Shown in pieces: positions 1 to 64,000 of a DNA stretch of 64,000 nucleotides. The DNA lies in NCBI GenBank assembly GCA_964596125.1, contig CAZQRP010000007.1, forward strand, positions 64,282 through 128,281, given 5' to 3'. The stretch comes from an uncultured Dehalococcoidales bacterium. GTDB taxonomy: Bacteria > Chloroflexota > Dehalococcoidia > GIF9 > UBA5629. The number at the start of each line of letters is the position of its first letter. The stretch's first letter is position 1. The notes below the pieces were generated by a model. The model worked only from the letters and a program-made list of their open reading frames with translations, was not told the DNA's origin and did not search any database. The translations under genes and the position numbers were made by a program.

Positions 1-813
1 AAGAGCTACTACATGGGCCTGGTTGACGCTAATAATAAAATAAATTTTTATGACGGTGACATTCGCGTCGTTGATTCTGACGGCATGGAAGTAGCCAGGT
101 TTAAACCGGCTGATTACCTGGATTACATCGCCGAGCACATTGAGCCGTGGACGTATCTTAAGTTCCCCTTCTTGAAGAAAGTTGGTTGGAAAGGATTTGT
201 TGAGGGTAAAGAAAATGGAGTCTATCGTGTAGCGCCTCTAGCCAGGCTCAATGTCGCTGACGGGATGGCAACTCCGTTAGCAGAGGCTGAATATGAACGT
301 ATGTATCTGACTCTGGGCGGCAAGCCGGTGCATCATACACTGGCTATGCACTGGGCACGATTAATTGAGCTCCAATATGCTGCTGAAAAGCTGCTTGAAC
401 TATGCCAGGACACAGAAATCACGAACCCCAACATTCGTAATATACCGGTAGCAACCCCGGATGAAGGAATTGGCATTATAGAAGCACCGCGTGGCACGCT
501 TATCCATCATTATCAAACGGATGAATACGGTGTAGTTAATAAAGTAAACTTGATTGTGGCTACCGGTAACAATAACGCAGCCATGAGCATGTCCATGAAA
601 AAGGTTGCCGAAGCTATGATTCAGAAGGGCAAGGAAGCAAGCGAAGGTATCCTTAATATGATCGAAATGGCTTATCGGGCTTATGATCCGTGCATGGCCT
701 GCGCTACCCACACGCTGCCAGGACAAACACCCCTTGAGGTCGTTATATATGACAGCCAGGGAGAGATGGTGGAAAGGTTGAGCCAGCATCTGCATACGGG
801 ATCAGCATGTTGA
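1..813 (+). CDS. [NiFe]-hydrogenase large subunit, C-terminal part (5' end lies outside the window); cytoplasmic group-3-like
   Basis: The frame is open from nt 1. It has an EAPRGTLIHHY motif and the C-terminal Ni-binding motif DPCMACATH followed by a short extension. A maturation endopeptidase gene follows immediately. Confidence 0.85.
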   Translation, partial: KSYYMGLVDANNKINFYDGDIRVVDSDGMEVARFKPADYLDYIAEHIEPWTYLKFPFLKKVGWKGFVEGKENGVYRVAPLARLNVADGMATPLAEAEYERMYLTLGGKPVHHTLAMHWARLIELQYAAEKLLELCQDTEITNPNIRNIPVATPDEGIGIIEAPRGTLIHHYQTDEYGVVNKVNLIVATGNNNAAMSMSMKKVAEAMIQKGKEASEGILNMIEMAYRAYDPCMACATHTLPGQTPLEVVIYDSQGEMVERLSQHLHTGSAC

Positions 814-844
814 AAATAGATAAAAAGTCAGGAAGGGATGACAA

Positions 845-1339
845 ATGAAAACAGTTATCCTGGGGCTGGGTAATCCGATCCTCAGAGATGATAGTGCAGG
901 CATTCGAGTTGCCGACGAACTTAAACACGAGCTTGACCGACCAGAGGTAACAGTTATGGATACCAGTATGGGTGGTCTGGGCCTGCTGGAATTGTTAGTT
1001 GGGTACGATAGAGCCATTATCATTGACGCTATTCAGACCGTTGATGGAAGTGCAGGACAGATTTACCGGATCAGTCCGGAGGAACTTGATAACACCTTGC
1101 ATGCTGCCTCACCCCACGATGTCAACTTCGCTACTGCCCTTAAGATCGGTAATAAGGTAGGCCTTGCACTGCCCCATCAAATCACTATTTTTGCCATCGA
1201 AGTGGCAGATGCAAGCACCTTCAGCGAGGAATGTACGCCCGCGGTGGAACAGGCGATACCTACTGCTGTTCAAATGGTTATGAAAGAATTAGACTATACT
1301 AGTCAATCGGATGTCATATCTGGTAGAGGGATAGCATGA
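845..1339 (+). CDS. hydrogenase maturation endopeptidase (HyaD/HoxW/HycI family)
   Basis: 164 aa with the N-terminal VILGLGNPILRDDSAGIRVADEL motif typical of this protease family. It sits directly after a NiFe large subunit. Confidence 0.85.
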   Translation: MKTVILGLGNPILRDDSAGIRVADELKHELDRPEVTVMDTSMGGLGLLELLVGYDRAIIIDAIQTVDGSAGQIYRISPEELDNTLHAASPHDVNFATALKIGNKVGLALPHQITIFAIEVADASTFSEECTPAVEQAIPTAVQMVMKELDYTSQSDVISGRGIA

Positions 1340-1707
1340 AAAAACCGGTTCTGATAGTGGATGACGAGCCAATTGTACGGGAGTCAATCAGGGACTGGCT
1401 TAAAGATGCCGGTTACCAGGTGACAACGGCTGAGAGCGGCGAAGAAGCCATTGAATTGATCAAGAAGCGGGACTTCGGTGTTATGGTCCTGGACATTCGG
1501 TTGCCAGGAAAAACCGGAATCACAGTACTAAAGGAGGTAAAGGCACTGAAGCCGCAGATCAAATCTATTGTAATAACCGCCTATCCCACAGCAGAGCTGA
1601 CAGCCGAGGCGAAAAAGCTTGGTGCCGTTGATTATTTAATCAAGCCTATTGCGCCTGATGAACTGGAAAGGCTTATCAGGGAAACTCTTCTTAAATGTGA
1701 AAGCTAG
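1336..1707 (+). CDS. stand-alone response-regulator receiver (CheY-like) protein
   Basis: 123 aa with LIVDDEP...VLDIRLPG...ITAY...KP receiver signature residues. Its start overlaps the protease stop (ATGA). Confidence 0.85.
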   Translation: MKKPVLIVDDEPIVRESIRDWLKDAGYQVTTAESGEEAIELIKKRDFGVMVLDIRLPGKTGITVLKEVKALKPQIKSIVITAYPTAELTAEAKKLGAVDYLIKPIAPDELERLIRETLLKCES

Positions 1708-1726
1708 GAATAAGGAGGCTGTAGAG

Positions 1727-4054
1727 ATGCAACAGAACTCAGTACTGATAGTAGATGATGAACCGATTGTACGGGAGTCGATCAGGGACTGGCTTAAAGA
1801 TGCCGGTTACCAGGTGACAACGGCTGAGAGCGGCGAGGAAGCGCTGGAATTAATTGAGAAGCAGGACTTCGGTGTTATGGTCCTGGACATTCGGTTGCCA
1901 GGAAAAACCGGAATCATGGTGCTCAAAGAGGTCAAGGCACAGCGGCCGTGGATCAAGTCTATTATCATAACTGCGTATCCATCCTCAGAGACAACAAGTG
2001 AAGCAAAAAAGCTTGGTGCCATTGATTATCTGGTTAAGCCCATCATCCCTGATGACCTGGAGAGACTTATTCGGGAAATCCTTGATTCAGTCGGTCAAGA
2101 GCCAACGATCACAACCGAAGTAGAAATACGACCCAAGCCTCCGGCCATAGAGATAATTAAGGAAAAGAAATCATTTATCATTACAAAAGAAAACCTGAAA
2201 TCCATGTTGGAAAGTCTGGCTAAAGAGATGGAGGTAATCGGAGTCAAGTCCAGACATGGCAAATATGTTTATGATAGGATAGTTAGCTTCGATGAGCTCT
2301 GCCTTGATTACGATGTTACGGTTATGCCACCCACCAGATATTTCCTGCCGGCAAAGGAAACCCTGCTCAAGTTCAAGGTCGGTAACAATTCCAGGATCGA
2401 GCCAGTGAGTGTAGGCGTCCCCAGGGTCCTTGTTGGAGTACATCCTTACGATATCAAGGCTATTGAGTTACTTGACGAGGCATTTTTGGCTGCGAATCCC
2501 GACCCCAATTACATTGCCAGGCGGCAAAACACTATCATAATTGGAGTCGATTGCCTTAATCCGTCTCCAAAATCCTTTTCCCCCAGTATGGGGACACATA
2601 TGACCGAAACTGGCTTCGACCTGCTGCTGACGGATATCGGTACCGGTTACATGGTAACCGTAGGTCCAGAAAAGGGCGCTGACATCCTGGCAAACCATGC
2701 CCAGGTAAGGGAACCCACCGGTGATGAAATAGCCAAACAGAAGTCAGTGAGAGATGAAGTATTGGCCAAGTATAAGCTCTCCCTTGATGTTCTCAGGGAA
2801 AGGCTGCCAAAATTGCTTGAAGAGAGCTATGACGATCCGTATTGGGAATCCAGGAGCGAAACCTGCCTTAGCTGTGGCTCCTGCGTTATGGTATGCCCCA
2901 CCTGTTTTTGCTTTGACGTCAAAGACGAAGTATCGTTAAACCTCAGTGAAGGGGAGCGCATCCGCCAGCTAGATGGATGTATGCTGGTTGATTTTGCCAA
3001 GGTAGCCACCGGTGAAAATTTCAGGCATGACAAAGCCAGCCGCTTACGGCATCGAATGTTCCGCAAAGGAAAATACATTATTGAGAGATACGGCAGGGTT
3101 GGCTGCGTCGGCTGTGGAAGGTGCGCTATTGCCTGCCTGGCTGATATTGCCAGCCCGCTGGAGGCTTTCAATGCCCTGGCGGAATCAGCCCAGATTAAAC
3201 AGGAGGCGATACGCATCCTCAGGGAATCCATGGTAGAAACTGAACTGTATGCGCCTCGACCTGCCGAATTAGTAAAGATTGCCGAACTGACGCCACGAGA
3301 GAAGATGTTCGAGTTACGATTGAATGACGGGAAAGCCCTGGGACACCGGCCAGGCCAATTTGTTGAGGTCTCTGTCATGGGTGTTGGAGAGGCACCAATT
3401 TCTATATCATCATCGCCCACCAAGGGTGGGAATTTCCAGTTGTCTGTAAGAAACGTCGGCGATGTGACCAACGCCTTGCATAATCTGGAAAAGGGAGCCA
3501 GCCTTGGCATCCGCGGTCCCTTCGGCAACGGCTTCCCACTGCAGACACTTGAAGGCAAGGACATTCTGCTGATAGCCGGAGGTATCGGACTCTTCCCTCT
3601 GCGCTCCCTGATACAATATATCCTGGACCGCAGGAGTGATTTCGGCTACGTGACCCTGCTCTTCGGAGCCAGATCACCAGCGGAGCGGTTATTCCTTGAT
3701 GAACTCGACTCCTGGAGACAGAGCCAAGAGATTGAGTTTCACGAGACGGTGGATAAGGGAGACGAGACCTGGAAAGGGAATGTGGGCGTTATCACCACAC
3801 TGATCCCCAAAGTCGACATCAATGTCAGTAAAACCATGGCAGTGGTAGTAGGCCCTCCAATAATGTACCGCTTTGTTATCGGCGAACTGAAGAAAAAAGA
3901 CCTTGCCGACGAGAATATCGTCCTCTCACTGGAAAGACGAATGAAGTGCGGCGTGGGTAAGTGCGGGCACTGCCAGATTAATGGTATCTACGTATGCCAG
4001 GAAGGCCCCGTATTTACTCTTGCCCAACTGAGAAATCTGAGGGAGGCAGTATAA
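1727..4054 (+). CDS. fusion protein: receiver domain + 4Fe-4S hydrogenase beta subunit (HydB-like) + FAD/NAD(P)/2Fe-2S gamma subunit (HydG-like)
   Basis: ATG at 1727 is preceded by AGGAGG (1713-1718). An N-terminal REC domain is followed by the ferredoxin motifs CLSCGSCVMVCPTCFC and CVGCGRCAIAC. The rest is a PyrK/AsrB-like module (RPGQFVEV, IAGGIGLFPLRS) ending in CGVGKCGHCQ. The reading frame is one uninterrupted 776 codons. Confidence 0.8.
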   Translation: MQQNSVLIVDDEPIVRESIRDWLKDAGYQVTTAESGEEALELIEKQDFGVMVLDIRLPGKTGIMVLKEVKAQRPWIKSIIITAYPSSETTSEAKKLGAIDYLVKPIIPDDLERLIREILDSVGQEPTITTEVEIRPKPPAIEIIKEKKSFIITKENLKSMLESLAKEMEVIGVKSRHGKYVYDRIVSFDELCLDYDVTVMPPTRYFLPAKETLLKFKVGNNSRIEPVSVGVPRVLVGVHPYDIKAIELLDEAFLAANPDPNYIARRQNTIIIGVDCLNPSPKSFSPSMGTHMTETGFDLLLTDIGTGYMVTVGPEKGADILANHAQVREPTGDEIAKQKSVRDEVLAKYKLSLDVLRERLPKLLEESYDDPYWESRSETCLSCGSCVMVCPTCFCFDVKDEVSLNLSEGERIRQLDGCMLVDFAKVATGENFRHDKASRLRHRMFRKGKYIIERYGRVGCVGCGRCAIACLADIASPLEAFNALAESAQIKQEAIRILRESMVETELYAPRPAELVKIAELTPREKMFELRLNDGKALGHRPGQFVEVSVMGVGEAPISISSSPTKGGNFQLSVRNVGDVTNALHNLEKGASLGIRGPFGNGFPLQTLEGKDILLIAGGIGLFPLRSLIQYILDRRSDFGYVTLLFGARSPAERLFLDELDSWRQSQEIEFHETVDKGDETWKGNVGVITTLIPKVDINVSKTMAVVVGPPIMYRFVIGELKKKDLADENIVLSLERRMKCGVGKCGHCQINGIYVCQEGPVFTLAQLRNLREAV

Positions 4055-4794
4055 TGAAACCTAAAGTAGCATTCTTTGATTTTACCAGTTGCGAAGGATG
4101 TCAGCTAGACGCACTCAATATTGATGGGGAAGAGCTTCTTGATTTGCTAAATGCAGTGGACATCGTGAATTTCAGGGAGGTCAAAACAGAGCGGGAAGAT
4201 AACTACGACATTGCCTTTATTGAGGGGAGTATAAGCAGAGAGGCTGAAATAACCCGGCTGCAAAAAATACGCGACCAGGCAAAGGTTGTTATTGCACTGG
4301 GCGCCTGTGCCTGCATCGGCGGAGTCAACTGCTTGAAGAATCACGTCCCGATGGATGAGGCCCTACGGATAGTCTACGGCGAGGATGCCCAATACTATGA
4401 TACTATTCCTGCCCGCCCGGTTGATGCGGTTGTTCCCGTAGACTACTATGTGCGAGGCTGTCCTCCAAACACAACCGAGTTACTCAAAGTAATCAAGGCA
4501 CTATTGCTGGGTAAGAAACCCGATATACCCAACTATCCTGTCTGCGTTGAATGCAAGATGGCTGGCAATGTCTGCGTTTTTGAAAGGGGCATGACATGTC
4601 TCGGTCCAGTTGCCAGAGCCGGTTGTAATGCCATATGTGTCACCAGTGGGCGGTACTGTTGGGGCTGTCGTGGCCTGGTTGACGATCCAAACATTGACTC
4701 AGAAAAGGACATACTCCAGAAATATGGACTCACTGTAGAACAGGTGGTAGAGAAGTTCAAGATATATAACACGTACGTGGAGGTAGCCAAATGA
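4054..4794 (+). CDS. [NiFe]-hydrogenase small (delta) subunit, group-3 type
   Basis: MKPKVAFFDFTSCEGCQL N-terminus, GACACIGG and further Cys clusters. ATG 4054 overlaps the upstream TAA by 1 nt. Confidence 0.85.
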   Translation: MKPKVAFFDFTSCEGCQLDALNIDGEELLDLLNAVDIVNFREVKTEREDNYDIAFIEGSISREAEITRLQKIRDQAKVVIALGACACIGGVNCLKNHVPMDEALRIVYGEDAQYYDTIPARPVDAVVPVDYYVRGCPPNTTELLKVIKALLLGKKPDIPNYPVCVECKMAGNVCVFERGMTCLGPVARAGCNAICVTSGRYCWGCRGLVDDPNIDSEKDILQKYGLTVEQVVEKFKIYNTYVEVAK

Positions 4795-6077
4795 CACAGG
4801 TTAATATCAATGTTCATCAAGTGACCCGTGTGGAGGGGCATGGCAATATTGTGCTCAACGCTAGAAATGGCAGAATCGAGGAACTGAGATGGGAGGTCCC
4901 GGAATCACCCCGTCTATTTGAGGTCATGTTACGTGGCAGGTATTATGAGGATGTTCCTCATATAGCTTCCCGAATCTGTGGCATTTGCTCTATTTCCCAT
5001 TCTACGGCATCGATACAGGCAACCGAAGCTGCTTTTGGCATCCAACCATCTGCACAGACACTTCTCTTGCGCAAACTGCTATATAATGCCGAAATGCTGG
5101 AGAGTCATGTACTGCACATTCTGTTCCTTGCCGCTCCGGATTTCTTGGGAGTAGGAAGTGTCTTTCCTTTAATAGAAACGCATAGAGATGTAGTGCTCAT
5201 GGCACTGCGGCTAAAAAAGCTGGCTTACAACCTTGCGGAGCTTCTTGCAGGCAGAAAAACCCATCCTCTCTCCTGCCTGGTAGGAGGGTTTGCCAGGCTG
5301 CCTGCACTCGGTGACCTCAAAGCCATCAGGGCCAGACTTGAAGAGGCTCTGGTCGATTTTAATACGACGATAGAACTAATGAAAACATTGAGCATTCCAG
5401 ATTTTATCCGGGAGACAGAGTATATTGCCCTTAAAGACCCGAACGAGTATGCTTTTATTAGTGGCCGGATAGCTTCAACAGACACTGACATCACTCCTTT
5501 AGAAAGATATCGCGAGGTAACCAATGAGTTCTGTGTTCCCCACTCCACAGCCAAGTACACCAGGAATAAGCGTGATTCCTACATGGTGGGATCGCTGGCC
5601 CGCTTTAATCTGAATTATGACCAACTACTGCCCGGAGCCAAAAAAGCAGCCACTGAACTTGGCTTGAGTGCTCCCTGTCACAATCCGTTTATGATAACCG
5701 TAGCTCAACTCGTTGAAGCTGTCCACGCCGCAGAGGATAGCATTACTATTATCGACCAGATACTGGCCAGAGGACTGGAGGATGAAGACCATAGAGTTAA
5801 GGTCCGGACAGGGAGGGGTATCGGTGCAGTAGAAGCCCCAAGGGGCATACTATTTCATGATTATACCTATAATGATGAAGGGATATTAACCGAGGCAAAC
5901 TGCATTATTCCCACCAATCAGAACCACAACAATATTCAAAAGGATATGGAAGCTCTGGTGCCTTCGATACTTGACAAGCCTAAGGATGAGATCAGACACA
6001 TGCTCGAAATGCTGGTGAGAAGCTACGATCCCTGTATTTCCTGCTCGACACACCTGTTAAAGGTATCCTTCAAATAG
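4791..6077 (+). CDS. [NiFe]-hydrogenase large (alpha) subunit, group-3b-like
   Basis: N-terminal RICGICSISH and C-terminal DPCISCSTH Ni-binding motifs, and EAPRGILFHDY. ATGA overlap with the small subunit. Gene order beta-gamma-delta-alpha matches sulfhydrogenase operons. Confidence 0.9.
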   Translation: MTQVNINVHQVTRVEGHGNIVLNARNGRIEELRWEVPESPRLFEVMLRGRYYEDVPHIASRICGICSISHSTASIQATEAAFGIQPSAQTLLLRKLLYNAEMLESHVLHILFLAAPDFLGVGSVFPLIETHRDVVLMALRLKKLAYNLAELLAGRKTHPLSCLVGGFARLPALGDLKAIRARLEEALVDFNTTIELMKTLSIPDFIRETEYIALKDPNEYAFISGRIASTDTDITPLERYREVTNEFCVPHSTAKYTRNKRDSYMVGSLARFNLNYDQLLPGAKKAATELGLSAPCHNPFMITVAQLVEAVHAAEDSITIIDQILARGLEDEDHRVKVRTGRGIGAVEAPRGILFHDYTYNDEGILTEANCIIPTNQNHNNIQKDMEALVPSILDKPKDEIRHMLEMLVRSYDPCISCSTHLLKVSFK

Positions 6078-6175
6078 GTGAGTAACGCATCGAATGGCAG
6101 TTATATCTCAGTAGCTTTGGCTGTAGCTTTCTTTTACCAGCAATTAAAAGTTATTTTCCGGTTTAATAAACCGGA

Positions 6176-7369
6176 CTAGTCCTTATCGCTCTTGTTAGCA
6201 GGCAGATATACAGTAAAAGTGCTCCCCTTCCCGACCTCGCTCTGGACTTCAATTTTACCGCCATGGCGCTCAATGATTCCATAGGATACAGCGAGTCCCA
6301 GTCCTATCCCCTTTCCCTGTTCTTTAGTGGTGAAAAATGGGGTAAAGAGTTTTTCCATATTCACAGCAGCTATGCCATATCCAGCATCCTGAACGCTTAC
6401 AGTTACATTGTTGTCCTCGTTAAACGAGGTCCGGATAGTCAGCTTACCGCCATCCGGCATTGATTGGATGGCATTGATCACCAGATTGATAAAGACCTGT
6501 TGAAGTTGCCCGAAATCGGCCATAATTGATGGCAGCGACGACGTCTCCTCTCTTTTTACTTCAACTCCGTTCATTTCAGCCTGGTGGCCAGTCAAAGATA
6601 GTACCTGCTCAATGACGTTACTAATCGCTACTGGCTGTAATACCGGCTCTGACTGGCGGGCAAAATCAAGAAGGCCACGTATTATATTCGAACAGTGACT
6701 AACCGCCGACTCAATCTTTGAAAGACTGGTTAATGCTTCTTCTCTATCGAAGGATTCGTTGCCTATCTTCTTTGATAGCAACTTGCTATAGACCAGGACT
6801 CCTGCCAGAGGATTGTTTATTTCATGAGCTATAGAGGCAGATAGCTGGCCCAGGGCATTCAGTTTCTCCGCATGGATGAGTTGTCGTTGAGTGCTTTCCA
6901 GACGCTCAATGTAACTATTCAGTTCTTCATTCAGAGACACTATTTCATTGTAGGCCTCGAGTTGCCCTTCCAGGTAGTTCAATAAGGTAGCGCCCAGACC
7001 GCTTACCAAGAAAGCGAAGAGAGCAAATAAAAGCGACCTGATCAACGAATAAAGATCATAAGAAAAAAGCAGGGCATTAGGTAATAAAATAATGAGAAAA
7101 ACCAGCCCGCTGGCTATAACTCCACGCAATCGATAGACAATAGCGGCATAAATCAAGGGATAAAAAAATAGAATCACATATACATCATGAAACTCGGTTA
7201 AAACGCCATAGTAAATATAGCCGAATGCCACCATAAGACCTGAGATCACCCAGAAATGAGCACTCCGTAGACCAGCCGTTGCTTTAGCCCGAACCAGCAG
7301 CTCAATAATCCTCAGCCGGGGACTTCCCTTCCTCTCCCCTGAATATTCTATACGTGCAATTTCGGTCAT
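6176..7369 (-). CDS. membrane sensor histidine kinase
   Basis: Multi-TM N-terminus, coiled-coil linker, H-box SIAHEINNPL, N-box LVINAIQSM, G-boxes DAGYGI and GKGIGLGLAVS. Confidence 0.9.
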   Translation of the reverse strand: MTEIARIEYSGERKGSPRLRIIELLVRAKATAGLRSAHFWVISGLMVAFGYIYYGVLTEFHDVYVILFFYPLIYAAIVYRLRGVIASGLVFLIILLPNALLFSYDLYSLIRSLLFALFAFLVSGLGATLLNYLEGQLEAYNEIVSLNEELNSYIERLESTQRQLIHAEKLNALGQLSASIAHEINNPLAGVLVYSKLLSKKIGNESFDREEALTSLSKIESAVSHCSNIIRGLLDFARQSEPVLQPVAISNVIEQVLSLTGHQAEMNGVEVKREETSSLPSIMADFGQLQQVFINLVINAIQSMPDGGKLTIRTSFNEDNNVTVSVQDAGYGIAAVNMEKLFTPFFTTKEQGKGIGLGLAVSYGIIERHGGKIEVQSEVGKGSTFTVYLPANKSDKD

Positions 7370-7937
7370 TATGTATTGTATCTCCCATTCTATTACATTA
7401 GCCTTTGTTCAAACCTCAGGAGTTATAGCTCACCTCCCTATACTTTTATGCAGGTTCTGGCACCTTATTCCGTTTTTTTTCCTGCCCATATTATACCCTT
7501 TTTAGATACGCTCTCTCATTTTTTTAATACAGGCTTATAGACATCTTGATATTTGCTGCTTGCTTTAGACCATATAAAACGCTGCTTCAAGGAATGAGCA
7601 TGCGAGTAACTACATTCAGGTCTCGTACCTGGTCCATAATCCGACAAGTACCTTCATTTATTACAACACGGCCTCCGGCGATGAGAATTTTAATCTCGCA
7701 TAATAGATCCACACTATGCTTATCCTCCGTTACCGTACACTCTTCAGTTTAAGTTAATACTATAAATTCAATAGGTATAATTACCTACCCCTAAGAAATT
7801 AGTTATAGGCGTAAACCTCTACATTATTCTGGTGTTAAAGTAAGTATCGCTGCCGATGTCAAGGGTAATAGCGCAGTGATAAACTTGAAAATAGATAAGG
7901 AGGAGGATGACCAAGGATAAGAAAGGAGGTGAGAACA

Positions 7938-8120
7938 ATGCAGTGGGAGTTAATTGTAGCACTAGTAATAGCAATACCTGTAATACTCTTCCCTGCAGCG
8001 TTCGTCTGGTTCCTGAACATCGGCGGCATATATGCAGCCATAACAGAAGCCAGGGCAAGGCGCGCTGCTCAGGAGAAAGAGGGTAAGGCAGCAGCTAAAG
8101 TTGAGGTCGAAGCAAGTTAG
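7938..8120 (+). CDS. small membrane protein (one TM helix plus Ala/Lys/Glu-rich tail)
   Basis: ATG 7938 has GGAGG at 7925-7929. The translation is MQWELIVALVIAIPVILFPAAFVWFLNIGGIY followed by a charged tail. I recognise no family. Confidence 0.5.
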   Translation: MQWELIVALVIAIPVILFPAAFVWFLNIGGIYAAITEARARRAAQEKEGKAAAKVEVEAS

Positions 8121-8145
8121 GGCATTATTTCTAAGGGGATTGGAG

Positions 8146-8952
8146 ATGGCTTCAAAGAAGAGAATCATTATAAATCATAACAAGACAGGGCAGGATGAAA
8201 TGAACAAGGTGACCTTAGGACATAAAATCCAAAATGCTATACTTGGAATCAGATATTCATACAGATTATTCATCCTACCCGTACTTCTGGTGTTTTGTAC
8301 ATTGTTTTACTATTTTGGAGAACTGGTGGACTGGGCTGCCTGGACTGCATTACGAAGGGAGTTCTTCTACGGTGTGCATGATATACATCGCCTCTTGTTT
8401 CTGATTCCAATAATCTATGCTGGTTATGTGGGCAGGGTCAAAGGGGCAATTATTATAACGCTGGTGGCATTCATTATCTTTCTGCCCCGTGCTTTTTTCA
8501 TATCTCCTTTCCCTGATCCGTTACTGAGAATGATCCTTTTCACCATTATCGCCGGTGTTATAGGTTCACTTACCGGAGTAATACGCAATAAATCTGATAG
8601 GGCCGGACAACTTGAGTCAATGATAAGAGACGATAGGGATATATTGTTGAGAATTATAGATAGCATGGCAGACGGACTTCTTATTATCAGCCCAGACTAT
8701 AAGATACGGTTTACGAATTCAATCATGTTGAAGGAATTTGGTGATGGGATCGGATCCTTTTGCTATAAATATTTACATAACCTTGACGCCCCATGCGAGC
8801 AAGGCTGTATGATGCAAGACATCATAGCTAAAAAGCAAATGAGAAAATGGAAATATAAGTTTCAAGATAAAACGTATGACATATTTGCGGCACCATACAT
8901 TGACGACGATGGAGTGGTTTGCCAGCTACTTATATTCAGGAACATCATATAG
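8146..8952 (+). CDS. membrane protein with C-terminal PAS-like domain and no kinase domain
   Basis: The TM region resembles the N-terminus of the kinase at 6176-7369 (IPIIYAGYVGRVKG vs YPLIYAAIVYRLRG). The C-terminus LLRIIDSMADGLLIISPDYKIRFTN looks PAS-like and is Cys-rich. The start is uncertain (8101, 8146 or 8200). Confidence 0.6.
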   Translation: MASKKRIIINHNKTGQDEMNKVTLGHKIQNAILGIRYSYRLFILPVLLVFCTLFYYFGELVDWAAWTALRREFFYGVHDIHRLLFLIPIIYAGYVGRVKGAIIITLVAFIIFLPRAFFISPFPDPLLRMILFTIIAGVIGSLTGVIRNKSDRAGQLESMIRDDRDILLRIIDSMADGLLIISPDYKIRFTNSIMLKEFGDGIGSFCYKYLHNLDAPCEQGCMMQDIIAKKQMRKWKYKFQDKTYDIFAAPYIDDDGVVCQLLIFRNII

Positions 8953-9070
8953 TTCCTAAATGTTAAACCGAAACCTGCCAAAATTAGAAGCGTCCGTTTA
9001 TGAAGTTTCTTTGACTCTTGATATATAATATGAGCTTAAAAACACGGTAAAAATGTGGTGGAGTTAGTTC

Positions 9071-9322
9071 ATGAATCCCGAATGGATTATTAGAATCGTC
9101 CTGTTGGGTATAGCTCACTGGATATTGGCCGGGATTTTATTACATGATTTAGCATACAGGGATAAAGTATTCGGGGGTCATAAGGCACCATGGGCAATAA
9201 TCATAATGCTGATCCTTTGCCTGGGCTCACTATTATACCTGCTGTTTCATCCTCAAATTGTAATTCCAGATTATGAGCACAAGAATCGCAGCACAGGGAA
9301 ACGTGATAAAAAAAATGGCTAA
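9071..9322 (+). CDS. small two-TM membrane protein (possibly PLD-N-terminal-like)
   Basis: 83 aa with two hydrophobic helices and a WAIIIMLILCLGSLLYLLFHP segment. Family assignment is weak. Confidence 0.45.
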   Translation: MNPEWIIRIVLLGIAHWILAGILLHDLAYRDKVFGGHKAPWAIIIMLILCLGSLLYLLFHPQIVIPDYEHKNRSTGKRDKKNG

Positions 9323-9442
9323 ATACCATTCCAATATGGATTTGAAGTCGAGTGTATCAGGCTGGATATGCTACCTGAAACTTCAACACTGATTTCTTTA
9401 AAATGCACACTCAATCAGCGCCGATCCGGGACTGTCGCTTGA

Positions 9443-11023
9443 TTACAGCTTGACCATTTTAGCTGTATACACATCGGGGATAGCCAGGACCTGCTGTAAT
9501 TGTTCCGCTTGAAGAGGTTCGTCTAAAGCCAGAATCATAAGGGCTTGTCCTCTCGGCTGAAGACGCGCCAGTTGCATAAAGCTGATATTAATATCCGCCC
9601 TACCGGTTATATTACCCGCAGTGCCAATAAGACCCGGACGATCACGGTGATCGCTGAACAGGAAATACCCGCCTGTCGGCACGACGTCTATCCAGAAATT
9701 ATTTACCCTCACTATGTGGGTCTCGTTACGTAATATCGTGCCAGCGACTATAGTAGTTTCTGCGCTCGTTGTGACTTCCAAAGTAATCAGATTGGCATAG
9801 TTTTCACACGTTATTTCTTTTTGTTCAACTATTTTTATGCCTCGCTGGGCAGCAATAAAGGTGGCGTTGACCAAATTAACCCTCTCCTGGCTCATACCTT
9901 CCAGCAAACCGCCGATGACTGAGGCTTTTATAGCACTGGTATCAAAGTTTGCAATTTCACCACTGTATTTGACCTGAATACTCTTGATTTGTCCTTCCAT
10001 CAGTTGTCTGGCCAGACTACCTAAAGTCGATGCTACCTTTATAAATGGAGCTAATACCTGCAGGACCTCAGCCGGAATCTGAGGAGCGTTCACGGTATAT
10101 CTGGCAGGCTGCCCTTTCAACACACATATAACCTGTTCGGCGATGTCCAAGGCAACGCCAGCCTGCGCTTCGATAGTAGAGGCACCGAGATGAGGAGTGA
10201 CAATTATCCTGTCGCTGGTAAAAAGTATACTATCCGTTACTGGCTCATTTTCAAAGACATCGATGGCAGCACCAGCAACTTTTCCCGCTTCAACCGCCTG
10301 GAACAGGGCTTTCTCATTTATGAGCCCGCCCCGAGCACAATTAATCAGACGGACTGTTGGTTTCACTTTCGCCAGTTCTTTCACACCAATCAAATCCCTC
10401 GTGTCCGAAGTTAAAGGCAGATGCAGGGTAATGAAATCGGATTCCTTAAGTAATTGTTCCAGGGAAACTGACTCTACTCCCAAATTATCGGCATAGTCAG
10501 ACGAAACAAAAGGGTCATAGCCAATAAGACGCATTTCAAACGCCTGGGCTCGTCGGGCGATCTCCGATCCAACATTTCCCAAACCAACTATACCCAGGGT
10601 TTTATTTTTCAGTTCTGTGCCGATGTAGTCACGCCTTTGCCAGGCACCGGACTTAAGTCGTGCACTGGCCTGTGGAATGTGCCGGGCCAACGCTAACATC
10701 AAAGCAAAAGCATGTTCAGCGGCGGATATCGTGTTGCTGGTTGGCGCATTTACAACTATAATTCCCCGTTGTGTAGCAGCACCTACATCGATGTTATCCA
10801 GACCAACTCCCGCCCGGGCAATCACCTGGAGTTTTCTACCGGCCTCAATAATTTCAGCAGTAGCCTGGGTCTCACTACGAACTACCAGGGCATCATAATC
10901 GCCGATAATACTTTTCAGCTCCTCAGGCCTGAGTCCTGTCTTCACATCGACTTCAACATGTGCCTGCAAAGCCTCTATTCCAGCTTTATCTACAGGATCA
11001 GCAATCAATACTTTCATAGACAA
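9443..11023 (-). CDS. serA: D-3-phosphoglycerate dehydrogenase (long form with ACT domain)
   Basis: 526 aa: MKVLIADP..., NAD motif GIVGLGNVGSEIARR, catalytic region VTPHLGAST, and C-terminal intervening and ACT-like domains. Confidence 0.9.
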   Translation of the reverse strand: MSMKVLIADPVDKAGIEALQAHVEVDVKTGLRPEELKSIIGDYDALVVRSETQATAEIIEAGRKLQVIARAGVGLDNIDVGAATQRGIIVVNAPTSNTISAAEHAFALMLALARHIPQASARLKSGAWQRRDYIGTELKNKTLGIVGLGNVGSEIARRAQAFEMRLIGYDPFVSSDYADNLGVESVSLEQLLKESDFITLHLPLTSDTRDLIGVKELAKVKPTVRLINCARGGLINEKALFQAVEAGKVAGAAIDVFENEPVTDSILFTSDRIIVTPHLGASTIEAQAGVALDIAEQVICVLKGQPARYTVNAPQIPAEVLQVLAPFIKVASTLGSLARQLMEGQIKSIQVKYSGEIANFDTSAIKASVIGGLLEGMSQERVNLVNATFIAAQRGIKIVEQKEITCENYANLITLEVTTSAETTIVAGTILRNETHIVRVNNFWIDVVPTGGYFLFSDHRDRPGLIGTAGNITGRADINISFMQLARLQPRGQALMILALDEPLQAEQLQQVLAIPDVYTAKMVKL

Positions 11024-11045
11024 TAAACTCCCCCCATTAGTTGTC

Positions 11046-12125
11046 TTACAAACCTGCCCGTGGTAAAACCTTCGCTATAGCCCCTAAGACCTCATCGATA
11101 TCGTCCTCTGTCACCCAGCCAAGGTGACCTATACGAAAAATCTTTCCCGCAAGCTTGGTCTGCCCTGTAGCCAGGACTACATTATACTCATCCCTCAGTA
11201 TCTCAAGCAGTTTTGCTACATCAAGTTTTTCGTCGGCCTTAACTGAAGTTACGGTATTGGAAGCATATTTCTCATCTGCAAACAGAGATAATCCCATAGC
11301 TTTCACTCCATCCCGAGTCCTTTGGGCTATTCTTGCCTGCCGGGCAAAGATGCTAGGTAATCCTTCAGCAAGTAGCATATCTAAAGCAACATCCATTGCA
11401 TAGAATATGGAGATTGCTGGAGTCCAAGGTGTCTGCCCCTTCTCCAGGTAGTTCTTGGCTTTGGTGAAGTCCCAGTAAAACCTGGGCATCTTAGCCTCGG
11501 CATGAGCTTTCCATGCCCTGTCGCTAATGCTAACCATGGCCAGTCCCGGTGGTACCATCCAGCCCTTTTGAGAGCCTGTAATTACTACATCACATTTCCA
11601 TTCATCTACTCGTAAGTCAATAGAGCCGAGAGCACTTATAGCATCGACAATAACGAGCTTGTCAAACTCATTTATAATTGCACTGATGGTAGCCAGGTCA
11701 CTGGTAACTCCTGTCGATGTCTCATTATAGGTTACAAGTACAGCCTTGACATCGGGATCAGCCTTCAAAGCCTGGCGTACTGTCTCCGGGTTGACAGATG
11801 TACCCCACTCGAAAGTCAGACGTTTTACGTTGGCACCAAAAGATTCGGCAATGTCAGCAAAACGATCTCCAAACACGCCATTCGAAGCTGACAGGATTTT
11901 ATCACCAGGTGATAATATATTAACGATTGCCGCTTCCATACCTCCTGTACCGGAGCCAGTCAACACATAAAGATCATTCTTAGTCTGAAACACTTTCTTT
12001 AACTTTGCTGTAATACTGTGGAAAAGCTCAGCAGACTCTTTGCTCCTGTGATTTATCATCTGCTTTCCCATTTCCCGAAGAATTTCGGGGGGGCAGGGTG
12101 TAGGACCAGGTATCCTTAACTGCAT
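11046..12125 (-). CDS. class-V aminotransferase (serine-glyoxylate / phosphoserine aminotransferase type)
   Basis: MQLRIPGPTP start, GSGTGGMEAA, and TGSQKGW (PLP-binding Lys). It lies adjacent to serA. ATG 12125 has GGAGG 5 nt upstream; an alternative ATG is at 12137. Confidence 0.85.
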   Translation of the reverse strand: MQLRIPGPTPCPPEILREMGKQMINHRSKESAELFHSITAKLKKVFQTKNDLYVLTGSGTGGMEAAIVNILSPGDKILSASNGVFGDRFADIAESFGANVKRLTFEWGTSVNPETVRQALKADPDVKAVLVTYNETSTGVTSDLATISAIINEFDKLVIVDAISALGSIDLRVDEWKCDVVITGSQKGWMVPPGLAMVSISDRAWKAHAEAKMPRFYWDFTKAKNYLEKGQTPWTPAISIFYAMDVALDMLLAEGLPSIFARQARIAQRTRDGVKAMGLSLFADEKYASNTVTSVKADEKLDVAKLLEILRDEYNVVLATGQTKLAGKIFRIGHLGWVTEDDIDEVLGAIAKVLPRAGL

Positions 12126-12687
12126 AGTATCCTCCATAATTTATGACTAAGTAGATGTAAAAGGGAATTTTTACAACCATAATTATACTACGTGGCTAAA
12201 TTTTTAACACTTTCATATCTTCATCCAATTTTATCCATACTCTCAATGCCACACAGGACCAATAAACACTTTGCTTAGTGGCTCTATACCACTCCAGACC
12301 TTGTCAATTCGACTGTCAGTATACTTTCGGGCCTTTAAAATAAACACCTTTCCAATCGTAAATCCCCACTTTTATAACATCCTGGGAACACAGTCATCAG
12401 AATCGTCGGCGGGCTGGTAACTATAGAATTGAGCTCCAATTTCCTAAGTTAATCGCTTTTCAACTACCCTGAGATTTGCCTGGCATCGGCCCCGGTTCCA
12501 TGCAAGGTAATTTCTATTAAATAATGATATGTCCTTATGATATAAGTATGAAATTGGTATTGAAGCCTTGTTCATGCTTCAGGATCTTCACGATCCTGAA
12601 AGCCTTACTATTTTACAGCTTCACCTATGTTTTCAGGTACCGCATGCCTTAACAGCAAATCGATTGTTGCACCAGTCATTAAACAAA

Positions 12688-13629
12688 TCAAACTCTTTTT
12701 ACCTGGACCGGTTTATCCAGAATAATCCTTGCCTGCGTAACGTCTTTTCCTATCTGTTCTTTAAGCTCTTCTGCCGTACCAAAATATTTTTCCTCTCGCA
12801 GCCTGTCAATAAAGTTGATGCTGAGCCTTTGTTCGCGCAACTCTCCTTCATAATCTAAAACATAAGTTTCAACCAGGCGTTTGCCACCCCCAAATGTAGG
12901 GCGAACGCCAATATTAGTTACCGAGGGCAACGGCTCATGATCCATATAGACAACAGTAGCATAAACTCCATCGCACGGTAATGCCTGCTCAGCTTTTACA
13001 TCTAAATTAGCAGTGGGGAATCCCAGGACTCTCCCCCGCTGGTCTCCTGAAACAATAGCTCCGGAAAGCTTGAAAGCCCGACCTAATAGTTTTGACACTT
13101 TTTTCATATCGCCCAGAGCCAAAGCCTGACGTATAACGCTGCTGCTCACTACTTCATCATCAAGTACAACTGGTTCTACAACATCAACACTGAAGCCCAT
13201 TTCCTGTCCCAGCACATAGAGCTGCTCAGTATTACCTTGTCTGTCTTTGCCCAGGGCAAAGTCAGGGCCGATCACCAGGCCACGCATCTTCAGATAATCT
13301 TTAAGCAGTTGTATGTACTCACGGGCACCGAGCTGACTTAACTCACGAGTGAAGTCCAGGGCTATAATTATGTCTATTCCCAGTTTTTGAAGCAGGTCGA
13401 TTCTATTCTCCAGATCATCTAGCCAGACTAACTCGCTACTCGGATGGACTACAGTTTGGGGATGAGATTTGAACGTAACCACACCGCTAAGCCTGTTATT
13501 TCTTTCAGCTTTATCTTTTAAATGGTTCAGCAGGTGTTGATGTCCAAGGTGGACTCCATCGAAAACACCAATAGTGAGCACTGTTTCCTTTTCAGGTATT
13601 ATCTTGATAAGCTCTTTTTCAATCTGCAT
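12688..13629 (-). CDS. ribF: bifunctional riboflavin kinase / FMN adenylyltransferase
   Basis: The GVFDGVHLGHQ motif and a C-terminal riboflavin kinase region (GFPTANL). ATG 13629 avoids overlap with the upstream gene. Confidence 0.9.
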   Translation of the reverse strand: MQIEKELIKIIPEKETVLTIGVFDGVHLGHQHLLNHLKDKAERNNRLSGVVTFKSHPQTVVHPSSELVWLDDLENRIDLLQKLGIDIIIALDFTRELSQLGAREYIQLLKDYLKMRGLVIGPDFALGKDRQGNTEQLYVLGQEMGFSVDVVEPVVLDDEVVSSSVIRQALALGDMKKVSKLLGRAFKLSGAIVSGDQRGRVLGFPTANLDVKAEQALPCDGVYATVVYMDHEPLPSVTNIGVRPTFGGGKRLVETYVLDYEGELREQRLSINFIDRLREEKYFGTAEELKEQIGKDVTQARIILDKPVQVKRV

Positions 13630-13663
13630 GGTCGACCAGTATATTTCCGGATAAAGTAATAAG

Positions 13664-14704
13664 TTACGTTTCAACTTTAGATGGAGTTTTCGCCAGGCTC
13701 CGATTGACAGCACGAGCTATAGGTCCCATTTGAGACATAAGCCGACTGAAGTTGTTAAACGTGAGTGATTGGGGTCCATCTTTCAGAGCCATGTCTGGAG
13801 CGGGATGGACTTCTACCATTACGCCATCAGCACCTGCGGCCACCGCAGCAAGGGCCATGGGAGCTACCAGGTACCACTTTCCAGTACCATGACTCGGATC
13901 AGCGATAATGGGTAAGTGGCTAACCTTCTCTATTATAGGGATAGCACTTATATCCATAGTGTTACGAGTATATGTTTCAAATGTCCTGATACCACGCTCA
14001 CAAAGCATGAGCTGCTTATTACCATTGGCCAAAATATATTCAGCAGCCAGCAGCCATTCCTGTGCAGTAGCCGATAAACCTCGCTTCAGCAGTATAGGCT
14101 TATTAGTTTCACTAACAGCCTCAAGAAGGCTGAAATTGTGCATATTGCGAGTTCCGATCTGGAGAATATCAGCATAGCTCGCCACCTCATCCACATCGAC
14201 CGGCGATAATACTTCAGTTATTACCGGTAGCCCGGTATCTTTGCCAACCTTGGCGAGAAGTCTAAGCCCTTCCACACCTAAGCCACGGAATTGATATGGA
14301 GACGTACTGGGCTTAAAAGCACCGCCGCGCAAGATAGTGGCACCAGCAGCTTTCACAGCTTTGGCTGTCGATAAAAGCTGCTCTTCGCTTTCTACAGCAC
14401 ATGGCCCGGCCATAACAACTATTTCCTTGCCGCCAATTGTCACATCACCGACTTTAATAATGGTATCCTGAGGGTGAAATTCACGGCTGGCAAGCTTGTA
14501 CGGCTTGCTAACCGGAATGACCTCATCAACGCCGGGAAGGACCTCCAGCATGTCTCTAAGTTCAGGAAACGTTTGCCCAAGTACTCCAATTATGGTGTGT
14601 TCCACACCTTGAGAAAGGTGACTCCGTAAGCCGGCTGATTCAATACGTTTAATTACTTCCGCGATTTCTTTTTCAGCCGAACCAATTTTCATTACCACAA
14701 TCAT
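13664..14704 (-). CDS. 3-deoxy-7-phosphoheptulonate (DAHP) synthase, type I-beta with N-terminal regulatory domain
   Basis: 346 aa with a ferredoxin-like N-terminal domain ([14 protein letters not shown]) and a KDO8P/DAHP synthase core ([16 protein letters not shown]). ATGA overlap with chorismate mutase. Confidence 0.85.
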
Positions 14705-15087
14705 GGCCCACCTCCACTTAAACCGCCCGGGCTTAAATCCTCTCTAAGTCTCTGCGCTTCCTTGAGATAAACATGTACTATTTCCTCATTCCTTTTCTCA
14801 GTATTAAACAGTATTAAAACTCTTATGCATCGAGGTAAGCTACCGTGTACGTTCATCTCATGTCCGCAGAATAAAGCAATATTCGACCAACCCATCTCAC
14901 GGGCTGCTACCGCCGGAAATTCAGCATTAAGGTCAGGTGTTGTAGTAAACCAAACACCGGCAATGTCATCTACTTCCACCCCATTAATTTGAATTATCTG
15001 CCCAAGCAATTCCTTGGCAGCAGATATTATAGACTCACTGGTATTATCCTGTACTGTTATTGCTCCTCTGATCCCGCGGCACCACAA
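14701..15087 (-). CDS. aroH: chorismate mutase, AroH type
   Basis: RGIRGAITV N-terminal signature of AroH-class mutases, about 128 aa. The start is TTG with no in-frame ATG. Confidence 0.75.
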   Translation of the reverse strand: MWCRGIRGAITVQDNTSESIISAAKELLGQIIQINGVEVDDIAGVWFTTTPDLNAEFPAVAAREMGWSNIALFCGHEMNVHGSLPRCIRVLILFNTEKRNEEIVHVYLKEAQRLREDLSPGGLSGGGP

Positions 15088-15281
15088 TTTATAGCCTGTT
15101 TCTCCCTTTGATTAACTTAATAGCCTACTCCATTTTATACATAATCGTCAAGAATTTTCCTTCTGCGGCATCTGAATAAACTGCAGTGATCACCCAGCTA
15201 TTTTCACGTTTAGCACAGTTAATACGCTACAGATAAAGACTATATGATATAATAATCTTACATGACTATGGGAGGTTTATT

Positions 15282-15923
15282 ATGCAAATTCGTGATGTCA
15301 TGACGTGGAACGTCATTACCGTGTCCAGTGACACACCGATAATGGAAGCTAGGAAAATCATGGACGCACATAAAATTCGCCGTTTGCCCGTGCTCGATAA
15401 AGGAAAGCTAGTAGGCATAGTCAGTAAAGAAAGTGTAGCACGCACAAGCCCCTCACCGGCCACTAGCCTGAGTGTCTGGGAAATAAACTACCTCTTAGCA
15501 AAAATGACAGTTAAACAGATTATGCAAAAGAAGGTTGTAACAGTTACACCGGATACCACAGTAGAGGCTGCCATAGCCCTGGCTCAAGAAAAGGGGATAG
15601 GCTCTCTCCCGGTAATGGAAGATAATCACTTGGTAGGTATAGTAACTACCAATGATTTATTTTATAAAATCCTGAATCCTATTTTGGGAATCGGCATGCC
15701 CGGCACTCGACTCACCGTATCTAAGTGTGTGGATGCTAAATGTATACAAGAGGTTATGGAATGCGTTGGCGAGCACAACATCCAAATAACTGCACTTCAT
15801 AATGTACCAGCGTTGGAAGGTAAAGAACCTGAATTATGTATTCATCTTGATACTAATGATACCGGCCAGATTATAGCAGACCTCAACACTAAGGGTTATA
15901 AAACAGCGATACGAGAACGGTAA
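15282..15923 (+). CDS. CBS-domain pair protein with C-terminal extension
   Basis: Two CBS repeats (IRDVMTWNVITV...RRLPVLDKGKLVGIVS and IMQKKVVTVTPD...GSLPVMEDNHLVGIVT). GGGAGG lies upstream of the ATG. Confidence 0.8.
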   Translation: MQIRDVMTWNVITVSSDTPIMEARKIMDAHKIRRLPVLDKGKLVGIVSKESVARTSPSPATSLSVWEINYLLAKMTVKQIMQKKVVTVTPDTTVEAAIALAQEKGIGSLPVMEDNHLVGIVTTNDLFYKILNPILGIGMPGTRLTVSKCVDAKCIQEVMECVGEHNIQITALHNVPALEGKEPELCIHLDTNDTGQIIADLNTKGYKTAIRER

Positions 15924-16401
15924 GACTGAAGTTCGATACTTCACAGCTCTGTTGTACAATATTTGGCGAGCCCGGGTATTGCCAATCTGTTTATCGATAC
16001 AGCTTGACACCGCTATTTCTGTTGTACTGCGATTACTTCGCTAAACATCGTTTTTTGATCCAAACAACTCCACCATGCTGTTCAAATTCGGCACCCTGTA
16101 CTCTCAAATCTGCTCGTACAAAGTAAAAATGCTCAGATTTCAAACGACGCTCCAGTCACAACGGTTATCGGGTAGGCTCAGCATTAACAAATGCTTATTC
16201 AGTCTACCTTATCAAATTTGATCCCGGATCTATCTTTAATGATACTGCCTCTTATATAACATACTATTGGATCAGGACCGTTTGACAAGGGTCAAATTAG
16301 GGTGTTATTCTGCACATAGTTATACGATGTAGTAAAGGTTGCACCCATCTCCAGCGAATGACCAGGTAGGGATCAGTTGTCATACTGTGGGGCAAGTTCT
16401 T

Positions 16402-17265
16402 ATGGATAGGATTGCTGTTATTACAGATAGCGTTGCCTGCCTTCCTCGGGAACTGGCCGCACAATACCATATTCATATCGTGCCCGCAGGTAATATCCGC
16501 TTTGAAGGTAAGATATACCGTGACTGGCTTGATCTGGATCATGATGACGTCTATCGGATGTTAGAAAACAAACCCAAGGAATTCTTCACCGGATCAACAA
16601 GTCCCATGGATTTCCTGGAAACTTTTAAAGAACTAAGCCTTCAGGCCAATACTATTTTATATATTGCCCTTTCATCAAAGTTTAGCACTTTATATAATAT
16701 GGCCCGAGTAGCTCAAGATATGGCTAAAAAAGAGCTCCCTGGTATCAATATTGAAATTATAGACTCGTATACTGCTACCGCCGCGCAGGGTTTTGTAGCT
16801 CTGGCTACAGCCAGAGCAGCTATTGAAGGTAAAAGTCTGAAAGACGTAATCAATGCTGCAGAAACAGTTAAACGGAAAGTCGATCTCTTTTATATTATAG
16901 AAACAGTTCGCTATGTCTACCGCACTGGTCGGGTACCCAAGACCGTTGCCAGCCTCGGGTCCAAGCTAAATGTCAGGCCGATCATCACTGTTCGTAACGG
17001 TTCAGCTCATATAGAAGGTCTGGTGAGAAATAAGGGACGTGGTATAGAGCATCTGCTAGAACTTTGCAGGCAAGGAATTAAACACAATCTAGCACATATT
17101 GCCGTACTGCACACTGACGCCCTGGACGAAGCAGAAAAACTCAAGCAGCAAATCTCTCGCGAATTTAACTGCATCGAACTATGGATTAGCCAGTTCAGTC
17201 CCTTAATGGCTTATGCCACTGGCCGTGGTGTCATCGGCATTGCATTTTATGGTGAAAATTCCTGA
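16402..17265 (+). CDS. DegV-family fatty-acid-binding protein
   Basis: MDRIAVITDSVACLP start with typical DegV length and motifs. The internal ATG at 16402 is preferred over the extended ORF start. Confidence 0.8.
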   Translation: MDRIAVITDSVACLPRELAAQYHIHIVPAGNIRFEGKIYRDWLDLDHDDVYRMLENKPKEFFTGSTSPMDFLETFKELSLQANTILYIALSSKFSTLYNMARVAQDMAKKELPGINIEIIDSYTATAAQGFVALATARAAIEGKSLKDVINAAETVKRKVDLFYIIETVRYVYRTGRVPKTVASLGSKLNVRPIITVRNGSAHIEGLVRNKGRGIEHLLELCRQGIKHNLAHIAVLHTDALDEAEKLKQQISREFNCIELWISQFSPLMAYATGRGVIGIAFYGENS

Positions 17266-17322
17266 TTGATAAAAGTTTTCTTATTTAGTCTTGTCTGTTA
17301 AACTGGTAAAGATCGGTGGCCT

Positions 17323-18024
17323 ATGATAGCTGAAATTGCCTTACTGGTGGGTGCTTATCTCCTTGGTTCGGTACCCTTTATGATCCTCATCGGCCTTGCT
17401 AAAGGTATCGACCTTTCTCACGAAGAAGATTTACATATCGCCATGTGGCAAAAAGTCGGCCGTCTTGAGGGCTTTACAGGAATTATTTTCGACGTTTTAA
17501 AGGGAGTTATCCCCGTCCTCATCGGTTTCGCTCTTGATTTCAGGTTGGCTATAGTAGCATTTGCCGGTATAGCGGGAATTGTTGGACAGATGTGGCCCGT
17601 ATTTTATAGATTTGATGGAGAAAAGGGCAATACCACCGGTCTCGGTGCAGCACTTACTTTGAGCCTAATTTACAATACCTATTTAATCATACTGGTCGGC
17701 ATTATCATTATGTTGACAGGTTTCCTTATAAGGACAGTTCCCCGCTTTAAGAAACGTGGTCAAACGCTCGATGAGCGTTTAAAATTTGGTGGACCTGTCA
17801 GCAATAGCATGCCGCTAGGCATGGCTATCGGCTTCGCCGCTATGCCACTTGTCTCCTGGCTTTTACTGCAGCCGCTTGAGATGACAGTTGCTCTGTTAAC
17901 TATATTTGTTGTCATTATAATACGCCGTCTTACCGCCAGCCTCCGTACCGATCTCCAGACAGCTCGTACCAGTGTAACAAGTATACTGATTAATCGACTT
18001 CTTTTTGATCGCAGCTACCGCTAG
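17323..18024 (+). CDS. PlsY-like integral membrane protein (divergent)
   Basis: YLLGSVPF N-terminus and GQMWPVFYRFDGEKGNTTGLG resemble PlsY blocks. The SGNxGATN block appears to be replaced. Confidence 0.55.
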   Translation: MIAEIALLVGAYLLGSVPFMILIGLAKGIDLSHEEDLHIAMWQKVGRLEGFTGIIFDVLKGVIPVLIGFALDFRLAIVAFAGIAGIVGQMWPVFYRFDGEKGNTTGLGAALTLSLIYNTYLIILVGIIIMLTGFLIRTVPRFKKRGQTLDERLKFGGPVSNSMPLGMAIGFAAMPLVSWLLLQPLEMTVALLTIFVVIIIRRLTASLRTDLQTARTSVTSILINRLLFDRSYR

Positions 18025-18646
18025 GAATATACATTAATCCTTCTTCGGGATCGCCCAGAGCTTCGATATCTCCGCAAATGTAAAGAAAACCGGTGTAAGC
18101 AGCCACAGCGGCATCACACAGATCATGATTCCATTTGTCCCGGCAAGTATATGTATCCATAAACAGACCGCTCAACCTTTCCCTGAGCCAGGCTATACCA
18201 TCGGCCGTAGTCTTCTTCAGAAGATGCCTGCCAAACAACCTGACCTTACTGGCATATGGATAGACCTCGATAACTTCATTTCCTTGCTCCCTTAACTTGT
18301 TGCCAAGCATTATACCTCGATACACCATGTTCTTGATGATCGATTTCTTGGTGGTGAAATAGCAGGGAATTCTATACCGCGCTAATTGTCGTTCACTCAA
18401 CCGTCCGCTAAACGGTGATTTTGGTTGGCAGGCACAGTACTCTTCTAGGCAACATAATCCGGAAGGTAAGCTTAACGGGGCATCAATTGCAATTACTCGA
18501 GGTGAATATGCTGCTATCTTTATAGTGATATCGTCGACCGTATCTAATAAGCCGTAGTAAACGACCTCAAGCTTTTCATTTAGGACAACGCAGGCACTGG
18601 GCCTGGTTAGTTTCGAAGTTAAATCTATACCAAAATACGACGTCAA
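17990..18646 (-). CDS. hypothetical protein (possibly DUF429 / RNase-H-like fold)
   Basis: 218 aa with FGIDLTSK...IAIDAPLSLP. Overlaps the upstream gene by 4 nt. Family call comes from memory of motif shape only. Confidence 0.4.
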   Translation of the reverse strand: MTSYFGIDLTSKLTRPSACVVLNEKLEVVYYGLLDTVDDITIKIAAYSPRVIAIDAPLSLPSGLCCLEEYCACQPKSPFSGRLSERQLARYRIPCYFTTKKSIIKNMVYRGIMLGNKLREQGNEVIEVYPYASKVRLFGRHLLKKTTADGIAWLRERLSGLFMDTYTCRDKWNHDLCDAAVAAYTGFLYICGDIEALGDPEEGLMYIPSGSCDQKEVD

Positions 18647-20085
18647 TGCTTACTCAACCTGTTGAGTATCTCCCTGGCAATCTCAACGCCACAAGCTGAT
18701 GCCTGGACTAATCCCCGACTAATCCCGGCACCATCGCCAGCAGCAAACATGTTGTTAACCTCCGTTTCCAAATGTTGGTTTAACTGTAGCTGGCTGGAAT
18801 AGAATTTAATCTCAACACCATAAAGCAATGTATGCCGGGACGCCACACCCGGAGCTAATTTATCCATCGCTTGAAGCATCTCCACAATACCTTTAAGATG
18901 GCGAAAGGGAAGGACAAAACTCAAGTCTCCGGGAGTTGCTGCTTTTAAAGTCGGTTCAATGATGCTGCGCTGAATACGACTCGGCGTCGACCGATGCCCA
19001 TCCATCAGGTCTCCCAGACGCTGTATAAGTACACCACCGCTGATAAGATTAGCCAGCCGGGCCAGGTATTTTCCATAGGCAATAGGCTCATGAAACGGCT
19101 CAGTAAAGTTGGTGCTGACTAAAATGGCGAAATTTGTATTTCCAGTCCTGCGTTCCGCATAGCTATTTCCGTTAACCGTGATCACCGGGTCAGCCCCTCC
19201 CGTAGATTCCATGATTACCTCCCCACCCGGACACATGCAAAAGGTCCTTACCCGATTGTCAAAGCTCTTGGAAAAAAATTCCAGTTTAGATTCGTATAAC
19301 ACTGAAGTCAATTCCTCAAGCACCGGTGCCGGCACTTCAACCCGGATACCGACGTCAACCGGATTTGACTTCAGTGTTAATGTTAACCGGCTAGCCTCTT
19401 TTGCTAACCAGTCCGCACCTTCCCTGCCTGGAGCCAGTATCAAATAGCGGCACTTCAACTTTTCCCCGCGACTGGTTTCTATTCCAGACACCAAATCGCC
19501 GTCACGTAATATACTTGTGGCTGCTTCCCCAAACCTCATTTCAACTTTAGGTGCGATAAAATCTCGCATAGCTTTGAGTACCAGGCGCGAGCGCTCCGTA
19601 CCCAGATGGCGCATTTTTACCGGTATTAATCGTAGATCGGCTAACATCGCCCGTCGTTTTAAATTATCCACTTCTTCACCGATACCATACACATTGTTCG
19701 AGGCACCGAACTTAAGATAAAGGTTATCCACGTAATCAATAAGCTCTTGTACTCGCTCGCCGTTTAACAGCTCACCCAACCTGCCTCCAACTTCTGGAGA
19801 CAGAGTGAGCTTTCCATCACTAAATGCTCCAGCACCACCTAGACCACTAACTAGATGACATGGCAAGCATGACAGGCAACTGCTGCGCATCTCCTGCAGG
19901 GGGCAAGAGCGAGCCTCAATATCTTTTCCTTTTTCCAAAAGCAAGATTTTAATGTCAGCCGCTTGACATAACTCTAAAGCAGCGAAAATACCCGCTGGAC
20001 CAGCACCGACAATAATAACATCGTATTTATGCCGGCCGGCTGAAACTAAAGATTTACTCGAGGACTCAGAACGTCTCTTGATCAT
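18643..20085 (-). CDS. FAD-dependent oxidoreductase (uncharacterised NAD(FAD)-utilising dehydrogenase type)
   Basis: YDVIIVGAGPAGIFAALEL dinucleotide fold and C-terminal FAAGDGAG motif, 480 aa. Confidence 0.75.
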   Translation of the reverse strand: MIKRRSESSSKSLVSAGRHKYDVIIVGAGPAGIFAALELCQAADIKILLLEKGKDIEARSCPLQEMRSSCLSCLPCHLVSGLGGAGAFSDGKLTLSPEVGGRLGELLNGERVQELIDYVDNLYLKFGASNNVYGIGEEVDNLKRRAMLADLRLIPVKMRHLGTERSRLVLKAMRDFIAPKVEMRFGEAATSILRDGDLVSGIETSRGEKLKCRYLILAPGREGADWLAKEASRLTLTLKSNPVDVGIRVEVPAPVLEELTSVLYESKLEFFSKSFDNRVRTFCMCPGGEVIMESTGGADPVITVNGNSYAERRTGNTNFAILVSTNFTEPFHEPIAYGKYLARLANLISGGVLIQRLGDLMDGHRSTPSRIQRSIIEPTLKAATPGDLSFVLPFRHLKGIVEMLQAMDKLAPGVASRHTLLYGVEIKFYSSQLQLNQHLETEVNNMFAAGDGAGISRGLVQASACGVEIAREILNRLSKH

Positions 20086-20196
20086 CTTTTTTCCGCGCTT
20101 TCGCTAAATTAAAGCTTAATGGATGAAGTCTAAAATTTTGCCATACTATACCAAAATTTATTCATTTCGATGTTGTTTAGCATCATACTCAATTAT

Positions 20197-21159
20197 TTAT
20201 TTGTCATTTTTCATTTTGTCTTTCAGTAGTATGTCTCCCATAACTTTATCAGCCGCTGAATGCGGGTCTATTTTTGCTGCCTCTACCAGTGACATATATT
20301 CGTTTAGCTCTTTATCATGCTGAACTAATACTAGAAGTTCATCCCGAATTCGATTCTCCACTACTTCGATAAATTCACGCCGCCGCTGTTCCTGGCGTCT
20401 TCGTAAAAGTTGACCTGTCTCTTCCAATTCTTGACGGTGTCTCTTGATTTGCTCATAGACCTCTTCAATACCCACATCGTTAATAGCTTCTGTCGCCACT
20501 ACTGGCACCTGCCAATTATTGTGACCCGAACTCAGCCGAAGCATGTTTCTCAGCTCAACAACCAGACTTTCAGACCCAGGACGGTCAGCTTTATTAACCA
20601 CGAAGATATCAGCGATCTCAAACAAACCAGCTTTCATGGTCTGAATAGTATCCCCTGCTTCAGGAGTCAAGACTACCACTGTGGTATCTACATTTTGCAT
20701 AATGTCCAGCTCAGTCTGCCCTACTCCTACAGTCTCCACCAAAATATAGTCTTTGCCAAAAGCACTCAGTAACTTAATCACATTGCCAGTACTTCGAGGT
20801 AGACCTCCATGGCTGCCCCTGGTAGCCATACTACGAATGAAGACTCCTTCATCAAGATAATGCTGCTGCATCCTTATTCTATCGCCAAGTACGGCACCGC
20901 CTGTAAACGGGCTACTGGGGTCGGCGCAAACTATACCTGCTGTGAGCCCTTGTTGCCTAATTACTGCTGTCAATCGGTCGACCATGGTGCTTTTACCAGC
21001 CCCTGGCGGTCCAGTTATGCCTATGCAATAACCTTTACCTAAATGAGAGTAAACCGTCTTTATAATTGCCGGCACCTCAGGGCTGTCACTTTCTACGATG
21101 GAAATCAAACGAGCCAGTGATAACACATCGCCGGCTAGCATCTTCTTGATCAGCTTCAT
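20197..21159 (-). CDS. meaB: MeaB/ArgK-type G3E GTPase (methylmalonyl-CoA mutase chaperone family)
   Basis: GITGPPGAGKST P-loop, ETVGVGQ, and VVNKADR. Confidence 0.85.
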   Translation of the reverse strand: MKLIKKMLAGDVLSLARLISIVESDSPEVPAIIKTVYSHLGKGYCIGITGPPGAGKSTMVDRLTAVIRQQGLTAGIVCADPSSPFTGGAVLGDRIRMQQHYLDEGVFIRSMATRGSHGGLPRSTGNVIKLLSAFGKDYILVETVGVGQTELDIMQNVDTTVVVLTPEAGDTIQTMKAGLFEIADIFVVNKADRPGSESLVVELRNMLRLSSGHNNWQVPVVATEAINDVGIEEVYEQIKRHRQELEETGQLLRRRQEQRRREFIEVVENRIRDELLVLVQHDKELNEYMSLVEAAKIDPHSAADKVMGDILLKDKMKNDK

Positions 21160-21434
21160 TTTACAGACAACTTCTCAATTTCGTAACCTGGTACACTTCA
21201 CGACCGAATACAATTCTATTTAATTTATCCTTGCAACGTCAAGAAAGTGTGAAGAGAGACTCTAGGAAACAGTGGTCGACTGAAGTTCTGAGCTTGTGGT
21301 CTGACCGTAAACTAACAATAGAGAGTACTCGTTAAAGGTCGTTTACCTATGATGTCGAGGTATAATAAAACAAGCGATTAATCAGGCAAACGAGATTGGC
21401 CAAAAATTTTTGCTTAAAATTACATAAAATATAT

Positions 21435-21463
21435 TTGACAGGTCATTATCAATCTGCTACACT
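21435..21463 (+). promoter_or_regulatory. sigma70-like promoter candidate (TTGACA-17-TACACT)
   Basis: TTGACA at 21435-21440, a 17-nt spacer, and TACACT at 21458-21463, about 40 nt upstream of the regulator gene. Confidence 0.45.
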
Positions 21464-21504
21464 GTTGCAAATTAAAACATATTGTCAATAATAGCTTCCC
21501 GGGG

Positions 21505-22212
21505 TTGTTATTGGTTGACGCAAATCAGAAAATAAAGGTACTTATAGCTGACATCCAACCGCTATTTCGGCGGGGGATAGGGTCTGTCCTGAGTCAGGAG
21601 ACTGATATAGAAGTCTGTGGCGAAGCTGGAAATGGCCAAGAGCTGCTAACGGCTGTAGGTACAATGCTTCCGGATGTGGTCCTCCTCGATATCAATTTAC
21701 CTCCCGACAGCGGCCTGGATTTAGCCAAAGCTGTCAAGCAGCAATTACCCAGTGTGGCTGTTGTCGTTCTTACCGCCCATTCCAGTAACGACGAGCTATT
21801 TGAGGCAATTAAAGCCCGGGCAGCCGGCTACTTGAACCGTGACATCGTATCGAACGAGCTTATTGATACTATCCGTAAAGCTGCTTCCGGCGGACACCCA
21901 ATTAATGATACTTTTCTTTCACGACCAAAGGTGGCCAAGCAGGTACTGGAGCAGTTCCAGGAACTAGCCTGGGGAAAAGAACTTGAGTCTTTTGTTTCCC
22001 CTCTCACCCCGAGAGAGACTGAAATCCTCAGCTATATGGCCCAGGGTTACCTTAATAAACAAATTGCAATTAGCCTTAATATCAGTGAACAAACTATCAA
22101 GAATCATATTACCTCTATATTGCGTAAGCTGGATGCAAACGCCCGTACCCAAGCAGTCGTGACAGCAATAAGACGGGGCTTAATCTCATTAAGTCCTGGA
22201 ACCGCACCTTAG
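21505..22212 (+). CDS. NarL/FixJ (LuxR-type HTH) response regulator
   Basis: REC domain (VLIADI...VLLDINLP) plus a C-terminal LuxR HTH (LTPRETEILSYMAQGYLNKQIAISLNISEQTIKNHITSILRKL). The start is non-ATG and uncertain. Confidence 0.85.
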   Translation: MLLVDANQKIKVLIADIQPLFRRGIGSVLSQETDIEVCGEAGNGQELLTAVGTMLPDVVLLDINLPPDSGLDLAKAVKQQLPSVAVVVLTAHSSNDELFEAIKARAAGYLNRDIVSNELIDTIRKAASGGHPINDTFLSRPKVAKQVLEQFQELAWGKELESFVSPLTPRETEILSYMAQGYLNKQIAISLNISEQTIKNHITSILRKLDANARTQAVVTAIRRGLISLSPGTAP

Positions 22213-22467
22213 TACTTCGTTCTGATAATTCCACTCTATACCTGTCAGATATCGGCAGGAACAGTTTCTTACCAAAGATTCACTTGTTCCAATAGTGGTC
22301 GATACGGATTTCTTTTTAAAATAAATCCTGGTCTCAATATACTGGTTTACAGAAGTAAAATGACAATGGAACAATGAACCATGGGACCCGACTATTAATG
22401 ATTATAAAAGGGTATACATTCGCATCTATACCTGTCATTTTGATTTTCAGTTCCCGAAGCGTCATCA

Positions 22468-22941
22468 TCAAACCCCTCCTAGGAAAAGTTCATGCTGGTA
22501 CCTGCCCTGTCTGGCATCATACTGGAGTCTGATGCCGATTACCCTGTAGTCCTGCCCTTCCTGGGCGCAGAGGGAATCGTAAATGGTGATGACATCCCAC
22601 AGCTCGACTCCGCAGTGGGGCGGTACCAGGATAAAGCCGCAGTACTGCAGCCTGGTCTTATCGAGGGCTGCCTCTGCAGCGCCGGCAGCCAGGGCAGCAG
22701 TGGCAAGGGAGGGATGCAGCTTGAAGGCCAGGCGCTCACCGACCAGGCCGATTTCAGCGGCATCCTCATCCTCACCGAACACAGGATTGCCCTCAGCATC
22801 ACGGCCGATGATGTACGCCCGGTTGATATCCGGGCTGTCCACCTGGTAGCTGCCATCCAGGATGAAGTGCGGGCGCGACTCCCGGGGGGAGACATTGTAC
22901 AGTCCGCCCGAGGCGGAGTTAAATAGATACTCGTTAAACAT
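22468..22941 (-). CDS. phage protein, unknown function (last gene of the module)
   Basis: 157-aa ORF with the element's composition, following the tail-fibre-like gene. I recognise no family. Confidence 0.5.
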   Translation of the reverse strand: MFNEYLFNSASGGLYNVSPRESRPHFILDGSYQVDSPDINRAYIIGRDAEGNPVFGEDEDAAEIGLVGERLAFKLHPSLATAALAAGAAEAALDKTRLQYCGFILVPPHCGVELWDVITIYDSLCAQEGQDYRVIGIRLQYDARQGRYQHELFLGGV

Positions 22942-22954
22942 GGACTATTTACTA

Positions 22955-23677
22955 TTACTTAACAGCGGCCCAGTAGTACGTCAGGCCGCTGACATTGGCG
23001 CCGTTACCGGCGTTGTTGGATACATAGAAGCTGGTAGCATCAGGGGCAGTCATGTTGTAGTGCGTGCCGCCGCCTGCAATGTCCATGGTGCGGGCCAGGC
23101 CCCTGACGATCATAAACGCCTGACTATTACTGACGATAAAGACCAGCGCCGGCGTGGTGCCCAGGCTGTGAGCAATGGCCCGGTTATCGGTGCCGTCGCC
23201 GGTATAGCTGCCGTAGGTGGCGGCGACCGGTGATGCAGCGGCCCACTTAACGCCCTTCTGCTGCGAGCTGTCCTCCGTCAATACATAGCCGTCATTACCG
23301 CTGACGGGCAGCACGGCGGGGGTATCATCAGCGGTGGCCACCAGGATATCGCCTTTGGCGTCCAGGAGAGCTTTGGCAATTTTGCCATCGATTTCCTCCT
23401 GGAGCTGCTCGATTATGCCGGCGGTGATATTGAGCCTGACAGCATCACCCTGGCTGTGAGCGGCAGCGGCGGTACCTTCCTGGGCCCGGGTGATGGTAAA
23501 GGTATCAGTAGACTTGACGGTGACCTCCATAATCTCATCACCGATGGAGATATGGAAGGGCGCCGAGGGGAAGCGGGCCCCTTCTCCGGCGGCTACCGTC
23601 AGTTCCATAGCTGAATCAGAGATGGCGGCTGCCAGGGTGGAATTGGCATTGTTCTTTACTTCTAACCAGGTTGTCAT
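22955..23677 (-). CDS. phage tail-fibre-like protein
   Basis: From ATG 23677 (stop of the upstream gene at 23679). The N-terminal segment [38 protein letters not shown]...TRAQEGT resembles the conserved N-domain of many tail-fibre proteins. Confidence 0.5.
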
Positions 23678-23678
23678 A

Positions 23679-25526
23679 TCACACTCCTTCCGGGAAAGTG
23701 AAAGCATACACAGGCGCATCGTCTGCCTGGGGGTAGACGATAAAAGCATCGAGGCCTGAGAAATAGATAACATCCGGGACCAGCGCCAGCAGGCGGCGCA
23801 CTACGCCGGCGCCGGACTCGCCGGGGCGGACCTCCAGTTTGGGGTACAGGCTGACGATATCAGAGCTGCGGGACTTATAGGACAGGGTGCCGCCGATGCA
23901 CTGGACCAGCTTACCTATCAAATCATATACCGTGTAATCATCCGAGCCCAGGTTGAACTCCGCCGGTCCGGGGATGGTGTAGCGCTCCAGGAGTCCCCAG
24001 GCATCGATGCAGTACAGGGTGACTGCGGCACGGTTGGGGCTGCGGCTGTAGCGCCAGGACTCCAGGAAGTAATGGTTGCCTCCCGGAGTTTCATCCCCGA
24101 CTTTGTCGGGGCGGTAGCCATAGCCCAGCTCGACCCGGCTGCCCCGCCTGATGTGTTCCGTGGGCAGGTCGGAATAAGCGCCTGCGGAGTTATCCAGGCT
24201 TATGTAAAGCTCGCTGGCGGCCATGGGGCGGACCAGCTCGGTCAGCCCGAGGACCTCCGCCTGCTCAATGGCGACCGAGCCTTCAGCGGCGCCGGATCCG
24301 GCAGCCGGCGTGGGCCAGCAGTCACCCGGCAGCAGTGCCCGCCAGACCTCATTAGCCCGGGTGCCCCAGAGATAGGTACCGTCCTCAGCCAGGGCCAGGC
24401 CGTAAGGGCAATTGCCATTGAGCTTAAACGACTTATTCCAGTCGGCATCGTAGAAGTCCGTGCCCGGGCGCAGCCGGAAAAACCATTTATCCTGGAGCTT
24501 GTACAAGGACAGGACCGGTCCGCCTGAGGCGGGCTTGCAGATAAAGGGAGCATCGACATCCAGGTTGTCGGTGGCACGGGCGGCCAGGATAGCAGCCACC
24601 GTCTCCCAGCTCTCCGGCAAATGGATGTTGTAGAAGAGCTGTCCGGCAGAGGGCTTATGTAAATTGAGCATGAAGTCCCGGTACTCTTCGGCGGCCTGAG
24701 CGAAGTCGCTATAGGGCGTTAGGCGGGCCAGGAACTGCTGCACGAGCTGGTCCTGGTCCAGGGTGGCCCGGCCCAGGTTGAGGTACTGGGTATCGCCCCA
24801 GGTGCCGGCAGCGACCCGGTAGCCGTCGCCGAAGACGATCCTGGCGACCCTTAAGCTGGCGCCGGTATTGATCAGGGCAACGATGTTATAATCGCCGTCA
24901 TAGTACATAGCCAGGCCGGCGATATCCGGAGGGCTGCCATGGGCGGTTGGGGCCAGCCAGTTACCCAGGTTGTTCCTTTTCTGCAGGTTGAGGTTAGCAG
25001 CGCCGCTGTCCGCCCAGGCTATGGCCATCTCGGTATCCGTCTTGTGGCAGGCAGCAATAGCCCGCATGCAGCCGGTAGAGCCGGCGATGGAGGTGGCAGC
25101 GCCGAAGGTTGCCCCGCTGTCGGTGGACTGCTTGTAGTCTATGGCAGCGCCGTCTCCCCTGGTGGCGAAGACTATTACCTCGGCGGCACGGGCGGCGATG
25201 GCATGGGGTGAGCCGTTGAAGCAGGGCAGTAGGCCCGTCCAGTTGGTATAGTCAGACGAGGGGCCCGGGCTGGCCACCCGCTGGTGAAAGACATTGCTGG
25301 TGGGCGCCGACCTGGTGCGGTTCAAAGAGCCATCGGCGGGGATGGCCACGCCATGATAGAACGGGCTGATAGCGTCCGTTTCATACAGCAGCTCCCAGCC
25401 GAGCATACCCCACTGAATGGTAGCCGCCTTCTGGGGATGGCCATACTGGCGGCAGACCAGGCCTACAGCCGGCCGGCGTAACGGCTGCTTCTGAGCGATG
25501 ACCAGGGTATCAGTAAGCGTCTTCAT
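23679..25526 (-). CDS. phage tail / host-recognition protein candidate with an Asp-box-like motif
   Basis: 615 aa, positioned between the lysis-like and fibre genes. The STDSGATFG motif resembles a BNR/Asp-box. Confidence 0.4.
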
Positions 25527-25530
25527 GGGG

Positions 25531-25554
25531 CTACTTAATGCTACTTAATGCTAC
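25531..25554. repeat. perfect 10-bp tandem repeat (CTACTTAATG x2.4) spanning a gene end
   Basis: Read directly. It includes the stop codon of the 145-aa gene, just upstream of the next start. Confidence 0.9.
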
Positions 25555-25968
25555 CTTGAGCAGTTCGGCTGCCATCTCGCCCACCCAGTAGAGCGTCTGG
25601 CGGTTCCGGGGCAGTTTCGACCTCCAGTTGAAGCCGGCGACGACGTGGCCGGCCAGCATGGAGAGATCGCTCACCTTACGCTCGATGCGGGCATAGTCCA
25701 GATAGCTGACGTAATACAGCTCACCCAGGGCCAGCGCCTTATGCTTCAGGTTTGAGAAGCTGCCGCAGCCCGCCTGATTGGTAGGGCAGCCGGGCTCCCT
25801 GACGTTCTCAAGGGCTTCCTGGAAGTTATAGCCCCACTGCCCGGCGAACCTGACATCGGCCTTCATCAGGACATAGTCCCAGAAGGAGACCACATGATCG
25901 AAGTACTCAGCCTGGGTGACCTGGCCGGTATCCAGGGCGGTAAACAGCTCAGTGGAGGGATTGAGCAC
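25531..25968 (-). CDS. phage protein, unknown function; frame stays open upstream without a start codon
   Basis: 145 aa from GTG 25968. The same frame remains open to about 26150 with no ATG/GTG/TTG (see findings). Confidence 0.45.
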   Translation of the reverse strand: MLNPSTELFTALDTGQVTQAEYFDHVVSFWDYVLMKADVRFAGQWGYNFQEALENVREPGCPTNQAGCGSFSNLKHKALALGELYYVSYLDYARIERKVSDLSMLAGHVVAGFNWRSKLPRNRQTLYWVGEMAAELLKVALSSIK

Positions 25969-25994
25969 GCCGTACTTTATGGGCGCCTTCTTCT

Positions 25995-26324
25995 TTACCA
26001 GCTCGTCAAAGGCGTCCAGGTCCCAGGGCGGGGCCGGATCCCGAGTTGAAACCAGCGATACCGGTCCGCCTGAGGCGGACGTAGAGACGGCCTGTGCGTT
26101 ACTGATTTGGGCCTCTGTGGCCTCTGCTGACTTTTCCGCAGTACTTTTTTATTCTTGCCCAGATCCGCCATACCCTGGCCTACGGTAAAGCCCAGGGCGG
26201 GCGCCAGGACCCACTGCCAGTCGATAAATCCCTGGCTGGCGGCATAGACCGAAATGAGCTGGGCTAAAACAGAGCTCCAGAACTTTTTCGACTGATAAAA
26301 CGGTTTTTCTTTGGTATCTGTCAT
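25995..26324 (-). CDS. holin-like small membrane protein (only the N-terminal ~60 aa look genuine)
   Basis: KKFWSSVLAQLISVYAASQGFIDWQWVLAPALGFTVGQGMADLG gives two TM helices. After the A6 run the translation becomes an implausible Arg/Pro-rich tail. Confidence 0.45.
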   Translation of the reverse strand: MTDTKEKPFYQSKKFWSSVLAQLISVYAASQGFIDWQWVLAPALGFTVGQGMADLGKNKKVLRKSQQRPQRPKSVTHRPSLRPPQADRYRWFQLGIRPRPGTWTPLTSW

Positions 26325-26443
26325 TTTATGTTAACCTCCTGATTCACTTAGTTAATGAGAAAGGGCCTCTATTAAATTCATCGACTGATCCCTTCATTAC
26401 TTTATTACGTTCAGCAATGGCATTATGTTAAGCCAGTGGCCAA

Positions 26444-26800
26444 TCAGACCAGGACGGCCAGGGCATCTGGCAGCGGCAGACCGGCCTTGCGGTAATGGGC
26501 AGCCAGGTGAGCAGCGGCAGCCAGGATGACCTGCTCCGGCGCCCGGATACGCTGGCCATCGACTCCCTGCCTGGATATGGCCCGGACTGCAGCCATGACC
26601 AGCTCCCAGTCCACCGTGTGCACCAGGCCGATCTTGCCCTTGATGGCACGGTTGATCTGCCTGGTGTGATGGGGGAGCTGCCAGGTGGCGGGATCATCCC
26701 TGGCAGGGACGATGGCATAGGCCTGCCAGGGTAAATCAGCTTCGCTTCCTAGTGCTTCGCTTTGCTTTACTTCGCTTCGCTTCGGCATATTTTTTGGCAT
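26444..26800 (-). CDS. phage protein, unknown function
   Basis: 118-aa ORF preceded by the hairpin + GGAGG arrangement. Confidence 0.5.
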   Translation of the reverse strand: MPKNMPKRSEVKQSEALGSEADLPWQAYAIVPARDDPATWQLPHHTRQINRAIKGKIGLVHTVDWELVMAAVRAISRQGVDGQRIRAPEQVILAAAAHLAAHYRKAGLPLPDALAVLV

Positions 26801-26812
26801 AATTAACCTCCT

Positions 26813-26827
26813 TCCGCCTAAGGCGGA
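26813..26827 (-). repeat. pre-SD palindromic hairpin TCCGCC-TAA-GGCGGA
   Basis: A 6-bp stem 1 nt from the GGAGG of the gene starting at 26800, flanked by GATCTTCG. Confidence 0.8.
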
Positions 26828-26833
26828 TCTTCG

Positions 26834-27427
26834 TTAGTCATAATCACTATAGAAAAGCGAGCCCTGCTTGAGCCGGCTGCCGGCCTTCCTGATGGCCTTC
26901 TGGAACTCCATGAGCCGGCCGCGGGCCCAGTAGAGATAGTCCCGGTCGACATTTTCACCGCCGAGCGTGGCCTTATTGGTGGAGTACTGGCTCTGCGCCA
27001 GGGTGGCATAGGCACTGGCGCCCAGGGCGATCAGGTCCTCATGGCGGGTGGGAATAGTCGAGGTGGCCCCGTCCAGGGTGTGGACCTTGCTGTAGTAGAT
27101 AGAACAGTTGTTGCCATCTCCCTGTGTTTCCAGGAAGGTCAGCGTGTCCTGGTAGACCTCAAACCTGGCAAACACCCTCGGGGTACTGCCGACCGGAAAC
27201 TCAACCCGGTCAACCCCGACCCTGTCGGGGAGGCTGGAGATATCTACTTCTGTAGAGCCGGCAACGGTGGCCAGGGTGGCCTTCATCTGCCGGGGGACAT
27301 AGAGGGAAAACTCCTTAACCGCCCGGGCGATGGCCCGGTCGATCTCATCATCGGTCCAGCGGTAGTTGGCAGCGTCTTCATCTTTGAGGTCCCTCCGGAC
27401 CAGACCGCGCATTGTTGCCAAGTCCAT
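26834..27427 (-). CDS. phage head-completion / adaptor candidate
   Basis: 197 aa downstream of the capsid genes, preceded by hairpin + GGAGG. The functional guess rests on position only. Confidence 0.4.
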   Translation of the reverse strand: MDLATMRGLVRRDLKDEDAANYRWTDDEIDRAIARAVKEFSLYVPRQMKATLATVAGSTEVDISSLPDRVGVDRVEFPVGSTPRVFARFEVYQDTLTFLETQGDGNNCSIYYSKVHTLDGATSTIPTRHEDLIALGASAYATLAQSQYSTNKATLGGENVDRDYLYWARGRLMEFQKAIRKAGSRLKQGSLFYSDYD

Positions 27428-27441
27428 AGCTCAATCCTCCT

Positions 27442-27456
27442 TCCGCCTCAGGCGGA
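27442..27456 (-). repeat. pre-SD palindromic hairpin TCCGCC-TCA-GGCGGA
   Basis: A 6-bp stem 1 nt from the GGAGG of the gene starting at 27427. Confidence 0.8.
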
Positions 27457-27459
27457 TTC

Positions 27460-27491
27460 GACCTTTATACCAAATGACCTTTATACCAAAT
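27460..27491. repeat. perfect 16-bp tandem duplication (GACCTTTATACCAAAT x2) spanning a gene end
   Basis: Read directly: 27460-27475 equals 27476-27491. It includes the stop codon of the 416-aa gene. Confidence 0.9.
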
Positions 27492-28731
27492 CCAGGGCTA
27501 CCAGGGCGGCAGCACCCGGCGGGGTAAATTCAACATTGAGCACCGGCGCTTTGGCGCTGTCACCGTCATAGCTGTATGCCCTTCTCCAGGTCCAGTCATT
27601 ATTATCACTTCTGTTCTCATGGTCATCCCAGAACAGGACCAGGGAATTACCGTTATTCCAACCGGGACGGTTGACTATCTCCTGGATAATGGCGGTGATA
27701 TCAGGGGTATCATACTCCGCTTCAGCCGACCAGGCCGGTATGTTGTCCCAGTCCACCTGGGCGGCGGTGATATTATCATCAGTGGCGCCGCCGACTACCG
27801 TACCACGCCTGGCCTGGTAGTCCTCGAGAGTGCTGAAGGCGGCAGCATTATCAACAGCCTCGCCGGTGATTCTGGAATTCACCACGGTATTGCCGATAGT
27901 AACCTGTGCGGTAAACCTGATAGAAGCGGCAGTTATCACCGAGCCACGGGGCACGGTGACGTTTTGCCAGCGCATGCCGGAGCCATACTTATACTCGGTG
28001 GCCTGGCCATAACCGGCACGCTCATCGGAGGTGAGAGCGTAGCGCTCCCAGGCTGCACCGGTCCATCTCACCCAGAGGTCATCAGCGCTGGCGCCCACCT
28101 GCCAGGTGGGGTCAACTGCTACCGGCAGGGTTTTACCGGATAGCTGCAGCGACTCGGTGAGCCTGTCCCCTGCTTTCAGAGCATCAACGGCAATGGGCTC
28201 ACCGTTAGCATCCTGAGCGCGATAGACCAGGTGAGACTTGCCTGTTTCCTGAATAGTGAACTCAGCGATAGCCGGAGCAGCGGCTGACTTGATGATACGC
28301 CGGAACTTCACCCGGTCATTCAGGGCTTCGATTACCAGGTCAATCTCCGGATACAGGTCCGGCCAGGTGATCCTGTTGCCGGCGATAACAGGGGACACAG
28401 GTTTGGCCGCTACCACGTCCCCCAGAGCGTTTTTCACCCGGTCCAGCCGGAGAAAAAGCTCCGCCCCATCTTTCCTGGACCTGACCTGAATGGACCTGGC
28501 GGCGGTATCAACCGACAGCTCATAGGGGGCCTTGCTAACACTTAAGATATCGCTTGTGTTAACAAAGACTGGAGCGATCGCCTTCCAGGGCTCCGAGGGG
28601 TCGGCATAATTTTCCTTGTAGTGGATGGCTCCGCCTGAGGCGGACTGCAGCGCCAGACGGCCCGCCTGAGGCGGGTCCTGGAGAAACGTCCGGGAGCTTT
28701 CAGTACGGTAATTTAGCAGCTCCTGCATCAT
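27481..28731 (-). CDS. phage structural protein, unknown function
   Basis: 416-aa ORF whose start overlaps the next gene's stop (ATGA). It contains two in-frame copies of the CCGCCTGAGGCGG palindrome. Confidence 0.5.
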   Translation of the reverse strand: MMQELLNYRTESSRTFLQDPPQAGRLALQSASGGAIHYKENYADPSEPWKAIAPVFVNTSDILSVSKAPYELSVDTAARSIQVRSRKDGAELFLRLDRVKNALGDVVAAKPVSPVIAGNRITWPDLYPEIDLVIEALNDRVKFRRIIKSAAAPAIAEFTIQETGKSHLVYRAQDANGEPIAVDALKAGDRLTESLQLSGKTLPVAVDPTWQVGASADDLWVRWTGAAWERYALTSDERAGYGQATEYKYGSGMRWQNVTVPRGSVITAASIRFTAQVTIGNTVVNSRITGEAVDNAAAFSTLEDYQARRGTVVGGATDDNITAAQVDWDNIPAWSAEAEYDTPDITAIIQEIVNRPGWNNGNSLVLFWDDHENRSDNNDWTWRRAYSYDGDSAKAPVLNVEFTPPGAAALVALDLV

Positions 28732-29096
28732 ACGCCCCTGATGGAGATGGTCCTTTCAGATCCTTCATTTTCGGCGACATCGATCTTGAGGAACTGGGCG
28801 CCGCCGATCCTGACAATGGACGCCCTCTGCTTGGGGATGGCGATATCGGCGGGCACGCCCAGGTACCAGCCGTACAGCGTGGCGAAGGTACCGCCGGACG
28901 CCGCGGCCACCTGGACAGTGGCGGTGGCATTGGTCATGTCCGGCAGGATAATGAGCACCTCATTGAAGGGTTCACCCAGATCCACCTCGACCGATATCGA
29001 AGCACCGTTGGCGATAGTGGCCGTTTTCCAGGCGCTGGTCAGCTTCCTGACCTGCTGGATGGGCCGGCCGTAGTCATCAAATAGCTCGTTTGCCAT
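28728..29096 (-). CDS. phage protein, unknown function
   Basis: From ATG 29096 (MANELFDDYG), with GGAGG at 29105-29109 and a hairpin at 29111-29125. The longer ORF to 29222 just translates the hairpin region. Confidence 0.5.
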   Translation of the reverse strand: MANELFDDYGRPIQQVRKLTSAWKTATIANGASISVEVDLGEPFNEVLIILPDMTNATATVQVAAASGGTFATLYGWYLGVPADIAIPKQRASIVRIGGAQFLKIDVAENEGSERTISIRGV

Positions 29097-29110
29097 AATT
29101 AAAACCTCCT

Positions 29111-29125
29111 TCCGCCCAAGGCGGA
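29111..29125 (-). repeat. pre-SD palindromic hairpin TCCGCC-CAA-GGCGGA
   Basis: A 6-bp stem 1 nt from the GGAGG of the gene starting at 29096, flanked by GATCTTCGAC. Confidence 0.8.
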
Positions 29126-29245
29126 TCTTCGACTGTATGTTGTGGTACGCCGGCGGCGATCCCCGCCACCATACCACTATATTTAGTAATCTCCCACTTA
29201 AAAGTGTAAAGTGTCCATTCACCGTATTAACTTCCCCCCGGGGAA

Positions 29246-29260
29246 TCCGCCTGAGGCGGA
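29246..29260 (-). repeat. intergenic palindromic hairpin TCCGCC-TGA-GGCGGA
   Basis: Same core as the other copies, embedded in a longer imperfect palindrome (CCCCGGGGAA...CTCCCCAGGG). Confidence 0.8.
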
Positions 29261-29283
29261 CTCCCCAGGGAAAGAAAGGAGGT

Positions 29284-29316
29284 AAAAAGAACCTGGGGGG
29301 CGGTGAATTCCCCAGG
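29284..29316 (-). terminator. rho-independent terminator candidate after the capsid/decoration genes
   Basis: On the minus strand, CCTGGGG-loop-CCCCAGG (29292-29316) is followed by a T-rich run (plus-strand AAAAAGA, 29284-29290). Confidence 0.5.
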
Positions 29317-29339
29317 CAGCCGACCTCCCGACTCCCGAT

Positions 29340-29750
29340 TTATGCCGTGCTATCGGCCCGTGCATTCAGGAAAAACAGCACCTTCGTTGCCGACAGGGCT
29401 AGGCCGATGATGGTATTGGCGTCTCCTGCGGTCGACGGCGCTGTCTGGGTGATCTGGCCGTTACTCGAGCCCTCAGCCACGTAGACATAGCCGCCCGGTG
29501 TGGCGCCGGAATAGCCGCCGACCATGGGATTCGGCGACACCGGTATCACATCGCCGCTGGCGCCGTCCTGCAGGGCAACCACTCTGCCCTGGATAACACT
29601 CCCGGTGGTGGCCAGCGCCCGCTTCCAGCCCGAGCTGTAGCCAAGCACATCACTGCGGACACAGGCCTCAGCCAGCGTCACGGTGGGGGCTTCAGGGCCG
29701 ACATTGGAATTCTCGATTATGCGGTTCTTGCCTGGATCTGAAAAAGCCAT
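29340..29750 (-). CDS. phage head decoration-like protein candidate
   Basis: 136 aa, Gly/Ser/Ala-rich and beta-rich, immediately after the major capsid gene. It has weak resemblance to DUF2190-type head proteins. Confidence 0.4.
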   Translation of the reverse strand: MAFSDPGKNRIIENSNVGPEAPTVTLAEACVRSDVLGYSSGWKRALATTGSVIQGRVVALQDGASGDVIPVSPNPMVGGYSGATPGGYVYVAEGSSNGQITQTAPSTAGDANTIIGLALSATKVLFFLNARADSTA

Positions 29751-29775
29751 AGTTTACTCCTCCTTTAGTCCTGCT

Positions 29776-30699
29776 TTAGTCCTTCACCCCGATCAAGGCG
29801 GCGGCCTTCACGGTGCTGAACAACGCCAGTGAGACGTACCACTTTATCCGGGTGCGGTCGGCGTTCTTGGTCTCCATGGGGCCGATAGGCTGCACCTGGA
29901 GCCCTCCGGGGCTGGTCAGCCCGCACAGCCCTCCTTCACCGAACTGGAAGGCGTAGATAGTGGAACTGGCACCGGTGGTATAAGCCGTCTCCACGCTACC
30001 GGCGACCACATGGGTATCCAGGATAAAGTCATTGATGGCGATGGGGATACCGTTGTAGAGCTGGACGAACTCGCCGAGCATCCCCTGGCCGACCTCCAGG
30101 TTGCTGCCGGCAGCCCTGGCCAGGGCGTTTATCTTGCGGCGGGAGCGGCGGCTCATCATCAGCAAATCGGGCTTGCCGCCTTTGACGGCATCGATGAGCT
30201 GGTCGATCATGGTGAGCGTCAGCGTGGCGCCGGCGGCACCGGCGGCGATCACCTGGTCACCGGCGGAACCGGTATCGATTATTTTGATCAGGCCGTCGAA
30301 CTGGTTGGCATCGGCTGAGCTATCGCCATAGAGAAACTTCTCCTCAAGCTCATGCCTGATGGCTTTGGCGGTGATCTCGATAATGGCTGCCTCAATGTCC
30401 TGGATATTGGACCTGGTCTGCTTGATATAGTCGTCCAGGTCGGCGTTCTGCCCCAGGATCTTCAGCGTGGCGGTCTGCTGGCTGAAGGCGATGGCGGGGG
30501 ATGTGGTCCAGTCATCATTGACGGCATGCCATTCCGCCGACGGCAGGGTGGTCTCACGGTTGTAGGTGAGGGCATTACCCACTATCTCGATGAAGGGCAT
30601 GTACTGCAACAGCGGGCAGTCCTTGATTATCTCCTCGATGACGCCTACCAGCAGGGCGTCATTGCTCAGTTTGGCTGCTTCCGATAAAGTTGTGGCCAT
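29776..30699 (-). CDS. phage major capsid protein
   Basis: 307 aa with an N-terminal LSEAAKLSNDALLVGVIEEIIKDCPLLQYMPF pattern common in capsid families. It follows a coiled-coil scaffold and the portal. Confidence 0.7.
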   Translation of the reverse strand: MATTLSEAAKLSNDALLVGVIEEIIKDCPLLQYMPFIEIVGNALTYNRETTLPSAEWHAVNDDWTTSPAIAFSQQTATLKILGQNADLDDYIKQTRSNIQDIEAAIIEITAKAIRHELEEKFLYGDSSADANQFDGLIKIIDTGSAGDQVIAAGAAGATLTLTMIDQLIDAVKGGKPDLLMMSRRSRRKINALARAAGSNLEVGQGMLGEFVQLYNGIPIAINDFILDTHVVAGSVETAYTTGASSTIYAFQFGEGGLCGLTSPGGLQVQPIGPMETKNADRTRIKWYVSLALFSTVKAAALIGVKD

Positions 30700-30717
30700 A
30701 GTCTATAATTCCTCCTT

Positions 30718-30734
30718 TCCCGACAAAGTCGGGA
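30718..30734 (-). repeat. pre-SD hairpin TCCCGAC-AAA-GTCGGGA
   Basis: A 7-bp stem 2 nt from the GGAGG of the capsid gene. Confidence 0.8.
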
Positions 30735-30750
30735 CTAAAATTAACGGGTG

Positions 30751-31266
30751 CTACCCGCTCTTCCTGGCCTGATCCAGGCCGTAGTTTATTTTCTCCCTGG
30801 TGGTCATGGCAGACAGGTCTGCAGGGGTACGCCCCGGAGAGCCGGCAGGCACGTTAGTATTGCTCTGTTGTTGTGCCAAACCCTGCTTTATCTGGCCGAC
30901 TAATGCAGTGGCCTTGTCCACCGATGCTTTGACCTCATCGATAGTACTCCCCTGTACCATATCAGCCGGCAGCACGGGATTGGACTGCAGCACCAGCTCA
31001 CGGTAGGCGGCTACGGCACCTTCATGCTGCGCGGTAAGCGAAGCGAGGCCGGTACCCCGTTCCTCTGCCAGGGCTTTCTGCTGGTCCAGTTCGTCCGTCC
31101 GGGCCTGCAGGTCCGCCTCAAGCGAAGCGATGCGCTCTTTTAAGGGAAGCGCTGCGGCCTCAACGGACTCCTGGACCTTGCTCCTCTCTGCCTCCAGCTC
31201 CGACTTGAGCTGGTCGTACGCCTCCTGGGTGACGGTCTGGTTGTTGGTGTTGTTGTCTTCCGGCAT
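30751..31266 (-). CDS. phage scaffolding protein
   Basis: From ATG 31266 (SD at 31272-31276). Acidic and coiled-coil rich (QLKSELEAERSKVQE..., LEADLQARTDELDQQKALAEE). Lies between portal and capsid. Confidence 0.6.
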   Translation of the reverse strand: MPEDNNTNNQTVTQEAYDQLKSELEAERSKVQESVEAAALPLKERIASLEADLQARTDELDQQKALAEERGTGLASLTAQHEGAVAAYRELVLQSNPVLPADMVQGSTIDEVKASVDKATALVGQIKQGLAQQQSNTNVPAGSPGRTPADLSAMTTREKINYGLDQARKSG

Positions 31267-31290
31267 GTAAGCCTCCTTATACAATTTCGT

Positions 31291-31339
31291 TCCCGACTGT
31301 GTCGGGATCTTCGACCCCGATTTCATCGGGATCTTCGAC
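31291..31339 (-). repeat. two tandem hairpins (TCCCGAC-TGT-GTCGGGA and CCCGAT-TTC-ATCGGG), each followed by GGGATCTTCGAC
   Basis: Lies between portal and scaffold. The GATCTTCGAC flank is shared with the CCGCC-type hairpins. Confidence 0.8.
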
Positions 31340-32751
31340 TATTCCGGTACCTGCTCCATCTCGCCGGCGAAACTATGCTCTCTCTCACCGCCGCGCGTAG
31401 ACTTTGCTCTATACTTCTGGTTCATCTCCAGGATACGGCGCCGCTCCTCCAGCCACTTTTCAAACTCCGCCTGGGGGTCACGGATACCCATCTCGTCCAT
31501 GGCCGTCCTCCTGGAGTGGACGCCCGACTGGACCAGGAGCTGCTCGTTCTGGGCTTCCCGGGCCCTGTCCTGGGGCAGCACCGAGCCCCAGATGATGCGG
31601 TGGTTTACCCGGGTAAGGTCCTCCCTATTGAACTTCTGATGCAACTGGAGGACCATCTTATTACGGGTGGTATAGGCCGCCGTCCTGATGGTCCGTTTCC
31701 GGCGAACCTTCTGGAGCAGCGATTGCAGCTCCACTTCAAGGGCCACGCCCGACAGCTCCCGTTCGATGCCTCCATAGGCCGCCCTGGGGGCCTCGCTGAT
31801 ATCATGGAGGCAGCGGTAAATCATATCGATGTAGTCTATGTGCAGCCTGATGCCTCCCCCCTGGAGCAGGTCCAGGAGATAGGCCTTTGACTCCTCCGGC
31901 AGCGTCCAGACAGCGCCCGGCTGCACCCGGATATCCTCTGAGGACTCCACACCCTCGAGGACGGCAATGGGGTTTCCGGAAACCTCCAGGATACGCGAGA
32001 GCTGCGTCAGCGCACGGTTCAGCTCCCGCTGCGCCTCTCTGAGCGCCGGGATATCCGAGGTACCCCAGAAGTGCTTGGGCTTCCTCAGATTGGGGAATAC
32101 CACAAACGGGATAAAACCGTAGGGGTTCGGCTTGGAGTCTATCAGCTCATTGTCCAGGTAAAGGTCGAACTGCCGGTCCGTCCACAGCTCGGTGAGCATG
32201 GCCGTCTTTTTCTGGATGGTCCTCTGGTGGAGCTGCTCCACTTCATCCCGGGTGAGCTGATACCTGGAGGCGATCCGCCACACCTTTGACAGGTCATCTC
32301 CCAGCCACCAGGCATACAGGCCGTTGACATCCGGGGATGTTATCCGGACCCGCTTTTCCTGGGTGTCCCAGGTGACCTTGTAGCAGCCGTCCCCCAGGAT
32401 GGCTGCATCGACCTCCGTCTCATAGTCCAGCTCCTGGAGGTTGTTTTCCTGGTAGACCTGGTAAATAACGTCTTCCGCCCTGGCTGCCGTCTGCTTTGCC
32501 TGGTCTTCGGCCTTCCCGACTTTCTCGGGACCTTCGGCAACCGGATCGCAGGCGAAGTTGAGCCCCTGCATTAAATAGCTGGTAACCTTGTCGACGGCGA
32601 TCCTGGTGTAGTTGAAGACGAGCTGGCGGTTTCTGGACCTCTCCGTCCACTGCTGGCCCTCGTAGAAGTCCAGGTTGCTGCGGTAGTCGCTGAAGCGGGA
32701 CTTGTCAAGCTGGGCCAGAGACTGGGGATTGAATTCAGTCATGTCCTGCAC
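31339..32751 (-). CDS. phage portal protein
   Basis: 470 aa, first large gene of the head module with an LDFYEGQQW-type N-terminal region. The call rests on size and synteny portal-scaffold-capsid. Confidence 0.7.
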   Translation of the reverse strand: MQDMTEFNPQSLAQLDKSRFSDYRSNLDFYEGQQWTERSRNRQLVFNYTRIAVDKVTSYLMQGLNFACDPVAEGPEKVGKAEDQAKQTAARAEDVIYQVYQENNLQELDYETEVDAAILGDGCYKVTWDTQEKRVRITSPDVNGLYAWWLGDDLSKVWRIASRYQLTRDEVEQLHQRTIQKKTAMLTELWTDRQFDLYLDNELIDSKPNPYGFIPFVVFPNLRKPKHFWGTSDIPALREAQRELNRALTQLSRILEVSGNPIAVLEGVESSEDIRVQPGAVWTLPEESKAYLLDLLQGGGIRLHIDYIDMIYRCLHDISEAPRAAYGGIERELSGVALEVELQSLLQKVRRKRTIRTAAYTTRNKMVLQLHQKFNREDLTRVNHRIIWGSVLPQDRAREAQNEQLLVQSGVHSRRTAMDEMGIRDPQAEFEKWLEERRRILEMNQKYRAKSTRGGEREHSFAGEMEQVPE

Positions 32752-33020
32752 CCCTGATTATTCCGGGCAGAGGCGAGCGCCCGCTGTACTGTCCTCTTGC
32801 TCACCTCGAATATTCGGGCCACTTCCTCCAGACTTTTACCATCTCTCCTCAGTGCTACCATTCGACCAGCCCGGTTCAGCATCCGCAACCTCTGCTTTCC
32901 CCTCGGCTCTTCCTCGATGCACCGCTCCAGAGGACAATTGAGGCATGACGAAAAAACCTCGCATCCTTCATCCTGCCAGTCGATATCGTCAGGCAATAAG
33001 TCCAGCTTGAAAGGGATCAT
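32739..33020 (-). CDS. small Cys-rich HTH protein (regulator or small-terminase-like)
   Basis: 93 aa: CEVFSSCLNCPLERC followed by the HTH GKSLEEVARIFEVSKRTVQRAL. Overlaps the portal start by 13 nt. Confidence 0.5.
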   Translation of the reverse strand: MIPFKLDLLPDDIDWQDEGCEVFSSCLNCPLERCIEEEPRGKQRLRMLNRAGRMVALRRDGKSLEEVARIFEVSKRTVQRALASARNNQGCRT

Positions 33021-33456
33021 GGTACAGCTATGCTAGCACAAATGTTCTATTTACACAAGCCAAACCTGTCATTTCCATGAAAAACTCTTATAGATGCCTT
33101 CTCCTGGCAACAGATAAACAACAGGGCTGTCATTCTGATTGAAGCGAAGAATCTGGATACTGGCGTGCTTTGAGATCCTTCGTCTCCCCCTTCAATTCGC
33201 TCAGGCTTCGACTCAGGGTCACAATCTAAGTACAGATAGATCTCAGCACCGGTCACTGTGTTCCCAGTTATGCCTTTATTGAATGCGCCTACCTATATAT
33301 ATACATATATAAAGCAGACAGCCATTGCAGGTATATTCATAGCTGTTATAAGCCGGATCAGGCTGGTACATCATAAAATGGTACTAAAGTCTGCGGCTAT
33401 GGGACTAAAGTTCCACTGGCATACCTTTAGCACTATTTGATTACCCCGTAAAAAAC

Positions 33457-33485
33457 TTGACAAAGCAAAATAAAAAGACTATAAA
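33457..33485 (+). promoter_or_regulatory. sigma70-like promoter (TTGACA-17-TATAAA) placed for a leaderless or near-leaderless start
   Basis: TTGACA at 33457-33462, a 17-nt spacer, and TATAAA at 33480-33485. ATG 33492 lies only 6 nt after the -10 element. Confidence 0.5.
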
Positions 33486-33596
33486 GAAGCCATGCGGTTG
33501 CTATACGTTGTAGCTATATTTTCGTTGCTGATTGCCGCCTTGATACCTGCTCCTGCAGCAGCCGATGGTTGAGCGGAGGGTGAATGTGGTGTCAGT

Positions 33597-34793
33597 TTGA
33601 CACCGACTTCAGGCCCTGTTGGCTCGCAGGTAACGTTTGTCCTGTCCAGCAGCAGTTTTCCGGTCGATGGTCCTTTCACTGTCTGGTGGAGCAAAACGCC
33701 GGACTTCGACGTCGAACAGGCTATACAGGTAGCATCGGGTGATCCAGGTAAAGGTAACATCTTCCAGATATCAGCCACATTTACGGTCCCCGAGAGCCCC
33801 TATGCCACCAACTACATCCGCTGCATACGGGCTTTTCGTCCCGATGACCTTTCAGACGCTGTCATGTTCAAGGTTACGCCCAGCCTTAAAGTCTCCCCCG
33901 ATACAACCAAGCCCGGCTCCACGGTGACTATCAAAGGCACAGGCTTTCCTGCCGAGGATGAGGCGTCGCTCAGCTTTGACGGAACATTAACTGATGTAAA
34001 CATCGCCATCAACAAGGTCGGCAGCTTCAGTTCGAAGTTCACCGTTCCGGACGTTATCGCCGGAGAGCACAAGTTTACAGTTGAGGCAGCAAAACTGTAT
34101 ACCGAGACCGCTACCGCAACAATGGAAGTCGGTCCCTTCATCACACTTACGCCTGAGCGCCCCGAGATAGGCACCCAGGTCACCGTATCCGGCTGTGGTT
34201 TCGCCGCCAACAGCGAGATACATATTAAGTATGATAACGCCAGCATAGCCAACTCGCCGTCTACCGATGAGAATGGTTGTTTCAGCTATAACTTCAATGT
34301 GCCGGCCAGCTCTAAAAAAGATCATAGCGTTACTGCCGAGGACGCGGCGGGTAACACTGCTACCTTTGGTCTTCCGCTGGAAATCAAGCCGCCAGAGAAA
34401 CCGGTTCCAGTGACACCCAAGGGGCAGCGGCTCGGATTGTTCGGCACCGAGCAGGTCACCTTTAGCTGGACCGAGGTGACTGATACCAGCGGCCTTACCT
34501 ATGTCATCGAGATAGGCGAAAACCTCAACTTCTTTCCACTAAAACCGGGCATGAAGAAGTCAGGTCTTACCCAGACCAGTTGCAGTGTCGACATTGCGCC
34601 CGGCACCTATTACTGGCGGGTGAAAGCAGTAGATGGTGCCGGTAACGAAAGCGAATGGTCCATCTCTCCTTATGCTTTTAAGGTAGGACTGTTCTCCGTC
34701 TGGGGCCTTGTCATCGGTGCTTTCATCTTTTTGATAATCTTCATTCTTCTCATCCGGTCTTTCTTCCGGAGGCTGAGCGAGTATTATTGTTAG
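33597..34793 (+). CDS. cell-surface protein: three Ig/IPT-like repeats + FN3-like domain + C-terminal TM anchor (signal peptide separated by an in-frame TGA)
   Basis: Repeats of the form TPxxGxxGSxVTIxGxGF...FDG...G.F...F.VP....G.H, then YYWRVKAVDGAGNESEWS and a hydrophobic C-terminus. An in-frame upstream ORF from ATG 33492 encodes MRLLYVVAIFSLLIAALIPAPAAADG, then TGA at 33570. Confidence 0.7.
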   Translation: MTPTSGPVGSQVTFVLSSSSFPVDGPFTVWWSKTPDFDVEQAIQVASGDPGKGNIFQISATFTVPESPYATNYIRCIRAFRPDDLSDAVMFKVTPSLKVSPDTTKPGSTVTIKGTGFPAEDEASLSFDGTLTDVNIAINKVGSFSSKFTVPDVIAGEHKFTVEAAKLYTETATATMEVGPFITLTPERPEIGTQVTVSGCGFAANSEIHIKYDNASIANSPSTDENGCFSYNFNVPASSKKDHSVTAEDAAGNTATFGLPLEIKPPEKPVPVTPKGQRLGLFGTEQVTFSWTEVTDTSGLTYVIEIGENLNFFPLKPGMKKSGLTQTSCSVDIAPGTYYWRVKAVDGAGNESEWSISPYAFKVGLFSVWGLVIGAFIFLIIFILLIRSFFRRLSEYYC

Positions 34794-34803
34794 TAAGTAA
34801 AGT

Positions 34804-34845
34804 AGAGAAGAGGCTGGTCTCCGGGATCAGCCTCTTCTCTGTTGA
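34804..34845 (+). terminator. stem-loop terminator candidate
   Basis: Perfect 13-bp stem AGAGAAGAGGCTG / CAGCCTCTTCTCT (34804-34816 / 34828-34840) just after the stop. The U-tract is weak. Confidence 0.5.
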
Positions 34846-35444
34846 AAATGAAAAAACTAAGAATCATACATCTCGTGGATGACTCAATGAGAAGTACTAT
34901 ATGGGGGAAACCAAATACAGGTCGACTTTCAGGTCAGCCTTTTGTCTGAAAAAAAATCAGACATTTTACCGATTACAAGGTAGTAAGTATGGCGGTAGAC
35001 TGAGAGTATAATGAACGGGTGATAGTCTCCAGTACAGGAGAAAAGAACTGAGAAGATATAAACTATTGACAATTTTTATGTGCCCCGATGGAAGGGGGCT
35101 TGACAGGCGTGATAGAATATGGTGCAGGCAAGGAAAAACCTTGCTTAGTGGATTATGTATTGATGAAAGGAGGTGGTGTCGTATGGAAGATAGCCGGGAT
35201 AGGCGTTAGCCTACCGCGGCGAGATGAGGTTGTCCTGGCTCCGGGACATAGGGTCTCAACCCGGCATATTGTATCCGGGTGCTACGAGGAGCAGCCTTGT
35301 GGGAGGGCTGAAAATAACCCAGCGAAAGGAGAATGAAATCCCGTTTTTGGGTTTCTATTTCAAAACCGGAGGTAGATTGGTCGAATTTACTGAAGGTCCC
35401 CGATAAAAATATTTTTTCGGGGTTGATTCAAATTAGGAGGAATA

Positions 35445-38400
35445 ATGAAATCAAAATACTCAAGTATCGCGGGTATCTTTGCCGTTCTGGTTCTGGTTGC
35501 CAGTTTCCTTGTACCTGCTAAACTGGCAAACCCGGAGCCTGTAGAGGCTGACCCCGGCTTGATGGAATGGACCATTGTGGATACCCCGGACTCGGAGCCG
35601 GCTCTGACCAAGAGCCTGTTTACTCCGTGGAACCTGGGCTCTGAGGTCATCAAGCTGCTGGTCGGCAATAACGGCAATACCATGTATGCCCTGGTCAGGG
35701 CTCGCCGGACTCCCGGTGCTACCTCAGCCCAGGCATACATCTACCTGTACAAATCAATTGACGGTGGCCGTTCCTGGTCCAGTGCCAAGTACAACAACCT
35801 GATGGCTTCTGCCGGCGATGGTACACCCCCGGCTCCGCGCATGATAGTGTGGGACATCACTATCGCACCTGATGACCCCAATATCATCGCTGCGGCGATA
35901 TCCGATGCCACGAATGCGCCAGCCACCGGTGCTGTGCCCATGGCACAGGAAGTCTGGATTTCCAGCGACGGCGGCGATAACTGGGACAACACCCAGTGGC
36001 CTCCGACAGGCGTCAGTCAGGGCACCGACATCATCAGCACCATGGATATCTCCATGGACTACGGCAACGGCCGTGATGTGCTGGTCGGCACCCGCGACGG
36101 CACTGGCGGCGGTACCAACAACATCTCTGTAATGGAGATGCCGGGCTACGGCGGCTGGAACGTCCAGGACGTAACTCTCGGCTCACCGGTATCGATTAAT
36201 CCCTTCACCGGCGATGTTATCGTTGCCAAGTTCTCGCCCACCTATGTTGGTGATTCCACCATAGCGCTCGTCTACTCACAGCCACAGGGCGGTGCCAAGC
36301 CAGGCACCTGGCTGATGACCGGCGTCCATGACATCTCCGTGAACCGCACCACCTGGCAGGCTGCCGGGATGCATATCGAGCTCAGGAACGCCAGTGGCAC
36401 TCCTGGTAACTCGCCCATGGAGGACGAGATCATCACCGCTGACCTGGAGCTTCCTTCCGACTTCTCCGGGCAGAGCGCCAGCCTGCGCCGCTTCTATGTC
36501 TGCACCGATGCTATCAACAGCACCGTTGCTACCAGGGGCGCAGTTACAGCCGGTATACCCCATCGCGGCGTATACCGCGTTGACGACAATGTCGTCTACA
36601 CGCTGATGGACAACAGCACGCTGTTTGCCACTGCCGCGCAGAACATTCCCAACAGGCGCGCCCACAGCATCGCCTACTGGGGCACCTATGCATCGGGCAA
36701 ACTGCTGGTTGGTGAAACTCTCGGTCATACCTGCCAGGCTGCAGTGCCAGTCTGGTTTACCGACTCACCGACGGTATGTCCCATCCCCTGCTGGTATCCG
36801 GCCAAGAAACCGCCCACAGGCGCTGCCGGCTATAACTCATGTGCAGAGCACTGGGAGAGCTGGGGTAATGCCTGGGTCGTCTGGTCGCCTACCTATGCCG
36901 ACCAGGGCGTAGCCTACGCAGTGACCGGCTCATCCAAGCTGGATGCTGCATTCAACATGCCCATCGCTGCCGATTTCGCCAGCGCAAACAATAATGCAGT
37001 AGCGGGATGGCCTTCCGGCTTCGGCAATGTCATGCTCTTTGACGAGTCGGCCTTCTCGCTGACCCGCAACAACGGTGAGACCTGGAACCAGTTGTCTCTT
37101 ATCGACACGCGGATGTCCAAGCTGACCGATGTGGCACCGTCGCCTGACTGCACCACCATTTACCTGGCTTCAGTCAACAATGAGACGGCATGTCTAGGCT
37201 TTGACAGCGTCTGGCGCAGCAGCATCAACGAGGCTGTGGTAGCACCGCCTCTTCCGGCACTGCCTATCGGCCAGGTCTGGGAGAGAGTGCGCACCTCGCC
37301 AACCAACATAAGCTGCAACATGACCGACAGCAACTATGCCATACTGAGACTGGCACAGGATAAGCTTGACGGACAGGTCGTTTTCTGGGCAGCCGGTGGT
37401 ACTGGAATAGATACCGGCACCACGACTATCGGCGGATTTACCGTTGGCCCCAACACGCAGGCACTCGCCTGGTCACCTGACTACGGTGATTACTGGGCCG
37501 ACATCAATCCAAGGATAACCGTCCAGGATATGGCTGCTGAGTCCAGCACCATCCTGTATGTCTTGAACCGCTCCGGCCAGGTGCAGAAGCTGCCGTACAC
37601 CGGCACAGCCTGGTCCAGCGCGATCAACACGGTCAGCGCTGCTACGGGCGGGGGCCATACCATAGAAGCACAGGCCGAAGGCAAGGTCCTTGTCGGCAAC
37701 CGGGCGGCCGCACCAACACCGTTCCCGGCCTCGATCTCAACCAACGGTGCTGAGTCATTCAGGCCGATGGTCAGGCCGCTGCAGAACCTGGCTACATTTG
37801 GTTATCACGCCATTTTCGACACCGACTATGACGACAATGAGACCGTCTATGTGGCCAACGACTCTGCCGCAGTCGGCAAGATCTATCGCAATAAGGCACC
37901 GTCTGGAAGCAATACCGACTGGTCAGACATGTGCAATGTCTTTCTCGGCACCACGCACCGTGAGTACTATGGTATCGTCCAGACCAACTCAAAGAACGTG
38001 ACCGGTGTGGGCACGCTGTACGCTGCTCATGATGCAGGATCACCGAACGCCACCGCTTACTGCGGTGTTGAACGGACGCTTAATCCGCTTATGGGCATGC
38101 CCAAGCCAGGCATGTTCTGGGACTGCATGGATGCCGCAGACTTCTTCCGGGGTCAGACCACAGTTGTGGAGTTCACCCTGGAGCCGAAGTCACTTAAGCT
38201 GTGCGGCTGCCTGACGCAGGATACCTATACCACACTCTATGCCATCGACAATGACGAGTACGCCAATAACCACAACGTGTACGACAACTTTGGCGGAGTC
38301 ACCCTGGTCAGAGACCGTGGTATGCTCTGGGCATACACGGACTGCATGGCCAAGATAGGTCCAACACTGACCATGGACGATGGCACCATTATCGGCTGCG

Positions 38401-39194
38401 ATCCGGCAACCGGCAGGAACCAGGAAGTCAACTTCACCTGGGAGCAGCTCTGCATTGCCGATTACTATGAACTCTATATCGGCAAGGATAACAGGTTCTC
38501 ACAGAGGATCTTCGCTGCTACGTTCTCACCAGCCAGTGTGATGTCGCCGGCTCTGATTTACTTCGCTGGCGGCGGTGGCACATACCCGGCCCTGTTCGAA
38601 ACATCTGGAGGAACAACCTTCCAGGTAACAGAGGGCAGGATTATGGCTCTTGATTGCGGACACGAGTTCTTCTGGAAAGTCAGGGTACGGGATGAGCGTA
38701 CCGATGATGCGGTACGAAGCCCGTGGTCTGAAGTGAGAAGCTTCCTTATCAAGGCCGGCTTCCGAGTAACCACACCGTACTATGGACCGCAGTTGCTAGC
38801 ACCGGATAACGGTTGTGGATGTCCTTGCGATGCCCCGCTATGCTTCTCATGGTCACCATTCAAGGAGACCACGACGTACAAGTTCGAGCTCTCCGAGAAT
38901 TCTGATATGAGCAGCCCGCTGGTATCGACAACGGTATCCAACGCTACTGCCTACCAGTACGATGGTACTGTGAAGTGCAATACCAACTACTTCTGGCGTG
39001 TGATGGCCGTAGAACCGGCACCGAGCGAGTGGAGCGCTGTATTCAGCTTCATGACGCAGGCTGAAGAAGTAGCACCTCCACCACCGGTGATTCCTGAAGA
39101 GGTAACCCCGCTATGGGTCTGGGTGATCATCGCTATAGGCGCAGTCCTGGTGATCGTTACCCTGGTACTCATCTTCAAGACACGCCGGGTGTAA
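35445..39194 (+). CDS. giant BNR/Asp-box repeat surface protein with C-terminal TM anchor (S-layer protein candidate)
   Basis: N-terminal signal/anchor (IAGIFAVLVLVASFLVPA). Asp-box motifs SIDGGRSW, SSDGGDNW and TRNNGETW. Two FN3-like modules (FFWKVRVRD..., NYFWRVMAVEPAPSEWS), a Pro-rich linker and a TM tail. AGGAGG lies upstream of the ATG. Confidence 0.8.
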   Translation: MKSKYSSIAGIFAVLVLVASFLVPAKLANPEPVEADPGLMEWTIVDTPDSEPALTKSLFTPWNLGSEVIKLLVGNNGNTMYALVRARRTPGATSAQAYIYLYKSIDGGRSWSSAKYNNLMASAGDGTPPAPRMIVWDITIAPDDPNIIAAAISDATNAPATGAVPMAQEVWISSDGGDNWDNTQWPPTGVSQGTDIISTMDISMDYGNGRDVLVGTRDGTGGGTNNISVMEMPGYGGWNVQDVTLGSPVSINPFTGDVIVAKFSPTYVGDSTIALVYSQPQGGAKPGTWLMTGVHDISVNRTTWQAAGMHIELRNASGTPGNSPMEDEIITADLELPSDFSGQSASLRRFYVCTDAINSTVATRGAVTAGIPHRGVYRVDDNVVYTLMDNSTLFATAAQNIPNRRAHSIAYWGTYASGKLLVGETLGHTCQAAVPVWFTDSPTVCPIPCWYPAKKPPTGAAGYNSCAEHWESWGNAWVVWSPTYADQGVAYAVTGSSKLDAAFNMPIAADFASANNNAVAGWPSGFGNVMLFDESAFSLTRNNGETWNQLSLIDTRMSKLTDVAPSPDCTTIYLASVNNETACLGFDSVWRSSINEAVVAPPLPALPIGQVWERVRTSPTNISCNMTDSNYAILRLAQDKLDGQVVFWAAGGTGIDTGTTTIGGFTVGPNTQALAWSPDYGDYWADINPRITVQDMAAESSTILYVLNRSGQVQKLPYTGTAWSSAINTVSAATGGGHTIEAQAEGKVLVGNRAAAPTPFPASISTNGAESFRPMVRPLQNLATFGYHAIFDTDYDDNETVYVANDSAAVGKIYRNKAPSGSNTDWSDMCNVFLGTTHREYYGIVQTNSKNVTGVGTLYAAHDAGSPNATAYCGVERTLNPLMGMPKPGMFWDCMDAADFFRGQTTVVEFTLEPKSLKLCGCLTQDTYTTLYAIDNDEYANNHNVYDNFGGVTLVRDRGMLWAYTDCMAKIGPTLTMDDGTIIGCDPATGRNQEVNFTWEQLCIADYYELYIGKDNRFSQRIFAATFSPASVMSPALIYFAGGGGTYPALFETSGGTTFQVTEGRIMALDCGHEFFWKVRVRDERTDDAVRSPWSEVRSFLIKAGFRVTTPYYGPQLLAPDNGCGCPCDAPLCFSWSPFKETTTYKFELSENSDMSSPLVSTTVSNATAYQYDGTVKCNTNYFWRVMAVEPAPSEWSAVFSFMTQAEEVAPPPPVIPEEVTPLWVWVIIAIGAVLVIVTLVLIFKTRRV

Positions 39195-39223
39195 ACTCAT
39201 CACTCGACAAGTGGTAATAAAAA

Positions 39224-39251
39224 GGGGGTGGCAATGAGCCACCCCCTTTTT
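39224..39251 (+). terminator. rho-independent terminator
   Basis: GGGGGTGGC-AATGA-GCCACCCCC followed by TTTTT. Confidence 0.85.
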
Positions 39252-39358
39252 ACATCATGAATAATTATGTAATTAGAACATAGTAATGGGTCTCCTCACT
39301 ATCCCCGCACAATGCAATAACGTCTAATCCTTTATCAGTTGCACTAAAAACCTTCCAG

Positions 39359-39387
39359 TTGACAGGCATCTTCAATATATTTATACT
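39359..39387 (+). promoter_or_regulatory. sigma70-like promoter (TTGACA-17-TATACT), distal
   Basis: TTGACA at 39359-39364 and TATACT at 39382-39387. Confidence 0.5.
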
Positions 39388-39395
39388 TGCAGACA

Positions 39396-39424
39396 TTGAC
39401 AGTTGAAAGCGTTCTATTTATACT
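39396..39424 (+). promoter_or_regulatory. sigma70-like promoter (TTGACA-17-TATACT), proximal
   Basis: TTGACA at 39396-39401 and TATACT at 39419-39424, 19 nt before ATG 39443. Confidence 0.5.
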
Positions 39425-39442
39425 GGTACAACAGGTGCTGAG

Positions 39443-40699
39443 ATGAAGAAAAACAAATGGTACTGGAGCTTGATTATAGTATCGCTTTTCATGCTGATCT
39501 GCATGACGGCAGGTTGTATCACCATCAGTGACAAGAAACCTGATGCGCGGAAAAAGCTCGCGGTGATGTCCGCACCGGTAATCAACTCATTTACAGTTGA
39601 CCGGGACACTATTACACAGGGAGAACAGGCAAAGCTAAGCTGGGATGTATCCGGGACAACAACAGTTACTATAAGTCCGGTTGTCGGCCCTATGGAGCCG
39701 GTCAGCACAGCGCTGGTAACACCAGAGACGACCATCACGTACACATTATCAGCTACCAACGAGGCGGGAACCAGCACTGCTACGGTACAAGTCAACGTCA
39801 CGCCGGTAGTTGTCGATAAGCCAGACCTGGTAATTACGGATGTCTGGATTGAGGTCAAGTCGATTTTTTATAAGATAAAGAACGAAGGAAGTGAGCCATC
39901 CAAGGGAAGCCGTTCATTCCTGTACGTAAATGATATAGTGGAGGACAATGACTATGTTCCCGCTCTGGCTCCCGGTGAGGAAAGGACTGAGTCTTTTGGC
40001 AGGTTCGTCTGGATTTACGGGTTCGCATCACAGACCAGTGCCATGACCATTACGGAAAAACCCCCTCAATTTACTGTTAAGGTCTGTGCAGATAGCGAGC
40101 ATGCCATCGTGGAACATGACGAAGGCAATAACTGTACCGAACTGGTCTGGGGACAGGAAGCTATCTATAGCTTTATTGACAACGCGCATTTCGCCGAGTG
40201 GACCAGTGGCTCTGGCAAGTTACGGTACCCATCACCAGCGGGCAGCCTGTCGGGGACGGCTTTAATAGCGAAGACCATGAACACGGAAGATGGCAAATCA
40301 CATTCCTCTGTCCTGGCGACATATCCACAGCAGGTCAGCAAGGGATGGATACAGGGTAGATTCGCTAATTTTTACATGGATCCAAAGAGCCGCACCCTGA
40401 GGAGCAAGGACATCCTCATACCAGCCAAGGCAAAATTTACTGCCGAGGTAGGTTTCAGAAAGGGTGCGACTGCCACTGCTGGTGTCCGGTTTATTCTTGG
40501 TGTTGCTGATGAGAGCGGCAGCGTAGTCTATTTCCCGGAAATATTCGCCACCTATGATGAGCAGTTTGACCTATATGAGGTAGATTTAAGCGAACTTGCC
40601 GGAGAGAAAAGGACTTTTATCCTGAGAGTTGAGGCTGAGGACTCAGGAGAGCAAAATTGGGCAGTATGGCTCGACCCCAGGATAATCCAGGAACGCTAG
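39443..40699 (+). CDS. secreted/lipoprotein-like protein with Ig-like and CARDB-like domains
   Basis: Signal peptide ending in ...CMTAGC (imperfect lipobox). The PDLVITDVWIEVKSIFYKIKNEGSEPS segment resembles the CARDB domain. Confidence 0.65.
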   Translation: MKKNKWYWSLIIVSLFMLICMTAGCITISDKKPDARKKLAVMSAPVINSFTVDRDTITQGEQAKLSWDVSGTTTVTISPVVGPMEPVSTALVTPETTITYTLSATNEAGTSTATVQVNVTPVVVDKPDLVITDVWIEVKSIFYKIKNEGSEPSKGSRSFLYVNDIVEDNDYVPALAPGEERTESFGRFVWIYGFASQTSAMTITEKPPQFTVKVCADSEHAIVEHDEGNNCTELVWGQEAIYSFIDNAHFAEWTSGSGKLRYPSPAGSLSGTALIAKTMNTEDGKSHSSVLATYPQQVSKGWIQGRFANFYMDPKSRTLRSKDILIPAKAKFTAEVGFRKGATATAGVRFILGVADESGSVVYFPEIFATYDEQFDLYEVDLSELAGEKRTFILRVEAEDSGEQNWAVWLDPRIIQER

Positions 40700-40749
40700 G
40701 CCGACACAATTCATAATGCCACACAATTTGAAATAGAGCCACGATGTAC

Positions 40750-40778
40750 TTGACAAGTTACTGCCGACCTCTTATAAT
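40750..40778 (+). promoter_or_regulatory. consensus sigma70 promoter (TTGACA-17-TATAAT) upstream of pyrG
   Basis: TTGACA at 40750-40755 and TATAAT at 40773-40778, leaving a leader of about 210 nt. Confidence 0.55.
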
Positions 40779-40994
40779 TAAAAGAAACCGCTCTCCTCTT
40801 CTTTTGTAATTGTTGTTCATTCGATTTCTTCCCATTATGAGCTGCGAAGAAGTACGCTGACATAGTTACTACCAGTATCTGATCATGGGGAAATATATAG
40901 TAACTTCACTTGAAAAGAAGCTTATTTTAATGCTGCCCGCTTCATGGTATAAGCTTGATGGTGAATCTGTAATGCATATATATCTTTTCAGCAA

Positions 40995-42623
40995 ATGAGT
41001 AAGTATATATTCGTTACCGGCGGTGTAGTAAGCTCTGTGGGCAAAGGTATCACTGTCGCCTCTATCGGCAGGGTCCTGAAAAGTCGCGATATTTCAGTCT
41101 CTGTTCAGAAGCTAGATCCATATCTTAATGTCGATCCCGGTACTATGTCGCCTTACCAGCATGGTGAGGTCTTTGTTACCGAGGATGGTGCCGAGACTGA
41201 TCTCGACCTTGGTCACTATGAGAGATTTATTGATGTTGATCTCACCTCCGTTTCGAACGTTACTTCCGGACAGATATATTCAGCAGTGATTACGGGGGAA
41301 AGAAGGGGGGATTTTCTCGGCGGGACCATACAGGTGGTCCCTCACGTTACCAACGAGATAAAGCGCAGGATAAGGGAACTGGCTCGAATCTCTGCTGCTT
41401 CAGCTATTATTATCGAGGTGGGCGGAACAGTTGGCGACATCGAAGGTCAACCGTTCCTGGAAGCCATCCGTCAGATGAGAAACGAAGAGGGCAGGGACAA
41501 TGTCCTTTATATCCATGTTACTTTCCTGCCTCATATAGCTACTACCAATGAGCTTAAGACCAAGCCCACTCAGCACAGTGTAAATGAACTAAGACGCATT
41601 GGCATTCAACCGGATATAATTCTATGCCGCTCGGACTTTGAAATCTCGGAGAGCATAAAAGATAAAATATCTTTATTCTGCGATGTAGACAGACAGGCGG
41701 TTATTCCGCTGACCACTGCCGATACCATCTATGAGGTGCCACTCCTGCTTGAGGAGGCAGGATTGAGTGATTTAATTGTCGAGCGGCTTGGGCTTGAGGC
41801 CAGAACAGTCAACCTTAACGGCTGGCGTCAGATGGTCGATAAGCTAAAATCTCCGAAAGAGCCGGTAACTATAGCCCTTGTTGGCAAATACGTGGAGCTT
41901 CAGGATGCCTATTATTCGGTACGTGAAGCATTATGCCATGCGGGACTACATCACAACAGGCAGATAAAGATGATATGGGTACAATCGGAAGACCTGCAAA
42001 ATGACGGTAGTGAAAGCCCGCTACGGTCGGCACAGGGCATTATCGTACCTGGCGGGTTTGGCTATCGTGGTATTGAAGGTATGATAGCCGCAGCTACATA
42101 TGCCAGGCAGAACAACATACCCTATCTCGGTTTGTGTCTGGGCATGCAAGTTATGGTTATTGAATTCGGCCGCTATGCCTTGGGCAATGAACGTGCCAAC
42201 TCAACAGAATTTGACCCGGATACGCCGTACCCGGTGATCGACTTGCTTCCCGAACAGCACGGGATCAACAATATGGGCGGCACTATGAGGCTGGGTGTCT
42301 ACCCCTGCCAACTGGTTTCCGGAACGCTTGCAGCTCAAGCCTATGGCAGTAGTGTAGTTTACGAGCGTCACCGTCACCGTTTCGAATTTAACAATAAGTT
42401 CCGTCAGCCACTTGAGCAAAAAGGACTTATTACCAGCGGATTGTCTCCAGATAATCGACTTGTAGAAATAACTGAGCTCAAGGACCACCCATGGATGGTA
42501 GCCTGTCAGTTTCATGCTGAGTTTGAGTCACGCCCCAACAGACCCCATCCTCTATTTCTCGACTTCATTAATGCTGCCAAGGACACTTTAGTTGAGGGTA
42601 CTCAAGTGACATTGCCATTATAA
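40995..42623 (+). CDS. pyrG: CTP synthase
   Basis: [20 protein letters not shown]-terminus and a glutamine amidotransferase domain ([15 protein letters not shown]). Confidence 0.95.
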
Positions 42624-42665
42624 GGTGGCTCATGGATGTAATATCAATAATAAAGGGGAAAATAC

Positions 42666-43337
42666 ATGCGTTTATTTCTGGATACCGCTAACATTGACCA
42701 CATCAGCCATGGCGTCAAGCTGGGAGTAATCAAAGGCGTGACCACCAATCCAAGCCTGGTTTCCAAGGAAGGTAAGGTAAATTACAAGCAGCTTGTCCAG
42801 CAAATCTGCGCCATCGTTCCAGGCCCGGTGTCCACAGAAGTGCTGAGCCTGGATGCTTCAGGTATGGTCACTGAGGCCAGGCAAATTGCCAAGTGGGCGG
42901 ATAATGTGGTAGTTAAAATCCCGGCCAGCCTTGAAGGCATCCAGGCCACTCAACAACTGTCGAAAGAAGCCATTAAAGTAAATCTTACTTTATGTTTTTC
43001 TATAAACCAGGCTCTGCTCGGTGCTGCAGCAGGTGCCGCTTTTGTGAGCCCGTTTGTCGGCAGACTGGATGATATCGGCGAAAATGGGATGAGACTGATA
43101 AAAGAAATCGTTGACATATATAAACAGTACCCCAATTCCATTACTACTGAGGTCATCGCCGCCAGCATCAGGCATCCACGGCATTGTACTGAAGCAGCCC
43201 AGGCTGGCGCCCCCATTGCCACAATTCCCTACCACGTGCTGATACAGATGACCAGGCATCCGCTCACCGATATCGGTATCAGCCGCTTTCAAGAGGACTG
43301 GCATAAAGTAATGGGAGAAAACAGAGGAATAGATTGA
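42666..43337 (+). CDS. tal: transaldolase / fructose-6-phosphate aldolase family (short, type 3B)
   Basis: 223 aa with [19 protein letters not shown], and VVKIPAS (Schiff-base Lys). Confidence 0.9.
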
Positions 43338-43444
43338 AGGGTAAACGTAAGAAAAAAGTCACTCGAACTGAGCGCGTTTTAAAAACTTTAAGTACCCTCC
43401 GCCAGTTGATGAGGTAATTGACTATTATATGAGGAGCTAGACAA

Positions 43445-44707
43445 ATGAATATTTCCGAACTCGAAACTAAAACTCGTGACGAACTTATAGAGCTTGCCAA
43501 ACAGCAGGGAATTGATGGATACAGGGGACTGAAGAAATCAGAGCTCGTTCAACGCCTCATCCAGACTCAGGCTGAACAACAGGGACATATGTTCCTCAAC
43601 GGTATATTGGACATAATGGATGATGGCTATGGTTTTCTGCGCCAGGACAGCCTTCTTCCCGGTGCCGATGATGTCTACATTTCCAACTCCCAGATTCGCC
43701 GCTTTGGTTTAAGGAATGGTGACTTGGTAAGAGGGCAAGCCAGACCACCCAAGGACGGTGAGAAATATTACAGCCTGCTGCGTGTAGAATCAGTTAACGA
43801 ACAAGACCCGGAGCAATCCAGGTACCGCAGACACTTCGCATCTCTGACACCTACCTTTCCAGACAAGATGTTCGACCTGGAGACCGAGTCCCACAACCTG
43901 TCAACACGTCTGATAAACCTAGTAGCTCCTATTGGACGGGGCCAGCGCGGTCTTATTGTGTCACCGCCTAAAGCAGGCAAGACCATGCTTCTAAAGAATA
44001 TCGCTAATGCTATCATTACCAAGTATAGTGAACCTCATATCATGGTCTGTCTCATCGGCGAAAGACCTGAGGAAGTTACCGACATGAAGCGGTCAGTAGT
44101 AGCCGAAGTAATTGCTGCCACCTTTGATGTTCCTGTAGAACACCATACCCGGGTAGCTGAACTGGCCCTTGAGCGAGCTAAAAGACTCGTGGAGGTAGGC
44201 AAAGATGTAGTAATCTTACTTGACGGTATTACCCGGCTAACACGCTCCTATAATCTGGCCATGCCGCCCAGCGGACGGACTCTATCAGGTGGCATTGATT
44301 CAGTGGCTCTTTATCCACCCAAACGTTTCTTTGGAGCAGCACGCAATACCGAAGAAGGAGGCAGCCTGACTATCATAGCCACCTGCCTTGTAGACACCGG
44401 CAGCCGCATGGACGACCTTATCTACGAGGAATTTAAAGGGACCGGCAATATGGAGCTACATCTTGACCGTCGTATGGCTGAAAAAAGGATTTTCCCAGCT
44501 ATAGATATCCTGCCCAGTGGTACTCGTCGGGAGGAGCTCCTGTTCGATGAAGAGACAATGAAACAGGTCTACGTACTGCGTCGTATAATTGGCATGCTGG
44601 CTGGAGATTCGACAAACAACACCGATGCCAGTGAGAGATTGCTGGACCGCCTGTCCAAGACCCGTAACAACGCCGAATTTCTGGCAAACTTATCTAAAGA
44701 TACCTAA
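43445..44707 (+). CDS. rho: transcription termination factor Rho
   Basis: N-terminal [17 protein letters not shown], an RNA-binding domain, and P-loop SPPKAGKT. 420 aa. Confidence 0.95.
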
Positions 44708-44873
44708 GAGTTTTGATAGAGAATTACGTTGGATACTTGTAGCTCACTCGATTACTATCACTCTATAGGTGGCAGTATTCCAAAACGGGCACGGTCCATT
44801 CAGTTGCTTTACCTATTCAATAGTAAACTTTAATTATTTTTATCCGTTTTATGTTATGATAAGTAGCAACACT

Positions 44874-46673
44874 ATGAAAAAGGGAGCGTGCAGGTTCAAA
44901 GCCTCTGCGATAGTAGCAGGTCTATTGTTATTGGTTTTATGTCTTATACCAGCACCGGTTAACGCCGATATCCTCTCAATAAGCCCAATCCAGGGGATCG
45001 TTGGTACCGATGTCACCATTGGAGCACTAAGTGTCTATGGTACCGGCGAATTCTATATTTACTGGGGAGACGAGAAACAGGTTCTCAAGCATGGCACGGG
45101 AGATGAATCCGAATCGGTTACATTCAGTATTCCCGAAGCCGCCAGAGGAATACACAAGGTTATTCTTAAGATAGAGGGAAAAACGTTTGATGCCGAATTT
45201 ACGGTTATGCCCTCTATCAGCCTGGGTACTCACGAGGGTAAAGTAGGCTCAGAACTGATAGTTACCGGGAAAGGTTTCAATCAAAACGAGACAGATATCG
45301 AGATAACCTTTGATGGTAACACTATCGAAACCGGGATTAAAGCCGATAGCAATGGAAACTGGCAAAACGCTATCAAAATCCCTGACAGCCATTCGGGTGA
45401 GCATATTATAATTGCTTCAGGCACCACGCCCGCAGAAGAAGTAGGAAGCCAGACTTTTTCCATAGTTCCCAAAATCGATATTACTCCGAAGTCAGGCGGG
45501 GTAAATACTATGGTTACTATAAACGGTTCAGGTTTCGGCAATGCGGAAACTGGAATTGTAGTGACGTATGACGGGCTGGCGGTAAAAACAGCGATTGCCT
45601 CTACTAAACAAGGCTCATGGAAATCCAGTTTTTTCGTCCCGGCATCAACCAAGGGTAGCCATAAAATTGATGCCTACGGAGACACTACTGACAGTACTAC
45701 TGTAGCTGAGGTTACTTTTAACGTAGCTCCGTCTATAAAACTGGAAATGGTCTCAGGCCACCTCGGAGATACCATTCATACCGGCGATAGTTTTTGGGTC
45801 AGCGGTATTGGCTTCGAGGAGAATGAAACTGGAATTCAGGTTACATTCGACGGCATAATGCTGGCCAGCGGAATCACCGCTGATGCAAAAGGTACATGGG
45901 CAGTTCAACTGGAGGTGCCTCAAAGTACTCAGGGTGCACACACCGTCGACACGTCAGGAGAGACTACCAGTGCCAGCGATATCGCAAATGCCACGTTAAT
46001 AATCTCGCCGAAAATAGAAATAAATCCCACATCGGGAGCTATAAGTGAGGACGTTGTGGTAACCGGCACCGGATTCGGCGGGAGTCAGCCTCTGACTATC
46101 AGTTATGATGGCAACCAGGTAGCCACTGACTCGGCTACAGATTCTAAAGGCAGCTTCACAGTTAGCTTCGAAGTCCCTAAAAGCAAGGCTGGCGATCATA
46201 CTATCACCGTCGCCGATGCAATTGCATCTGTTGCCTCGGCAAGCTACAGCGTAGAGTCGACACCACCACCAACGCCCAGGCTTATCTCCCCTGAAGCCGG
46301 CAAAAGAAGCGGTTTCTTCGGTAAGACTATTATCACCTTTGAGTGGTCTGACGTGGATGATCCCAGCGGTGTCATCTATCTGCTGGAAATAAGCCAGAAT
46401 GTTGATTTTTCCGGTACCATGCTTCGTAAGGAGAACTTAAGCCAACCCCAGTACACGCTTACAGAAGAAGAGGCGATGAGTAAAGGTGAATATTATTGGA
46501 GGGTGAAAGCCATTGACGGTGCCAGCAACGAAGGTGAATGGACAACGGGGCAGCTTTTTAAAGTAGGAGTAATGGAACCATGGATGCTGGCAGTTATTAT
46601 CATAGCTGGCTTAGGTATACTCCTCTTCATCGGGCGAATCATCCAGGTCAGTCGGAGAGGCGGTTGGAAATAA
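44874..46673 (+). CDS. cell-surface protein: signal peptide + five Ig/IPT-like repeats + FN3-like domain + C-terminal TM anchor
   Basis: From ATG 44874 (MKKGACRFKASAIVAGLLLLVLCLIPAPVNA). It has five ~85-aa repeats, then YYWRVKAIDGASNEGEWT and a TM tail. Paralogue of 33597-34793. Confidence 0.8.
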   Translation: MKKGACRFKASAIVAGLLLLVLCLIPAPVNADILSISPIQGIVGTDVTIGALSVYGTGEFYIYWGDEKQVLKHGTGDESESVTFSIPEAARGIHKVILKIEGKTFDAEFTVMPSISLGTHEGKVGSELIVTGKGFNQNETDIEITFDGNTIETGIKADSNGNWQNAIKIPDSHSGEHIIIASGTTPAEEVGSQTFSIVPKIDITPKSGGVNTMVTINGSGFGNAETGIVVTYDGLAVKTAIASTKQGSWKSSFFVPASTKGSHKIDAYGDTTDSTTVAEVTFNVAPSIKLEMVSGHLGDTIHTGDSFWVSGIGFEENETGIQVTFDGIMLASGITADAKGTWAVQLEVPQSTQGAHTVDTSGETTSASDIANATLIISPKIEINPTSGAISEDVVVTGTGFGGSQPLTISYDGNQVATDSATDSKGSFTVSFEVPKSKAGDHTITVADAIASVASASYSVESTPPPTPRLISPEAGKRSGFFGKTIITFEWSDVDDPSGVIYLLEISQNVDFSGTMLRKENLSQPQYTLTEEEAMSKGEYYWRVKAIDGASNEGEWTTGQLFKVGVMEPWMLAVIIIAGLGILLFIGRIIQVSRRGGWK

Positions 46674-46690
46674 ATAAATGGGGAATACAC

Positions 46691-46720
46691 TTGACAAACG
46701 GGAAACCATAAATATATTAT
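46691..46720 (+). promoter_or_regulatory. sigma70-like promoter (TTGACA-18-TATTAT)
   Basis: TTGACA at 46691-46696 and TATTAT at 46715-46720, about 50 nt upstream of the tubulin-like gene. Confidence 0.45.
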
Positions 46721-46771
46721 AAAACAGTATAACAATGGACCAGTATACAAACGGGAAAGCGAGGAAATAAT

Positions 46772-47953
46772 ATGAAATTAATGGTTATAGGGCTAGGTCA
46801 ATGCGGTTCTCGAATTGCTGATGAATTTGTCCGGCTCGATAAGATGGCGCAAGCACAGCGACACACTAATATAATCACTGGTGCCTTTGCCGTCAATACA
46901 GACCAGGCTGACCTTACCGGCTTGTCTCATATAGGTTCTGATTACATGCATCGTATACTTATTGGTGGGCGCAGAACCTGGGGACACGGTGTCGGCAAGG
47001 TAAATGAGATGGGTGCTGAACTCGCTAGAGAAGACGGTGATAAGGTGATAGACGCCATTAGAACTGCACCCTACTTCTACCAGACTCATGCCTTCATGCT
47101 CTGTGCCGGCGCTGCCGGCGGTACCGGATCGGGAGCAATCTCGATAATAGCCCAGATGATAAAAGAGCGTTACCTGGGCAAACCAGTTTACGCCCTGGTC
47201 GTCCTACCATTCGAGCATGAAGAGGTAGCCGAGCTGAGAAGCGTCTACAACACAGCCGTTTGTCTCAAGTCCATTCATACCGTCGCCGACGGTATATTTT
47301 TAGCAGATAATCAACGTTATGTCAGAAAAGACGCCAGCATGGGCTCGAACCTGAATAGGATCAACAATCAGATTGTTGAACCTTTCTACGATTTACTGTG
47401 CGCTGGTGAGATTACCAAATATAAGCACGTTGGCGCCAAGACGCTGGATGCCGGTGATATAATTCAATCGATCGATGGCTGGACAGCTATAGGCGTTGGC
47501 AGGGCTCAAATACCGCGTGGGTTCCGCTTCCCCTGGGAACTGGCCAAAATTAGCTTCAGGGAAAAGAGCGGTGAAACGCTCAGAGCTATGCAAGCCATGG
47601 ATGCTTCCCTAAGCGAACTTTCCATTAGTTGCAGCCCCGAGGATGCCGGTAGAGCTTTGTACCTGCTGGCAGCTCCAGCCAAGGAAATGAGTATGGATAT
47701 TGCCAAGGGTCTGGGTGATTACCTGCGAGAACTGGCGGAGAATGCTGTCATCAGGGCGGGTGATTTCCCCAGAGAGAAAGGTGCAGTCGACGTTACCGTG
47801 ATGTTCTCTCAATTAGCCTTTGTCCAGAAAATTCGAGACTACTACGATAGAGCATCCGCATTTGCCAATACACAGAAGGACCGCTTAAGAGAAACGTCTG
47901 GAAGGCTGCGTGATATGGAGGACGCGGCCAAAGAGCTGCCGAGTTTGATTTAA
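46772..47953 (+). CDS. tubulin/FtsZ-superfamily GTPase (canonical motifs)
   Basis: MKLMVIGLGQCGSRIADEF (T1-loop-like GxGQxG) and the tubulin signature GGTGSG (nt 47117-47134), with a downstream FLADNQ. 393 aa. Confidence 0.75.
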   Translation: MKLMVIGLGQCGSRIADEFVRLDKMAQAQRHTNIITGAFAVNTDQADLTGLSHIGSDYMHRILIGGRRTWGHGVGKVNEMGAELAREDGDKVIDAIRTAPYFYQTHAFMLCAGAAGGTGSGAISIIAQMIKERYLGKPVYALVVLPFEHEEVAELRSVYNTAVCLKSIHTVADGIFLADNQRYVRKDASMGSNLNRINNQIVEPFYDLLCAGEITKYKHVGAKTLDAGDIIQSIDGWTAIGVGRAQIPRGFRFPWELAKISFREKSGETLRAMQAMDASLSELSISCSPEDAGRALYLLAAPAKEMSMDIAKGLGDYLRELAENAVIRAGDFPREKGAVDVTVMFSQLAFVQKIRDYYDRASAFANTQKDRLRETSGRLRDMEDAAKELPSLI

Positions 47954-47984
47954 AAACCTCGTACGCTATCCTGGTCATGTTAGT

Positions 47985-48022
47985 AACAAAGGGAGGGAAA
48001 TTCCTCCCTTTGTTTTTATTTT
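47985..48022 (+). terminator. rho-independent terminator between convergent genes
   Basis: AACAAAGGGAGG-GAAATT-CCTCCCTTTGTT followed by TTTATTTT. Confidence 0.85.
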
Positions 48023-48038
48023 GGTTCCATACTATCAG

Positions 48039-49412
48039 CTATGAATCGGCAGACTGACCGGTGGCTTTTCTGTGTACATACCTGTTAGCCGCATGAACAA
48101 CCAGAGCCAGGCTCATCAAATAATCATCGTGGCCGTCGGCGGGATCAACGAAGAAGTTCAGTGTTTGGTTGGGTCGGTATACACTTTTAGCTTTCTCCAG
48201 CTCATACATCAGTAGCCTGTATTCATCGGAGCCATCCTGCTTGTAGAGCTTCAGCCCTCCTGAATTAACAGCAGCTAGCAAGTCAAAACCTGCTTCAGAC
48301 TTTGTTTTTTGAGTAAATTTAAATGGAATGACTTTGCTGCCGAGAGTTCGCTTTAAAAATGAAGCTATCGGTTCGCCAACTCCAGTTGCATCGACGACAA
48401 TACGGCTGCAGCCCCAGACATTCTTTAGAATATCCACCATCTTATCGAGTAAAATCGGATGCTTCTGACCTACCCAGCAATAATGCTCCACAACCTTTAT
48501 CGATGGCTGTGTCAGTCCTGTCTGTGACATTTGAATAGCCTCCATCTCAGCAATAGTAACCACAGTGGCATCTCTACCAGGTCTTGTCAACATTTGTTCC
48601 TCGATCACCTCGGATTCACCGGCAAGGTCAATACCGGCAACATAGATTTTCGATGCTTGCTGACGTCTATGAGCTCTTGAATGTTTCCCAAGCAACTGCG
48701 CTATTTGTTGCTGGGACAGAAAGCCTCCTCCACCACGGATGGGTATCAGCGCGTACTGTGTTTTAAACAAGGGATGATTCTCGCCCAGACGTCCCAGTTC
48801 AGCCTTAACAAAGGCCCCGTATTCAGGATTGTATCTGGCCACTTGTTGCCAGTCATATCTGAAATGCCTTCTTATGCCGTCCTTTCTTTCCAGTTCAAGA
48901 TTAGTCTGCTTTATCTCCTCAAGCAGGGTACTGGTATCCCAGGTTGTCCCATAATGGACAGTAGTTACATTGGAAGCCGAACCCATAGGCCTGAACTCTT
49001 TAGTATATTTATCCTTGCTTACATCCTGAGACTCGTCTATCTCAAGCAAGATGTCAGCAGTATGTCCTACCACTGAAGACGACTCCTCGGCCGAAAGAAA
49101 GATCTGACGGGCTGATCCCAGCTTGACAATATAGCCCATCTCGGTCGACCATATACCAGAAAAACCGAAATCGTCAAGCCTTTCCTTTAGCCTCATCATT
49201 GATATTACCGTCTGCGGCTTGAAGGTCGGACTACATTTGATAGCGTTGCCACCCCTGGCCATAAACATCGTCAGCAAAAGGACTTCAAGCTGTGCTGACA
49301 GCTCATTTTTACCTCCCTGGCGGGCTATTTCTACAGAGAATGTTAAGCCTTTATTCTTCTGAATGCTCTGTAGAATGGCTTTAGCGACTTCTTGCTGGTA
49401 GGGTCTTAGCAT
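48039..49412 (-). CDS. phage terminase large subunit (TerL)-like protein
   Basis: 457 aa with an N-terminal ATPase (ARQGGKNE Walker-A-like, LLEIDE Walker B) and a C-terminal RNase-H-like nuclease (VAGIDLAG, VVDATGVG, GHDDYLMSLAL). Composition is host-like. Confidence 0.8.
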   Translation of the reverse strand: MLRPYQQEVAKAILQSIQKNKGLTFSVEIARQGGKNELSAQLEVLLLTMFMARGGNAIKCSPTFKPQTVISMMRLKERLDDFGFSGIWSTEMGYIVKLGSARQIFLSAEESSSVVGHTADILLEIDESQDVSKDKYTKEFRPMGSASNVTTVHYGTTWDTSTLLEEIKQTNLELERKDGIRRHFRYDWQQVARYNPEYGAFVKAELGRLGENHPLFKTQYALIPIRGGGGFLSQQQIAQLLGKHSRAHRRQQASKIYVAGIDLAGESEVIEEQMLTRPGRDATVVTIAEMEAIQMSQTGLTQPSIKVVEHYCWVGQKHPILLDKMVDILKNVWGCSRIVVDATGVGEPIASFLKRTLGSKVIPFKFTQKTKSEAGFDLLAAVNSGGLKLYKQDGSDEYRLLMYELEKAKSVYRPNQTLNFFVDPADGHDDYLMSLALVVHAANRYVHRKATGQSADS

Positions 49413-49738
49413 TACTTAACCAGTATCTTAACGCCCAGTGGTACAGCTATCTCGGTCAATACCCTGGTAATAGCTTCCTTAAGGGATTTCTTCTGCTCCT
49501 TGCTGATGTTGTAACGGATACCAACAAGCCTGGCAATGGTATTGGTAACCCTCAGGTGAAGGTCAAACCTTTCCGGCTCGCTCTCAATAAGCTCTCTGAG
49601 CTTAACGCGAAGTATGGCGATTTCTTCGTCCAAGCCTTCCACATCCCTGGCCTCTTCAAGGCCGAGCTTCTCGGCTTCATCAAGCGCCCGGCTGTAGAAT
49701 CCTCGTTTTCTGCTTTTTTGATTGTCTCTTTTTACCAT
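49412..49738 (-). CDS. small coiled-coil protein translationally coupled to TerL (small-terminase candidate)
   Basis: From ATG 49738, 108 aa with a basic N-terminus and helical repeats. Its TAA overlaps the TerL ATG by 1 nt. Confidence 0.45.
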   Translation of the reverse strand: MVKRDNQKSRKRGFYSRALDEAEKLGLEEARDVEGLDEEIAILRVKLRELIESEPERFDLHLRVTNTIARLVGIRYNISKEQKKSLKEAITRVLTEIAVPLGVKILVK

Positions 49739-50004
49739 CTTGTTTTGCCTTGATAAGCCCAAACACGAGAATATGGGCAGCCAGGTCATACTTCCGGTTA
49801 TCTAAAGCAACCTTCAAGAGCTTTACCATGATTAAATATTATAATAGTACAATTGTTCTATTATTACAAGCAATCAATGTCACCTATTCATTGAACAATT
49901 AGTAGTTTATTGTAACGCCATACATTTTATGATACAGTAACGTTAAGGACCTTTCACCAATCCCTTATTATCTTATTTACCATAGGAGGTCGACCACAGG
50001 TAAC

Positions 50005-51192
50005 ATGTCAGGCGTTCTGGAGATACGCCGTGCTAACGAATTCAGAGAATGCCCCCTTAATCAACCGGTAATCACCATCGGCCGCGGTGCTGATAATCAA
50101 GTTGTGCTGGATGATGAGCTTATATCACGCCATCACGCTAAGCTGGAGCAGGTAAAAAGTTCGCTCTATATAACCGACCTTGGCAGCAGCAACGGTACCA
50201 CCGTGAACAGCGTTAAAATCCAGCCGGTTGCACAGTTCGCTCTCAAAGAAGGTGCAGTTATCAGTATCGGTAGCTTCAAGTTAACTGTTCGTTTACTGCC
50301 TGCCACCAATAAAATACCGCCTTCTATGTTCCAGGTCGTTGAAGAGGGAACTGCAGCACCGGCCGAGAAAGCACCTCCCCCAGCTAGAGAGAGGGCTGCC
50401 GTCTATACTGAGGCCAGAGCAACAGCTCCTCCACAAGGTGGTAAATCCAAGCGGGGAACACTGTGGGCCCTTATAATCGGGATAATTACACTCGCAGTTA
50501 TTATAGCACTGTCGGTTACCCTTGTTTGCTCCGCTACAGTTGCAAAGGCGGATATCATAGCCGAGTTTATCGAGTCCCTGAAACAGATAAGCGAGGCAGC
50601 TACGGGCCAGATAGAAGCGGAGGTAGACAGTATAGACCAGGAGCTATTCAACACCGACGAGAAACTACTGAAGCTGGAGCAGGTAATCACTCCTGCGCTG
50701 GAGTGGGTTGAACGGCAAAAAGACAAGGCCAGGACCCAAGGTGCTTCATTCGTCTCCCAGGTAAATGCCGAAGGGCTGGACAAGCTCAAAAATGACCAGT
50801 ACCAGGTGACTACACTGGAAGGGAAAGGTAATACCAGTGGTCAGTTTACCCCTATTATCAGGGTTACCGATTTAACTACAAATACAACTCGTGACTGGGA
50901 AAAATTTGACAGCGAACTCAAGTTTCTAAGGTCCACCCTTAAGGAACAAAGACAGGAGAGATTAGCAGCCGGTATTTTGTCCGCTCAAACTCTGTTAGAA
51001 ATCATTAACTACTGGGAAGACTGGGATATAAAGAAGCTCAATGAGACGACCTACAGTATCAGTGGCCCCCACCTGGGATTGGCGGATGGGCCTGCCAAAG
51101 GTAAATGGACCTACTATAAACATACGGGAGAAAGCAAACCCACTGACAACGAGAGCGCAGCACTGAAGAAATTACTTGCAGCCGAATCCTGA
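50005..51192 (+). CDS. FHA-domain membrane protein
   Basis: N-terminal FHA (ITIGRGADNQVVLDDELISRHHAKL...ITDLGSSNGTTVN), a Pro/Ala linker, a TM helix (LWALIIGIITLAVIIALSVTLV), and an extracytoplasmic C-terminal domain. Confidence 0.8.
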   Translation: MSGVLEIRRANEFRECPLNQPVITIGRGADNQVVLDDELISRHHAKLEQVKSSLYITDLGSSNGTTVNSVKIQPVAQFALKEGAVISIGSFKLTVRLLPATNKIPPSMFQVVEEGTAAPAEKAPPPARERAAVYTEARATAPPQGGKSKRGTLWALIIGIITLAVIIALSVTLVCSATVAKADIIAEFIESLKQISEAATGQIEAEVDSIDQELFNTDEKLLKLEQVITPALEWVERQKDKARTQGASFVSQVNAEGLDKLKNDQYQVTTLEGKGNTSGQFTPIIRVTDLTTNTTRDWEKFDSELKFLRSTLKEQRQERLAAGILSAQTLLEIINYWEDWDIKKLNETTYSISGPHLGLADGPAKGKWTYYKHTGESKPTDNESAALKKLLAAES

Positions 51193-51649
51193 TTCCTAGG
51201 CAAGCTCTCGTGTCTACTACCTTCAGTAACGACCAAGGTATACACCCATCACCACAGCCACCACCAGAACCCCCACGACCAGCTTCTTCCCGAACTCGGT
51301 GAGGAAGCGCCTGTATTGGTATTGGGCTGCAGGCCATTACCGGTTGTAGGCGGTTTAGGAGGTTTAGATTGTTTATCCACTGCATCCTCAAGACCTTCGA
51401 TGTGGCCCCCGTCGCTTTATCCCGGAGTTTTATCCCAGTCTTGATGAGGTTCCTTGCTCCCTCCATACCCTCTTGCTGCTGCTGTTGAAGCCTGTCCAGG
51501 CGGTTGCCCGACTCTCTAGAAGTATCATGAAAAGCATCACAGGCACTATCCGCTTTTGAGCCTATATTATGCCGCCGATATATCAAGCATGGCAAAACCT
51601 GTCACAGAAATGTGGTAAGTAGCATCAGAGGGTCGAACATTAGCGAATA

Positions 51650-52294
51650 TCAGGCAGGTCTGAATAAAGAACTGAAGAAAGCGGCCACTCTCTCCGATGC
51701 AGTTGCCTCATGTCTGTACCAGAAATGGTCGGCTTTGGGGACAAGCTCAAACTGCTTCGGCTCCACCGATTCCCAGTATATCGACTCTACTTCTTCCGGC
51801 GAAACAAAGTAATCCTCGTCACCAACAACTATGAGCTTGGGCTTTAAGCAATTCCTGAAAGGTGACATTTGTAACGGCTCTGGAGGCGGTGAAATGAGCG
51901 CCATCGCCTTAACCCGTTCATCATCGCAGGCAACTGGTGAAGCTACCGCGGCGCCAAAAGAATAGCCCGCCAGCCCAACTTTACCCGTGTCAACTTCAGG
52001 TTGTGAAACAAGCCAGCTCAACGCCGCTGCTACATCCTCCCGCTCGGCAACACCGCCCCCATAATCACCCTCACTCCTGCCCACACCTCTAAAGTTAAAC
52101 ATAAACGCAATTATGGACTTATTTACCAGTGCCTCACTCAGCGCCAGGATCACATTGTTGTCCATGGACCCACCATACATAGGATGAGGATGGCACAGAA
52201 CTACTGCCGGGAAAGTCCCACCATCATCGGGATAATAACAGGAACCTTGCAGGCTAAGCTGGCCACAGGGGAATAGGACATCGCTTTCTCTCAT
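51650..52294 (-). CDS. alpha/beta hydrolase
   Basis: GYSFGA nucleophile elbow with a PHPMYGG region. ATG 52294 overlaps the rarA stop (ATGA), with GGAGG 8 nt upstream. Confidence 0.7.
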   Translation of the reverse strand: MRESDVLFPCGQLSLQGSCYYPDDGGTFPAVVLCHPHPMYGGSMDNNVILALSEALVNKSIIAFMFNFRGVGRSEGDYGGGVAEREDVAAALSWLVSQPEVDTGKVGLAGYSFGAAVASPVACDDERVKAMALISPPPEPLQMSPFRNCLKPKLIVVGDEDYFVSPEEVESIYWESVEPKQFELVPKADHFWYRHEATASERVAAFFSSLFRPA

Positions 52295-53661
52295 TCTTTC
52301 TTCCTCCGGTTGTTTAGCCACCAGGACTTGAGCCTGGTTTTTATTTCTTTCTCATAGCCCTGGTCGCCGGGAAAATAGTAATGCTTCCCCTGAAGTGAAG
52401 CTGGCAGATGTTGTTGCTTCACAAAATGATCCGGGTAGTCATGAGCGTATTTGTAATCCTTGCCATATCCAAGTCCGCGCATAAGACCGGTAACCGGATT
52501 ACGCAGATGAAGTGGTACCGGCTCATTTCGGCTCTGCTCAACATCCTGCTGTACCTTAGAATAAGCACGATACAATGAATTGCTCTTCGGGGCGGTAGCC
52601 AGGTAGACAACCGCCTGAGCCAGGGACAGGTTTCCCTCGGGCATACCTATAAAATGTACTGCCTGTTGAGCTGCTACGGCCACCGTTAACGCCCGAGGGT
52701 CAGCCATACCCACATCTTCGGAAGCGAAACGGACCAGGCGGCGGGCAATATAAAGAGGGTCTTCACCGGCTTCGAGCATCCGCCCCATCCAGTACAGGGC
52801 TGCATCGGGATCTGAACCACGCATTGATTTGTGCAGTGCCGATATAACATCATAATGCTGATCACCGTCTTTATCGTATAATAAAGACCGGTGCTGTAGC
52901 GCCTCTTCAATAGTTGCCAGGTTTGGTCGACGATATCCGTCTGCCTCAGGAAATGTCGCTTGAGTTGCCATTTCCAGGGAATTCAGTGCTGCCCGGGCAT
53001 CACCATTAGCTATAACAATCAAATGCTTTAGCGCATCTTCAGCTAACTCTACCTTATAGTTACCCAGCCCTCTTTCATCGTCCTGTATAGCACGCTCGAC
53101 TATGGAACGGATATCCTTATCAGTTAAAGAATTCAGGGTAAATACCCGGCACCTGGATAGAAGAGGGGAGATTACTTCAAACGAGGGATTCTCCGTAGTA
53201 GCACCGATGAGAGTTACTACTCCATTTTCTACAAATGGTAATATTGCGTCCTGTTGAGCCTTGTTAAACCTGTGTATCTCATCCGTAAACAGGATGGTTC
53301 GCTGCCCGGATCGCTTGAGCCTGCTTTTAGCTTCGTCAATGGCACGACGAAGGTCGCTTACACCAGCACTTACTGCACTCAGGGGGGTAAAATGTGACCT
53401 GGTAACATTGGCAATAACATAAGCCAGAGTAGTCTTGCCACTGCCAGGTGGGCCCCAAAATATCAGCGAAGGCAACCGGTCCAATTCGATACACTTTCTT
53501 AACACCCGTCCCTCGCCCACAAGATGCTCCTGCCCTATAAACTCGGTAAAGTTTCGTGGTCGCATTCTGGCTGCCAACGGTGTATCTTCCTGCAGCTCGG
53601 GGTAAACTTCGTCTTTCGGCCCGGCCTCTGGTTCCAGCCGATTTAAATCGAAAAGAGTCAT
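52291..53661 (-). CDS. rarA: replication-associated recombination protein A (AAA+ ATPase)
   Basis: GPPGSGKTTLA P-loop, FTDEIHRFNK Walker B, and a conserved MgsA C-terminal region. 456 aa. Confidence 0.9.
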   Translation of the reverse strand: MTLFDLNRLEPEAGPKDEVYPELQEDTPLAARMRPRNFTEFIGQEHLVGEGRVLRKCIELDRLPSLIFWGPPGSGKTTLAYVIANVTRSHFTPLSAVSAGVSDLRRAIDEAKSRLKRSGQRTILFTDEIHRFNKAQQDAILPFVENGVVTLIGATTENPSFEVISPLLSRCRVFTLNSLTDKDIRSIVERAIQDDERGLGNYKVELAEDALKHLIVIANGDARAALNSLEMATQATFPEADGYRRPNLATIEEALQHRSLLYDKDGDQHYDVISALHKSMRGSDPDAALYWMGRMLEAGEDPLYIARRLVRFASEDVGMADPRALTVAVAAQQAVHFIGMPEGNLSLAQAVVYLATAPKSNSLYRAYSKVQQDVEQSRNEPVPLHLRNPVTGLMRGLGYGKDYKYAHDYPDHFVKQQHLPASLQGKHYYFPGDQGYEKEIKTRLKSWWLNNRRKKE

Positions 53662-53662
53662 A

Positions 53663-54769
53663 TTATTTACTATCTCTACCCGATTTTAACGTCTGGGCCG
53701 AATCAACCGCCCTATCGTAATAACTCTTAACCGTTTCCACATACGTCAAACCAGAGAGAACCAGAGTAACCTGAGCACAATCTTTAGCCCCATAAAAATC
53801 ACCGCCCCTTATTTCAGCATTGTTGGTTAATTCTCGCAGGCGGTTCCCCAGCGTTTTAACCATGTCCACATTTGCTCCCTTAGCAGGGATAGAAAGAAGA
53901 TAGAGAGCTTTGCTGGCATCCTCTAATGCGAAGTCAATCGAGAGTCTCCCCAGAGCTGCATTCATAGCCTCAAGGGTTTTGGTTGTTTCCGAGCCTTTCT
54001 CCTGAAAGCTCTGTATCGGTTTCAGAAAAGACTTTGATACAGGAAATTCTGTTGTACCAACGCCTATCGCTGTCCAACCTGATAAAGTTTGCAGCATATC
54101 GCCAACGCCCAGGTTCCTGAATCCGGCATATTTCGGGCCAACCTCTTCACTGGCACAAAAAAGGTCATAGTAAGGAAAGACTATTTCCTTATTTATATCG
54201 CTCATATCTTCAATCGATGTAGCTTTTCTTTTGAATTTAAACTTCTCGTTATCAACCAGGAACACCGCATCCGCTATCTTATGAATGGACTTCAGGCAGA
54301 CTGCCGTATTATAAATACATTTGTGTTTGGCTGTTTCGGATTCAAAGGGAAGAACAATGAGTGCATAGATCGGTTTGCCTACATGGCGGTCTCTGAGTTG
54401 CTGAGCCAATATTGGGACTCCTCCGGAACCGAGGTTTCCGGCAGAACCAGCGACGAATAAAATGGCATCAGTATCATAATAATCGCTTGCCTCTACCACG
54501 GTTAAAACGCGGCCACCTTCTTCACGCATAAGCTCGGCACCAGCCTCAGCCAGTTTATCTGTATCTTCAAGAGAACGACCGATAGCAATAGTCCGCAGGT
54601 CCCTATGATCTGCTTTAATCGATTCGAGGCTAGCTTTATCGTTATTTACTGCATAAGCATTAGTAATTATTTGAACACGACGCTCAGCTTTCGCCCGTTT
54701 GTTTAACTCGGTGAATTCACCGGCTAATCTAGAACCACAATTATCAACACCAATAACTAATAGCTTCAT
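53663..54769 (-). CDS. tubulin/FtsZ-superfamily paralogue with degenerate nucleotide-binding motifs
   Basis: Clear paralogue of 46772-47953 (shared YNTAVCLKSIH, GWTAIGVG, YAL[IV]VLPFE). The motifs read GVDNCGSRL and AGNLGSG instead of GLGQCGSRI and GGTGSG. Confidence 0.7.
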   Translation of the reverse strand: MKLLVIGVDNCGSRLAGEFTELNKRAKAERRVQIITNAYAVNNDKASLESIKADHRDLRTIAIGRSLEDTDKLAEAGAELMREEGGRVLTVVEASDYYDTDAILFVAGSAGNLGSGGVPILAQQLRDRHVGKPIYALIVLPFESETAKHKCIYNTAVCLKSIHKIADAVFLVDNEKFKFKRKATSIEDMSDINKEIVFPYYDLFCASEEVGPKYAGFRNLGVGDMLQTLSGWTAIGVGTTEFPVSKSFLKPIQSFQEKGSETTKTLEAMNAALGRLSIDFALEDASKALYLLSIPAKGANVDMVKTLGNRLRELTNNAEIRGGDFYGAKDCAQVTLVLSGLTYVETVKSYYDRAVDSAQTLKSGRDSK

Positions 54770-54770
54770 G

Positions 54771-55286
54771 TTATTTATATCTCCTTACTTGAAAACGGTA
54801 CAGGTTAATAGGTTCATCGGCTGATATGCCTGCTTTAGTCCGACAAACATTAATCTGCTGCTCTATAGTGTTCACGCCCTCAAGGTCAGGCAGTAACAAT
54901 CCCCGCTTGAAGCCATGCTCCACAATTAGGCCATATTTTTTGGGATCAAGCTGGTCGACAGTGCTCACCAGCTCTGGTGGGGTCAGGATATCTACGCTGT
55001 ACTCCAGTTCAGATAGCTCAGAAGCCTCGATCCGTTTGAAGCGCGGGTCACTGGTAGCCGAGCTTATTGCATTGGTAACGATCTCTGCAGCTACATTTTC
55101 CTCATTTGGTTCAAAGGTGCCTATGCAACCCCTCAATTGACCACGCTTTTTAATAGATACAAAGACGCCAGCTCTCTCTTTCATTTCGGTAGTAAGCTCC
55201 TCCGGTCTATGCACAATGCCTTTGCCGATATAATCTTCTACAGCGGCTTTGGCTAACCTGACTATAGGATTAGGCTGACGTTCCAT
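54771..55286 (-). CDS. AMMECR1-domain protein (AmmeMemoRadiSam system protein A type)
   Basis: LRGCIGTF and GLLLPDL motifs, 171 aa, adjacent to the partner genes. Confidence 0.85.
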
Positions 55287-55311
55287 TCACATATTCCCCA
55301 TTTAGCAAATC

Positions 55312-56118
55312 TCAAGGCACAACCTCAAAAGAAGCTACAAGATAGCCAACACCAAAAGGCCCCTCATAGGAAAGGACCTTTGGTTTCACCCTTAGCCCAT
55401 CCAGCGCGCCCAATAATATTACAACGGACCGTAAACCGCATTCTCCGGCCCTTTCAATAAGCTTTGCGTCCATGTTCAATATACTGTCTGTATCTGAACA
55501 GGATAACGCTTTTGCCAGCTTCTCGTCAAAGATTTTTCCCATCGGATCATAACCGGCTGGCGCCTCTGGAATAAGACGGTGAGAAAGGTCACCGCTGGCA
55601 ACCAGGACAACACGCTTTCCAATTTGCTCAGCCGCCCGTCTAATAGCTTGTCCAAAAGCGAAATGAGTTTTCAACGGAAGCCAGGAGAAGGTCAAAGGCA
55701 CAAGGGATACTCCTTCCATAGCACGATAGAAGAAGTGCATTGGTACCATTACTCCATGATCAAGTGAATAATTACTCCCACCGATAGACCTGATGGGAAC
55801 ACCATTTGCCTTTGCCTCTTTCTCTAAAAGTTCCACCATTTTCAGGTCATTATCAAACCGACGTTGAGGCCCCTGAGATCCCCATATTCTCATATCACCA
55901 GTTAACGAAGTGGCTGTAGATATCCCCATTGCGTCAGCGTGATATTCGCCATGAGGGCTGATAACCAACACTGTCTGCGGATGCTGCCGTCCCAGCATAT
56001 CAGTCAATTCTTCCATCGCCTTTATAGTTGCAGCTATTACATTCTCTTGACCTTTGCCAACGTCGGGAACTACTAATGGTGGGTGGGGTACAACACAGCC
56101 AAAAACGATACCTTCCAT
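55312..56118 (-). CDS. LigB/Memo-superfamily (class-III extradiol-dioxygenase-like) protein in the protein-B position of the AmmeMemoRadiSam triad
   Basis: GCVVPHPPLVVP, VLVISPHG, LDHGVMVPM, and SGDLSHRL. Lies between the AMMECR1 and radical SAM genes. Confidence 0.7.
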   Translation of the reverse strand: MEGIVFGCVVPHPPLVVPDVGKGQENVIAATIKAMEELTDMLGRQHPQTVLVISPHGEYHADAMGISTATSLTGDMRIWGSQGPQRRFDNDLKMVELLEKEAKANGVPIRSIGGSNYSLDHGVMVPMHFFYRAMEGVSLVPLTFSWLPLKTHFAFGQAIRRAAEQIGKRVVLVASGDLSHRLIPEAPAGYDPMGKIFDEKLAKALSCSDTDSILNMDAKLIERAGECGLRSVVILLGALDGLRVKPKVLSYEGPFGVGYLVASFEVVP

Positions 56119-56138
56119 ACACTACCTCCTCAATCGGG

Positions 56139-57167
56139 TTAACTGAGAGTCGTTCTCACATTAAGTTCGGCTCCACAGAACCTGCATTTCGAATTATCAA
56201 CTCCCATTATAGTAGCATTATAACCCAACCTCTGAATAACCATTTTCCCGCATGAATAGCAAACAGTGTTCTCTCTATCATGGCCGGGGACATTCCCTAA
56301 ATACACAAAGCGTAACCCTGCCTTTTTACCGATATCATATGCCCTCTCCAGGCTCGCTATAGGGGTCGACTGCAAATGCATCAGGTGATAATGGGGATGG
56401 AACCTGGTCACATGCCACGGTGTTAGCTCCCCCAGATTATCCCGAATCCAGACAGCAAGACCTTCCAATTGCTCTTCATCATCGTTCATTGACGGAATCA
56501 CGTTGGTAATCACCTCGACATGCATTCCCCACTTCTCTTGCGCCCGCTTGGCCACATCAAGGATGCCTCGCCAGCGGGGAATCCTGGCTAAATCCCGGTA
56601 TAATGCATCAGAAAAACCTTTGATATCAACTCTCCACGCATCAAGAAAGGGCCCAATCGTATCCAGTGCTTCTGGTGTAAGATAGCCGTTTGTTACGTAG
56701 ACAGTATAAAGCCCACTCTCTTTAGCCAGCTTCGCTGAGTCCAGCGTATACTCAAACCAGATACTGGGTTCGTTGTACGTCCAGGCAATACCATCGCAAT
56801 TACGCTGTTTGGTAATATTGACTTCTTCTTCGGGCTGAATATTTCGAACACTCCTCTGTATTTTGGCCGGCTCTTCGACACAGGAGATCTCCCAGTTCTG
56901 GCAATGTATACAGTGAAAGTTGCATCCCCACGTGCCTAAAGAAAATGCTAAAGTACCTGGGAAAAAGTGAAACAATGGTTTCTTTTCTATAGGATCAGCT
57001 GCTGCCGATGTGACTTCAGCATAATTAAGGACCTGAAGGACTCCTTCATCATTCCGACGCACTCGACAGACTCCATATTTGCCCGGTCCAATAACACAGC
57101 GCCACTGACAAACATTACAACGTACCCTGGAGTCAGGAAGTTTATCGTAAAGTATAGCCTCAGGCAT
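56139..57167 (-). CDS. AmmeMemoRadiSam-system radical SAM enzyme (PflA-like activase family)
   Basis: N-terminal Cys cluster RCNVCQWRCVIGPGKYGVCRVR, radical SAM CNFHCIHCQN (CX3CX2C), and a C-terminal CYSCG...CRFCG ribbon. Confidence 0.85.
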   Translation of the reverse strand: MPEAILYDKLPDSRVRCNVCQWRCVIGPGKYGVCRVRRNDEGVLQVLNYAEVTSAAADPIEKKPLFHFFPGTLAFSLGTWGCNFHCIHCQNWEISCVEEPAKIQRSVRNIQPEEEVNITKQRNCDGIAWTYNEPSIWFEYTLDSAKLAKESGLYTVYVTNGYLTPEALDTIGPFLDAWRVDIKGFSDALYRDLARIPRWRGILDVAKRAQEKWGMHVEVITNVIPSMNDDEEQLEGLAVWIRDNLGELTPWHVTRFHPHYHLMHLQSTPIASLERAYDIGKKAGLRFVYLGNVPGHDRENTVCYSCGKMVIQRLGYNATIMGVDNSKCRFCGAELNVRTTLS

Positions 57168-57481
57168 TGGTCAACCGCCTCCCCAACTAATTATATCACT
57201 TAAACCTTATCCATTATAAGTAAAGAGCTTCGAATTGTCACAATTAATCATTATAAGTATGTAAATTTCCCCGTATGTCCTGATAGGTGAGATGACGAAA
57301 TCTAATGACTATTTGCTAGACAATATTCAAAACATAGTTTAGAATAGCCACCAGCATAATCGAAAAGGCGACAAATCGCCCCAATGGTGCCTGAAGAAGG
57401 CTCCACTGAGTAATAGATAAAACCTACCCGGAGTCCGGGTCTATTGAAATTCATCAACTTTCAGGCAGGTAAAATGTAAAT

Positions 57482-58096
57482 ATGATAGTTGTTGGCCTGA
57501 CCGGCAACTTTGGTACCGGTAAAACTACAGTTTGTGAAATCATGGCTGAGCTTGGTGCTACTACAATTGATGCAGATAAACTCGGTCATGAACTCCTCAA
57601 GTCCCACAGTCAAACATATGATGAACTGATCAACGCTTTTGGCACTGGCATCTTAAGCGATGGTGGTGAGATAGACCGTCAAAAGCTGGGTAAAATAGCA
57701 TTTAACAACAGCACGGCTCAAAAGCGGTTGAACCAGATAATGCACCCTAAAATATACGGAATGGTGCAGGAGAAAATTGAGCGATATCGAAAAAGAGGCG
57801 ATAAAGTCGTTGTCCTGGAGGCTGCGTTGCTTATTGAAGCCGGCTGGACAATGCTGGTTGACCAGGTTTGGGTTACTGTGGCTCCAAAGGCAGCAATAAT
57901 TAGCAGGCTAAAAAATCAAAGAGGTCTCGACGATGGACAGATAGTAGCTCGACTCGATAAACAGATGCCATCAGAGGAAAAGATTAAACGAGCTGATGTA
58001 GTGATCGATACCGATTGCAGCCTTGAAGAGCTGAACGCTAAGGTGACCGAGCTGTGGCGTCAACTTCAATCTGGCACAATTAAGAGCAGTAAATAA
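57482..58096 (+). CDS. coaE: dephospho-CoA kinase
   Basis: VGLTGNFGTGKTTV P-loop, 204 aa, typical CoaE layout. Confidence 0.9.
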   Translation: MIVVGLTGNFGTGKTTVCEIMAELGATTIDADKLGHELLKSHSQTYDELINAFGTGILSDGGEIDRQKLGKIAFNNSTAQKRLNQIMHPKIYGMVQEKIERYRKRGDKVVVLEAALLIEAGWTMLVDQVWVTVAPKAAIISRLKNQRGLDDGQIVARLDKQMPSEEKIKRADVVIDTDCSLEELNAKVTELWRQLQSGTIKSSK

Positions 58097-58170
58097 CGGC
58101 CTGGAATTCCCGATAGGGAACCGTAGTACAAGGTCTCTATAAAGTATAGATTGTACTGATTATATAGTAT

Positions 58171-58855
58171 ATGCGTGGCGCTTTTAATAGCTGGAGAATG
58201 CATGTGCCAGCTCCTTTCACCTATTACCTCAACATGCCGATGAAAGTGCAGGTCCGGGCATCGACACCATATCTGCTTGGTGAACTTGAAGTCTTTAAGA
58301 AGGCAATTGAAGACTGGATTGGTAAAATCTTAACGGATACCGACCTTGATGGGGGATCTATATAGTAAACAACAACAGGCGCTTAATGAAGCAGGTCTAT
58401 CAATTCAGGAAAAAAGATAATCCTGCTTTAGCCGGCTTAGAGGCCGTGACCATGGTTGTATCCGGCCAGATAAGCGACAAAAAAGAGCATAACAAACTCC
58501 TTGAGGATATTCTTAAACAGTTACCTGATCGAAAGCTGGGTAGAGAAACCGGCGTGAGACTGATGACCATTTTAGCAGTGAAAATGATGATATTCCTTTC
58601 CTGGAAATGGTAGAGAGTTTAAACGCTCCCGTGGTCATTGAAGAACATCGCACTGGAAGTCGATACTTCTGGAATGAGGTCCACCTGAAGAATGATAGGC
58701 TTAGTGCAATCGCTGCTCGCTATGTCGAAAGAATCCCATGCCCGTCTAAAGACTGGGAAGAGCGGGACATAGTTCCATTCATTCTGCAGCATGCGCGGCA
58801 AGTAGACACAATGCATCGTAATAATGTAAAATGCCTAAATATTTCTCTAAATTAA
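58171..58855 (+). pseudogene. frameshifted, truncated remnant of a BcrC/HgdB-family (2-hydroxyacyl-CoA dehydratase / benzoyl-CoA reductase) gene
   Basis: Three consecutive ORF fragments in different frames align in order with residues ~110-330 of the intact gene at 60348-61520. Examples: GVRLM..., SRYFWNEV vs ARYFWFEV, and RIPCPSKD, which is identical. Confidence 0.75.
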
Positions 58856-59021
58856 TATTGTTGGGAATCCGTTACGAAAGTCTATCGATACCTTGTTTTC
58901 ACCTTATGAAATGATCAAAACGATTGAGTGGGACTCTGGACAACACAGTCAAGCTATGGAGTAAGCTTTTCACCCAATGAATTAACACACTCAGTTAGAC
59001 TTCCGATTAAAGAAGAAGTGG

Positions 59022-60344
59022 ATGTCAAACATGTATCAGTTAAGAATTTGGAATGCATTCAAAGACTATCAAAATGCTTGTTACTTGAATTATCTGAATG
59101 CTTCTGAAGGACTTCGCTGCATGGGCTCTACGTGGAGTGTGTTGGCTCCCCTTAAAGGATTAGGTGAGGATGTATACATAATAGGTGGCGAGCCACACGC
59201 TGCGTCAACGGCGGGGACATTCCCTGAAGAGAGCCTTGAGGATATTTCAGCTGCTGAAAGCGCAGGGTTAGGCTTTCACTCGTGTAGTTACCTGAAACTG
59301 TTCGTAGGGGAAGTGGTCCGCGATAAAATAGCTATTCCAGATGGAACGATCAAGGAGGGATATCCCAAACCGGATTTGATCTGGACTACACACTTGTGCA
59401 GCCAACATTCAAAATGGTACCAGGAAGTTTCAAGGCGTCTAGGTGGCCTACCAATGTACGCAATGGATATGATCGGGGGGGGGAATGCGGAGAAAGATAC
59501 TAAAATTGTAAACTATGTGAGCGACCAGATAGAGGAGGGAATACGTTGGCTCGAGAGAGTAACGGGCAGGGGGTATTCGGATGAGTTGTTCATTAAGGCA
59601 GCTAGAAACGAGATAAAGTGCCTGGTTCTATGGGGCAATATATGTGCACTAAACAGACATGCACCAGCGCCGCTGGATGAGCGTCGACTTATAGCTCTCT
59701 TCCCACCAGCCATGGTGGACAGGACAACCGATCAAAATGTGCGGATATATGAGGCGTTGTTTGAAGAGGTGAAATACATGGTTGAGACCGGACAAAGTGT
59801 GGCTCCGGATCAACGCTACAGAATAGTCTATTTTGGAATCGCACATACGTATGGCCATCCAGAAATGGCAAGAATCCTTAGGGACGCCGGAGCCGAGATT
59901 GTGGCCTCAGTCTATACGTTTGGCACGGCCGGCAATTTCAAGGGAATTGTAAATGGAAAGTGGTCATGGGATCCCCTGGACCCTGCATGGGTAGACGAAC
60001 TGGATCTGTCCACCAGAAGAAAGGCCATAACTGAGCTCGTAAAAATAGTTCTGGGTTGGCCTACCTGGCAAGGGGTAAGGTCCTACTGGGCACTAGAATC
60101 AATGGCCCGGGCAATGATAACAGAATATAAAGCAGACGGGCTTTTGTTAGCGCCCAGCCGTAGTTGTGAAACCGACTTCAGAAACGGTTACGTAGGGATG
60201 CAGCGCATCTTTAAAAGCGAAATTCCGACTATAGAATACGATAGCGACCAGGTGGATGTCCGGAAAATGGATCTACCAGGTGCCCAACGGAAAACAGAGC
60301 TGTTCGTGCATCTCATGGAAGCACATAAGCGAAGGAGTGCCTGA
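59022..60344 (+). CDS. benzoyl-CoA reductase / 2-hydroxyacyl-CoA dehydratase family, catalytic subunit (BcrB/BzdO-like)
   Basis: 440 aa, first of two adjacent HgdA/HgdB-family genes followed by two BcrAD/BadFG ATPases. Family recognised from overall pattern and context. Confidence 0.7.
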   Translation: MSNMYQLRIWNAFKDYQNACYLNYLNASEGLRCMGSTWSVLAPLKGLGEDVYIIGGEPHAASTAGTFPEESLEDISAAESAGLGFHSCSYLKLFVGEVVRDKIAIPDGTIKEGYPKPDLIWTTHLCSQHSKWYQEVSRRLGGLPMYAMDMIGGGNAEKDTKIVNYVSDQIEEGIRWLERVTGRGYSDELFIKAARNEIKCLVLWGNICALNRHAPAPLDERRLIALFPPAMVDRTTDQNVRIYEALFEEVKYMVETGQSVAPDQRYRIVYFGIAHTYGHPEMARILRDAGAEIVASVYTFGTAGNFKGIVNGKWSWDPLDPAWVDELDLSTRRKAITELVKIVLGWPTWQGVRSYWALESMARAMITEYKADGLLLAPSRSCETDFRNGYVGMQRIFKSEIPTIEYDSDQVDVRKMDLPGAQRKTELFVHLMEAHKRRSA

Positions 60345-60347
60345 TAC

Positions 60348-61520
60348 ATGACGAAGAAGGGCTCTGACCCAATAATCGAACGTTTTCGCTTCATCACCGA
60401 GAATCCACATGAATACGCCAAATCCCTTCAATCGAAAGGGCAGCTGGTAGCTGGATACATGTGTACTCATGTCCCCGAGGAAATCCTCTATGCAGCCGGA
60501 ATTGTACCGGTGAGAATTCTTACCCCCCATGTTTCACAAGCAATGACAAGGAGCTATATGCATGAAACATACTGCTCATTTTCACATGATTGCGCATACC
60601 AGGGACTGACGCACAAATATGATTTCTTAGACCTGATCGTGACGAGTAGCAGTTGCATACATATGGGTGAAGCGTTTAATGTTTGGGTTAGGTTTGCAGG
60701 ATTCCAGGAAAAAAGCTTTCTCATACCGTACCCTCATATCATAGAAACTAAACCTGCTGCTGCGTTCATGGTGGAGTCTTTTAGAGAGTTTAAACAATTC
60801 CTTGGGAAGTTTGTGAAAAAATCCATAAAGGATGAAGACATCGAGAGTGCGATTAAAGTTTATAATCACACTAGAAGACTTCTTAAACGACTTTGGGAGT
60901 TCCTTAAGAGCGAAAATCCACCTATAACTGGATCGGAAGTTGCGACTGTGACGTTGGCTTCCCAGTTTATGGACAAGCAAGAATGCAACCAACTTCTAGA
61001 GCAACTTGTTCAGAGATTAGAAGCTGATCCTGGCAAAGGGCCATCAGGAGTGAGGCTGATGGTATCCGGAGGTGCTTGTGACGACCTGGAAATTTTCGAT
61101 TTGATAGAACATCTGGATTACAGCGCAGGCCTGATTTTTATTGATTCGTGTACTGCAGCCCGATACTTCTGGTTCGAGGTACCTGAGGGGAGACCCGATA
61201 AGCTTAAAGCGCTTGCTGAGGGATACCTTAGTAGAATTCCGTGTCCTTCAAAAGACAACGTTCCCGGTACCGGAGAGAAAAAAAGGTTCAGGTTCATTCA
61301 GCAGTTCATCGAAGAGTTTAAGCCTGATGGAGTAGTATTACTCTATCAGAGATTTTGCAGCCCTCAACCGATGGACGTTGTGGCACTGAAGCCTATCCTT
61401 GATAAGTTGGGGATTCCATCGATTGATCTTGAACTTGATACAACCATACCAGTAACTCAATTCCGGACACAGTTGGAAGCCCTTGTAGAAATAATAAAGC
61501 CGGTGGTGCTACTTGAATAA
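60348..61520 (+). CDS. benzoyl-CoA reductase / 2-hydroxyacyl-CoA dehydratase family, catalytic subunit (BcrC/BzdN-like)
   Basis: 390 aa with the conserved YMCTHVPEEILYAAG N-terminal block and RIPCPSKD, typical of this family. Confidence 0.75.
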   Translation: MTKKGSDPIIERFRFITENPHEYAKSLQSKGQLVAGYMCTHVPEEILYAAGIVPVRILTPHVSQAMTRSYMHETYCSFSHDCAYQGLTHKYDFLDLIVTSSSCIHMGEAFNVWVRFAGFQEKSFLIPYPHIIETKPAAAFMVESFREFKQFLGKFVKKSIKDEDIESAIKVYNHTRRLLKRLWEFLKSENPPITGSEVATVTLASQFMDKQECNQLLEQLVQRLEADPGKGPSGVRLMVSGGACDDLEIFDLIEHLDYSAGLIFIDSCTAARYFWFEVPEGRPDKLKALAEGYLSRIPCPSKDNVPGTGEKKRFRFIQQFIEEFKPDGVVLLYQRFCSPQPMDVVALKPILDKLGIPSIDLELDTTIPVTQFRTQLEALVEIIKPVVLLE

Positions 61521-62304
61521 CGGAAAAATCCTGGCTGGCCTGGATGTAGGTCACATTGCCACGAAAGTCATAATAATGAGGGGACAGGAAATCCTCGGGT
61601 ATGCCACAGTACCCACAGGATTTGATGTAGCCGGTGCGGCTCAAACGGCACTCAATCATGCTCTAGAGACTGTCGGAGTCTCACACGGTGAACTCGCCGG
61701 AGTCGTCGCTACCGGAATTTTTAAAGATATAATTAAAGTACCGCCGCTGAGCGTAAATAAAACTGTACCCGAATATGTGGCGGATGCGAAAGGGGCTTTG
61801 CTCCTTAACAAGAATTCCAGAACGGTGATCGACATCGGTGGGAATATACATAAAGCTGTCCTTTATGACCAGTACGGGAATCTCCTCAACGCAATTCAAA
61901 ATGATAAATGTGCTGATGGTCTCGGCATTTTTTACTCGACCATAGCCAAAGCCGTCGGAGCGAGTGAGCAGGAACTGTCCGAACTAGCACTCACATCTAC
62001 CAAGCATGTATCTGTTGCCATTCACTGCGCCGCATCCGCTGAATCAGAAGCCATTGATTTGATGTGCCAGGGGGTGGCCATCGAAGATGTGGCAGATGCT
62101 ATCACGAGATTCATCGTTGAACGCGTTGCTGCCATGTGCACATCTATGCCCCTCGCAAAAGAGATCGTGGCCGCTGGAAGTCTGGCTAAATCTAAAGCAC
62201 TTATCAGGCATCTTTCGAGTTTACTAAAACAAGAGGTAAGTGCTTTAGACAAGCCGGAATACGTTGGCGCCATAGGCGCTATAGTGACATATCATGAAAG
62301 CTGA
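61513..62304 (+). CDS. BcrAD/BadFG-family ATPase (electron-activating subunit, BcrD/HgdC-like)
   Basis: ASKHA fold start GLDVGHIATKVII, with cluster-ligand contexts NDKCADGLG and HCAASAESEAIDL. 263 aa. Confidence 0.8.
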   Translation: MNNGKILAGLDVGHIATKVIIMRGQEILGYATVPTGFDVAGAAQTALNHALETVGVSHGELAGVVATGIFKDIIKVPPLSVNKTVPEYVADAKGALLLNKNSRTVIDIGGNIHKAVLYDQYGNLLNAIQNDKCADGLGIFYSTIAKAVGASEQELSELALTSTKHVSVAIHCAASAESEAIDLMCQGVAIEDVADAITRFIVERVAAMCTSMPLAKEIVAAGSLAKSKALIRHLSSLLKQEVSALDKPEYVGAIGAIVTYHES

Positions 62305-62313
62305 TTATTTAAA

Positions 62314-63159
62314 ATGACCGAGTACTTTTCAGTGAACAAACAACTAGATAAAGGGAGAGCTAAGGTGATAGTGGCAGGAATAGATATCGGGGCAGTGAGC
62401 TCAAAAGCTGTGATACTCCTGGATAGGCAACAGTATGCAACTTCTCAGGTTAGAACTCGAATGCCCAAAGAATCTGCTTCCAGGGCTATAAATGCGGCTT
62501 TAGCTAAAACCCATTTCAAGTTAGACGATATCCATTACATTGTGGCGACCGGTTGCGGGAGAGTACAAGTACCATTCGCACATAAAACTATAACTGAAGT
62601 TGCGTGCAGCGCCGCCGGCGCAGTACACATGTGGGGTCCATCTGTGCGGACGGTGCTCGATGCTGGAGGCCAAAGCTGCAAAGTAATTCACTGCACCGAA
62701 AACGGTAGAGCAACAGATTTCCTTTGGAACGACAAATGTGCTGCAGGTATCGGACGCTCACTGGAAGCATTTGCTGATCTGGTTAAGAAAGAAGTAACTG
62801 AGATCGGTAACATTGCCCTCCAATCTGTTCAATTCACAAAGTTAAGTGACTTTTGCACGGTGTATGCGCAATCCGAAGCTCTGGATTTAATTCGAAGCAA
62901 CGTACCGTTTGAAGAATTAATAGCAGGTTACCACCGTGCTATGGCTAAGAGAATCAGCACACTAGTAGCCAGAGCCGGTATGAAAAAGGATTTCGTCATC
63001 ATTGGAGGACTGGCTAAGAATCCCGGAATAGTCTATTGGTTAGATAAATTTTTGAAGGTAAGCAGTTCACCTTCTAAACCTGGATGGGACCATACGTTAA
63101 CAGTGGCTCTGGGCGCAGCTCTCTTTGCGGATGCCTTCTACAGGCGCGCAACAATATAA
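62314..63159 (+). CDS. BcrAD/BadFG-family ATPase (second, non-identical electron-activating subunit, BcrA/BzdQ-like)
   Basis: GIDIGAVSSKAVIL, NDKCAAGIGRSLE, and FCTVYAQSEALDL. 281 aa. Confidence 0.8.
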   Translation: MTEYFSVNKQLDKGRAKVIVAGIDIGAVSSKAVILLDRQQYATSQVRTRMPKESASRAINAALAKTHFKLDDIHYIVATGCGRVQVPFAHKTITEVACSAAGAVHMWGPSVRTVLDAGGQSCKVIHCTENGRATDFLWNDKCAAGIGRSLEAFADLVKKEVTEIGNIALQSVQFTKLSDFCTVYAQSEALDLIRSNVPFEELIAGYHRAMAKRISTLVARAGMKKDFVIIGGLAKNPGIVYWLDKFLKVSSSPSKPGWDHTLTVALGAALFADAFYRRATI

Positions 63160-63245
63160 TGGTAATCTCCCGGTGTGAACAACCACCATCATTAAGCCAC
63201 TCGCCGCAACATACTCTGACCCACCCGGTGGTGTCGTTCAATTAA

Positions 63246-63808
63246 GTGAAGGGCAGGGTCTCTAGAGGCATTGCTACTGTTGGGAATGAGACATTCAGAT
63301 ACATGACAGATGCCGAACCTACATAGTCATTCCTTAATCTTTGGAGATATATAGAAAAGTTTGGAGGCGTTTCTATCGGGTCAATATATTCGCATAGCCT
63401 CATTGGTATATGGGATGACCAGGATGATTGGAGCTTGGGTTCAAGGAAGACTCCTCAGGAGAAGGGAATTCAACTTAAAAACAGGGACGAGGCTCTACGT
63501 TTTCTTGCCGACTGGCAACTGGCTCTGCCTGATTGACAGAGTTACTACGATGTCCGGCTGAAGAGCGAACATATGATTAGAATAGCTAAAGAGTGGAATT
63601 GCAGTTATGCCATAATGCATTTTAATAGAGGATGTGAAGGAACTAGCATAGGCCTGCCCGAAAACAGGGCAGCACTGGTTAATGCCGGAATACTAACCCT
63701 CACTTTTGAAGCAATATGGCAGCCCCCGGAGAGGTCGATGAGGGTGCAATACTGCGCCAAGTGGACGTTTTTCTGCGTGCCCACGGGCATGCGTCACTGG
63801 AGAATTGA
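63246..63808 (+). pseudogene. decayed C-terminal remnant of a BcrB/HgdA-family gene
   Basis: One frame reads ...FGGVSIGSIYSHSL...IMHFNRGCEGTSIGLPENRAALVNAGILTLTFEA. It is interrupted by in-frame TAG (63324) and TGA (63534) and by a frameshift near 63710. The family-typical NMAAPGEVDEGAILRQVDVFL continues in another frame. Confidence 0.7.
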
Positions 63809-63861
63809 CATCGTTCATCCTAAGCTGGTTATATTAGATTTCATCATGGAGGTTTTCTGCT

Positions 63862-64000
63862 ATGAAGCTTATTAAAACTGATTGTATCTTATGTGTTCAT
63901 GGTTGTGGCATAGATGCCTATGTTGAAGATGGTCGGCTGGTCAAAGTGGAAGGCATGGCAGAACATCCGCTGAATGAGGGAGCCCTCTGTCCCAGGGGCA
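63862..64000 (+). CDS. molybdopterin (Mo/W-bis-MGD) oxidoreductase, N-terminal 4Fe-4S domain (3' end outside the window)
   Basis: ATG 63862 with GGAGG at 63848-63852. The translation MKLIKTDCILCVHGCGIDAYVEDGRLVKVEGMAEHPLNEGALCPRG has the CxxCxxxC...C pattern of this family. Not in the supplied ORF track because it is truncated. Confidence 0.75.
   Translation, partial: MKLIKTDCILCVHGCGIDAYVEDGRLVKVEGMAEHPLNEGALCPRG

Follow-up and report, generated by a model that had tools for sequence, protein, structure and literature searches.

Within the 64-kb stretch of Dehalococcoidia DNA analysed here (the window), a cluster of phage-derived structural genes carries short GC-rich palindromes immediately 5' of Shine-Dalgarno sequences (SD, ribosome-binding site) and also inside genes, which raises the question of whether they act on the mRNA, serve as sites for a protein or have simply spread. 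The initial annotation set three options side by side (mRNA processing or stabilising sites, a translational operator, a selfish mini-repeat), and our analysis bears out this menu in part, favouring the last. Our judgement, a little firmer than an even one, is that the palindromes are REP/MITE-like miniature repeats that lie beside the SD because insertions are tolerated there. All copies are held by one feature:

22468..33020, minus strand: phage-derived structural gene cluster, recognised by PHROG and Pfam matches, with genes for an HTH protein, portal, scaffold, major capsid protein (MCP), g29340, g28728, g27481, g26834, g26444, g25995/g25531, g23679, a tail-fibre-like gene and g22468.

The cluster has a GC content of 54-62% against 44-48% in its flanks, and its synteny is common to 75 related loci, which form our comparative set; the small HTH protein encoded at its head (32739-33020) is conserved at the operon start. 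Two stem types recur in it. Type A (CCGCC-N3-GGCGG) is present nine times against 0.03 expected from whole-window shuffles and 0.07 when a second-order Markov model is built on the GC-rich block, and type B (CCCGAY-N3-RTCGGG) five times, plus one variant, against 0.02 or, with the block Markov model, 0.002. These 15 palindromes span 22.9-32.5 kb of the window, on the minus-strand gene cluster, and the 53 kb of flanking host DNA in the window hold no copy of either type, so that within the window the motif is confined to the phage block. The initial annotation had placed eight CCGCC-YNA-GGCGG copies, every one at the correct coordinates, and three type B hairpins (30718, 31291 and 31316) that are equally real; it overlooked a ninth type A copy (22903-22917) and, for type B, 24095-24111, 27214-27230 and the variant at 32514-32530. 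It was also right that these are not CRISPR repeats. Seven of the nine type A copies are perfect 7-1-7 palindromes (TCCGCC-T-N-A-GGCGGA), the central triplets of type B are not symmetric, and the stem variants TCCGCC, CCCGCC, CCCGAC and CCCGAT differ through compensatory changes. A search of the window for decayed copies returned a sole near-match, at 31112, and perfect copies with hardly any decayed ones suggest a recent burst or selection. Seven copies are intergenic:

31316..31339, minus strand: tagged unit 1, made up of the tag (G)TCGAAGAT and the hairpin CCCGAT-GAA-ATCGGG; its first base is the final one of the portal stop codon.
31291..31315, minus strand: tagged unit 2, GTCGAAGA plus TCCCGAC-ACA-GTCGGGA, in tandem with unit 1 at a 24-nt period.
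30718..30734, minus strand: type B hairpin TCCCGAC-TTT-GTCGGGA without a tag, directly next to the SD of the major capsid gene (start 30699).
29233..29273, minus strand: 19-bp hairpin with the type A copy 29246-29260 at its apex; predicted fold -37.6 kcal/mol, z -5.2.
29111..29133, minus strand: type A unit with tag, GTCGAAGA-TCCGCC-TTG-GGCGGA, directly next to the SD of g28728 (start 29096).
27442..27462, minus strand: type A unit GTCGAA-TCCGCC-TGA-GGCGGA, its tag shortened, directly next to the SD of g26834 (start 27427).
26813..26833, minus strand: type A unit CGAAGA-TCCGCC-TTA-GGCGGA, after the g26834 stop codon and before the SD of g26444 (start 26800).

Four of the 15 copies abut an SD, and at all four the proposed succession of hairpin, 1-2 nt, GGAGG and start codon is present, with 12-18 nt from hairpin to ATG. 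That the arrangement is the same at these junctions, upstream flank included, is only approximately true: there are three exact copies of the flank GATCTTCGAC (29124, 31306 and 31330), in mRNA sense 5' of the g28728 hairpin and of both tandem hairpins before the scaffold gene, and it is degenerate at the 26800 (AACGAAGATC) and 27427 (GTCGAA-TC) junctions and absent at 30699. Tag, hairpin, SD and spacer are common to three junction cassettes, and that of g28728, from CGAAGAT to ATG, is nearly identical over 37 nt to the cassette at 26798-26833. Tagged unit 2 precedes the scaffold SD (AAGGAGG; scaffold ATG at 31266) by 14 nt, and unit 1 is predicted to fold into a 9-bp stem with the GTC of unit 2. 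The unit at 27442..27462 is preceded by a 16-nt tandem duplication (27460-27491).

If these junctions represent a selected RNA module, the polycistronic late mRNA would use a hairpin set 0-2 nt 5' of a strong SD as a working element. Such a hairpin could prevent pairing of the SD, as an insulator or standby structure; once an endonuclease had cut in the single-stranded GAAGAU tag, it could cap both the 5' end of the downstream cistron and the 3' end of the upstream one, giving gene-specific stabilities. We consider this unlikely, though it is the alternative that survives best. The SD is left free in the predicted folds of all four hairpins that abut AGGAGG, the shared cassettes and the compensatory changes between stem types are what such a module would show, every tagged copy is in sense orientation, the motif CGAAAT recurs after stop codons in the family, and the L032/L053/L060 group of relatives, and also L205/L206, have hairpins of their own immediately 5' of SDs. 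However, fold z-scores are unremarkable (+0.2 to -2.0) at three of the four SD-adjacent junctions, the palindromes have no match in Rfam, more than half of the copies are intragenic and far from any SD, and the repeats take either orientation relative to transcription in relative L033 and among metagenome contigs. Cluster K and EF actinophages likewise have conserved motifs, the start-associated sequences (SAS/ESAS), at or just upstream of the RBS of some of their genes, extended upstream by a stretch with inverted repeats (PMC3203893, PMC7302621), but SAS is the RBS region itself and start-linked in every copy, whereas in the window only 4-5 of the 15 copies have such a link and hairpin-less genes have the same ordinary AGGAGG as their SD.

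The same junctions in the relatives argue further against a module of this kind, since they are usually empty (17-26 nt) or filled with quite different palindromic repeats. The portal-scaffold junction is empty, at 19-21 nt, in L024, L032, L045 and L062; the scaffold stop codon and MCP start are 2-6 nt apart, hairpin-free, in most relatives; and the MCP-g29340 junction measures 17-26 nt in L002, L059-61 and L069. Others hold GTAG-tagged repeats (GCAGGGC-TTTA-GCCCTGC and GGGCGGGTT-TTTA-AACCCGCCC) or further palindromes (GTCATTGCGAGG...GGCAATC; CCCCTCTCC...GGAGAGGGG). At the window's hairpin junctions any GC hairpin is present in 6-33% of relatives and absent from 67-94% (at g26834/g26444 it is present in just 10%), and we found nothing supportive of a dedicated SD-linked function. 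The hairpin that follows g29340 provides an internal control for conserved structure: it is present in about 86-100% of relatives, and of 41 distinct loci nearly all have it, at 10-14 bp, with 30 different arms and loops of 7-12 nt. The hairpin at 29233..29273 is the window's version of it. The 29246 copy is the apex of a 19-bp hairpin, in the loop position of a family-conserved structure, and is neither SD-adjacent nor a mini-hairpin on its own.

The eight remaining copies, five of type A and three of type B, are intragenic, where the initial annotation counted four:

32514..32530, minus strand: type B variant TCCCGA-GAAAG-TCGGGA in the portal gene, reading EGPEKVGK.
28661..28675, minus strand: type A copy CCCGCC-TCA-GGCGGG in g27481, reading DPPQAGR; net +3 aa against 14 homologues.
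28630..28644, minus strand: type A copy in g27481, reading QSASGGA; net +1 aa.
27214..27230, minus strand: type B copy CCCCGAC-AGG-GTCGGGG in g26834, reading LPDRVGV; length unchanged.
26064..26080, minus strand: type A copy GTCCGCC-TCA-GGCGGAC in the linker of a split gene (g25995 + g25531), reading TSASGGP in the corrected frame.
24519..24533, minus strand: type A copy in g23679, reading KPASGGP; gapless alignment against 40 homologues.
24095..24111, minus strand: type B copy CCCCGAC-AAA-GTCGGGG in g23679, reading RPDKVGD.
22903..22917, minus strand: type A copy in g22468, codons 9-13, reading NSASGGL.

The earlier description of such copies as inserted in frame holds for the portal gene and not generally, and the frame first given for the 26064 copy was probably wrong. 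Compared with homologues of ~80% identity, the portal protein is longer by 8 aa through in-frame insertion of its copy, and at this site L003, L007, L026, L042 and L043 have other palindromic inserts in frame, e.g. VIARSAATKQSP. The two copies in g27481, for which 14 homologues were aligned, add merely three residues and one, and read in these alignments as partial overwrites (homologues have xSIGAIHYK at the 28630..28644 position). Two others align without gaps and are not insertions: at 24519..24533 homologues have ASLGA and similar, and at 27214 they read LTDRVSV, about five base substitutions yield the palindrome, and the conserved residues D-R-V fall within it. The 27214 copy fits site selection at least as well as selfish spread. 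The 24095 copy falls in a loop prone to indels, where most homologues are 2 aa shorter, and the 22903 copy differs from homologues by 0 to 3 aa in an ambiguous alignment. Rickettsia palindromic elements (RPE) and intragenic REPs similarly place palindromic DNA in frame at permissive protein sites, and one portal site has received different elements in different lineages; RPEs, however, are about 100-150 bp, whereas the window insertion is at most 8 aa and several of its intragenic copies are not insertions at all.

Intragenic copies that arise by substitution without indels resemble parS-like or operator sites, and the palindromes may be putative duplex-DNA sites for a dimeric protein, as has been suggested for the 17-bp repeats (7-3-7) of Cluster O mycobacteriophages; candidate binders are the cluster-head HTH protein and a host protein with a silencing or organising role on the element. 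We regard this explanation as a whole as improbable. It would account for the perfect dyad symmetry and invariant half-sites, for the 7-1-7 palindromes (a 1-nt loop cannot explain these as hairpins), for the restriction of copies to the cluster within the window and for an HTH protein conserved at the operon start. The geometry and the mix of intergenic and intragenic sites also match Cluster O, whose repeats have invariant arms (PMC4351075); they and the 18-bp repeats of Microbacterium Cluster EG occur in many copies per phage genome, in short intergenic gaps, at ORF 5' ends and in ORF interiors (PMC4351075, PMC7302621), those of EG 14-22 bp upstream of start codons (PMC7302621). Yet two site types would require two specificities, the central triplets of type B are asymmetric, and relatives whose HTH proteins are 50-66% identical have unrelated repeats or none. 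The actinophage repeats, in another sequence and another host phylum, are conserved among cluster members, unlike those of the window, in place of which relatives have different repeats or none, and the window's cores and tagged units also occur in unrelated genomes and in larger REP-like repeats, some of them in host DNA.

Least probable is that the junction repeats are short homologies for gene swapping, comparable to the PeSL motifs of T4-type phages, which are repeated stem-loop junction cassettes bracketing lineage-specific genes (PMC2839356, PMC4122927): g28728 and g27481, the only cluster genes without homologues in the 75 relatives, are bracketed by the type A units 29111-29133 and 27442-27462, the former almost identical to the 26813-26833 cassette, and the g29340-g26834 interval is the family's most variable (104 nt to 1.9 kb), but most copies are not beside variable DNA, homologous exchange would have very little to work with in 15-25 nt, the analogous Cluster O repeats are not at rearrangement points (PMC4351075), and PeSLs are longer and combine an early promoter with a terminator-like stem-loop, whereas no promoter motif is evident with the window's hairpins.

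Selfish spread, by comparison, draws support from the empty or otherwise filled junctions, from the portal insertion hot spot and from occurrences beyond the window. In relatives, a larger repeat, ATTGCGA-core-GTGGCAAT (68 elements with 18 different cores, always paired), has the type A and B stems as its apical hairpins, and some of it lies in host DNA outside the phage cluster (L002, L017); one composite in L017 host DNA holds a 17-nt core identical to the 26064 copy. The tagged unit TCGAAGAT-CCGCC-N3-GGCGG occurs in many unrelated metagenome contigs, at times in tandem arrays; GAAGAT-CCGCC-N3-GGCGGA is in at least 120 contigs with GC of 0.35-0.74, and TC lies directly upstream of the unit in 45 of 116 distinct contexts, against 6% expected. 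The palindromes do not look like a purpose-built translation signal; they look like stripped-down selfish palindromic repeats. REPs (GTAG- or CGTC-tagged, with RAYT transposases) are likewise short, GC-rich, multi-copy palindromes with an unpaired conserved tag at one end, mostly between co-directional genes near the upstream stop codon, occasionally tandem, nested or intragenic, with different families in related genomes (PMC3733652), and they are reported to supply stop codons, sit near ORF ends and occur inside genes (PMC3733652); true GTAG-tagged repeats occupy the same junctions in several relatives of the cluster.

Several observations speak against the selfish reading. The elements are shorter than described REPs (stems of 5-7 bp with a 3-nt loop, 15-17 bp in all, against 20-40 bp), and the tag, present on only five of the 15 copies, is TCGAAGAT, neither GTAG nor CGTC. 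REPs also differ in that the window's copies are confined, within the window, to an 11-kb phage-derived cluster and are more than half intragenic. The 64-kb window encodes no transposase of any kind, and no RAYT was seen there. The five tagged copies are all oriented alike relative to transcription, and the three cassettes with common hairpin, SD and spacer could reflect a selected module.

If the palindromes are nonetheless selfish, they would be the bare core hairpins of a palindromic repeat family common in Dehalococcoidia and other environmental bacteria, five of them still with the short tag (G)TCGAAGAT. Copies may have arrived by insertion into short spacers between stop codon and SD, by insertion into the loop of a pre-existing hairpin, at least once (in the portal) by in-frame insertion where a protein loop is permissive, and, for some intragenic copies, by being made or homogenised at unchanged length, presumably through short-patch conversion from other copies. 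Their place directly beside the SD would follow from there being hardly another spot in a 20-nt junction where 15-25 extra bases are harmless, and intragenic survivors would be those in stop codon-free frames with harmless peptides (xASGG, PD/ExVG). In the polycistronic mRNA each copy is predicted to fold into a hairpin of about -10 kcal/mol with the SD outside the paired region, and we infer its effect to be at most that of a mild intercistronic stabiliser or insulator. Mobilisation would probably have been by hairpin-recognising single-strand DNA transposition or recombination supplied in trans. In the metagenome contigs the tagged unit takes no fixed orientation to neighbouring ORFs; it forms tandem arrays with a 22-nt period in L173 and lies downstream of a 5S rRNA gene in L142.

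Two short palindromes, type A (CCGCC-N3-GGCGG) and type B (CCCGAY-N3-RTCGGG), occur in the phage-derived structural gene cluster of the window at numbers far above any chance expectation. Nine type A copies are present, against 0.03 expected from whole-window shuffles and 0.07 when only the block is modelled, as a second-order Markov chain, and 5 type B copies, against 0.02 and 0.002, with 1 further variant at 32514; chance was therefore rejected as their origin. Seven of these 15 copies are intergenic and 8 intragenic; the window's 53 kb of host DNA has none, and near-matches to either palindrome are almost absent. The stems are perfect, 5-7 bp around a 3-nt loop (7-3-7 in type B, 6-3-6 in type A), measure 15-17 bp overall or 23-25 bp with the short 5' tag (G)TCGAAGAT, and are joined across the two types by pair-preserving steps (TCCGCC, CCCGCC, CCCGAC, CCCGAT). 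The initial annotation placed all of its 8 type A and 3 type B copies correctly but overlooked those at 22903, 24095, 27214 and 32514. It was also right that this is not a CRISPR array, a candidate we rejected for want of regularly spaced direct repeats with unique spacers: copy spacing is irregular, from 24 nt to 1.9 kb, and follows gene junctions. The window sequence is present in just three sediment-metagenome runs, all DNA, and in the contigs from those runs every hairpin is free of indels and of presence/absence variation.

The copies fall in a GC-rich block (window 22.4-33.3 kb; GC 54-62% versus 44-48% in the flanks) of approximately 13 genes that all run in one direction on the minus strand, with host genes on one flank encoding a MeaB GTPase and a response regulator and on the other encoding Ig-like surface proteins, CTP synthase, transaldolase and Rho.

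Genes of the structural cluster, in order of transcription (g-numbers are gene handles by window coordinate)
32739-33020, minus strand: small HTH protein, most upstream gene of the cluster
31339-32751, minus strand: portal
30751-31266, minus strand: scaffold
29776-30699, minus strand: major capsid protein (MCP)
g29340, g28728 and g27481, minus strand: after the MCP gene; g27481 homologues carry a tail protein annotation
g26834, g26444, g25995/g25531 and g23679, minus strand: downstream of g27481
22955-23773, minus strand: tail-fibre-like gene, followed by g22468, last listed gene of the cluster

Since the nearest cultured-phage MCPs share less than 40% identity with that of the window, cultured phages could not be used for comparing junctions. 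The comparison set consists of 75 related loci with conserved gene order (L001-L075) from Dehalococcoidia/Chloroflexota MAGs and IMG/VR. The cluster at 22400-33300 lacks genes for a large terminase, an integrase or replication and is directly adjoined by host genes, and the loci L002 and L024 have the same Ig-like neighbour gene. Other relatives, among them L033, L013 and L016, have an ORF of 426-497 aa that separates the small-protein gene from the portal gene and matches Terminase_6C only in L033; the L013 and L016 versions have no Pfam match. The cluster looks like a vertically inherited, terminase-less capsid/tail-fibre set, which may be a remnant or an element of GTA-like or satellite-like type.

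The palindromes are best explained as small REP/MITE-like repeats, a reading whose chances we put slightly better than even. It is favored because the repeats are lineage-specific, multi-copy and present or absent at orthologous sites, because they have modules in common with larger repeats in host DNA, and because they can land in hairpin loops and permissive protein loops. The larger repeat is a composite, ATTGCGA-core-GTGGCAAT, found in relatives as 68 elements with 18 different cores that are always paired, and the window stems correspond to its apical hairpins. Its cores include GTCCGCC-TCA-GGCGGAC, identical to the window copy at 26064, as well as TCCGCC-TCA-GGCGGA, CCCGAT-N3-ATCGGG and TCCCGA-N5-TCGGGA. 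Some of these elements lie outside the phage cluster in host DNA (L002, 5.9-6.1 kb; L017, 16.0 kb); the window contains no composite copy. From its sequence, we infer that the tag, CGAAG-ATC, resembles the 3' arm CGAAGCAATC of the composite. A literature search for the composite by sequence returned unrelated primers only.

The tagged hairpin also exists well beyond these relatives. The pattern GAAGAT-CCGCC-N3-GGCGGA occurs on at least 120 metagenome contigs, with GC from 0.35 to 0.74 among the matches listed, and TC directly precedes it in 45 of 116 deduplicated contexts among those matches where 6% would be expected, which indicates that TCGAAGAT plus hairpin is a real and widespread unit. 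It lies downstream of a 5S rRNA gene in the metagenome locus L142, is sometimes nested in an outer stem, and has no consistent orientation relative to neighboring ORFs. The viral contigs L205 and L206, distantly related to this cluster, have one type B unit with the tag and another type B hairpin just 5' of a Shine-Dalgarno site (SD). Another metagenome locus, L173, has tandem arrays of three units, CCGAAGAT-CCGCC-GYA-GGCGG-G, with a 22-nt period (locus positions 9813-13684), recurring between three large ORFs, plus one partly degenerate array.

Orthologous junctions in relatives are polymorphic for the presence of such elements, and the insertion in the portal gene is one more instance of such polymorphism. 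They are often empty between portal and scaffold (19-21 nt), between scaffold and MCP (2-6 nt, with the SD within the scaffold gene) and between MCP and g29340 (17-26 nt), and in other relatives they are occupied by quite different palindromic repeats, each typically multi-copy in its own locus.

Repeats occupying these junctions in relatives
ATGTAGY-GCAGGGC-TTTA-GCCCTGC: L032, L053 and L060, 5-6 copies, mostly just 5' of SDs
GTAG-GGGCGGGTT-TTTA-AACCCGCCC: L033, ten copies, both orientations
CGTAGGGGCGTACCTTCAGGTGCGCCC: another junction repeat
GTCATTGCGAGG...GGCAATC: another junction repeat
GTCATTCTGAGCGAAGCGAAGAATCTC: another junction repeat
CCCCTCTCC...GGAGAGGGG-CAGGGGTGAGGTGA: another junction repeat
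AT-rich arrays: also fill junctions

The AT-rich arrays (TTTGGAATTTGG..., TTAGGATTTAGG...) stand before the MCP gene and g29340 in L030, L031, L034-L038, L044, L046-L050, L061 and L070 and end in a small hairpin, ACTCC-GCA-GGAGT, predicted to sequester the SD itself.

Among distinct loci, GC hairpins that pair perfectly over 6 bp or more occupy 33% of portal-scaffold, 29% of scaffold-MCP and 10% of g26834-g26444 junctions. An internal control is provided by the GC hairpin after g29340, which virtually no locus lacks and whose arms come in 30 sequences among 41 loci; judged by sequence comparison, this hairpin shows the pattern of a conserved structure and the SD-adjacent hairpins do not. It was described sequence by sequence, being too variable for MAFFT alignment and RNAalifold, and tolerance of G.T versus A.C pairs, compared to tell RNA- from DNA-level selection, was much the same for both (35 versus 38). 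The spacer that holds it (window 29230-29339, minus strand) has two parts in every family member, the first made up of an inner hairpin plus two motifs, SD-like AAGGAG/GGAGG and anti-SD-like CCTCC(T), the second a GC hairpin of 10-14 bp whose arms vary by locus yet always pair and whose loops are frequently rich in C and include CCTCC. Placed after the capsid genes, the spacer probably acts as terminator, attenuator or stabiliser, though it lacks a U tract.

The intergenic copies might instead be parts of a selected hairpin-SD RNA module, which we regard as rather unlikely. Four of them adjoin a strong SD, in three cases as GGCGGA-AGGAGG and in one as GTCGGGA-AAGGAGG, and their hairpins lie 12-18 nt from the ATG; a fifth, 14 nt 5' of the scaffold SD, is the second unit of a tandem pair whose first base is also the final one of the portal stop codon. 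From CGAAGAT up to and including the ATG, the cassettes 5' of g28728 and g26444 hardly differ, and in predicted RNA folds the hairpins reach about -10 kcal/mol with the SD left unpaired. Fold z-scores are modest at 3 of the 4 SD-adjacent junctions, and unlike the other intergenic copies, that at 29246 sits at the tip of a larger hairpin of 19 bp (-37.6 kcal/mol, z -5.2). The tag stands 5' of the hairpin (mRNA sense) at 5 of 7 intergenic copies, exact at 29125, 31307 and 31330, as ACGAAGAT at 26827 and as GTCGAA at 27456, and is absent from 10 of the 15 overall. Neither the window block nor any of 11 tagged-unit loci gave a relevant match to an Rfam covariance model, and a viral-contig scan for hairpin plus SD returned single, unrelated matches only. 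As small REP/MITE-like repeats, the copies would sit beside SDs through constraint, since a 20-nt junction would accept a harmless insertion only at the few bases between stop codon and SD.

More specific roles for the hairpins were rejected. They lack the U tract of intrinsic terminators and have stems of 6 bp, their stems are too short for RNase III sites, and the tag fits no k-turn or other named RNA motif; promoter and terminator scans found nothing associated with the hairpins. A perfect 16-nt tandem duplication (GACCTTTATACCAAAT twice, plus strand, 27460-27491) copies the g27481 3' end and stop codon directly 5' (mRNA sense) of the type A unit at 27442-27462. Within 31264-31326, the start of the longest scaffold ORF, an ATG at 31326, falls inside a type B hairpin loop; homologues and the SD favor 31266 as the true start, so that this palindrome-borne ATG yields a false N-terminal extension.

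Inside genes, 4 of 5 type A copies read xASGG (with the frame at 26064 corrected) and 1 reads PPQAG, and all 3 type B copies read P-D/E-x-V-G. Intragenic loops in the ASGG frame are limited to TCA or TCG because the reverse loop, TGA, would be a stop codon there; intergenic loops are also TGA, TTA and TTG. The initial annotation took such copies to be inserted in-frame, and alignments bear this out fully only for the portal, where the copy at 32514 adds 8 aa relative to homologues of about 80% identity, in the manner of RPE-like elements, whose palindromes encode extra in-frame residues. It holds in part for the two g27481 copies, which add 3 and 1 aa relative to 14 homologues and so would be partial overwrites, and for 24095 in g23679 (+2 aa, in an indel-prone loop). 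It fails for 24520 in g23679, ungapped against 40 homologues, and for 27214 in g26834, likewise ungapped with a conserved D-R-V within the palindrome, both with 0 aa change; at 27214, about 5 base changes, T>P and S>G included, made a perfect copy from a 9-of-14 match. The alignment of the g22468 copy is ambiguous on length change. The same portal site holds other in-frame palindromic elements, such as VIARSAATKQSP and GPDKIG, in L043, L007, L042 and L003/L026. This loop (32500-32545) is an insertion hot spot for different in-frame palindromic repeats, likewise in L003, L007, L026, L028, L042 and L043, reaching about 36 extra residues in L003/L026.

Our estimate for the REP/MITE-like reading goes no higher because at least two perfect copies arose without insertion and decayed copies are lacking, and because the window has no transposase and the copies, in the sequence available, depart from REPs in size, tag and chromosome-wide spread. 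REPs are imperfect palindromic stem-loops of 20-40 bp with a conserved unpaired GTAG/CGTC end motif, whereas the window copies are perfect and shorter, and 5 have a different tag and 10 have none; GTAG tags are found on other repeats in relatives. REPs are also high-copy, chromosome-wide and mainly extragenic; here the 53 kb of host flank has no copy and 8 of 15 are within genes, and the tagged unit is widespread in metagenomes. REPs are associated with a RAYT (Y1 HUH transposase) gene; none of the approximately 40 window ORFs has a transposase domain, and a single RAYT might lie elsewhere in the genome. Documented REPs include some that provide stop codons, lie close to ORF ends or sit inside genes (PMC3733652).

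Phage genomes offer precedents as well. Cluster O mycobacteriophages have 17-bp repeats of 7-3-7 geometry, and the 34 copies in Corndog, 14 intergenic, 10 near ORF 5' ends and 10 intragenic, have no assigned function (PMC4351075); in Microbacterium Cluster EG phages, 18-bp repeats lie 14-22 bp upstream of start codons (PMC7302621). The window copies are likewise perfect short-spacer inverted repeats with many invariant copies both between and within genes, whereas the Cluster O and EG repeats are conserved cluster-wide and the 75 relatives here have other repeats or none, tagged type B being found only in L205/L206. For Cluster O repeats of identical geometry, operators have been proposed (PMC4351075), and the window copies might similarly be duplex-DNA operators for a dimeric protein, a role we consider decidedly unlikely. 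More doubtful still, the palindromes could have been written in by directed length-neutral conversion, or be selected sites for a lineage-specific factor on hairpin-plus-SD modules. Either would explain the perfect copies made by substitution in conserved codons, the missing decayed copies and the single hairpin type per lineage, and if true, each phage lineage would keep its own hairpin "code" at gene starts. Least probable are PeSL-like recombination cassettes around the lineage-specific pair g28728-g27481; PeSLs have a promoter consensus joined to the stem-loop, and a promoter scan found no sigma-70-like promoter beside any copy.

The nearest phage precedents are the Cluster O and Cluster EG repeats, and the nearest cellular ones are REPs and intragenic REP/RPE insertions. 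The window repeats vary on these kinds in being smaller, differently tagged and confined, as far as visible, to a phage-derived cluster of a Dehalococcoidia chromosome, and they link phage-type short palindromes to REP-like composite repeats. Scattered perfect phage palindromes such as those of Clusters O and EG have so far been without explanation, and in the comparative data here, shared cores, empty sites and a wide distribution connect such repeats with the REP/MITE world, which suggests a testable origin for the actinophage repeats too. A phage-derived capsid cluster colonised by repeats that also occur in relatives' host DNA is as expected of a long-resident element. For annotation, the palindromes give false ORF extensions, as in the scaffold gene, lengthen structural proteins by short peptides, and act as markers of junctions and insertion hot spots; the stop-hairpin-SD cassettes show in nature a hairpin tolerated beside a ribosome-binding site.

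Two further features of the contig deserve mention. The genes g25995 and g25531 (25531-26324) form one 291-aa ORF in L002 and are joined in the window only via a -1 frame change at AAT-AAA-AAA-G (A-run 26145-26150). This could reflect an error in the homopolymer, a genuine frameshift mutation or slippage of the ribosome, and translation of the 109-aa ORF probably does not follow the listed sequence in its C-terminal half; a hairpin as frameshift stimulator for the A6 run was rejected because it lies about 65 nt downstream, too far. The CetZ family is described chiefly from archaea, and 2 ORFs of this otherwise Dehalococcoidia-like bacterial contig (46772-47953 and 53663-54769) both match the tubulin/FtsZ GTPase domain and the CetZ C-terminal domain.

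Follow-up and report, generated by a model that had tools for sequence, protein, structure and literature searches.

The window, a stretch of 64,000 nucleotides from a Dehalococcoidia bacterium (order Dehalococcoidales), encodes two proteins, A and B, that a sequence-only reading had taken for diverged tubulin/FtsZ-superfamily paralogues, one with intact and one with degenerate GTP-binding motifs. This raises the question of which branch of the superfamily is present in this host, and what a copy with a broken nucleotide pocket might do beside an intact one. ORF A (positions 46772-47953, plus strand) encodes 393 amino acids and ORF B (53663-54769, minus strand) encodes 368. BLASTP revealed 46% identity across the full length (E 4e-112), as expected for the clear, full-length paralogues that had been claimed. 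No third copy was detected in the window by tblastn. The motifs and shared blocks quoted before were all present where expected: YNTAVCLKSIH at residues 159-169 of A and 153-163 of B, GWTAIGVG at 236-243 and 231-238, and YAL[VI]VLPFE in both, with GLGQCGS, GGTGSG and FLADNQ in A and the counterparts GVDNCGS and AGNLGSG in B. Membership of the superfamily was borne out by profile search. Pfam PF00091 scored 108.7 bits for A and 69.3 bits for B, and the CetZ_C domain (PF21011) scored 58.9 and 37.3 bits, respectively, all above the cut-offs.

The reference structures of archaeal CetZ are Haloferax volcanii CetZ1 (PDB 4B46) and CetZ2 (4B45) and Methanosaeta CetZ (3ZID), which share the two-domain tubulin/FtsZ fold and the CetZ_C domain with A and B. 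The top PDB sequence match of A was CetZ1 (4b46, E 5.7e-43), and B matched CetZ1 with E 6.7e-28. AF2 models of A (pLDDT 85) and B (pLDDT 87) were compared using Foldseek, which gave TM 0.78/0.92 for A against CetZ1, and for B TM 0.81/0.89 against CetZ2 and 0.80/0.89 against CetZ1. Both proteins have CetZ1 and CetZ2 as their top matches, in sequence and in predicted fold alike (TM 0.78-0.92). The similarity of A and B to tubulin and BtubA/B was marginal (E from 1e-4 to 1e-6). Canonical FtsZ, which belongs to the same superfamily, was rejected as an identity for either protein: TIGR00065, with its cut-off of 295, scored 58.7 bits for A and 22.2 bits for B. Among the neighbouring genes in the window neither ftsA nor a dcw context was found.

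In a phylogenetic tree A, B and intermediate clusters formed a clan of their own, apart from the group containing CetZ1 and CetZ2 (bootstrap 0.99); identity to CetZ1 and CetZ2 themselves is only 27-30%. The B clade was monophyletic (bootstrap 1.00), and the node defining its sister group had a bootstrap of 0.29. All relatives with names belong to the Dehalococcoidia, in agreement with the Dehalococcoidia-like host that had been supposed, and the window also encodes Rho. A and B are paralogues within a CetZ-like branch of the tubulin/FtsZ superfamily that is bacterial and centred on the Dehalococcoidia. A tubulin-like protein otherwise known from archaea, and called archaea-specific (PMC9856176), occurs here in a bacterium and in two copies. 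The further suggestion of an undescribed type of cytoskeletal element did not hold, given the CetZ_C domain and the best matches in sequence and fold; CetZ-like sequences of Chloroflexota-Dehalococcoidia had also been mentioned in passing in 2023 (PMC9871819). PMC9871819 makes no mention of the conserved, predicted GTP-dead paralogue. Dehalococcoidales are reported to keep mraZ-mraW-ftsA-ftsZ while the rest of the dcw cluster is absent, and to be without peptidoglycan genes (PMC10608941), in line with a wall-less host. A and B exist beside the canonical FtsZ that is reported for the order as part of a separate ftsA-ftsZ pair (PMC10608941, PMC5102406), just as CetZ exists alongside FtsZ and does not replace it.

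Gene A (46772..47953, plus strand) encodes a CetZ-like GTPase with all nucleotide loops intact. The T1 loop GLGQCGS (residues 7-13; 46790..46810) carries Q10, found in 120/120 A-type relatives. The T3 loop GHGVGKVN (residues 71-78; 46982..47005), the gamma-phosphate sensor, aligns with GHGVGADN of CetZ1 and is nearly invariant across the A clade. The T4 tubulin signature GAAGGTGSG (residues 113-121; 47108..47134) contains GGTGSG in 119-120 of the 120 A-type proteins. The trans-acting catalytic T7 loop LDAGD (residues 225-229; 47444..47458) has FtsZ-like DxxD spacing; its acidic pair aligns with VDSSE of CetZ1, and both Asp residues are kept in 120/120 relatives. Mutation of the Glu of this VDSSE loop (E218A) stabilises CetZ1 filaments. 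Taken together, the T1, T3, T4, T6 and T7 residues of A are invariant in 119-120/120 relatives, and dN/dS is ~0.04. The GQxG-type T1, GHGVG T3 and GGTGSG T4 are all shared with CetZ; the T1 of A reads GQCG in place of GQAG, and this GQCG and the DN motif are tubulin-like features. The end of the C-terminal helix of A and the terminal peptide together read RLRDMEDAAKELPSLI (47903..47950). The LPxL[ILM]-COOH motif of this peptide (LPSLI in A) occurs in 111/120 A-type but 0/119 B-type relatives. Similar terminal peptides are found in archaeal-type CetZ, many representatives of which carry a short hydrophobic C-terminal peptide. The conserved peptide of A, placed after a linker helix, also resembles the C-terminal peptide of FtsZ, which docks FtsA, SepF or ZipA.

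As had been noted before, A lies directly downstream of a surface-protein gene, and this linkage is conserved in relatives. The gene (44874..46673, plus strand; ~599 amino acids counted from ATG 44874) encodes a single-pass protein with a signal-like N-terminus, IPT/TIG and Ig-like repeats (Pfam TIG, NCBIfam PGS Ig-like domain), a C-terminal transmembrane helix and the short cytoplasmic tail SRRGGWK. A surface protein directly precedes A in ~68 of 75 related loci with sufficient flank (hand count). The tail motif, [RK][RK]GG[WY], recurs as well. The 98-bp spacer upstream of A contains a promoter-like site (46691..46720, plus strand; TTGACA, a spacer of 16-18 nt, TATATT/TATTAT) with 11/12 consensus matches, a consensus match only. 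A terminator-like hairpin (47985..48014, plus strand), with a stem of 13 bp and a run of T after it, starts 32 nt past the stop codon.

In gene B (53663..54769, minus strand), which shares the PF00091, PF21011 and CetZ1 matches, the nucleotide pocket is degenerate. The altered T1 loop GVDNCGS (residues 7-13; 54731..54751) lacks the Gln, which is replaced in 119/119 B-type relatives (D 91, N 19, K 6). At the site of GHGVGK in A only the T3 remnant GRSLEDTDKLA (residues 64-74; 54548..54580) is left, shortened by three residues and free of glycine; the T3 columns are gapped in 114-118/119 B-type relatives, and the gap is also seen against CetZ1. The T4 signature has degenerated to GSAGNLGSG (residues 108-116; 54422..54448). 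Its second Gly is missing and its Thr is changed to L, F, I or V in 119/119 relatives. In a motif table of 85 full-length sequences, 81 of them with usable T3/T4 columns, the T3 deletion combined with the broken signature was seen only in B-type proteins. The T7 loop LGVGD (residues 220-224; 54098..54112) has lost the first Asp (G 91, D 24, S 4; n=119) and keeps the second, catalytic-equivalent one, which is acidic in 119/119 proteins (D 116, E 3). The Gly found in most B proteins might mean that catalysis is weakened rather than preserved. The T3 loss, this exchange of the first T7 Asp for Gly with the second kept, and C-terminal tails of A and B unlike each other go beyond what had been observed before. 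Polybasic tails are present in 50/119 B-type proteins.

Three changes should leave B unable to hold a triphosphate nucleotide: the deletion of T3, the hydrophobic residue in the signature Gly-Thr position and the loss of the T1 Gln. Judged from these residues, B is almost certainly a conserved pseudo-GTPase in which triphosphate binding has been lost. The T5 Glu and T6 Asp-Asn, which contact ribose and base in relatives, are still present in B, so it might bind a nucleotide or nucleoside in one form or another. The division into an intact A and a degenerate B holds across both clades (120 A-type, 119 B-type proteins). B evolved faster than A in 153/153 genome pairs, by ~3.3 times. Residues 41-80, 141-150 and 171-200 of B, which form nucleotide-face loops, are highly variable, whereas A is almost invariant there; T7/H8 and the C-terminal domain are about equally conserved in B and in A.

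B is part of an operon on the minus strand. Upstream lie the AmmeMemoRadiSam genes (54771..57167; TIGR04337, TIGR04336 and TIGR04335 above cut-offs), comprising a radical SAM gene (56139-57167), a LigB/Memo-like gene (55312-56118) and an AMMECR1 gene (54771-55286) whose stop is separated from the start of B by one nucleotide. Downstream (51650..53661), again after a one-nucleotide spacer, follow the RarA/MgsA AAA+ ATPase (52291-53661; Pfam MgsA_C 247.7 bits) and an alpha/beta hydrolase (51650-52321). The radical SAM gene is preceded by a promoter-like site (57213..57241, minus strand; 11/12 consensus matches, a consensus match only), the candidate operon promoter. The order AmmeMemoRadiSam-B-RarA is kept around B-type genes at 50-66% identity, also where A is not nearby. 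These gene contexts, a surface protein for A and AmmeMemoRadiSam-RarA for B, differ from those of CetZ. In genomes of the 60-62% clade of A-type proteins RarA adjoins AMMECR1 without B. This implies that A can work without B at that locus; B is possibly elsewhere in those genomes. At least 18 genomes, plus L056/L081, have A and B together on one contig.

How might the two proteins work? We favour, with a probability of roughly 0.5, the reading in which A is a GTP-dependent filament former and B a cap or partner at its GTP end. With its intact pocket, intact trans-acting T7 and conserved C-terminal docking peptide A would polymerise as a conventional GTP-driven filament. Its role would most likely be that of a cell-shape or envelope-organising cytoskeleton, as for archaeal CetZ, and it may be coupled to the neighbouring surface protein. 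Archaeal CetZ1 is described as governing a disc-to-rod shape change (PMC13556191). The cultured relative D. mccartyi BTF08 had less of both a 'tubulin/GTPase' and an additional 'FtsZ' once its cells turned from discs into barrels (PMC8163811); no match of these two proteins to A and B was obtained. The top, nucleotide-side polymer face of B appears to have drifted, and the bottom face, including the catalytic T7 acidic residue, appears intact. A trans-acting catalytic residue that stays conserved in a protein lacking a pocket can only be understood as one that reaches into a partner with bound GTP. The T7 face of B would thus dock where an A subunit or protofilament exposes its GTP, and complete the active site of A there. 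Since the top face would accept no further subunit, B may cap filament ends, nucleate filaments or regulate their length, and the polybasic tail present in many lineages could hold the filament end at the membrane. A is the only other paralogue detected in the window and the candidate for the GTP-bound partner; canonical FtsZ is a less likely one. Against a partnership of A and B counts that the genes are not co-transcribed: A is flanked by a promoter-like site and a terminator-like hairpin of its own, and B belongs to another operon. Nor do the conserved AmmeMemoRadiSam and RarA partners of B hint at a cytoskeletal role. A comparison is offered by plant chloroplast ARC3, whose FtsZ-like domain without GTP motifs inhibits FtsZ assembly. 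Like B, it is a naturally GTP-motif-less member of the fold retained beside active paralogues, and it regulates polymer assembly rather than polymerising. ARC3 is, however, eukaryotic and fused to MORN repeats, whereas B is stand-alone, full-length and CetZ-like, with a putative regulatory role.

We consider an obligate heteropolymer of alternating A and B subunits unlikely. In it the GTP of A would be met by the T7 of B, and the interface of B top with the A T7 face would be nucleotide-free and permanently stable. In its favour speak the intact/degenerate pairing, the same-contig co-occurrence, the conserved B T7 face and the common blocks such as GWTAIGVG after T7. Alpha/beta-tubulin and bacterial BtubA/BtubB are likewise two diverged same-fold paralogues with an altered catalytic or nucleotide site in one. 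Both subunits of these pairs bind GTP, however, and the non-catalytic change in the tubulin pair sits in T7 (beta Lys for alpha Glu), whereas B has almost certainly no GTP binding, its pocket itself being destroyed and the main T7 acidic residue kept. Whereas btubA and btubB are neighbouring genes, A and B lie in separate units of transcription, 5.7 kb from each other, and nothing points to the stoichiometric co-expression that one would look for in an obligate dimer. Moreover, no part of B is less conserved than its top face, which is unexpected in a permanent interface, B evolves faster than A, and it is missing from its usual site at some A-type loci. The tubulin analogy drawn in the sequence-only reading is consequently weak. 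With triphosphate binding almost certainly lost, the genes apart and the nucleotide face of B poorly conserved, a one-sided partner or cap fits better than an alternating lattice.

Somewhat less probable still is a function of B outside the cytoskeleton and independent of A, as a repurposed tubulin-fold scaffold that would work, for instance, as substrate or partner of the AmmeMemoRadiSam proteins or with RarA at replication forks. Its position between AMMECR1 and RarA with one-nucleotide spacers, kept to ~50% identity even without a nearby A, would agree with this, as would the loss of the C-terminal peptide of A and the polybasic tails, which would then bind DNA or membrane. But the rSAM-AMMECR1-RarA block lacks B in the related genomes L077 and L078, which shows that the operon does not need it. 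The trans-acting T7 acidic residue and the GWTAIG block behind it are conserved almost without exception, which is difficult to account for unless B has a tubulin-fold partner with bound nucleotide, and the literature found on the AmmeMemoRadiSam system gives no function for it.

An action of B on canonical FtsZ, as a degenerate FtsZ-like inhibitor or positioner of the division ring comparable to ARC3, is improbable. Any GTP-bound protein of the tubulin fold might in principle be a docking site for the T7 face, ftsA-ftsZ is kept in the order (PMC10608941) and B is co-transcribed with a replication-associated gene. Nevertheless, B shares 46% identity with A and has only marginal similarity to FtsZ (E ~1e-4 against PDB FtsZ chains, 22 bits with the ftsZ model), so its interface residues resemble those of A and not those of FtsZ. 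Finally, a functionless decaying duplicate, to which the degenerate GTP motifs and faster evolution might have pointed, is effectively refuted by a dN/dS of ~0.12 and by clade-specific, conserved replacements such as the invariably hydrophobic residue at the Thr position, in a monophyletic protein that folds confidently in AF2, is intact as an ORF in >100 cluster representatives and keeps its operon position.

The tubulin/FtsZ-superfamily pair described by the sequence-only reading is present in the window. Protein A, with intact nucleotide loops, is encoded at 46772-47953 on the plus strand (393 aa), and its paralogue B, with a degenerate pocket, at 53663-54769 on the minus strand (368 aa). 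An end-to-end BLASTP alignment of A and B with 46% identity (E 4e-112) confirmed that they are paralogues, and no third copy was detected in the 64-kb window by tblastn. The motifs named as common to the pair, YNTAVCLKSIH, GWTAIGVG and YAL[VI]VLPFE, were found in both proteins; those assigned to only one of them were GLGQCGS, GGTGSG and FLADNQ in A and GVDNCGS and AGNLGSG in B, again as described. Profile searches substantiated the superfamily assignment. Both proteins passed the cut-offs of PF00091, the Pfam Tubulin/FtsZ GTPase domain (108.7 bits for A, 69.3 bits for B, gathering score 33), and of PF21011, the CetZ C-terminal domain (58.9 and 37.3 bits, gathering score 21.6).

A phmmer search of the PDB revealed Haloferax CetZ1 and CetZ2 as the best matches of A (4b46, E 5.7e-43; 4b45, E 5.3e-23) and of B (4b46, E 6.7e-28; 4b45, E 5e-18). 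The runners-up were FtsZ, gamma-tubulin and BtubA/B with E values from about 1e-9 (the best FtsZ match, obtained for A) to 1e-4. AlphaFold2 models of A (pLDDT 85.2, pTM 0.85) and B (pLDDT 87.2, pTM 0.89) both exhibited the two-domain fold with a Rossmann-like N-domain, the core helix H7 and a C-domain. Foldseek returned more than 1,100 PDB matches at E <= 0.001, and all 50 matches listed belong to the tubulin superfamily (CetZ, FtsZ, TubZ). For both proteins CetZ1 and CetZ2 ranked first, with TM scores of 0.78-0.81 (query-normalised) and 0.89-0.92 (target-normalised), followed by FtsZ with about 0.66/0.8. Judged by sequence and structure models, A and B are CetZ-like proteins and not FtsZ, tubulin or TubZ. 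An identity as canonical FtsZ was rejected because the scores against the NCBIfam equivalog TIGR00065 (58.7 bits for A, 22.2 bits for B) are far below the cut-off of 295.2 and an ftsA/dcw neighbourhood is missing: A adjoins PyrG, Fsa, Rho and a TIG-domain surface protein, B the AmmeMemoRadiSam genes and RarA. TubZ/PhuZ was discarded at 12.5 bits against a cut-off of 27 for the Tubulin_2 profile PF13809, and TubZ/PhuZ or a phage origin also on account of the chromosomal synteny of A and B, which is kept across 80 species-level genomes or loci.

The family is large. An exhaustive phmmer search over 1.84 billion cluster representatives yielded 936 clusters with E values up to 1e-3, 69 of them with values up to 1e-30. 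From 85 full-length sequences, comprising representatives, chosen homologues of the A and B types and the A and B of the window, a neighbour-joining tree with 200 bootstraps was calculated; its CetZ1 and CetZ2 sequences were taken from the PDB-search alignments. This tree is based on distances only and is unrooted, without an FtsZ outgroup, and most representatives carry no taxon label. The B type was monophyletic (bootstrap 1.00), and a clade of the A core reached 0.82. With a bootstrap of 0.99, the CetZ1/CetZ2-containing group was split from a 36-member clan consisting of A, B and 34 intermediate 'GxGQCG' sequences. The intermediate clusters are mostly metagenome proteins, from Dehalococcoidia where named. 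These clades and the clan indicate, within the limits of an unrooted distance tree, that B arose inside the bacterial-type clan; the tree gave B no well-supported sister group (bootstrap 0.29 for the A core with B). Since A and B were placed outside the canonical (euryarchaeal) CetZ clade, we call them 'CetZ-like', as in PMC9871819. The pair is thus not of an undescribed type, as had been proposed: bacterial CetZ-like proteins were already glimpsed in one phylogenomic survey, the accessible text of which uses this label and contains no functional or paralogue analysis (PMC9871819). A is an uncharacterised new member of these proteins.

The combination of an intact and a degenerate copy, noticed for this single pair, holds as a property of the two clades. 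Residues of the nucleotide-site loops T1-T7 were counted over 120 A-type and 119 B-type cluster representatives. The T1 residue Gln10 is present in 120/120 A-type and in none of the B-type proteins (D 91, N 19, K 6), and the B of the window carries the minority variant GVDNCG. The T3 motif GHGVG is invariant in the A type, whereas its columns are gapped in 114-118 of the 119 B-type sequences. In T4 the tubulin signature [SAG]-G-G-T-G-[SA]-G is found in A (AGGTGSG) and not in B (AGNLGSG). Its second Gly occurs in 119/120 A-type and 0/119 B-type proteins; the Thr, a phosphate contact, is kept in 120/120 A-type proteins and replaced by L (48), F (43), I (16) or V (12) in the B type, so that the Gly-Thr is found in 0/119. 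The T6 Asn is retained in both (120/120 and 111/119). T7 is the catalytic loop that acts in trans in the pocket of the neighbouring subunit. Its first Asp is invariant in the A type (120/120) and mostly Gly in the B type (G 91, D 24, S 4). Its second Asp is kept in 120/120 A-type proteins and is Asp in 116 and Glu in 3 of the B type; its alignment partner in CetZ1 is the Glu of the VDSSE loop, and it is the counterpart of FtsZ D212 and alpha-tubulin E254. The T3 deletion together with the broken signature was confined to the B type among the 85 full-length sequences (81 with usable T3/T4 columns). B is very probably unable to bind a triphosphate: it has no gamma-phosphate loop, a bulky hydrophobic residue takes the place of the signature Thr, and T1 contains Asp or Asn. 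In four clusters of the 'GxGQCG' clan (P0250, P0251, P0255 and P0257) the T3 loop is degenerate and GGTGSG intact, which hints that B is not the only paralogue class with partial degeneration.

Evolutionary rates were compared for 18 genomes carrying A and B on one locus (153 genome pairs). The median pairwise amino-acid identity was 85% for A and 58% for B, dN of B was 3.3 times that of A, and B was the faster protein in 153/153 pairs. Median dN/dS, obtained from 21 pairs with unsaturated dS, was 0.039 for A and 0.122 for B. Per-block entropy located the highly variable segments of B at 41-80 (T2/T3), 141-150 (T5), 171-200 (T6 with the beginning of H7) and 241-260 as well as in the tail; of these, 41-80, 141-150 and 171-200 are nearly invariant in A. 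At T7/H8 (221-240) and in the C-terminal domain (261-340), B is conserved about as strongly as A. In polymers of the superfamily the T2/T3, T5 and T6 loops make up the nucleotide-bearing 'top' face, and T7/H8 with the C-domain the 'bottom' face, which enters the pocket of the next subunit. Taken with this geometry, the entropy pattern argues that B has kept its bottom face and released its top face.

Protein A appears to contain all parts for GTP-dependent head-to-tail assembly and tail-mediated partner docking. The absolutely kept T7 residue of B is useful only in the GTP pocket of another subunit, which points to an action on a partner, and the window encodes no CetZ-like protein besides A and B. 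For these reasons, and given the lost pocket of B, we favour a model in which B docks with its bottom (T7) face first onto the GTP end of A. The docked B would complete the GTP site of A and, because conservation of its top face as an interface has been lost, would end or nucleate the A filament. We give this reading a probability of about 0.45-0.5. B would represent a natural experiment: its own pocket and top face are discarded and the trans-acting catalytic face is kept, the design expected of a filament cap. Engineered one-face FtsZ mutants act as cappers; we know of no natural prokaryotic one-face capper. As far as we found, a conserved GTP-dead paralogue with one-sided loss of a polymer face is undescribed.

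First among the rival explanations, though unlikely, is an obligate alternating A/B heteropolymer. The sequence-only reading had likened the pair to heterodimeric tubulins, an analogy that needs correction. Both subunits of alpha/beta-tubulin and of BtubA/B keep the nucleotide pocket, whereas B lacks T3, the T4 Gly-Thr and the T1 Gln. The BtubA/B genes are adjacent and co-expressed, whereas A and B lie 5.7 kb apart on opposite strands; a promoter-like site and a terminator flank A alone, and B belongs to another operon.

Ranking second, and somewhat less likely again, B could have been repurposed for a non-cytoskeletal function together with its operon partners. The operon has the order radical SAM, LigB/Memo-like, AMMECR1, B, RarA, hydrolase, with one-nucleotide stop/start spacers on either side of B. 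This arrangement is kept around B-type genes at 50-66% identity, even without an A gene within 8 kb. In loci of the 60-62% A-type clade of Dehalococcoidales (L077 and L078, also L071 and L079) radical SAM, AMMECR1 and RarA are contiguous and B is absent between them. Since RarA abuts AMMECR1 there, the operon either predates B, which was then inserted, or is able to lose it. In its accessible part the AmmeMemoRadiSam literature apparently does not address a function or a cytoskeletal link.

Third, and improbable, is a regulation of canonical FtsZ by B. The window itself contains no canonical ftsZ gene. Dehalococcoidales reportedly retain mraZ-mraW-ftsA-ftsZ but have neither the other dcw genes nor peptidoglycan (PMC10608941); in D. 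mccartyi 195, ftsA-ftsZ (DET0342/0343) are accompanied by two more 'FtsZ'-annotated genes, DET0589 and DET0636 (PMC5102406). Consequently, A and B are most likely additions to canonical FtsZ. A non-functional B, the last alternative, is effectively refuted, as dN/dS and clade-wide motif conservation rule out a pseudogene or decaying copy and by these comparisons B is functional, though under less constraint.

The C-termini also differ between the types. In the AlphaFold2 model of A, a long helix spans residues 352-387 and is followed by a terminal peptide. The sequence LPxL[ILM]-COOH was found in 111/120 A-type and 0/119 B-type proteins. Many representatives carry D-[IL]-P-x-L-[LIF]-like terminal peptides; because some of these are nearer to CetZ1/CetZ2 than to A, the peptide looks ancestral and lost in B. 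B-type tails are variable and polybasic (at least 4 K/R in the last 12 residues) in 50/119 cases, compared with 0/120 for the A type; the B of the window has a short tail only.

The 98-bp spacer 5' of A contains a promoter-like site with 11/12 consensus matches (a consensus match only), and a terminator-like hairpin with a 13-bp stem follows 32 nt past the stop codon. A is probably monocistronic. In 80 species-representative loci with an A-type identity of 60-93% the order PyrG, Fsa, Rho, TIG-domain surface protein, A and a convergent gene pair (orf457/orf125) is kept wherever the flanks allow. The TIG protein, of about 600 aa, has a signal-like N-terminus and Ig-like repeats, and towards its C-terminus a single TM helix is followed by a short tail in the cytoplasm. 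By hand count, about 68 of the 75 loci with sufficient flanking sequence have it immediately 5' of A. In the window its C-terminus (46560-46673) comprises the TM helix and a cytoplasmic tail; across relatives (loci L001-L080) such tails have 8-15 residues and a recurring motif [RK][RK]-G-G-[WY], as in SRRGGWK, SKKGGWSSS and RRGGGYD. The extracellular parts of proteins sharing this motif are only 31-62% identical. The tail motif is a candidate docking site. Tentatively, Dehalococcoidia may possess GTP-driven CetZ-type filaments of A that are linked to the envelope via the Ig-like surface protein and capped or nucleated at their ends by the GTP-dead B; we consider this complete picture doubtful. 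If true, it would be the first CetZ-based cell-shape system in Bacteria, and B would be the first pseudo-GTPase described as a natural regulator of filament ends among prokaryotic members of the tubulin superfamily.

CetZ is regarded as an archaea-specific third branch of the tubulin superfamily, tied to the disc-to-rod change of Haloferax. Dehalococcoidia are wall-less, and their cultured members are disc-shaped. Brown and Duggin described CetZ as archaea-specific (PMC9856176). The archaeal host of that family does not apply to A and B: among the genes of the window are those for a bacterial Rho factor, for CTP synthase and for other housekeeping functions of bacterial type, and the named relatives are all Dehalococcoidia or Chloroflexota assemblies. 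One A-type locus of 72% identity (L065) lies, without the usual synteny, in a Thiorhodovibrio-labelled MAG (Gammaproteobacteria). This is probably a mis-binned contig, horizontal transfer being the alternative. In D. mccartyi BTF08, co-cultures with barrel-like cells contained less of two proteins, a 'tubulin/GTPase' (btf_0551) and an additional 'FtsZ' (btf_0595), than those with discs (PMC8163811). They are candidate counterparts of the A and B types; the homology search returned no match named D. mccartyi by which A and B could be mapped to these genes or to DET0589/DET0636. A role in cell shape is proposed by analogy with CetZ1 and from this indirect lead. Here a CetZ-like family, large and strongly conserved, occurs in a class of bacteria that has lost peptidoglycan. 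Bacteria would thereby have a candidate for a shape system independent of a wall, and the family would be a clean case of cytoskeletal parts shared across domains. Dehalococcoides is cultivable and of importance for bioremediation, so the predictions are directly testable by biochemistry and cryo-tomography.

Some genomes appear to contain two A-type genes, which would be genuine additional paralogues or the result of mixed bins. In L049 a single contig carries both copies (80-81% identity), and the MAG CAZAIO01 has two A-type loci (93% and 78% identity). Between A and B lies a gene (50005-51192, plus strand) for a protein that has an FHA domain and a hydrophobic segment in its middle part; its position is not conserved in relatives, with weak matches at two loci only (L019, L056). 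Just 5' of PyrG, the plus-strand region 33597-40699 encodes three more putative surface proteins: a second TIG/Big-domain protein (33597-34793), a 1249-aa ORF without Pfam match (35445-39194) and a CARDB-domain protein (39443-40699). An Rfam scan of the window gave no matches.

The convergent genes orf457/orf125 (48039-49789, minus strand) are 51-81% identical in most Dehalococcoidia loci examined. Neither Pfam nor NCBIfam gave a match for them, and PHROG gave only weak ones, to the large (E 0.0025) and the small (E 0.001) terminase subunit. The pair may represent terminase-like genes that were domesticated; a prophage-like island is 16 kb away. No terminase was found among the ten island ORFs scanned between 22955 and 40699. 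This island (22000-33000) is GC-rich (0.54-0.62 versus about 0.46 elsewhere) and is a prophage or phage-like element. Its phage structural genes, on the minus strand, encode a portal of the SPP1 type (31339-32751), a major capsid protein (29776-30699) and an adaptor of the SU10 type (26834-27427).
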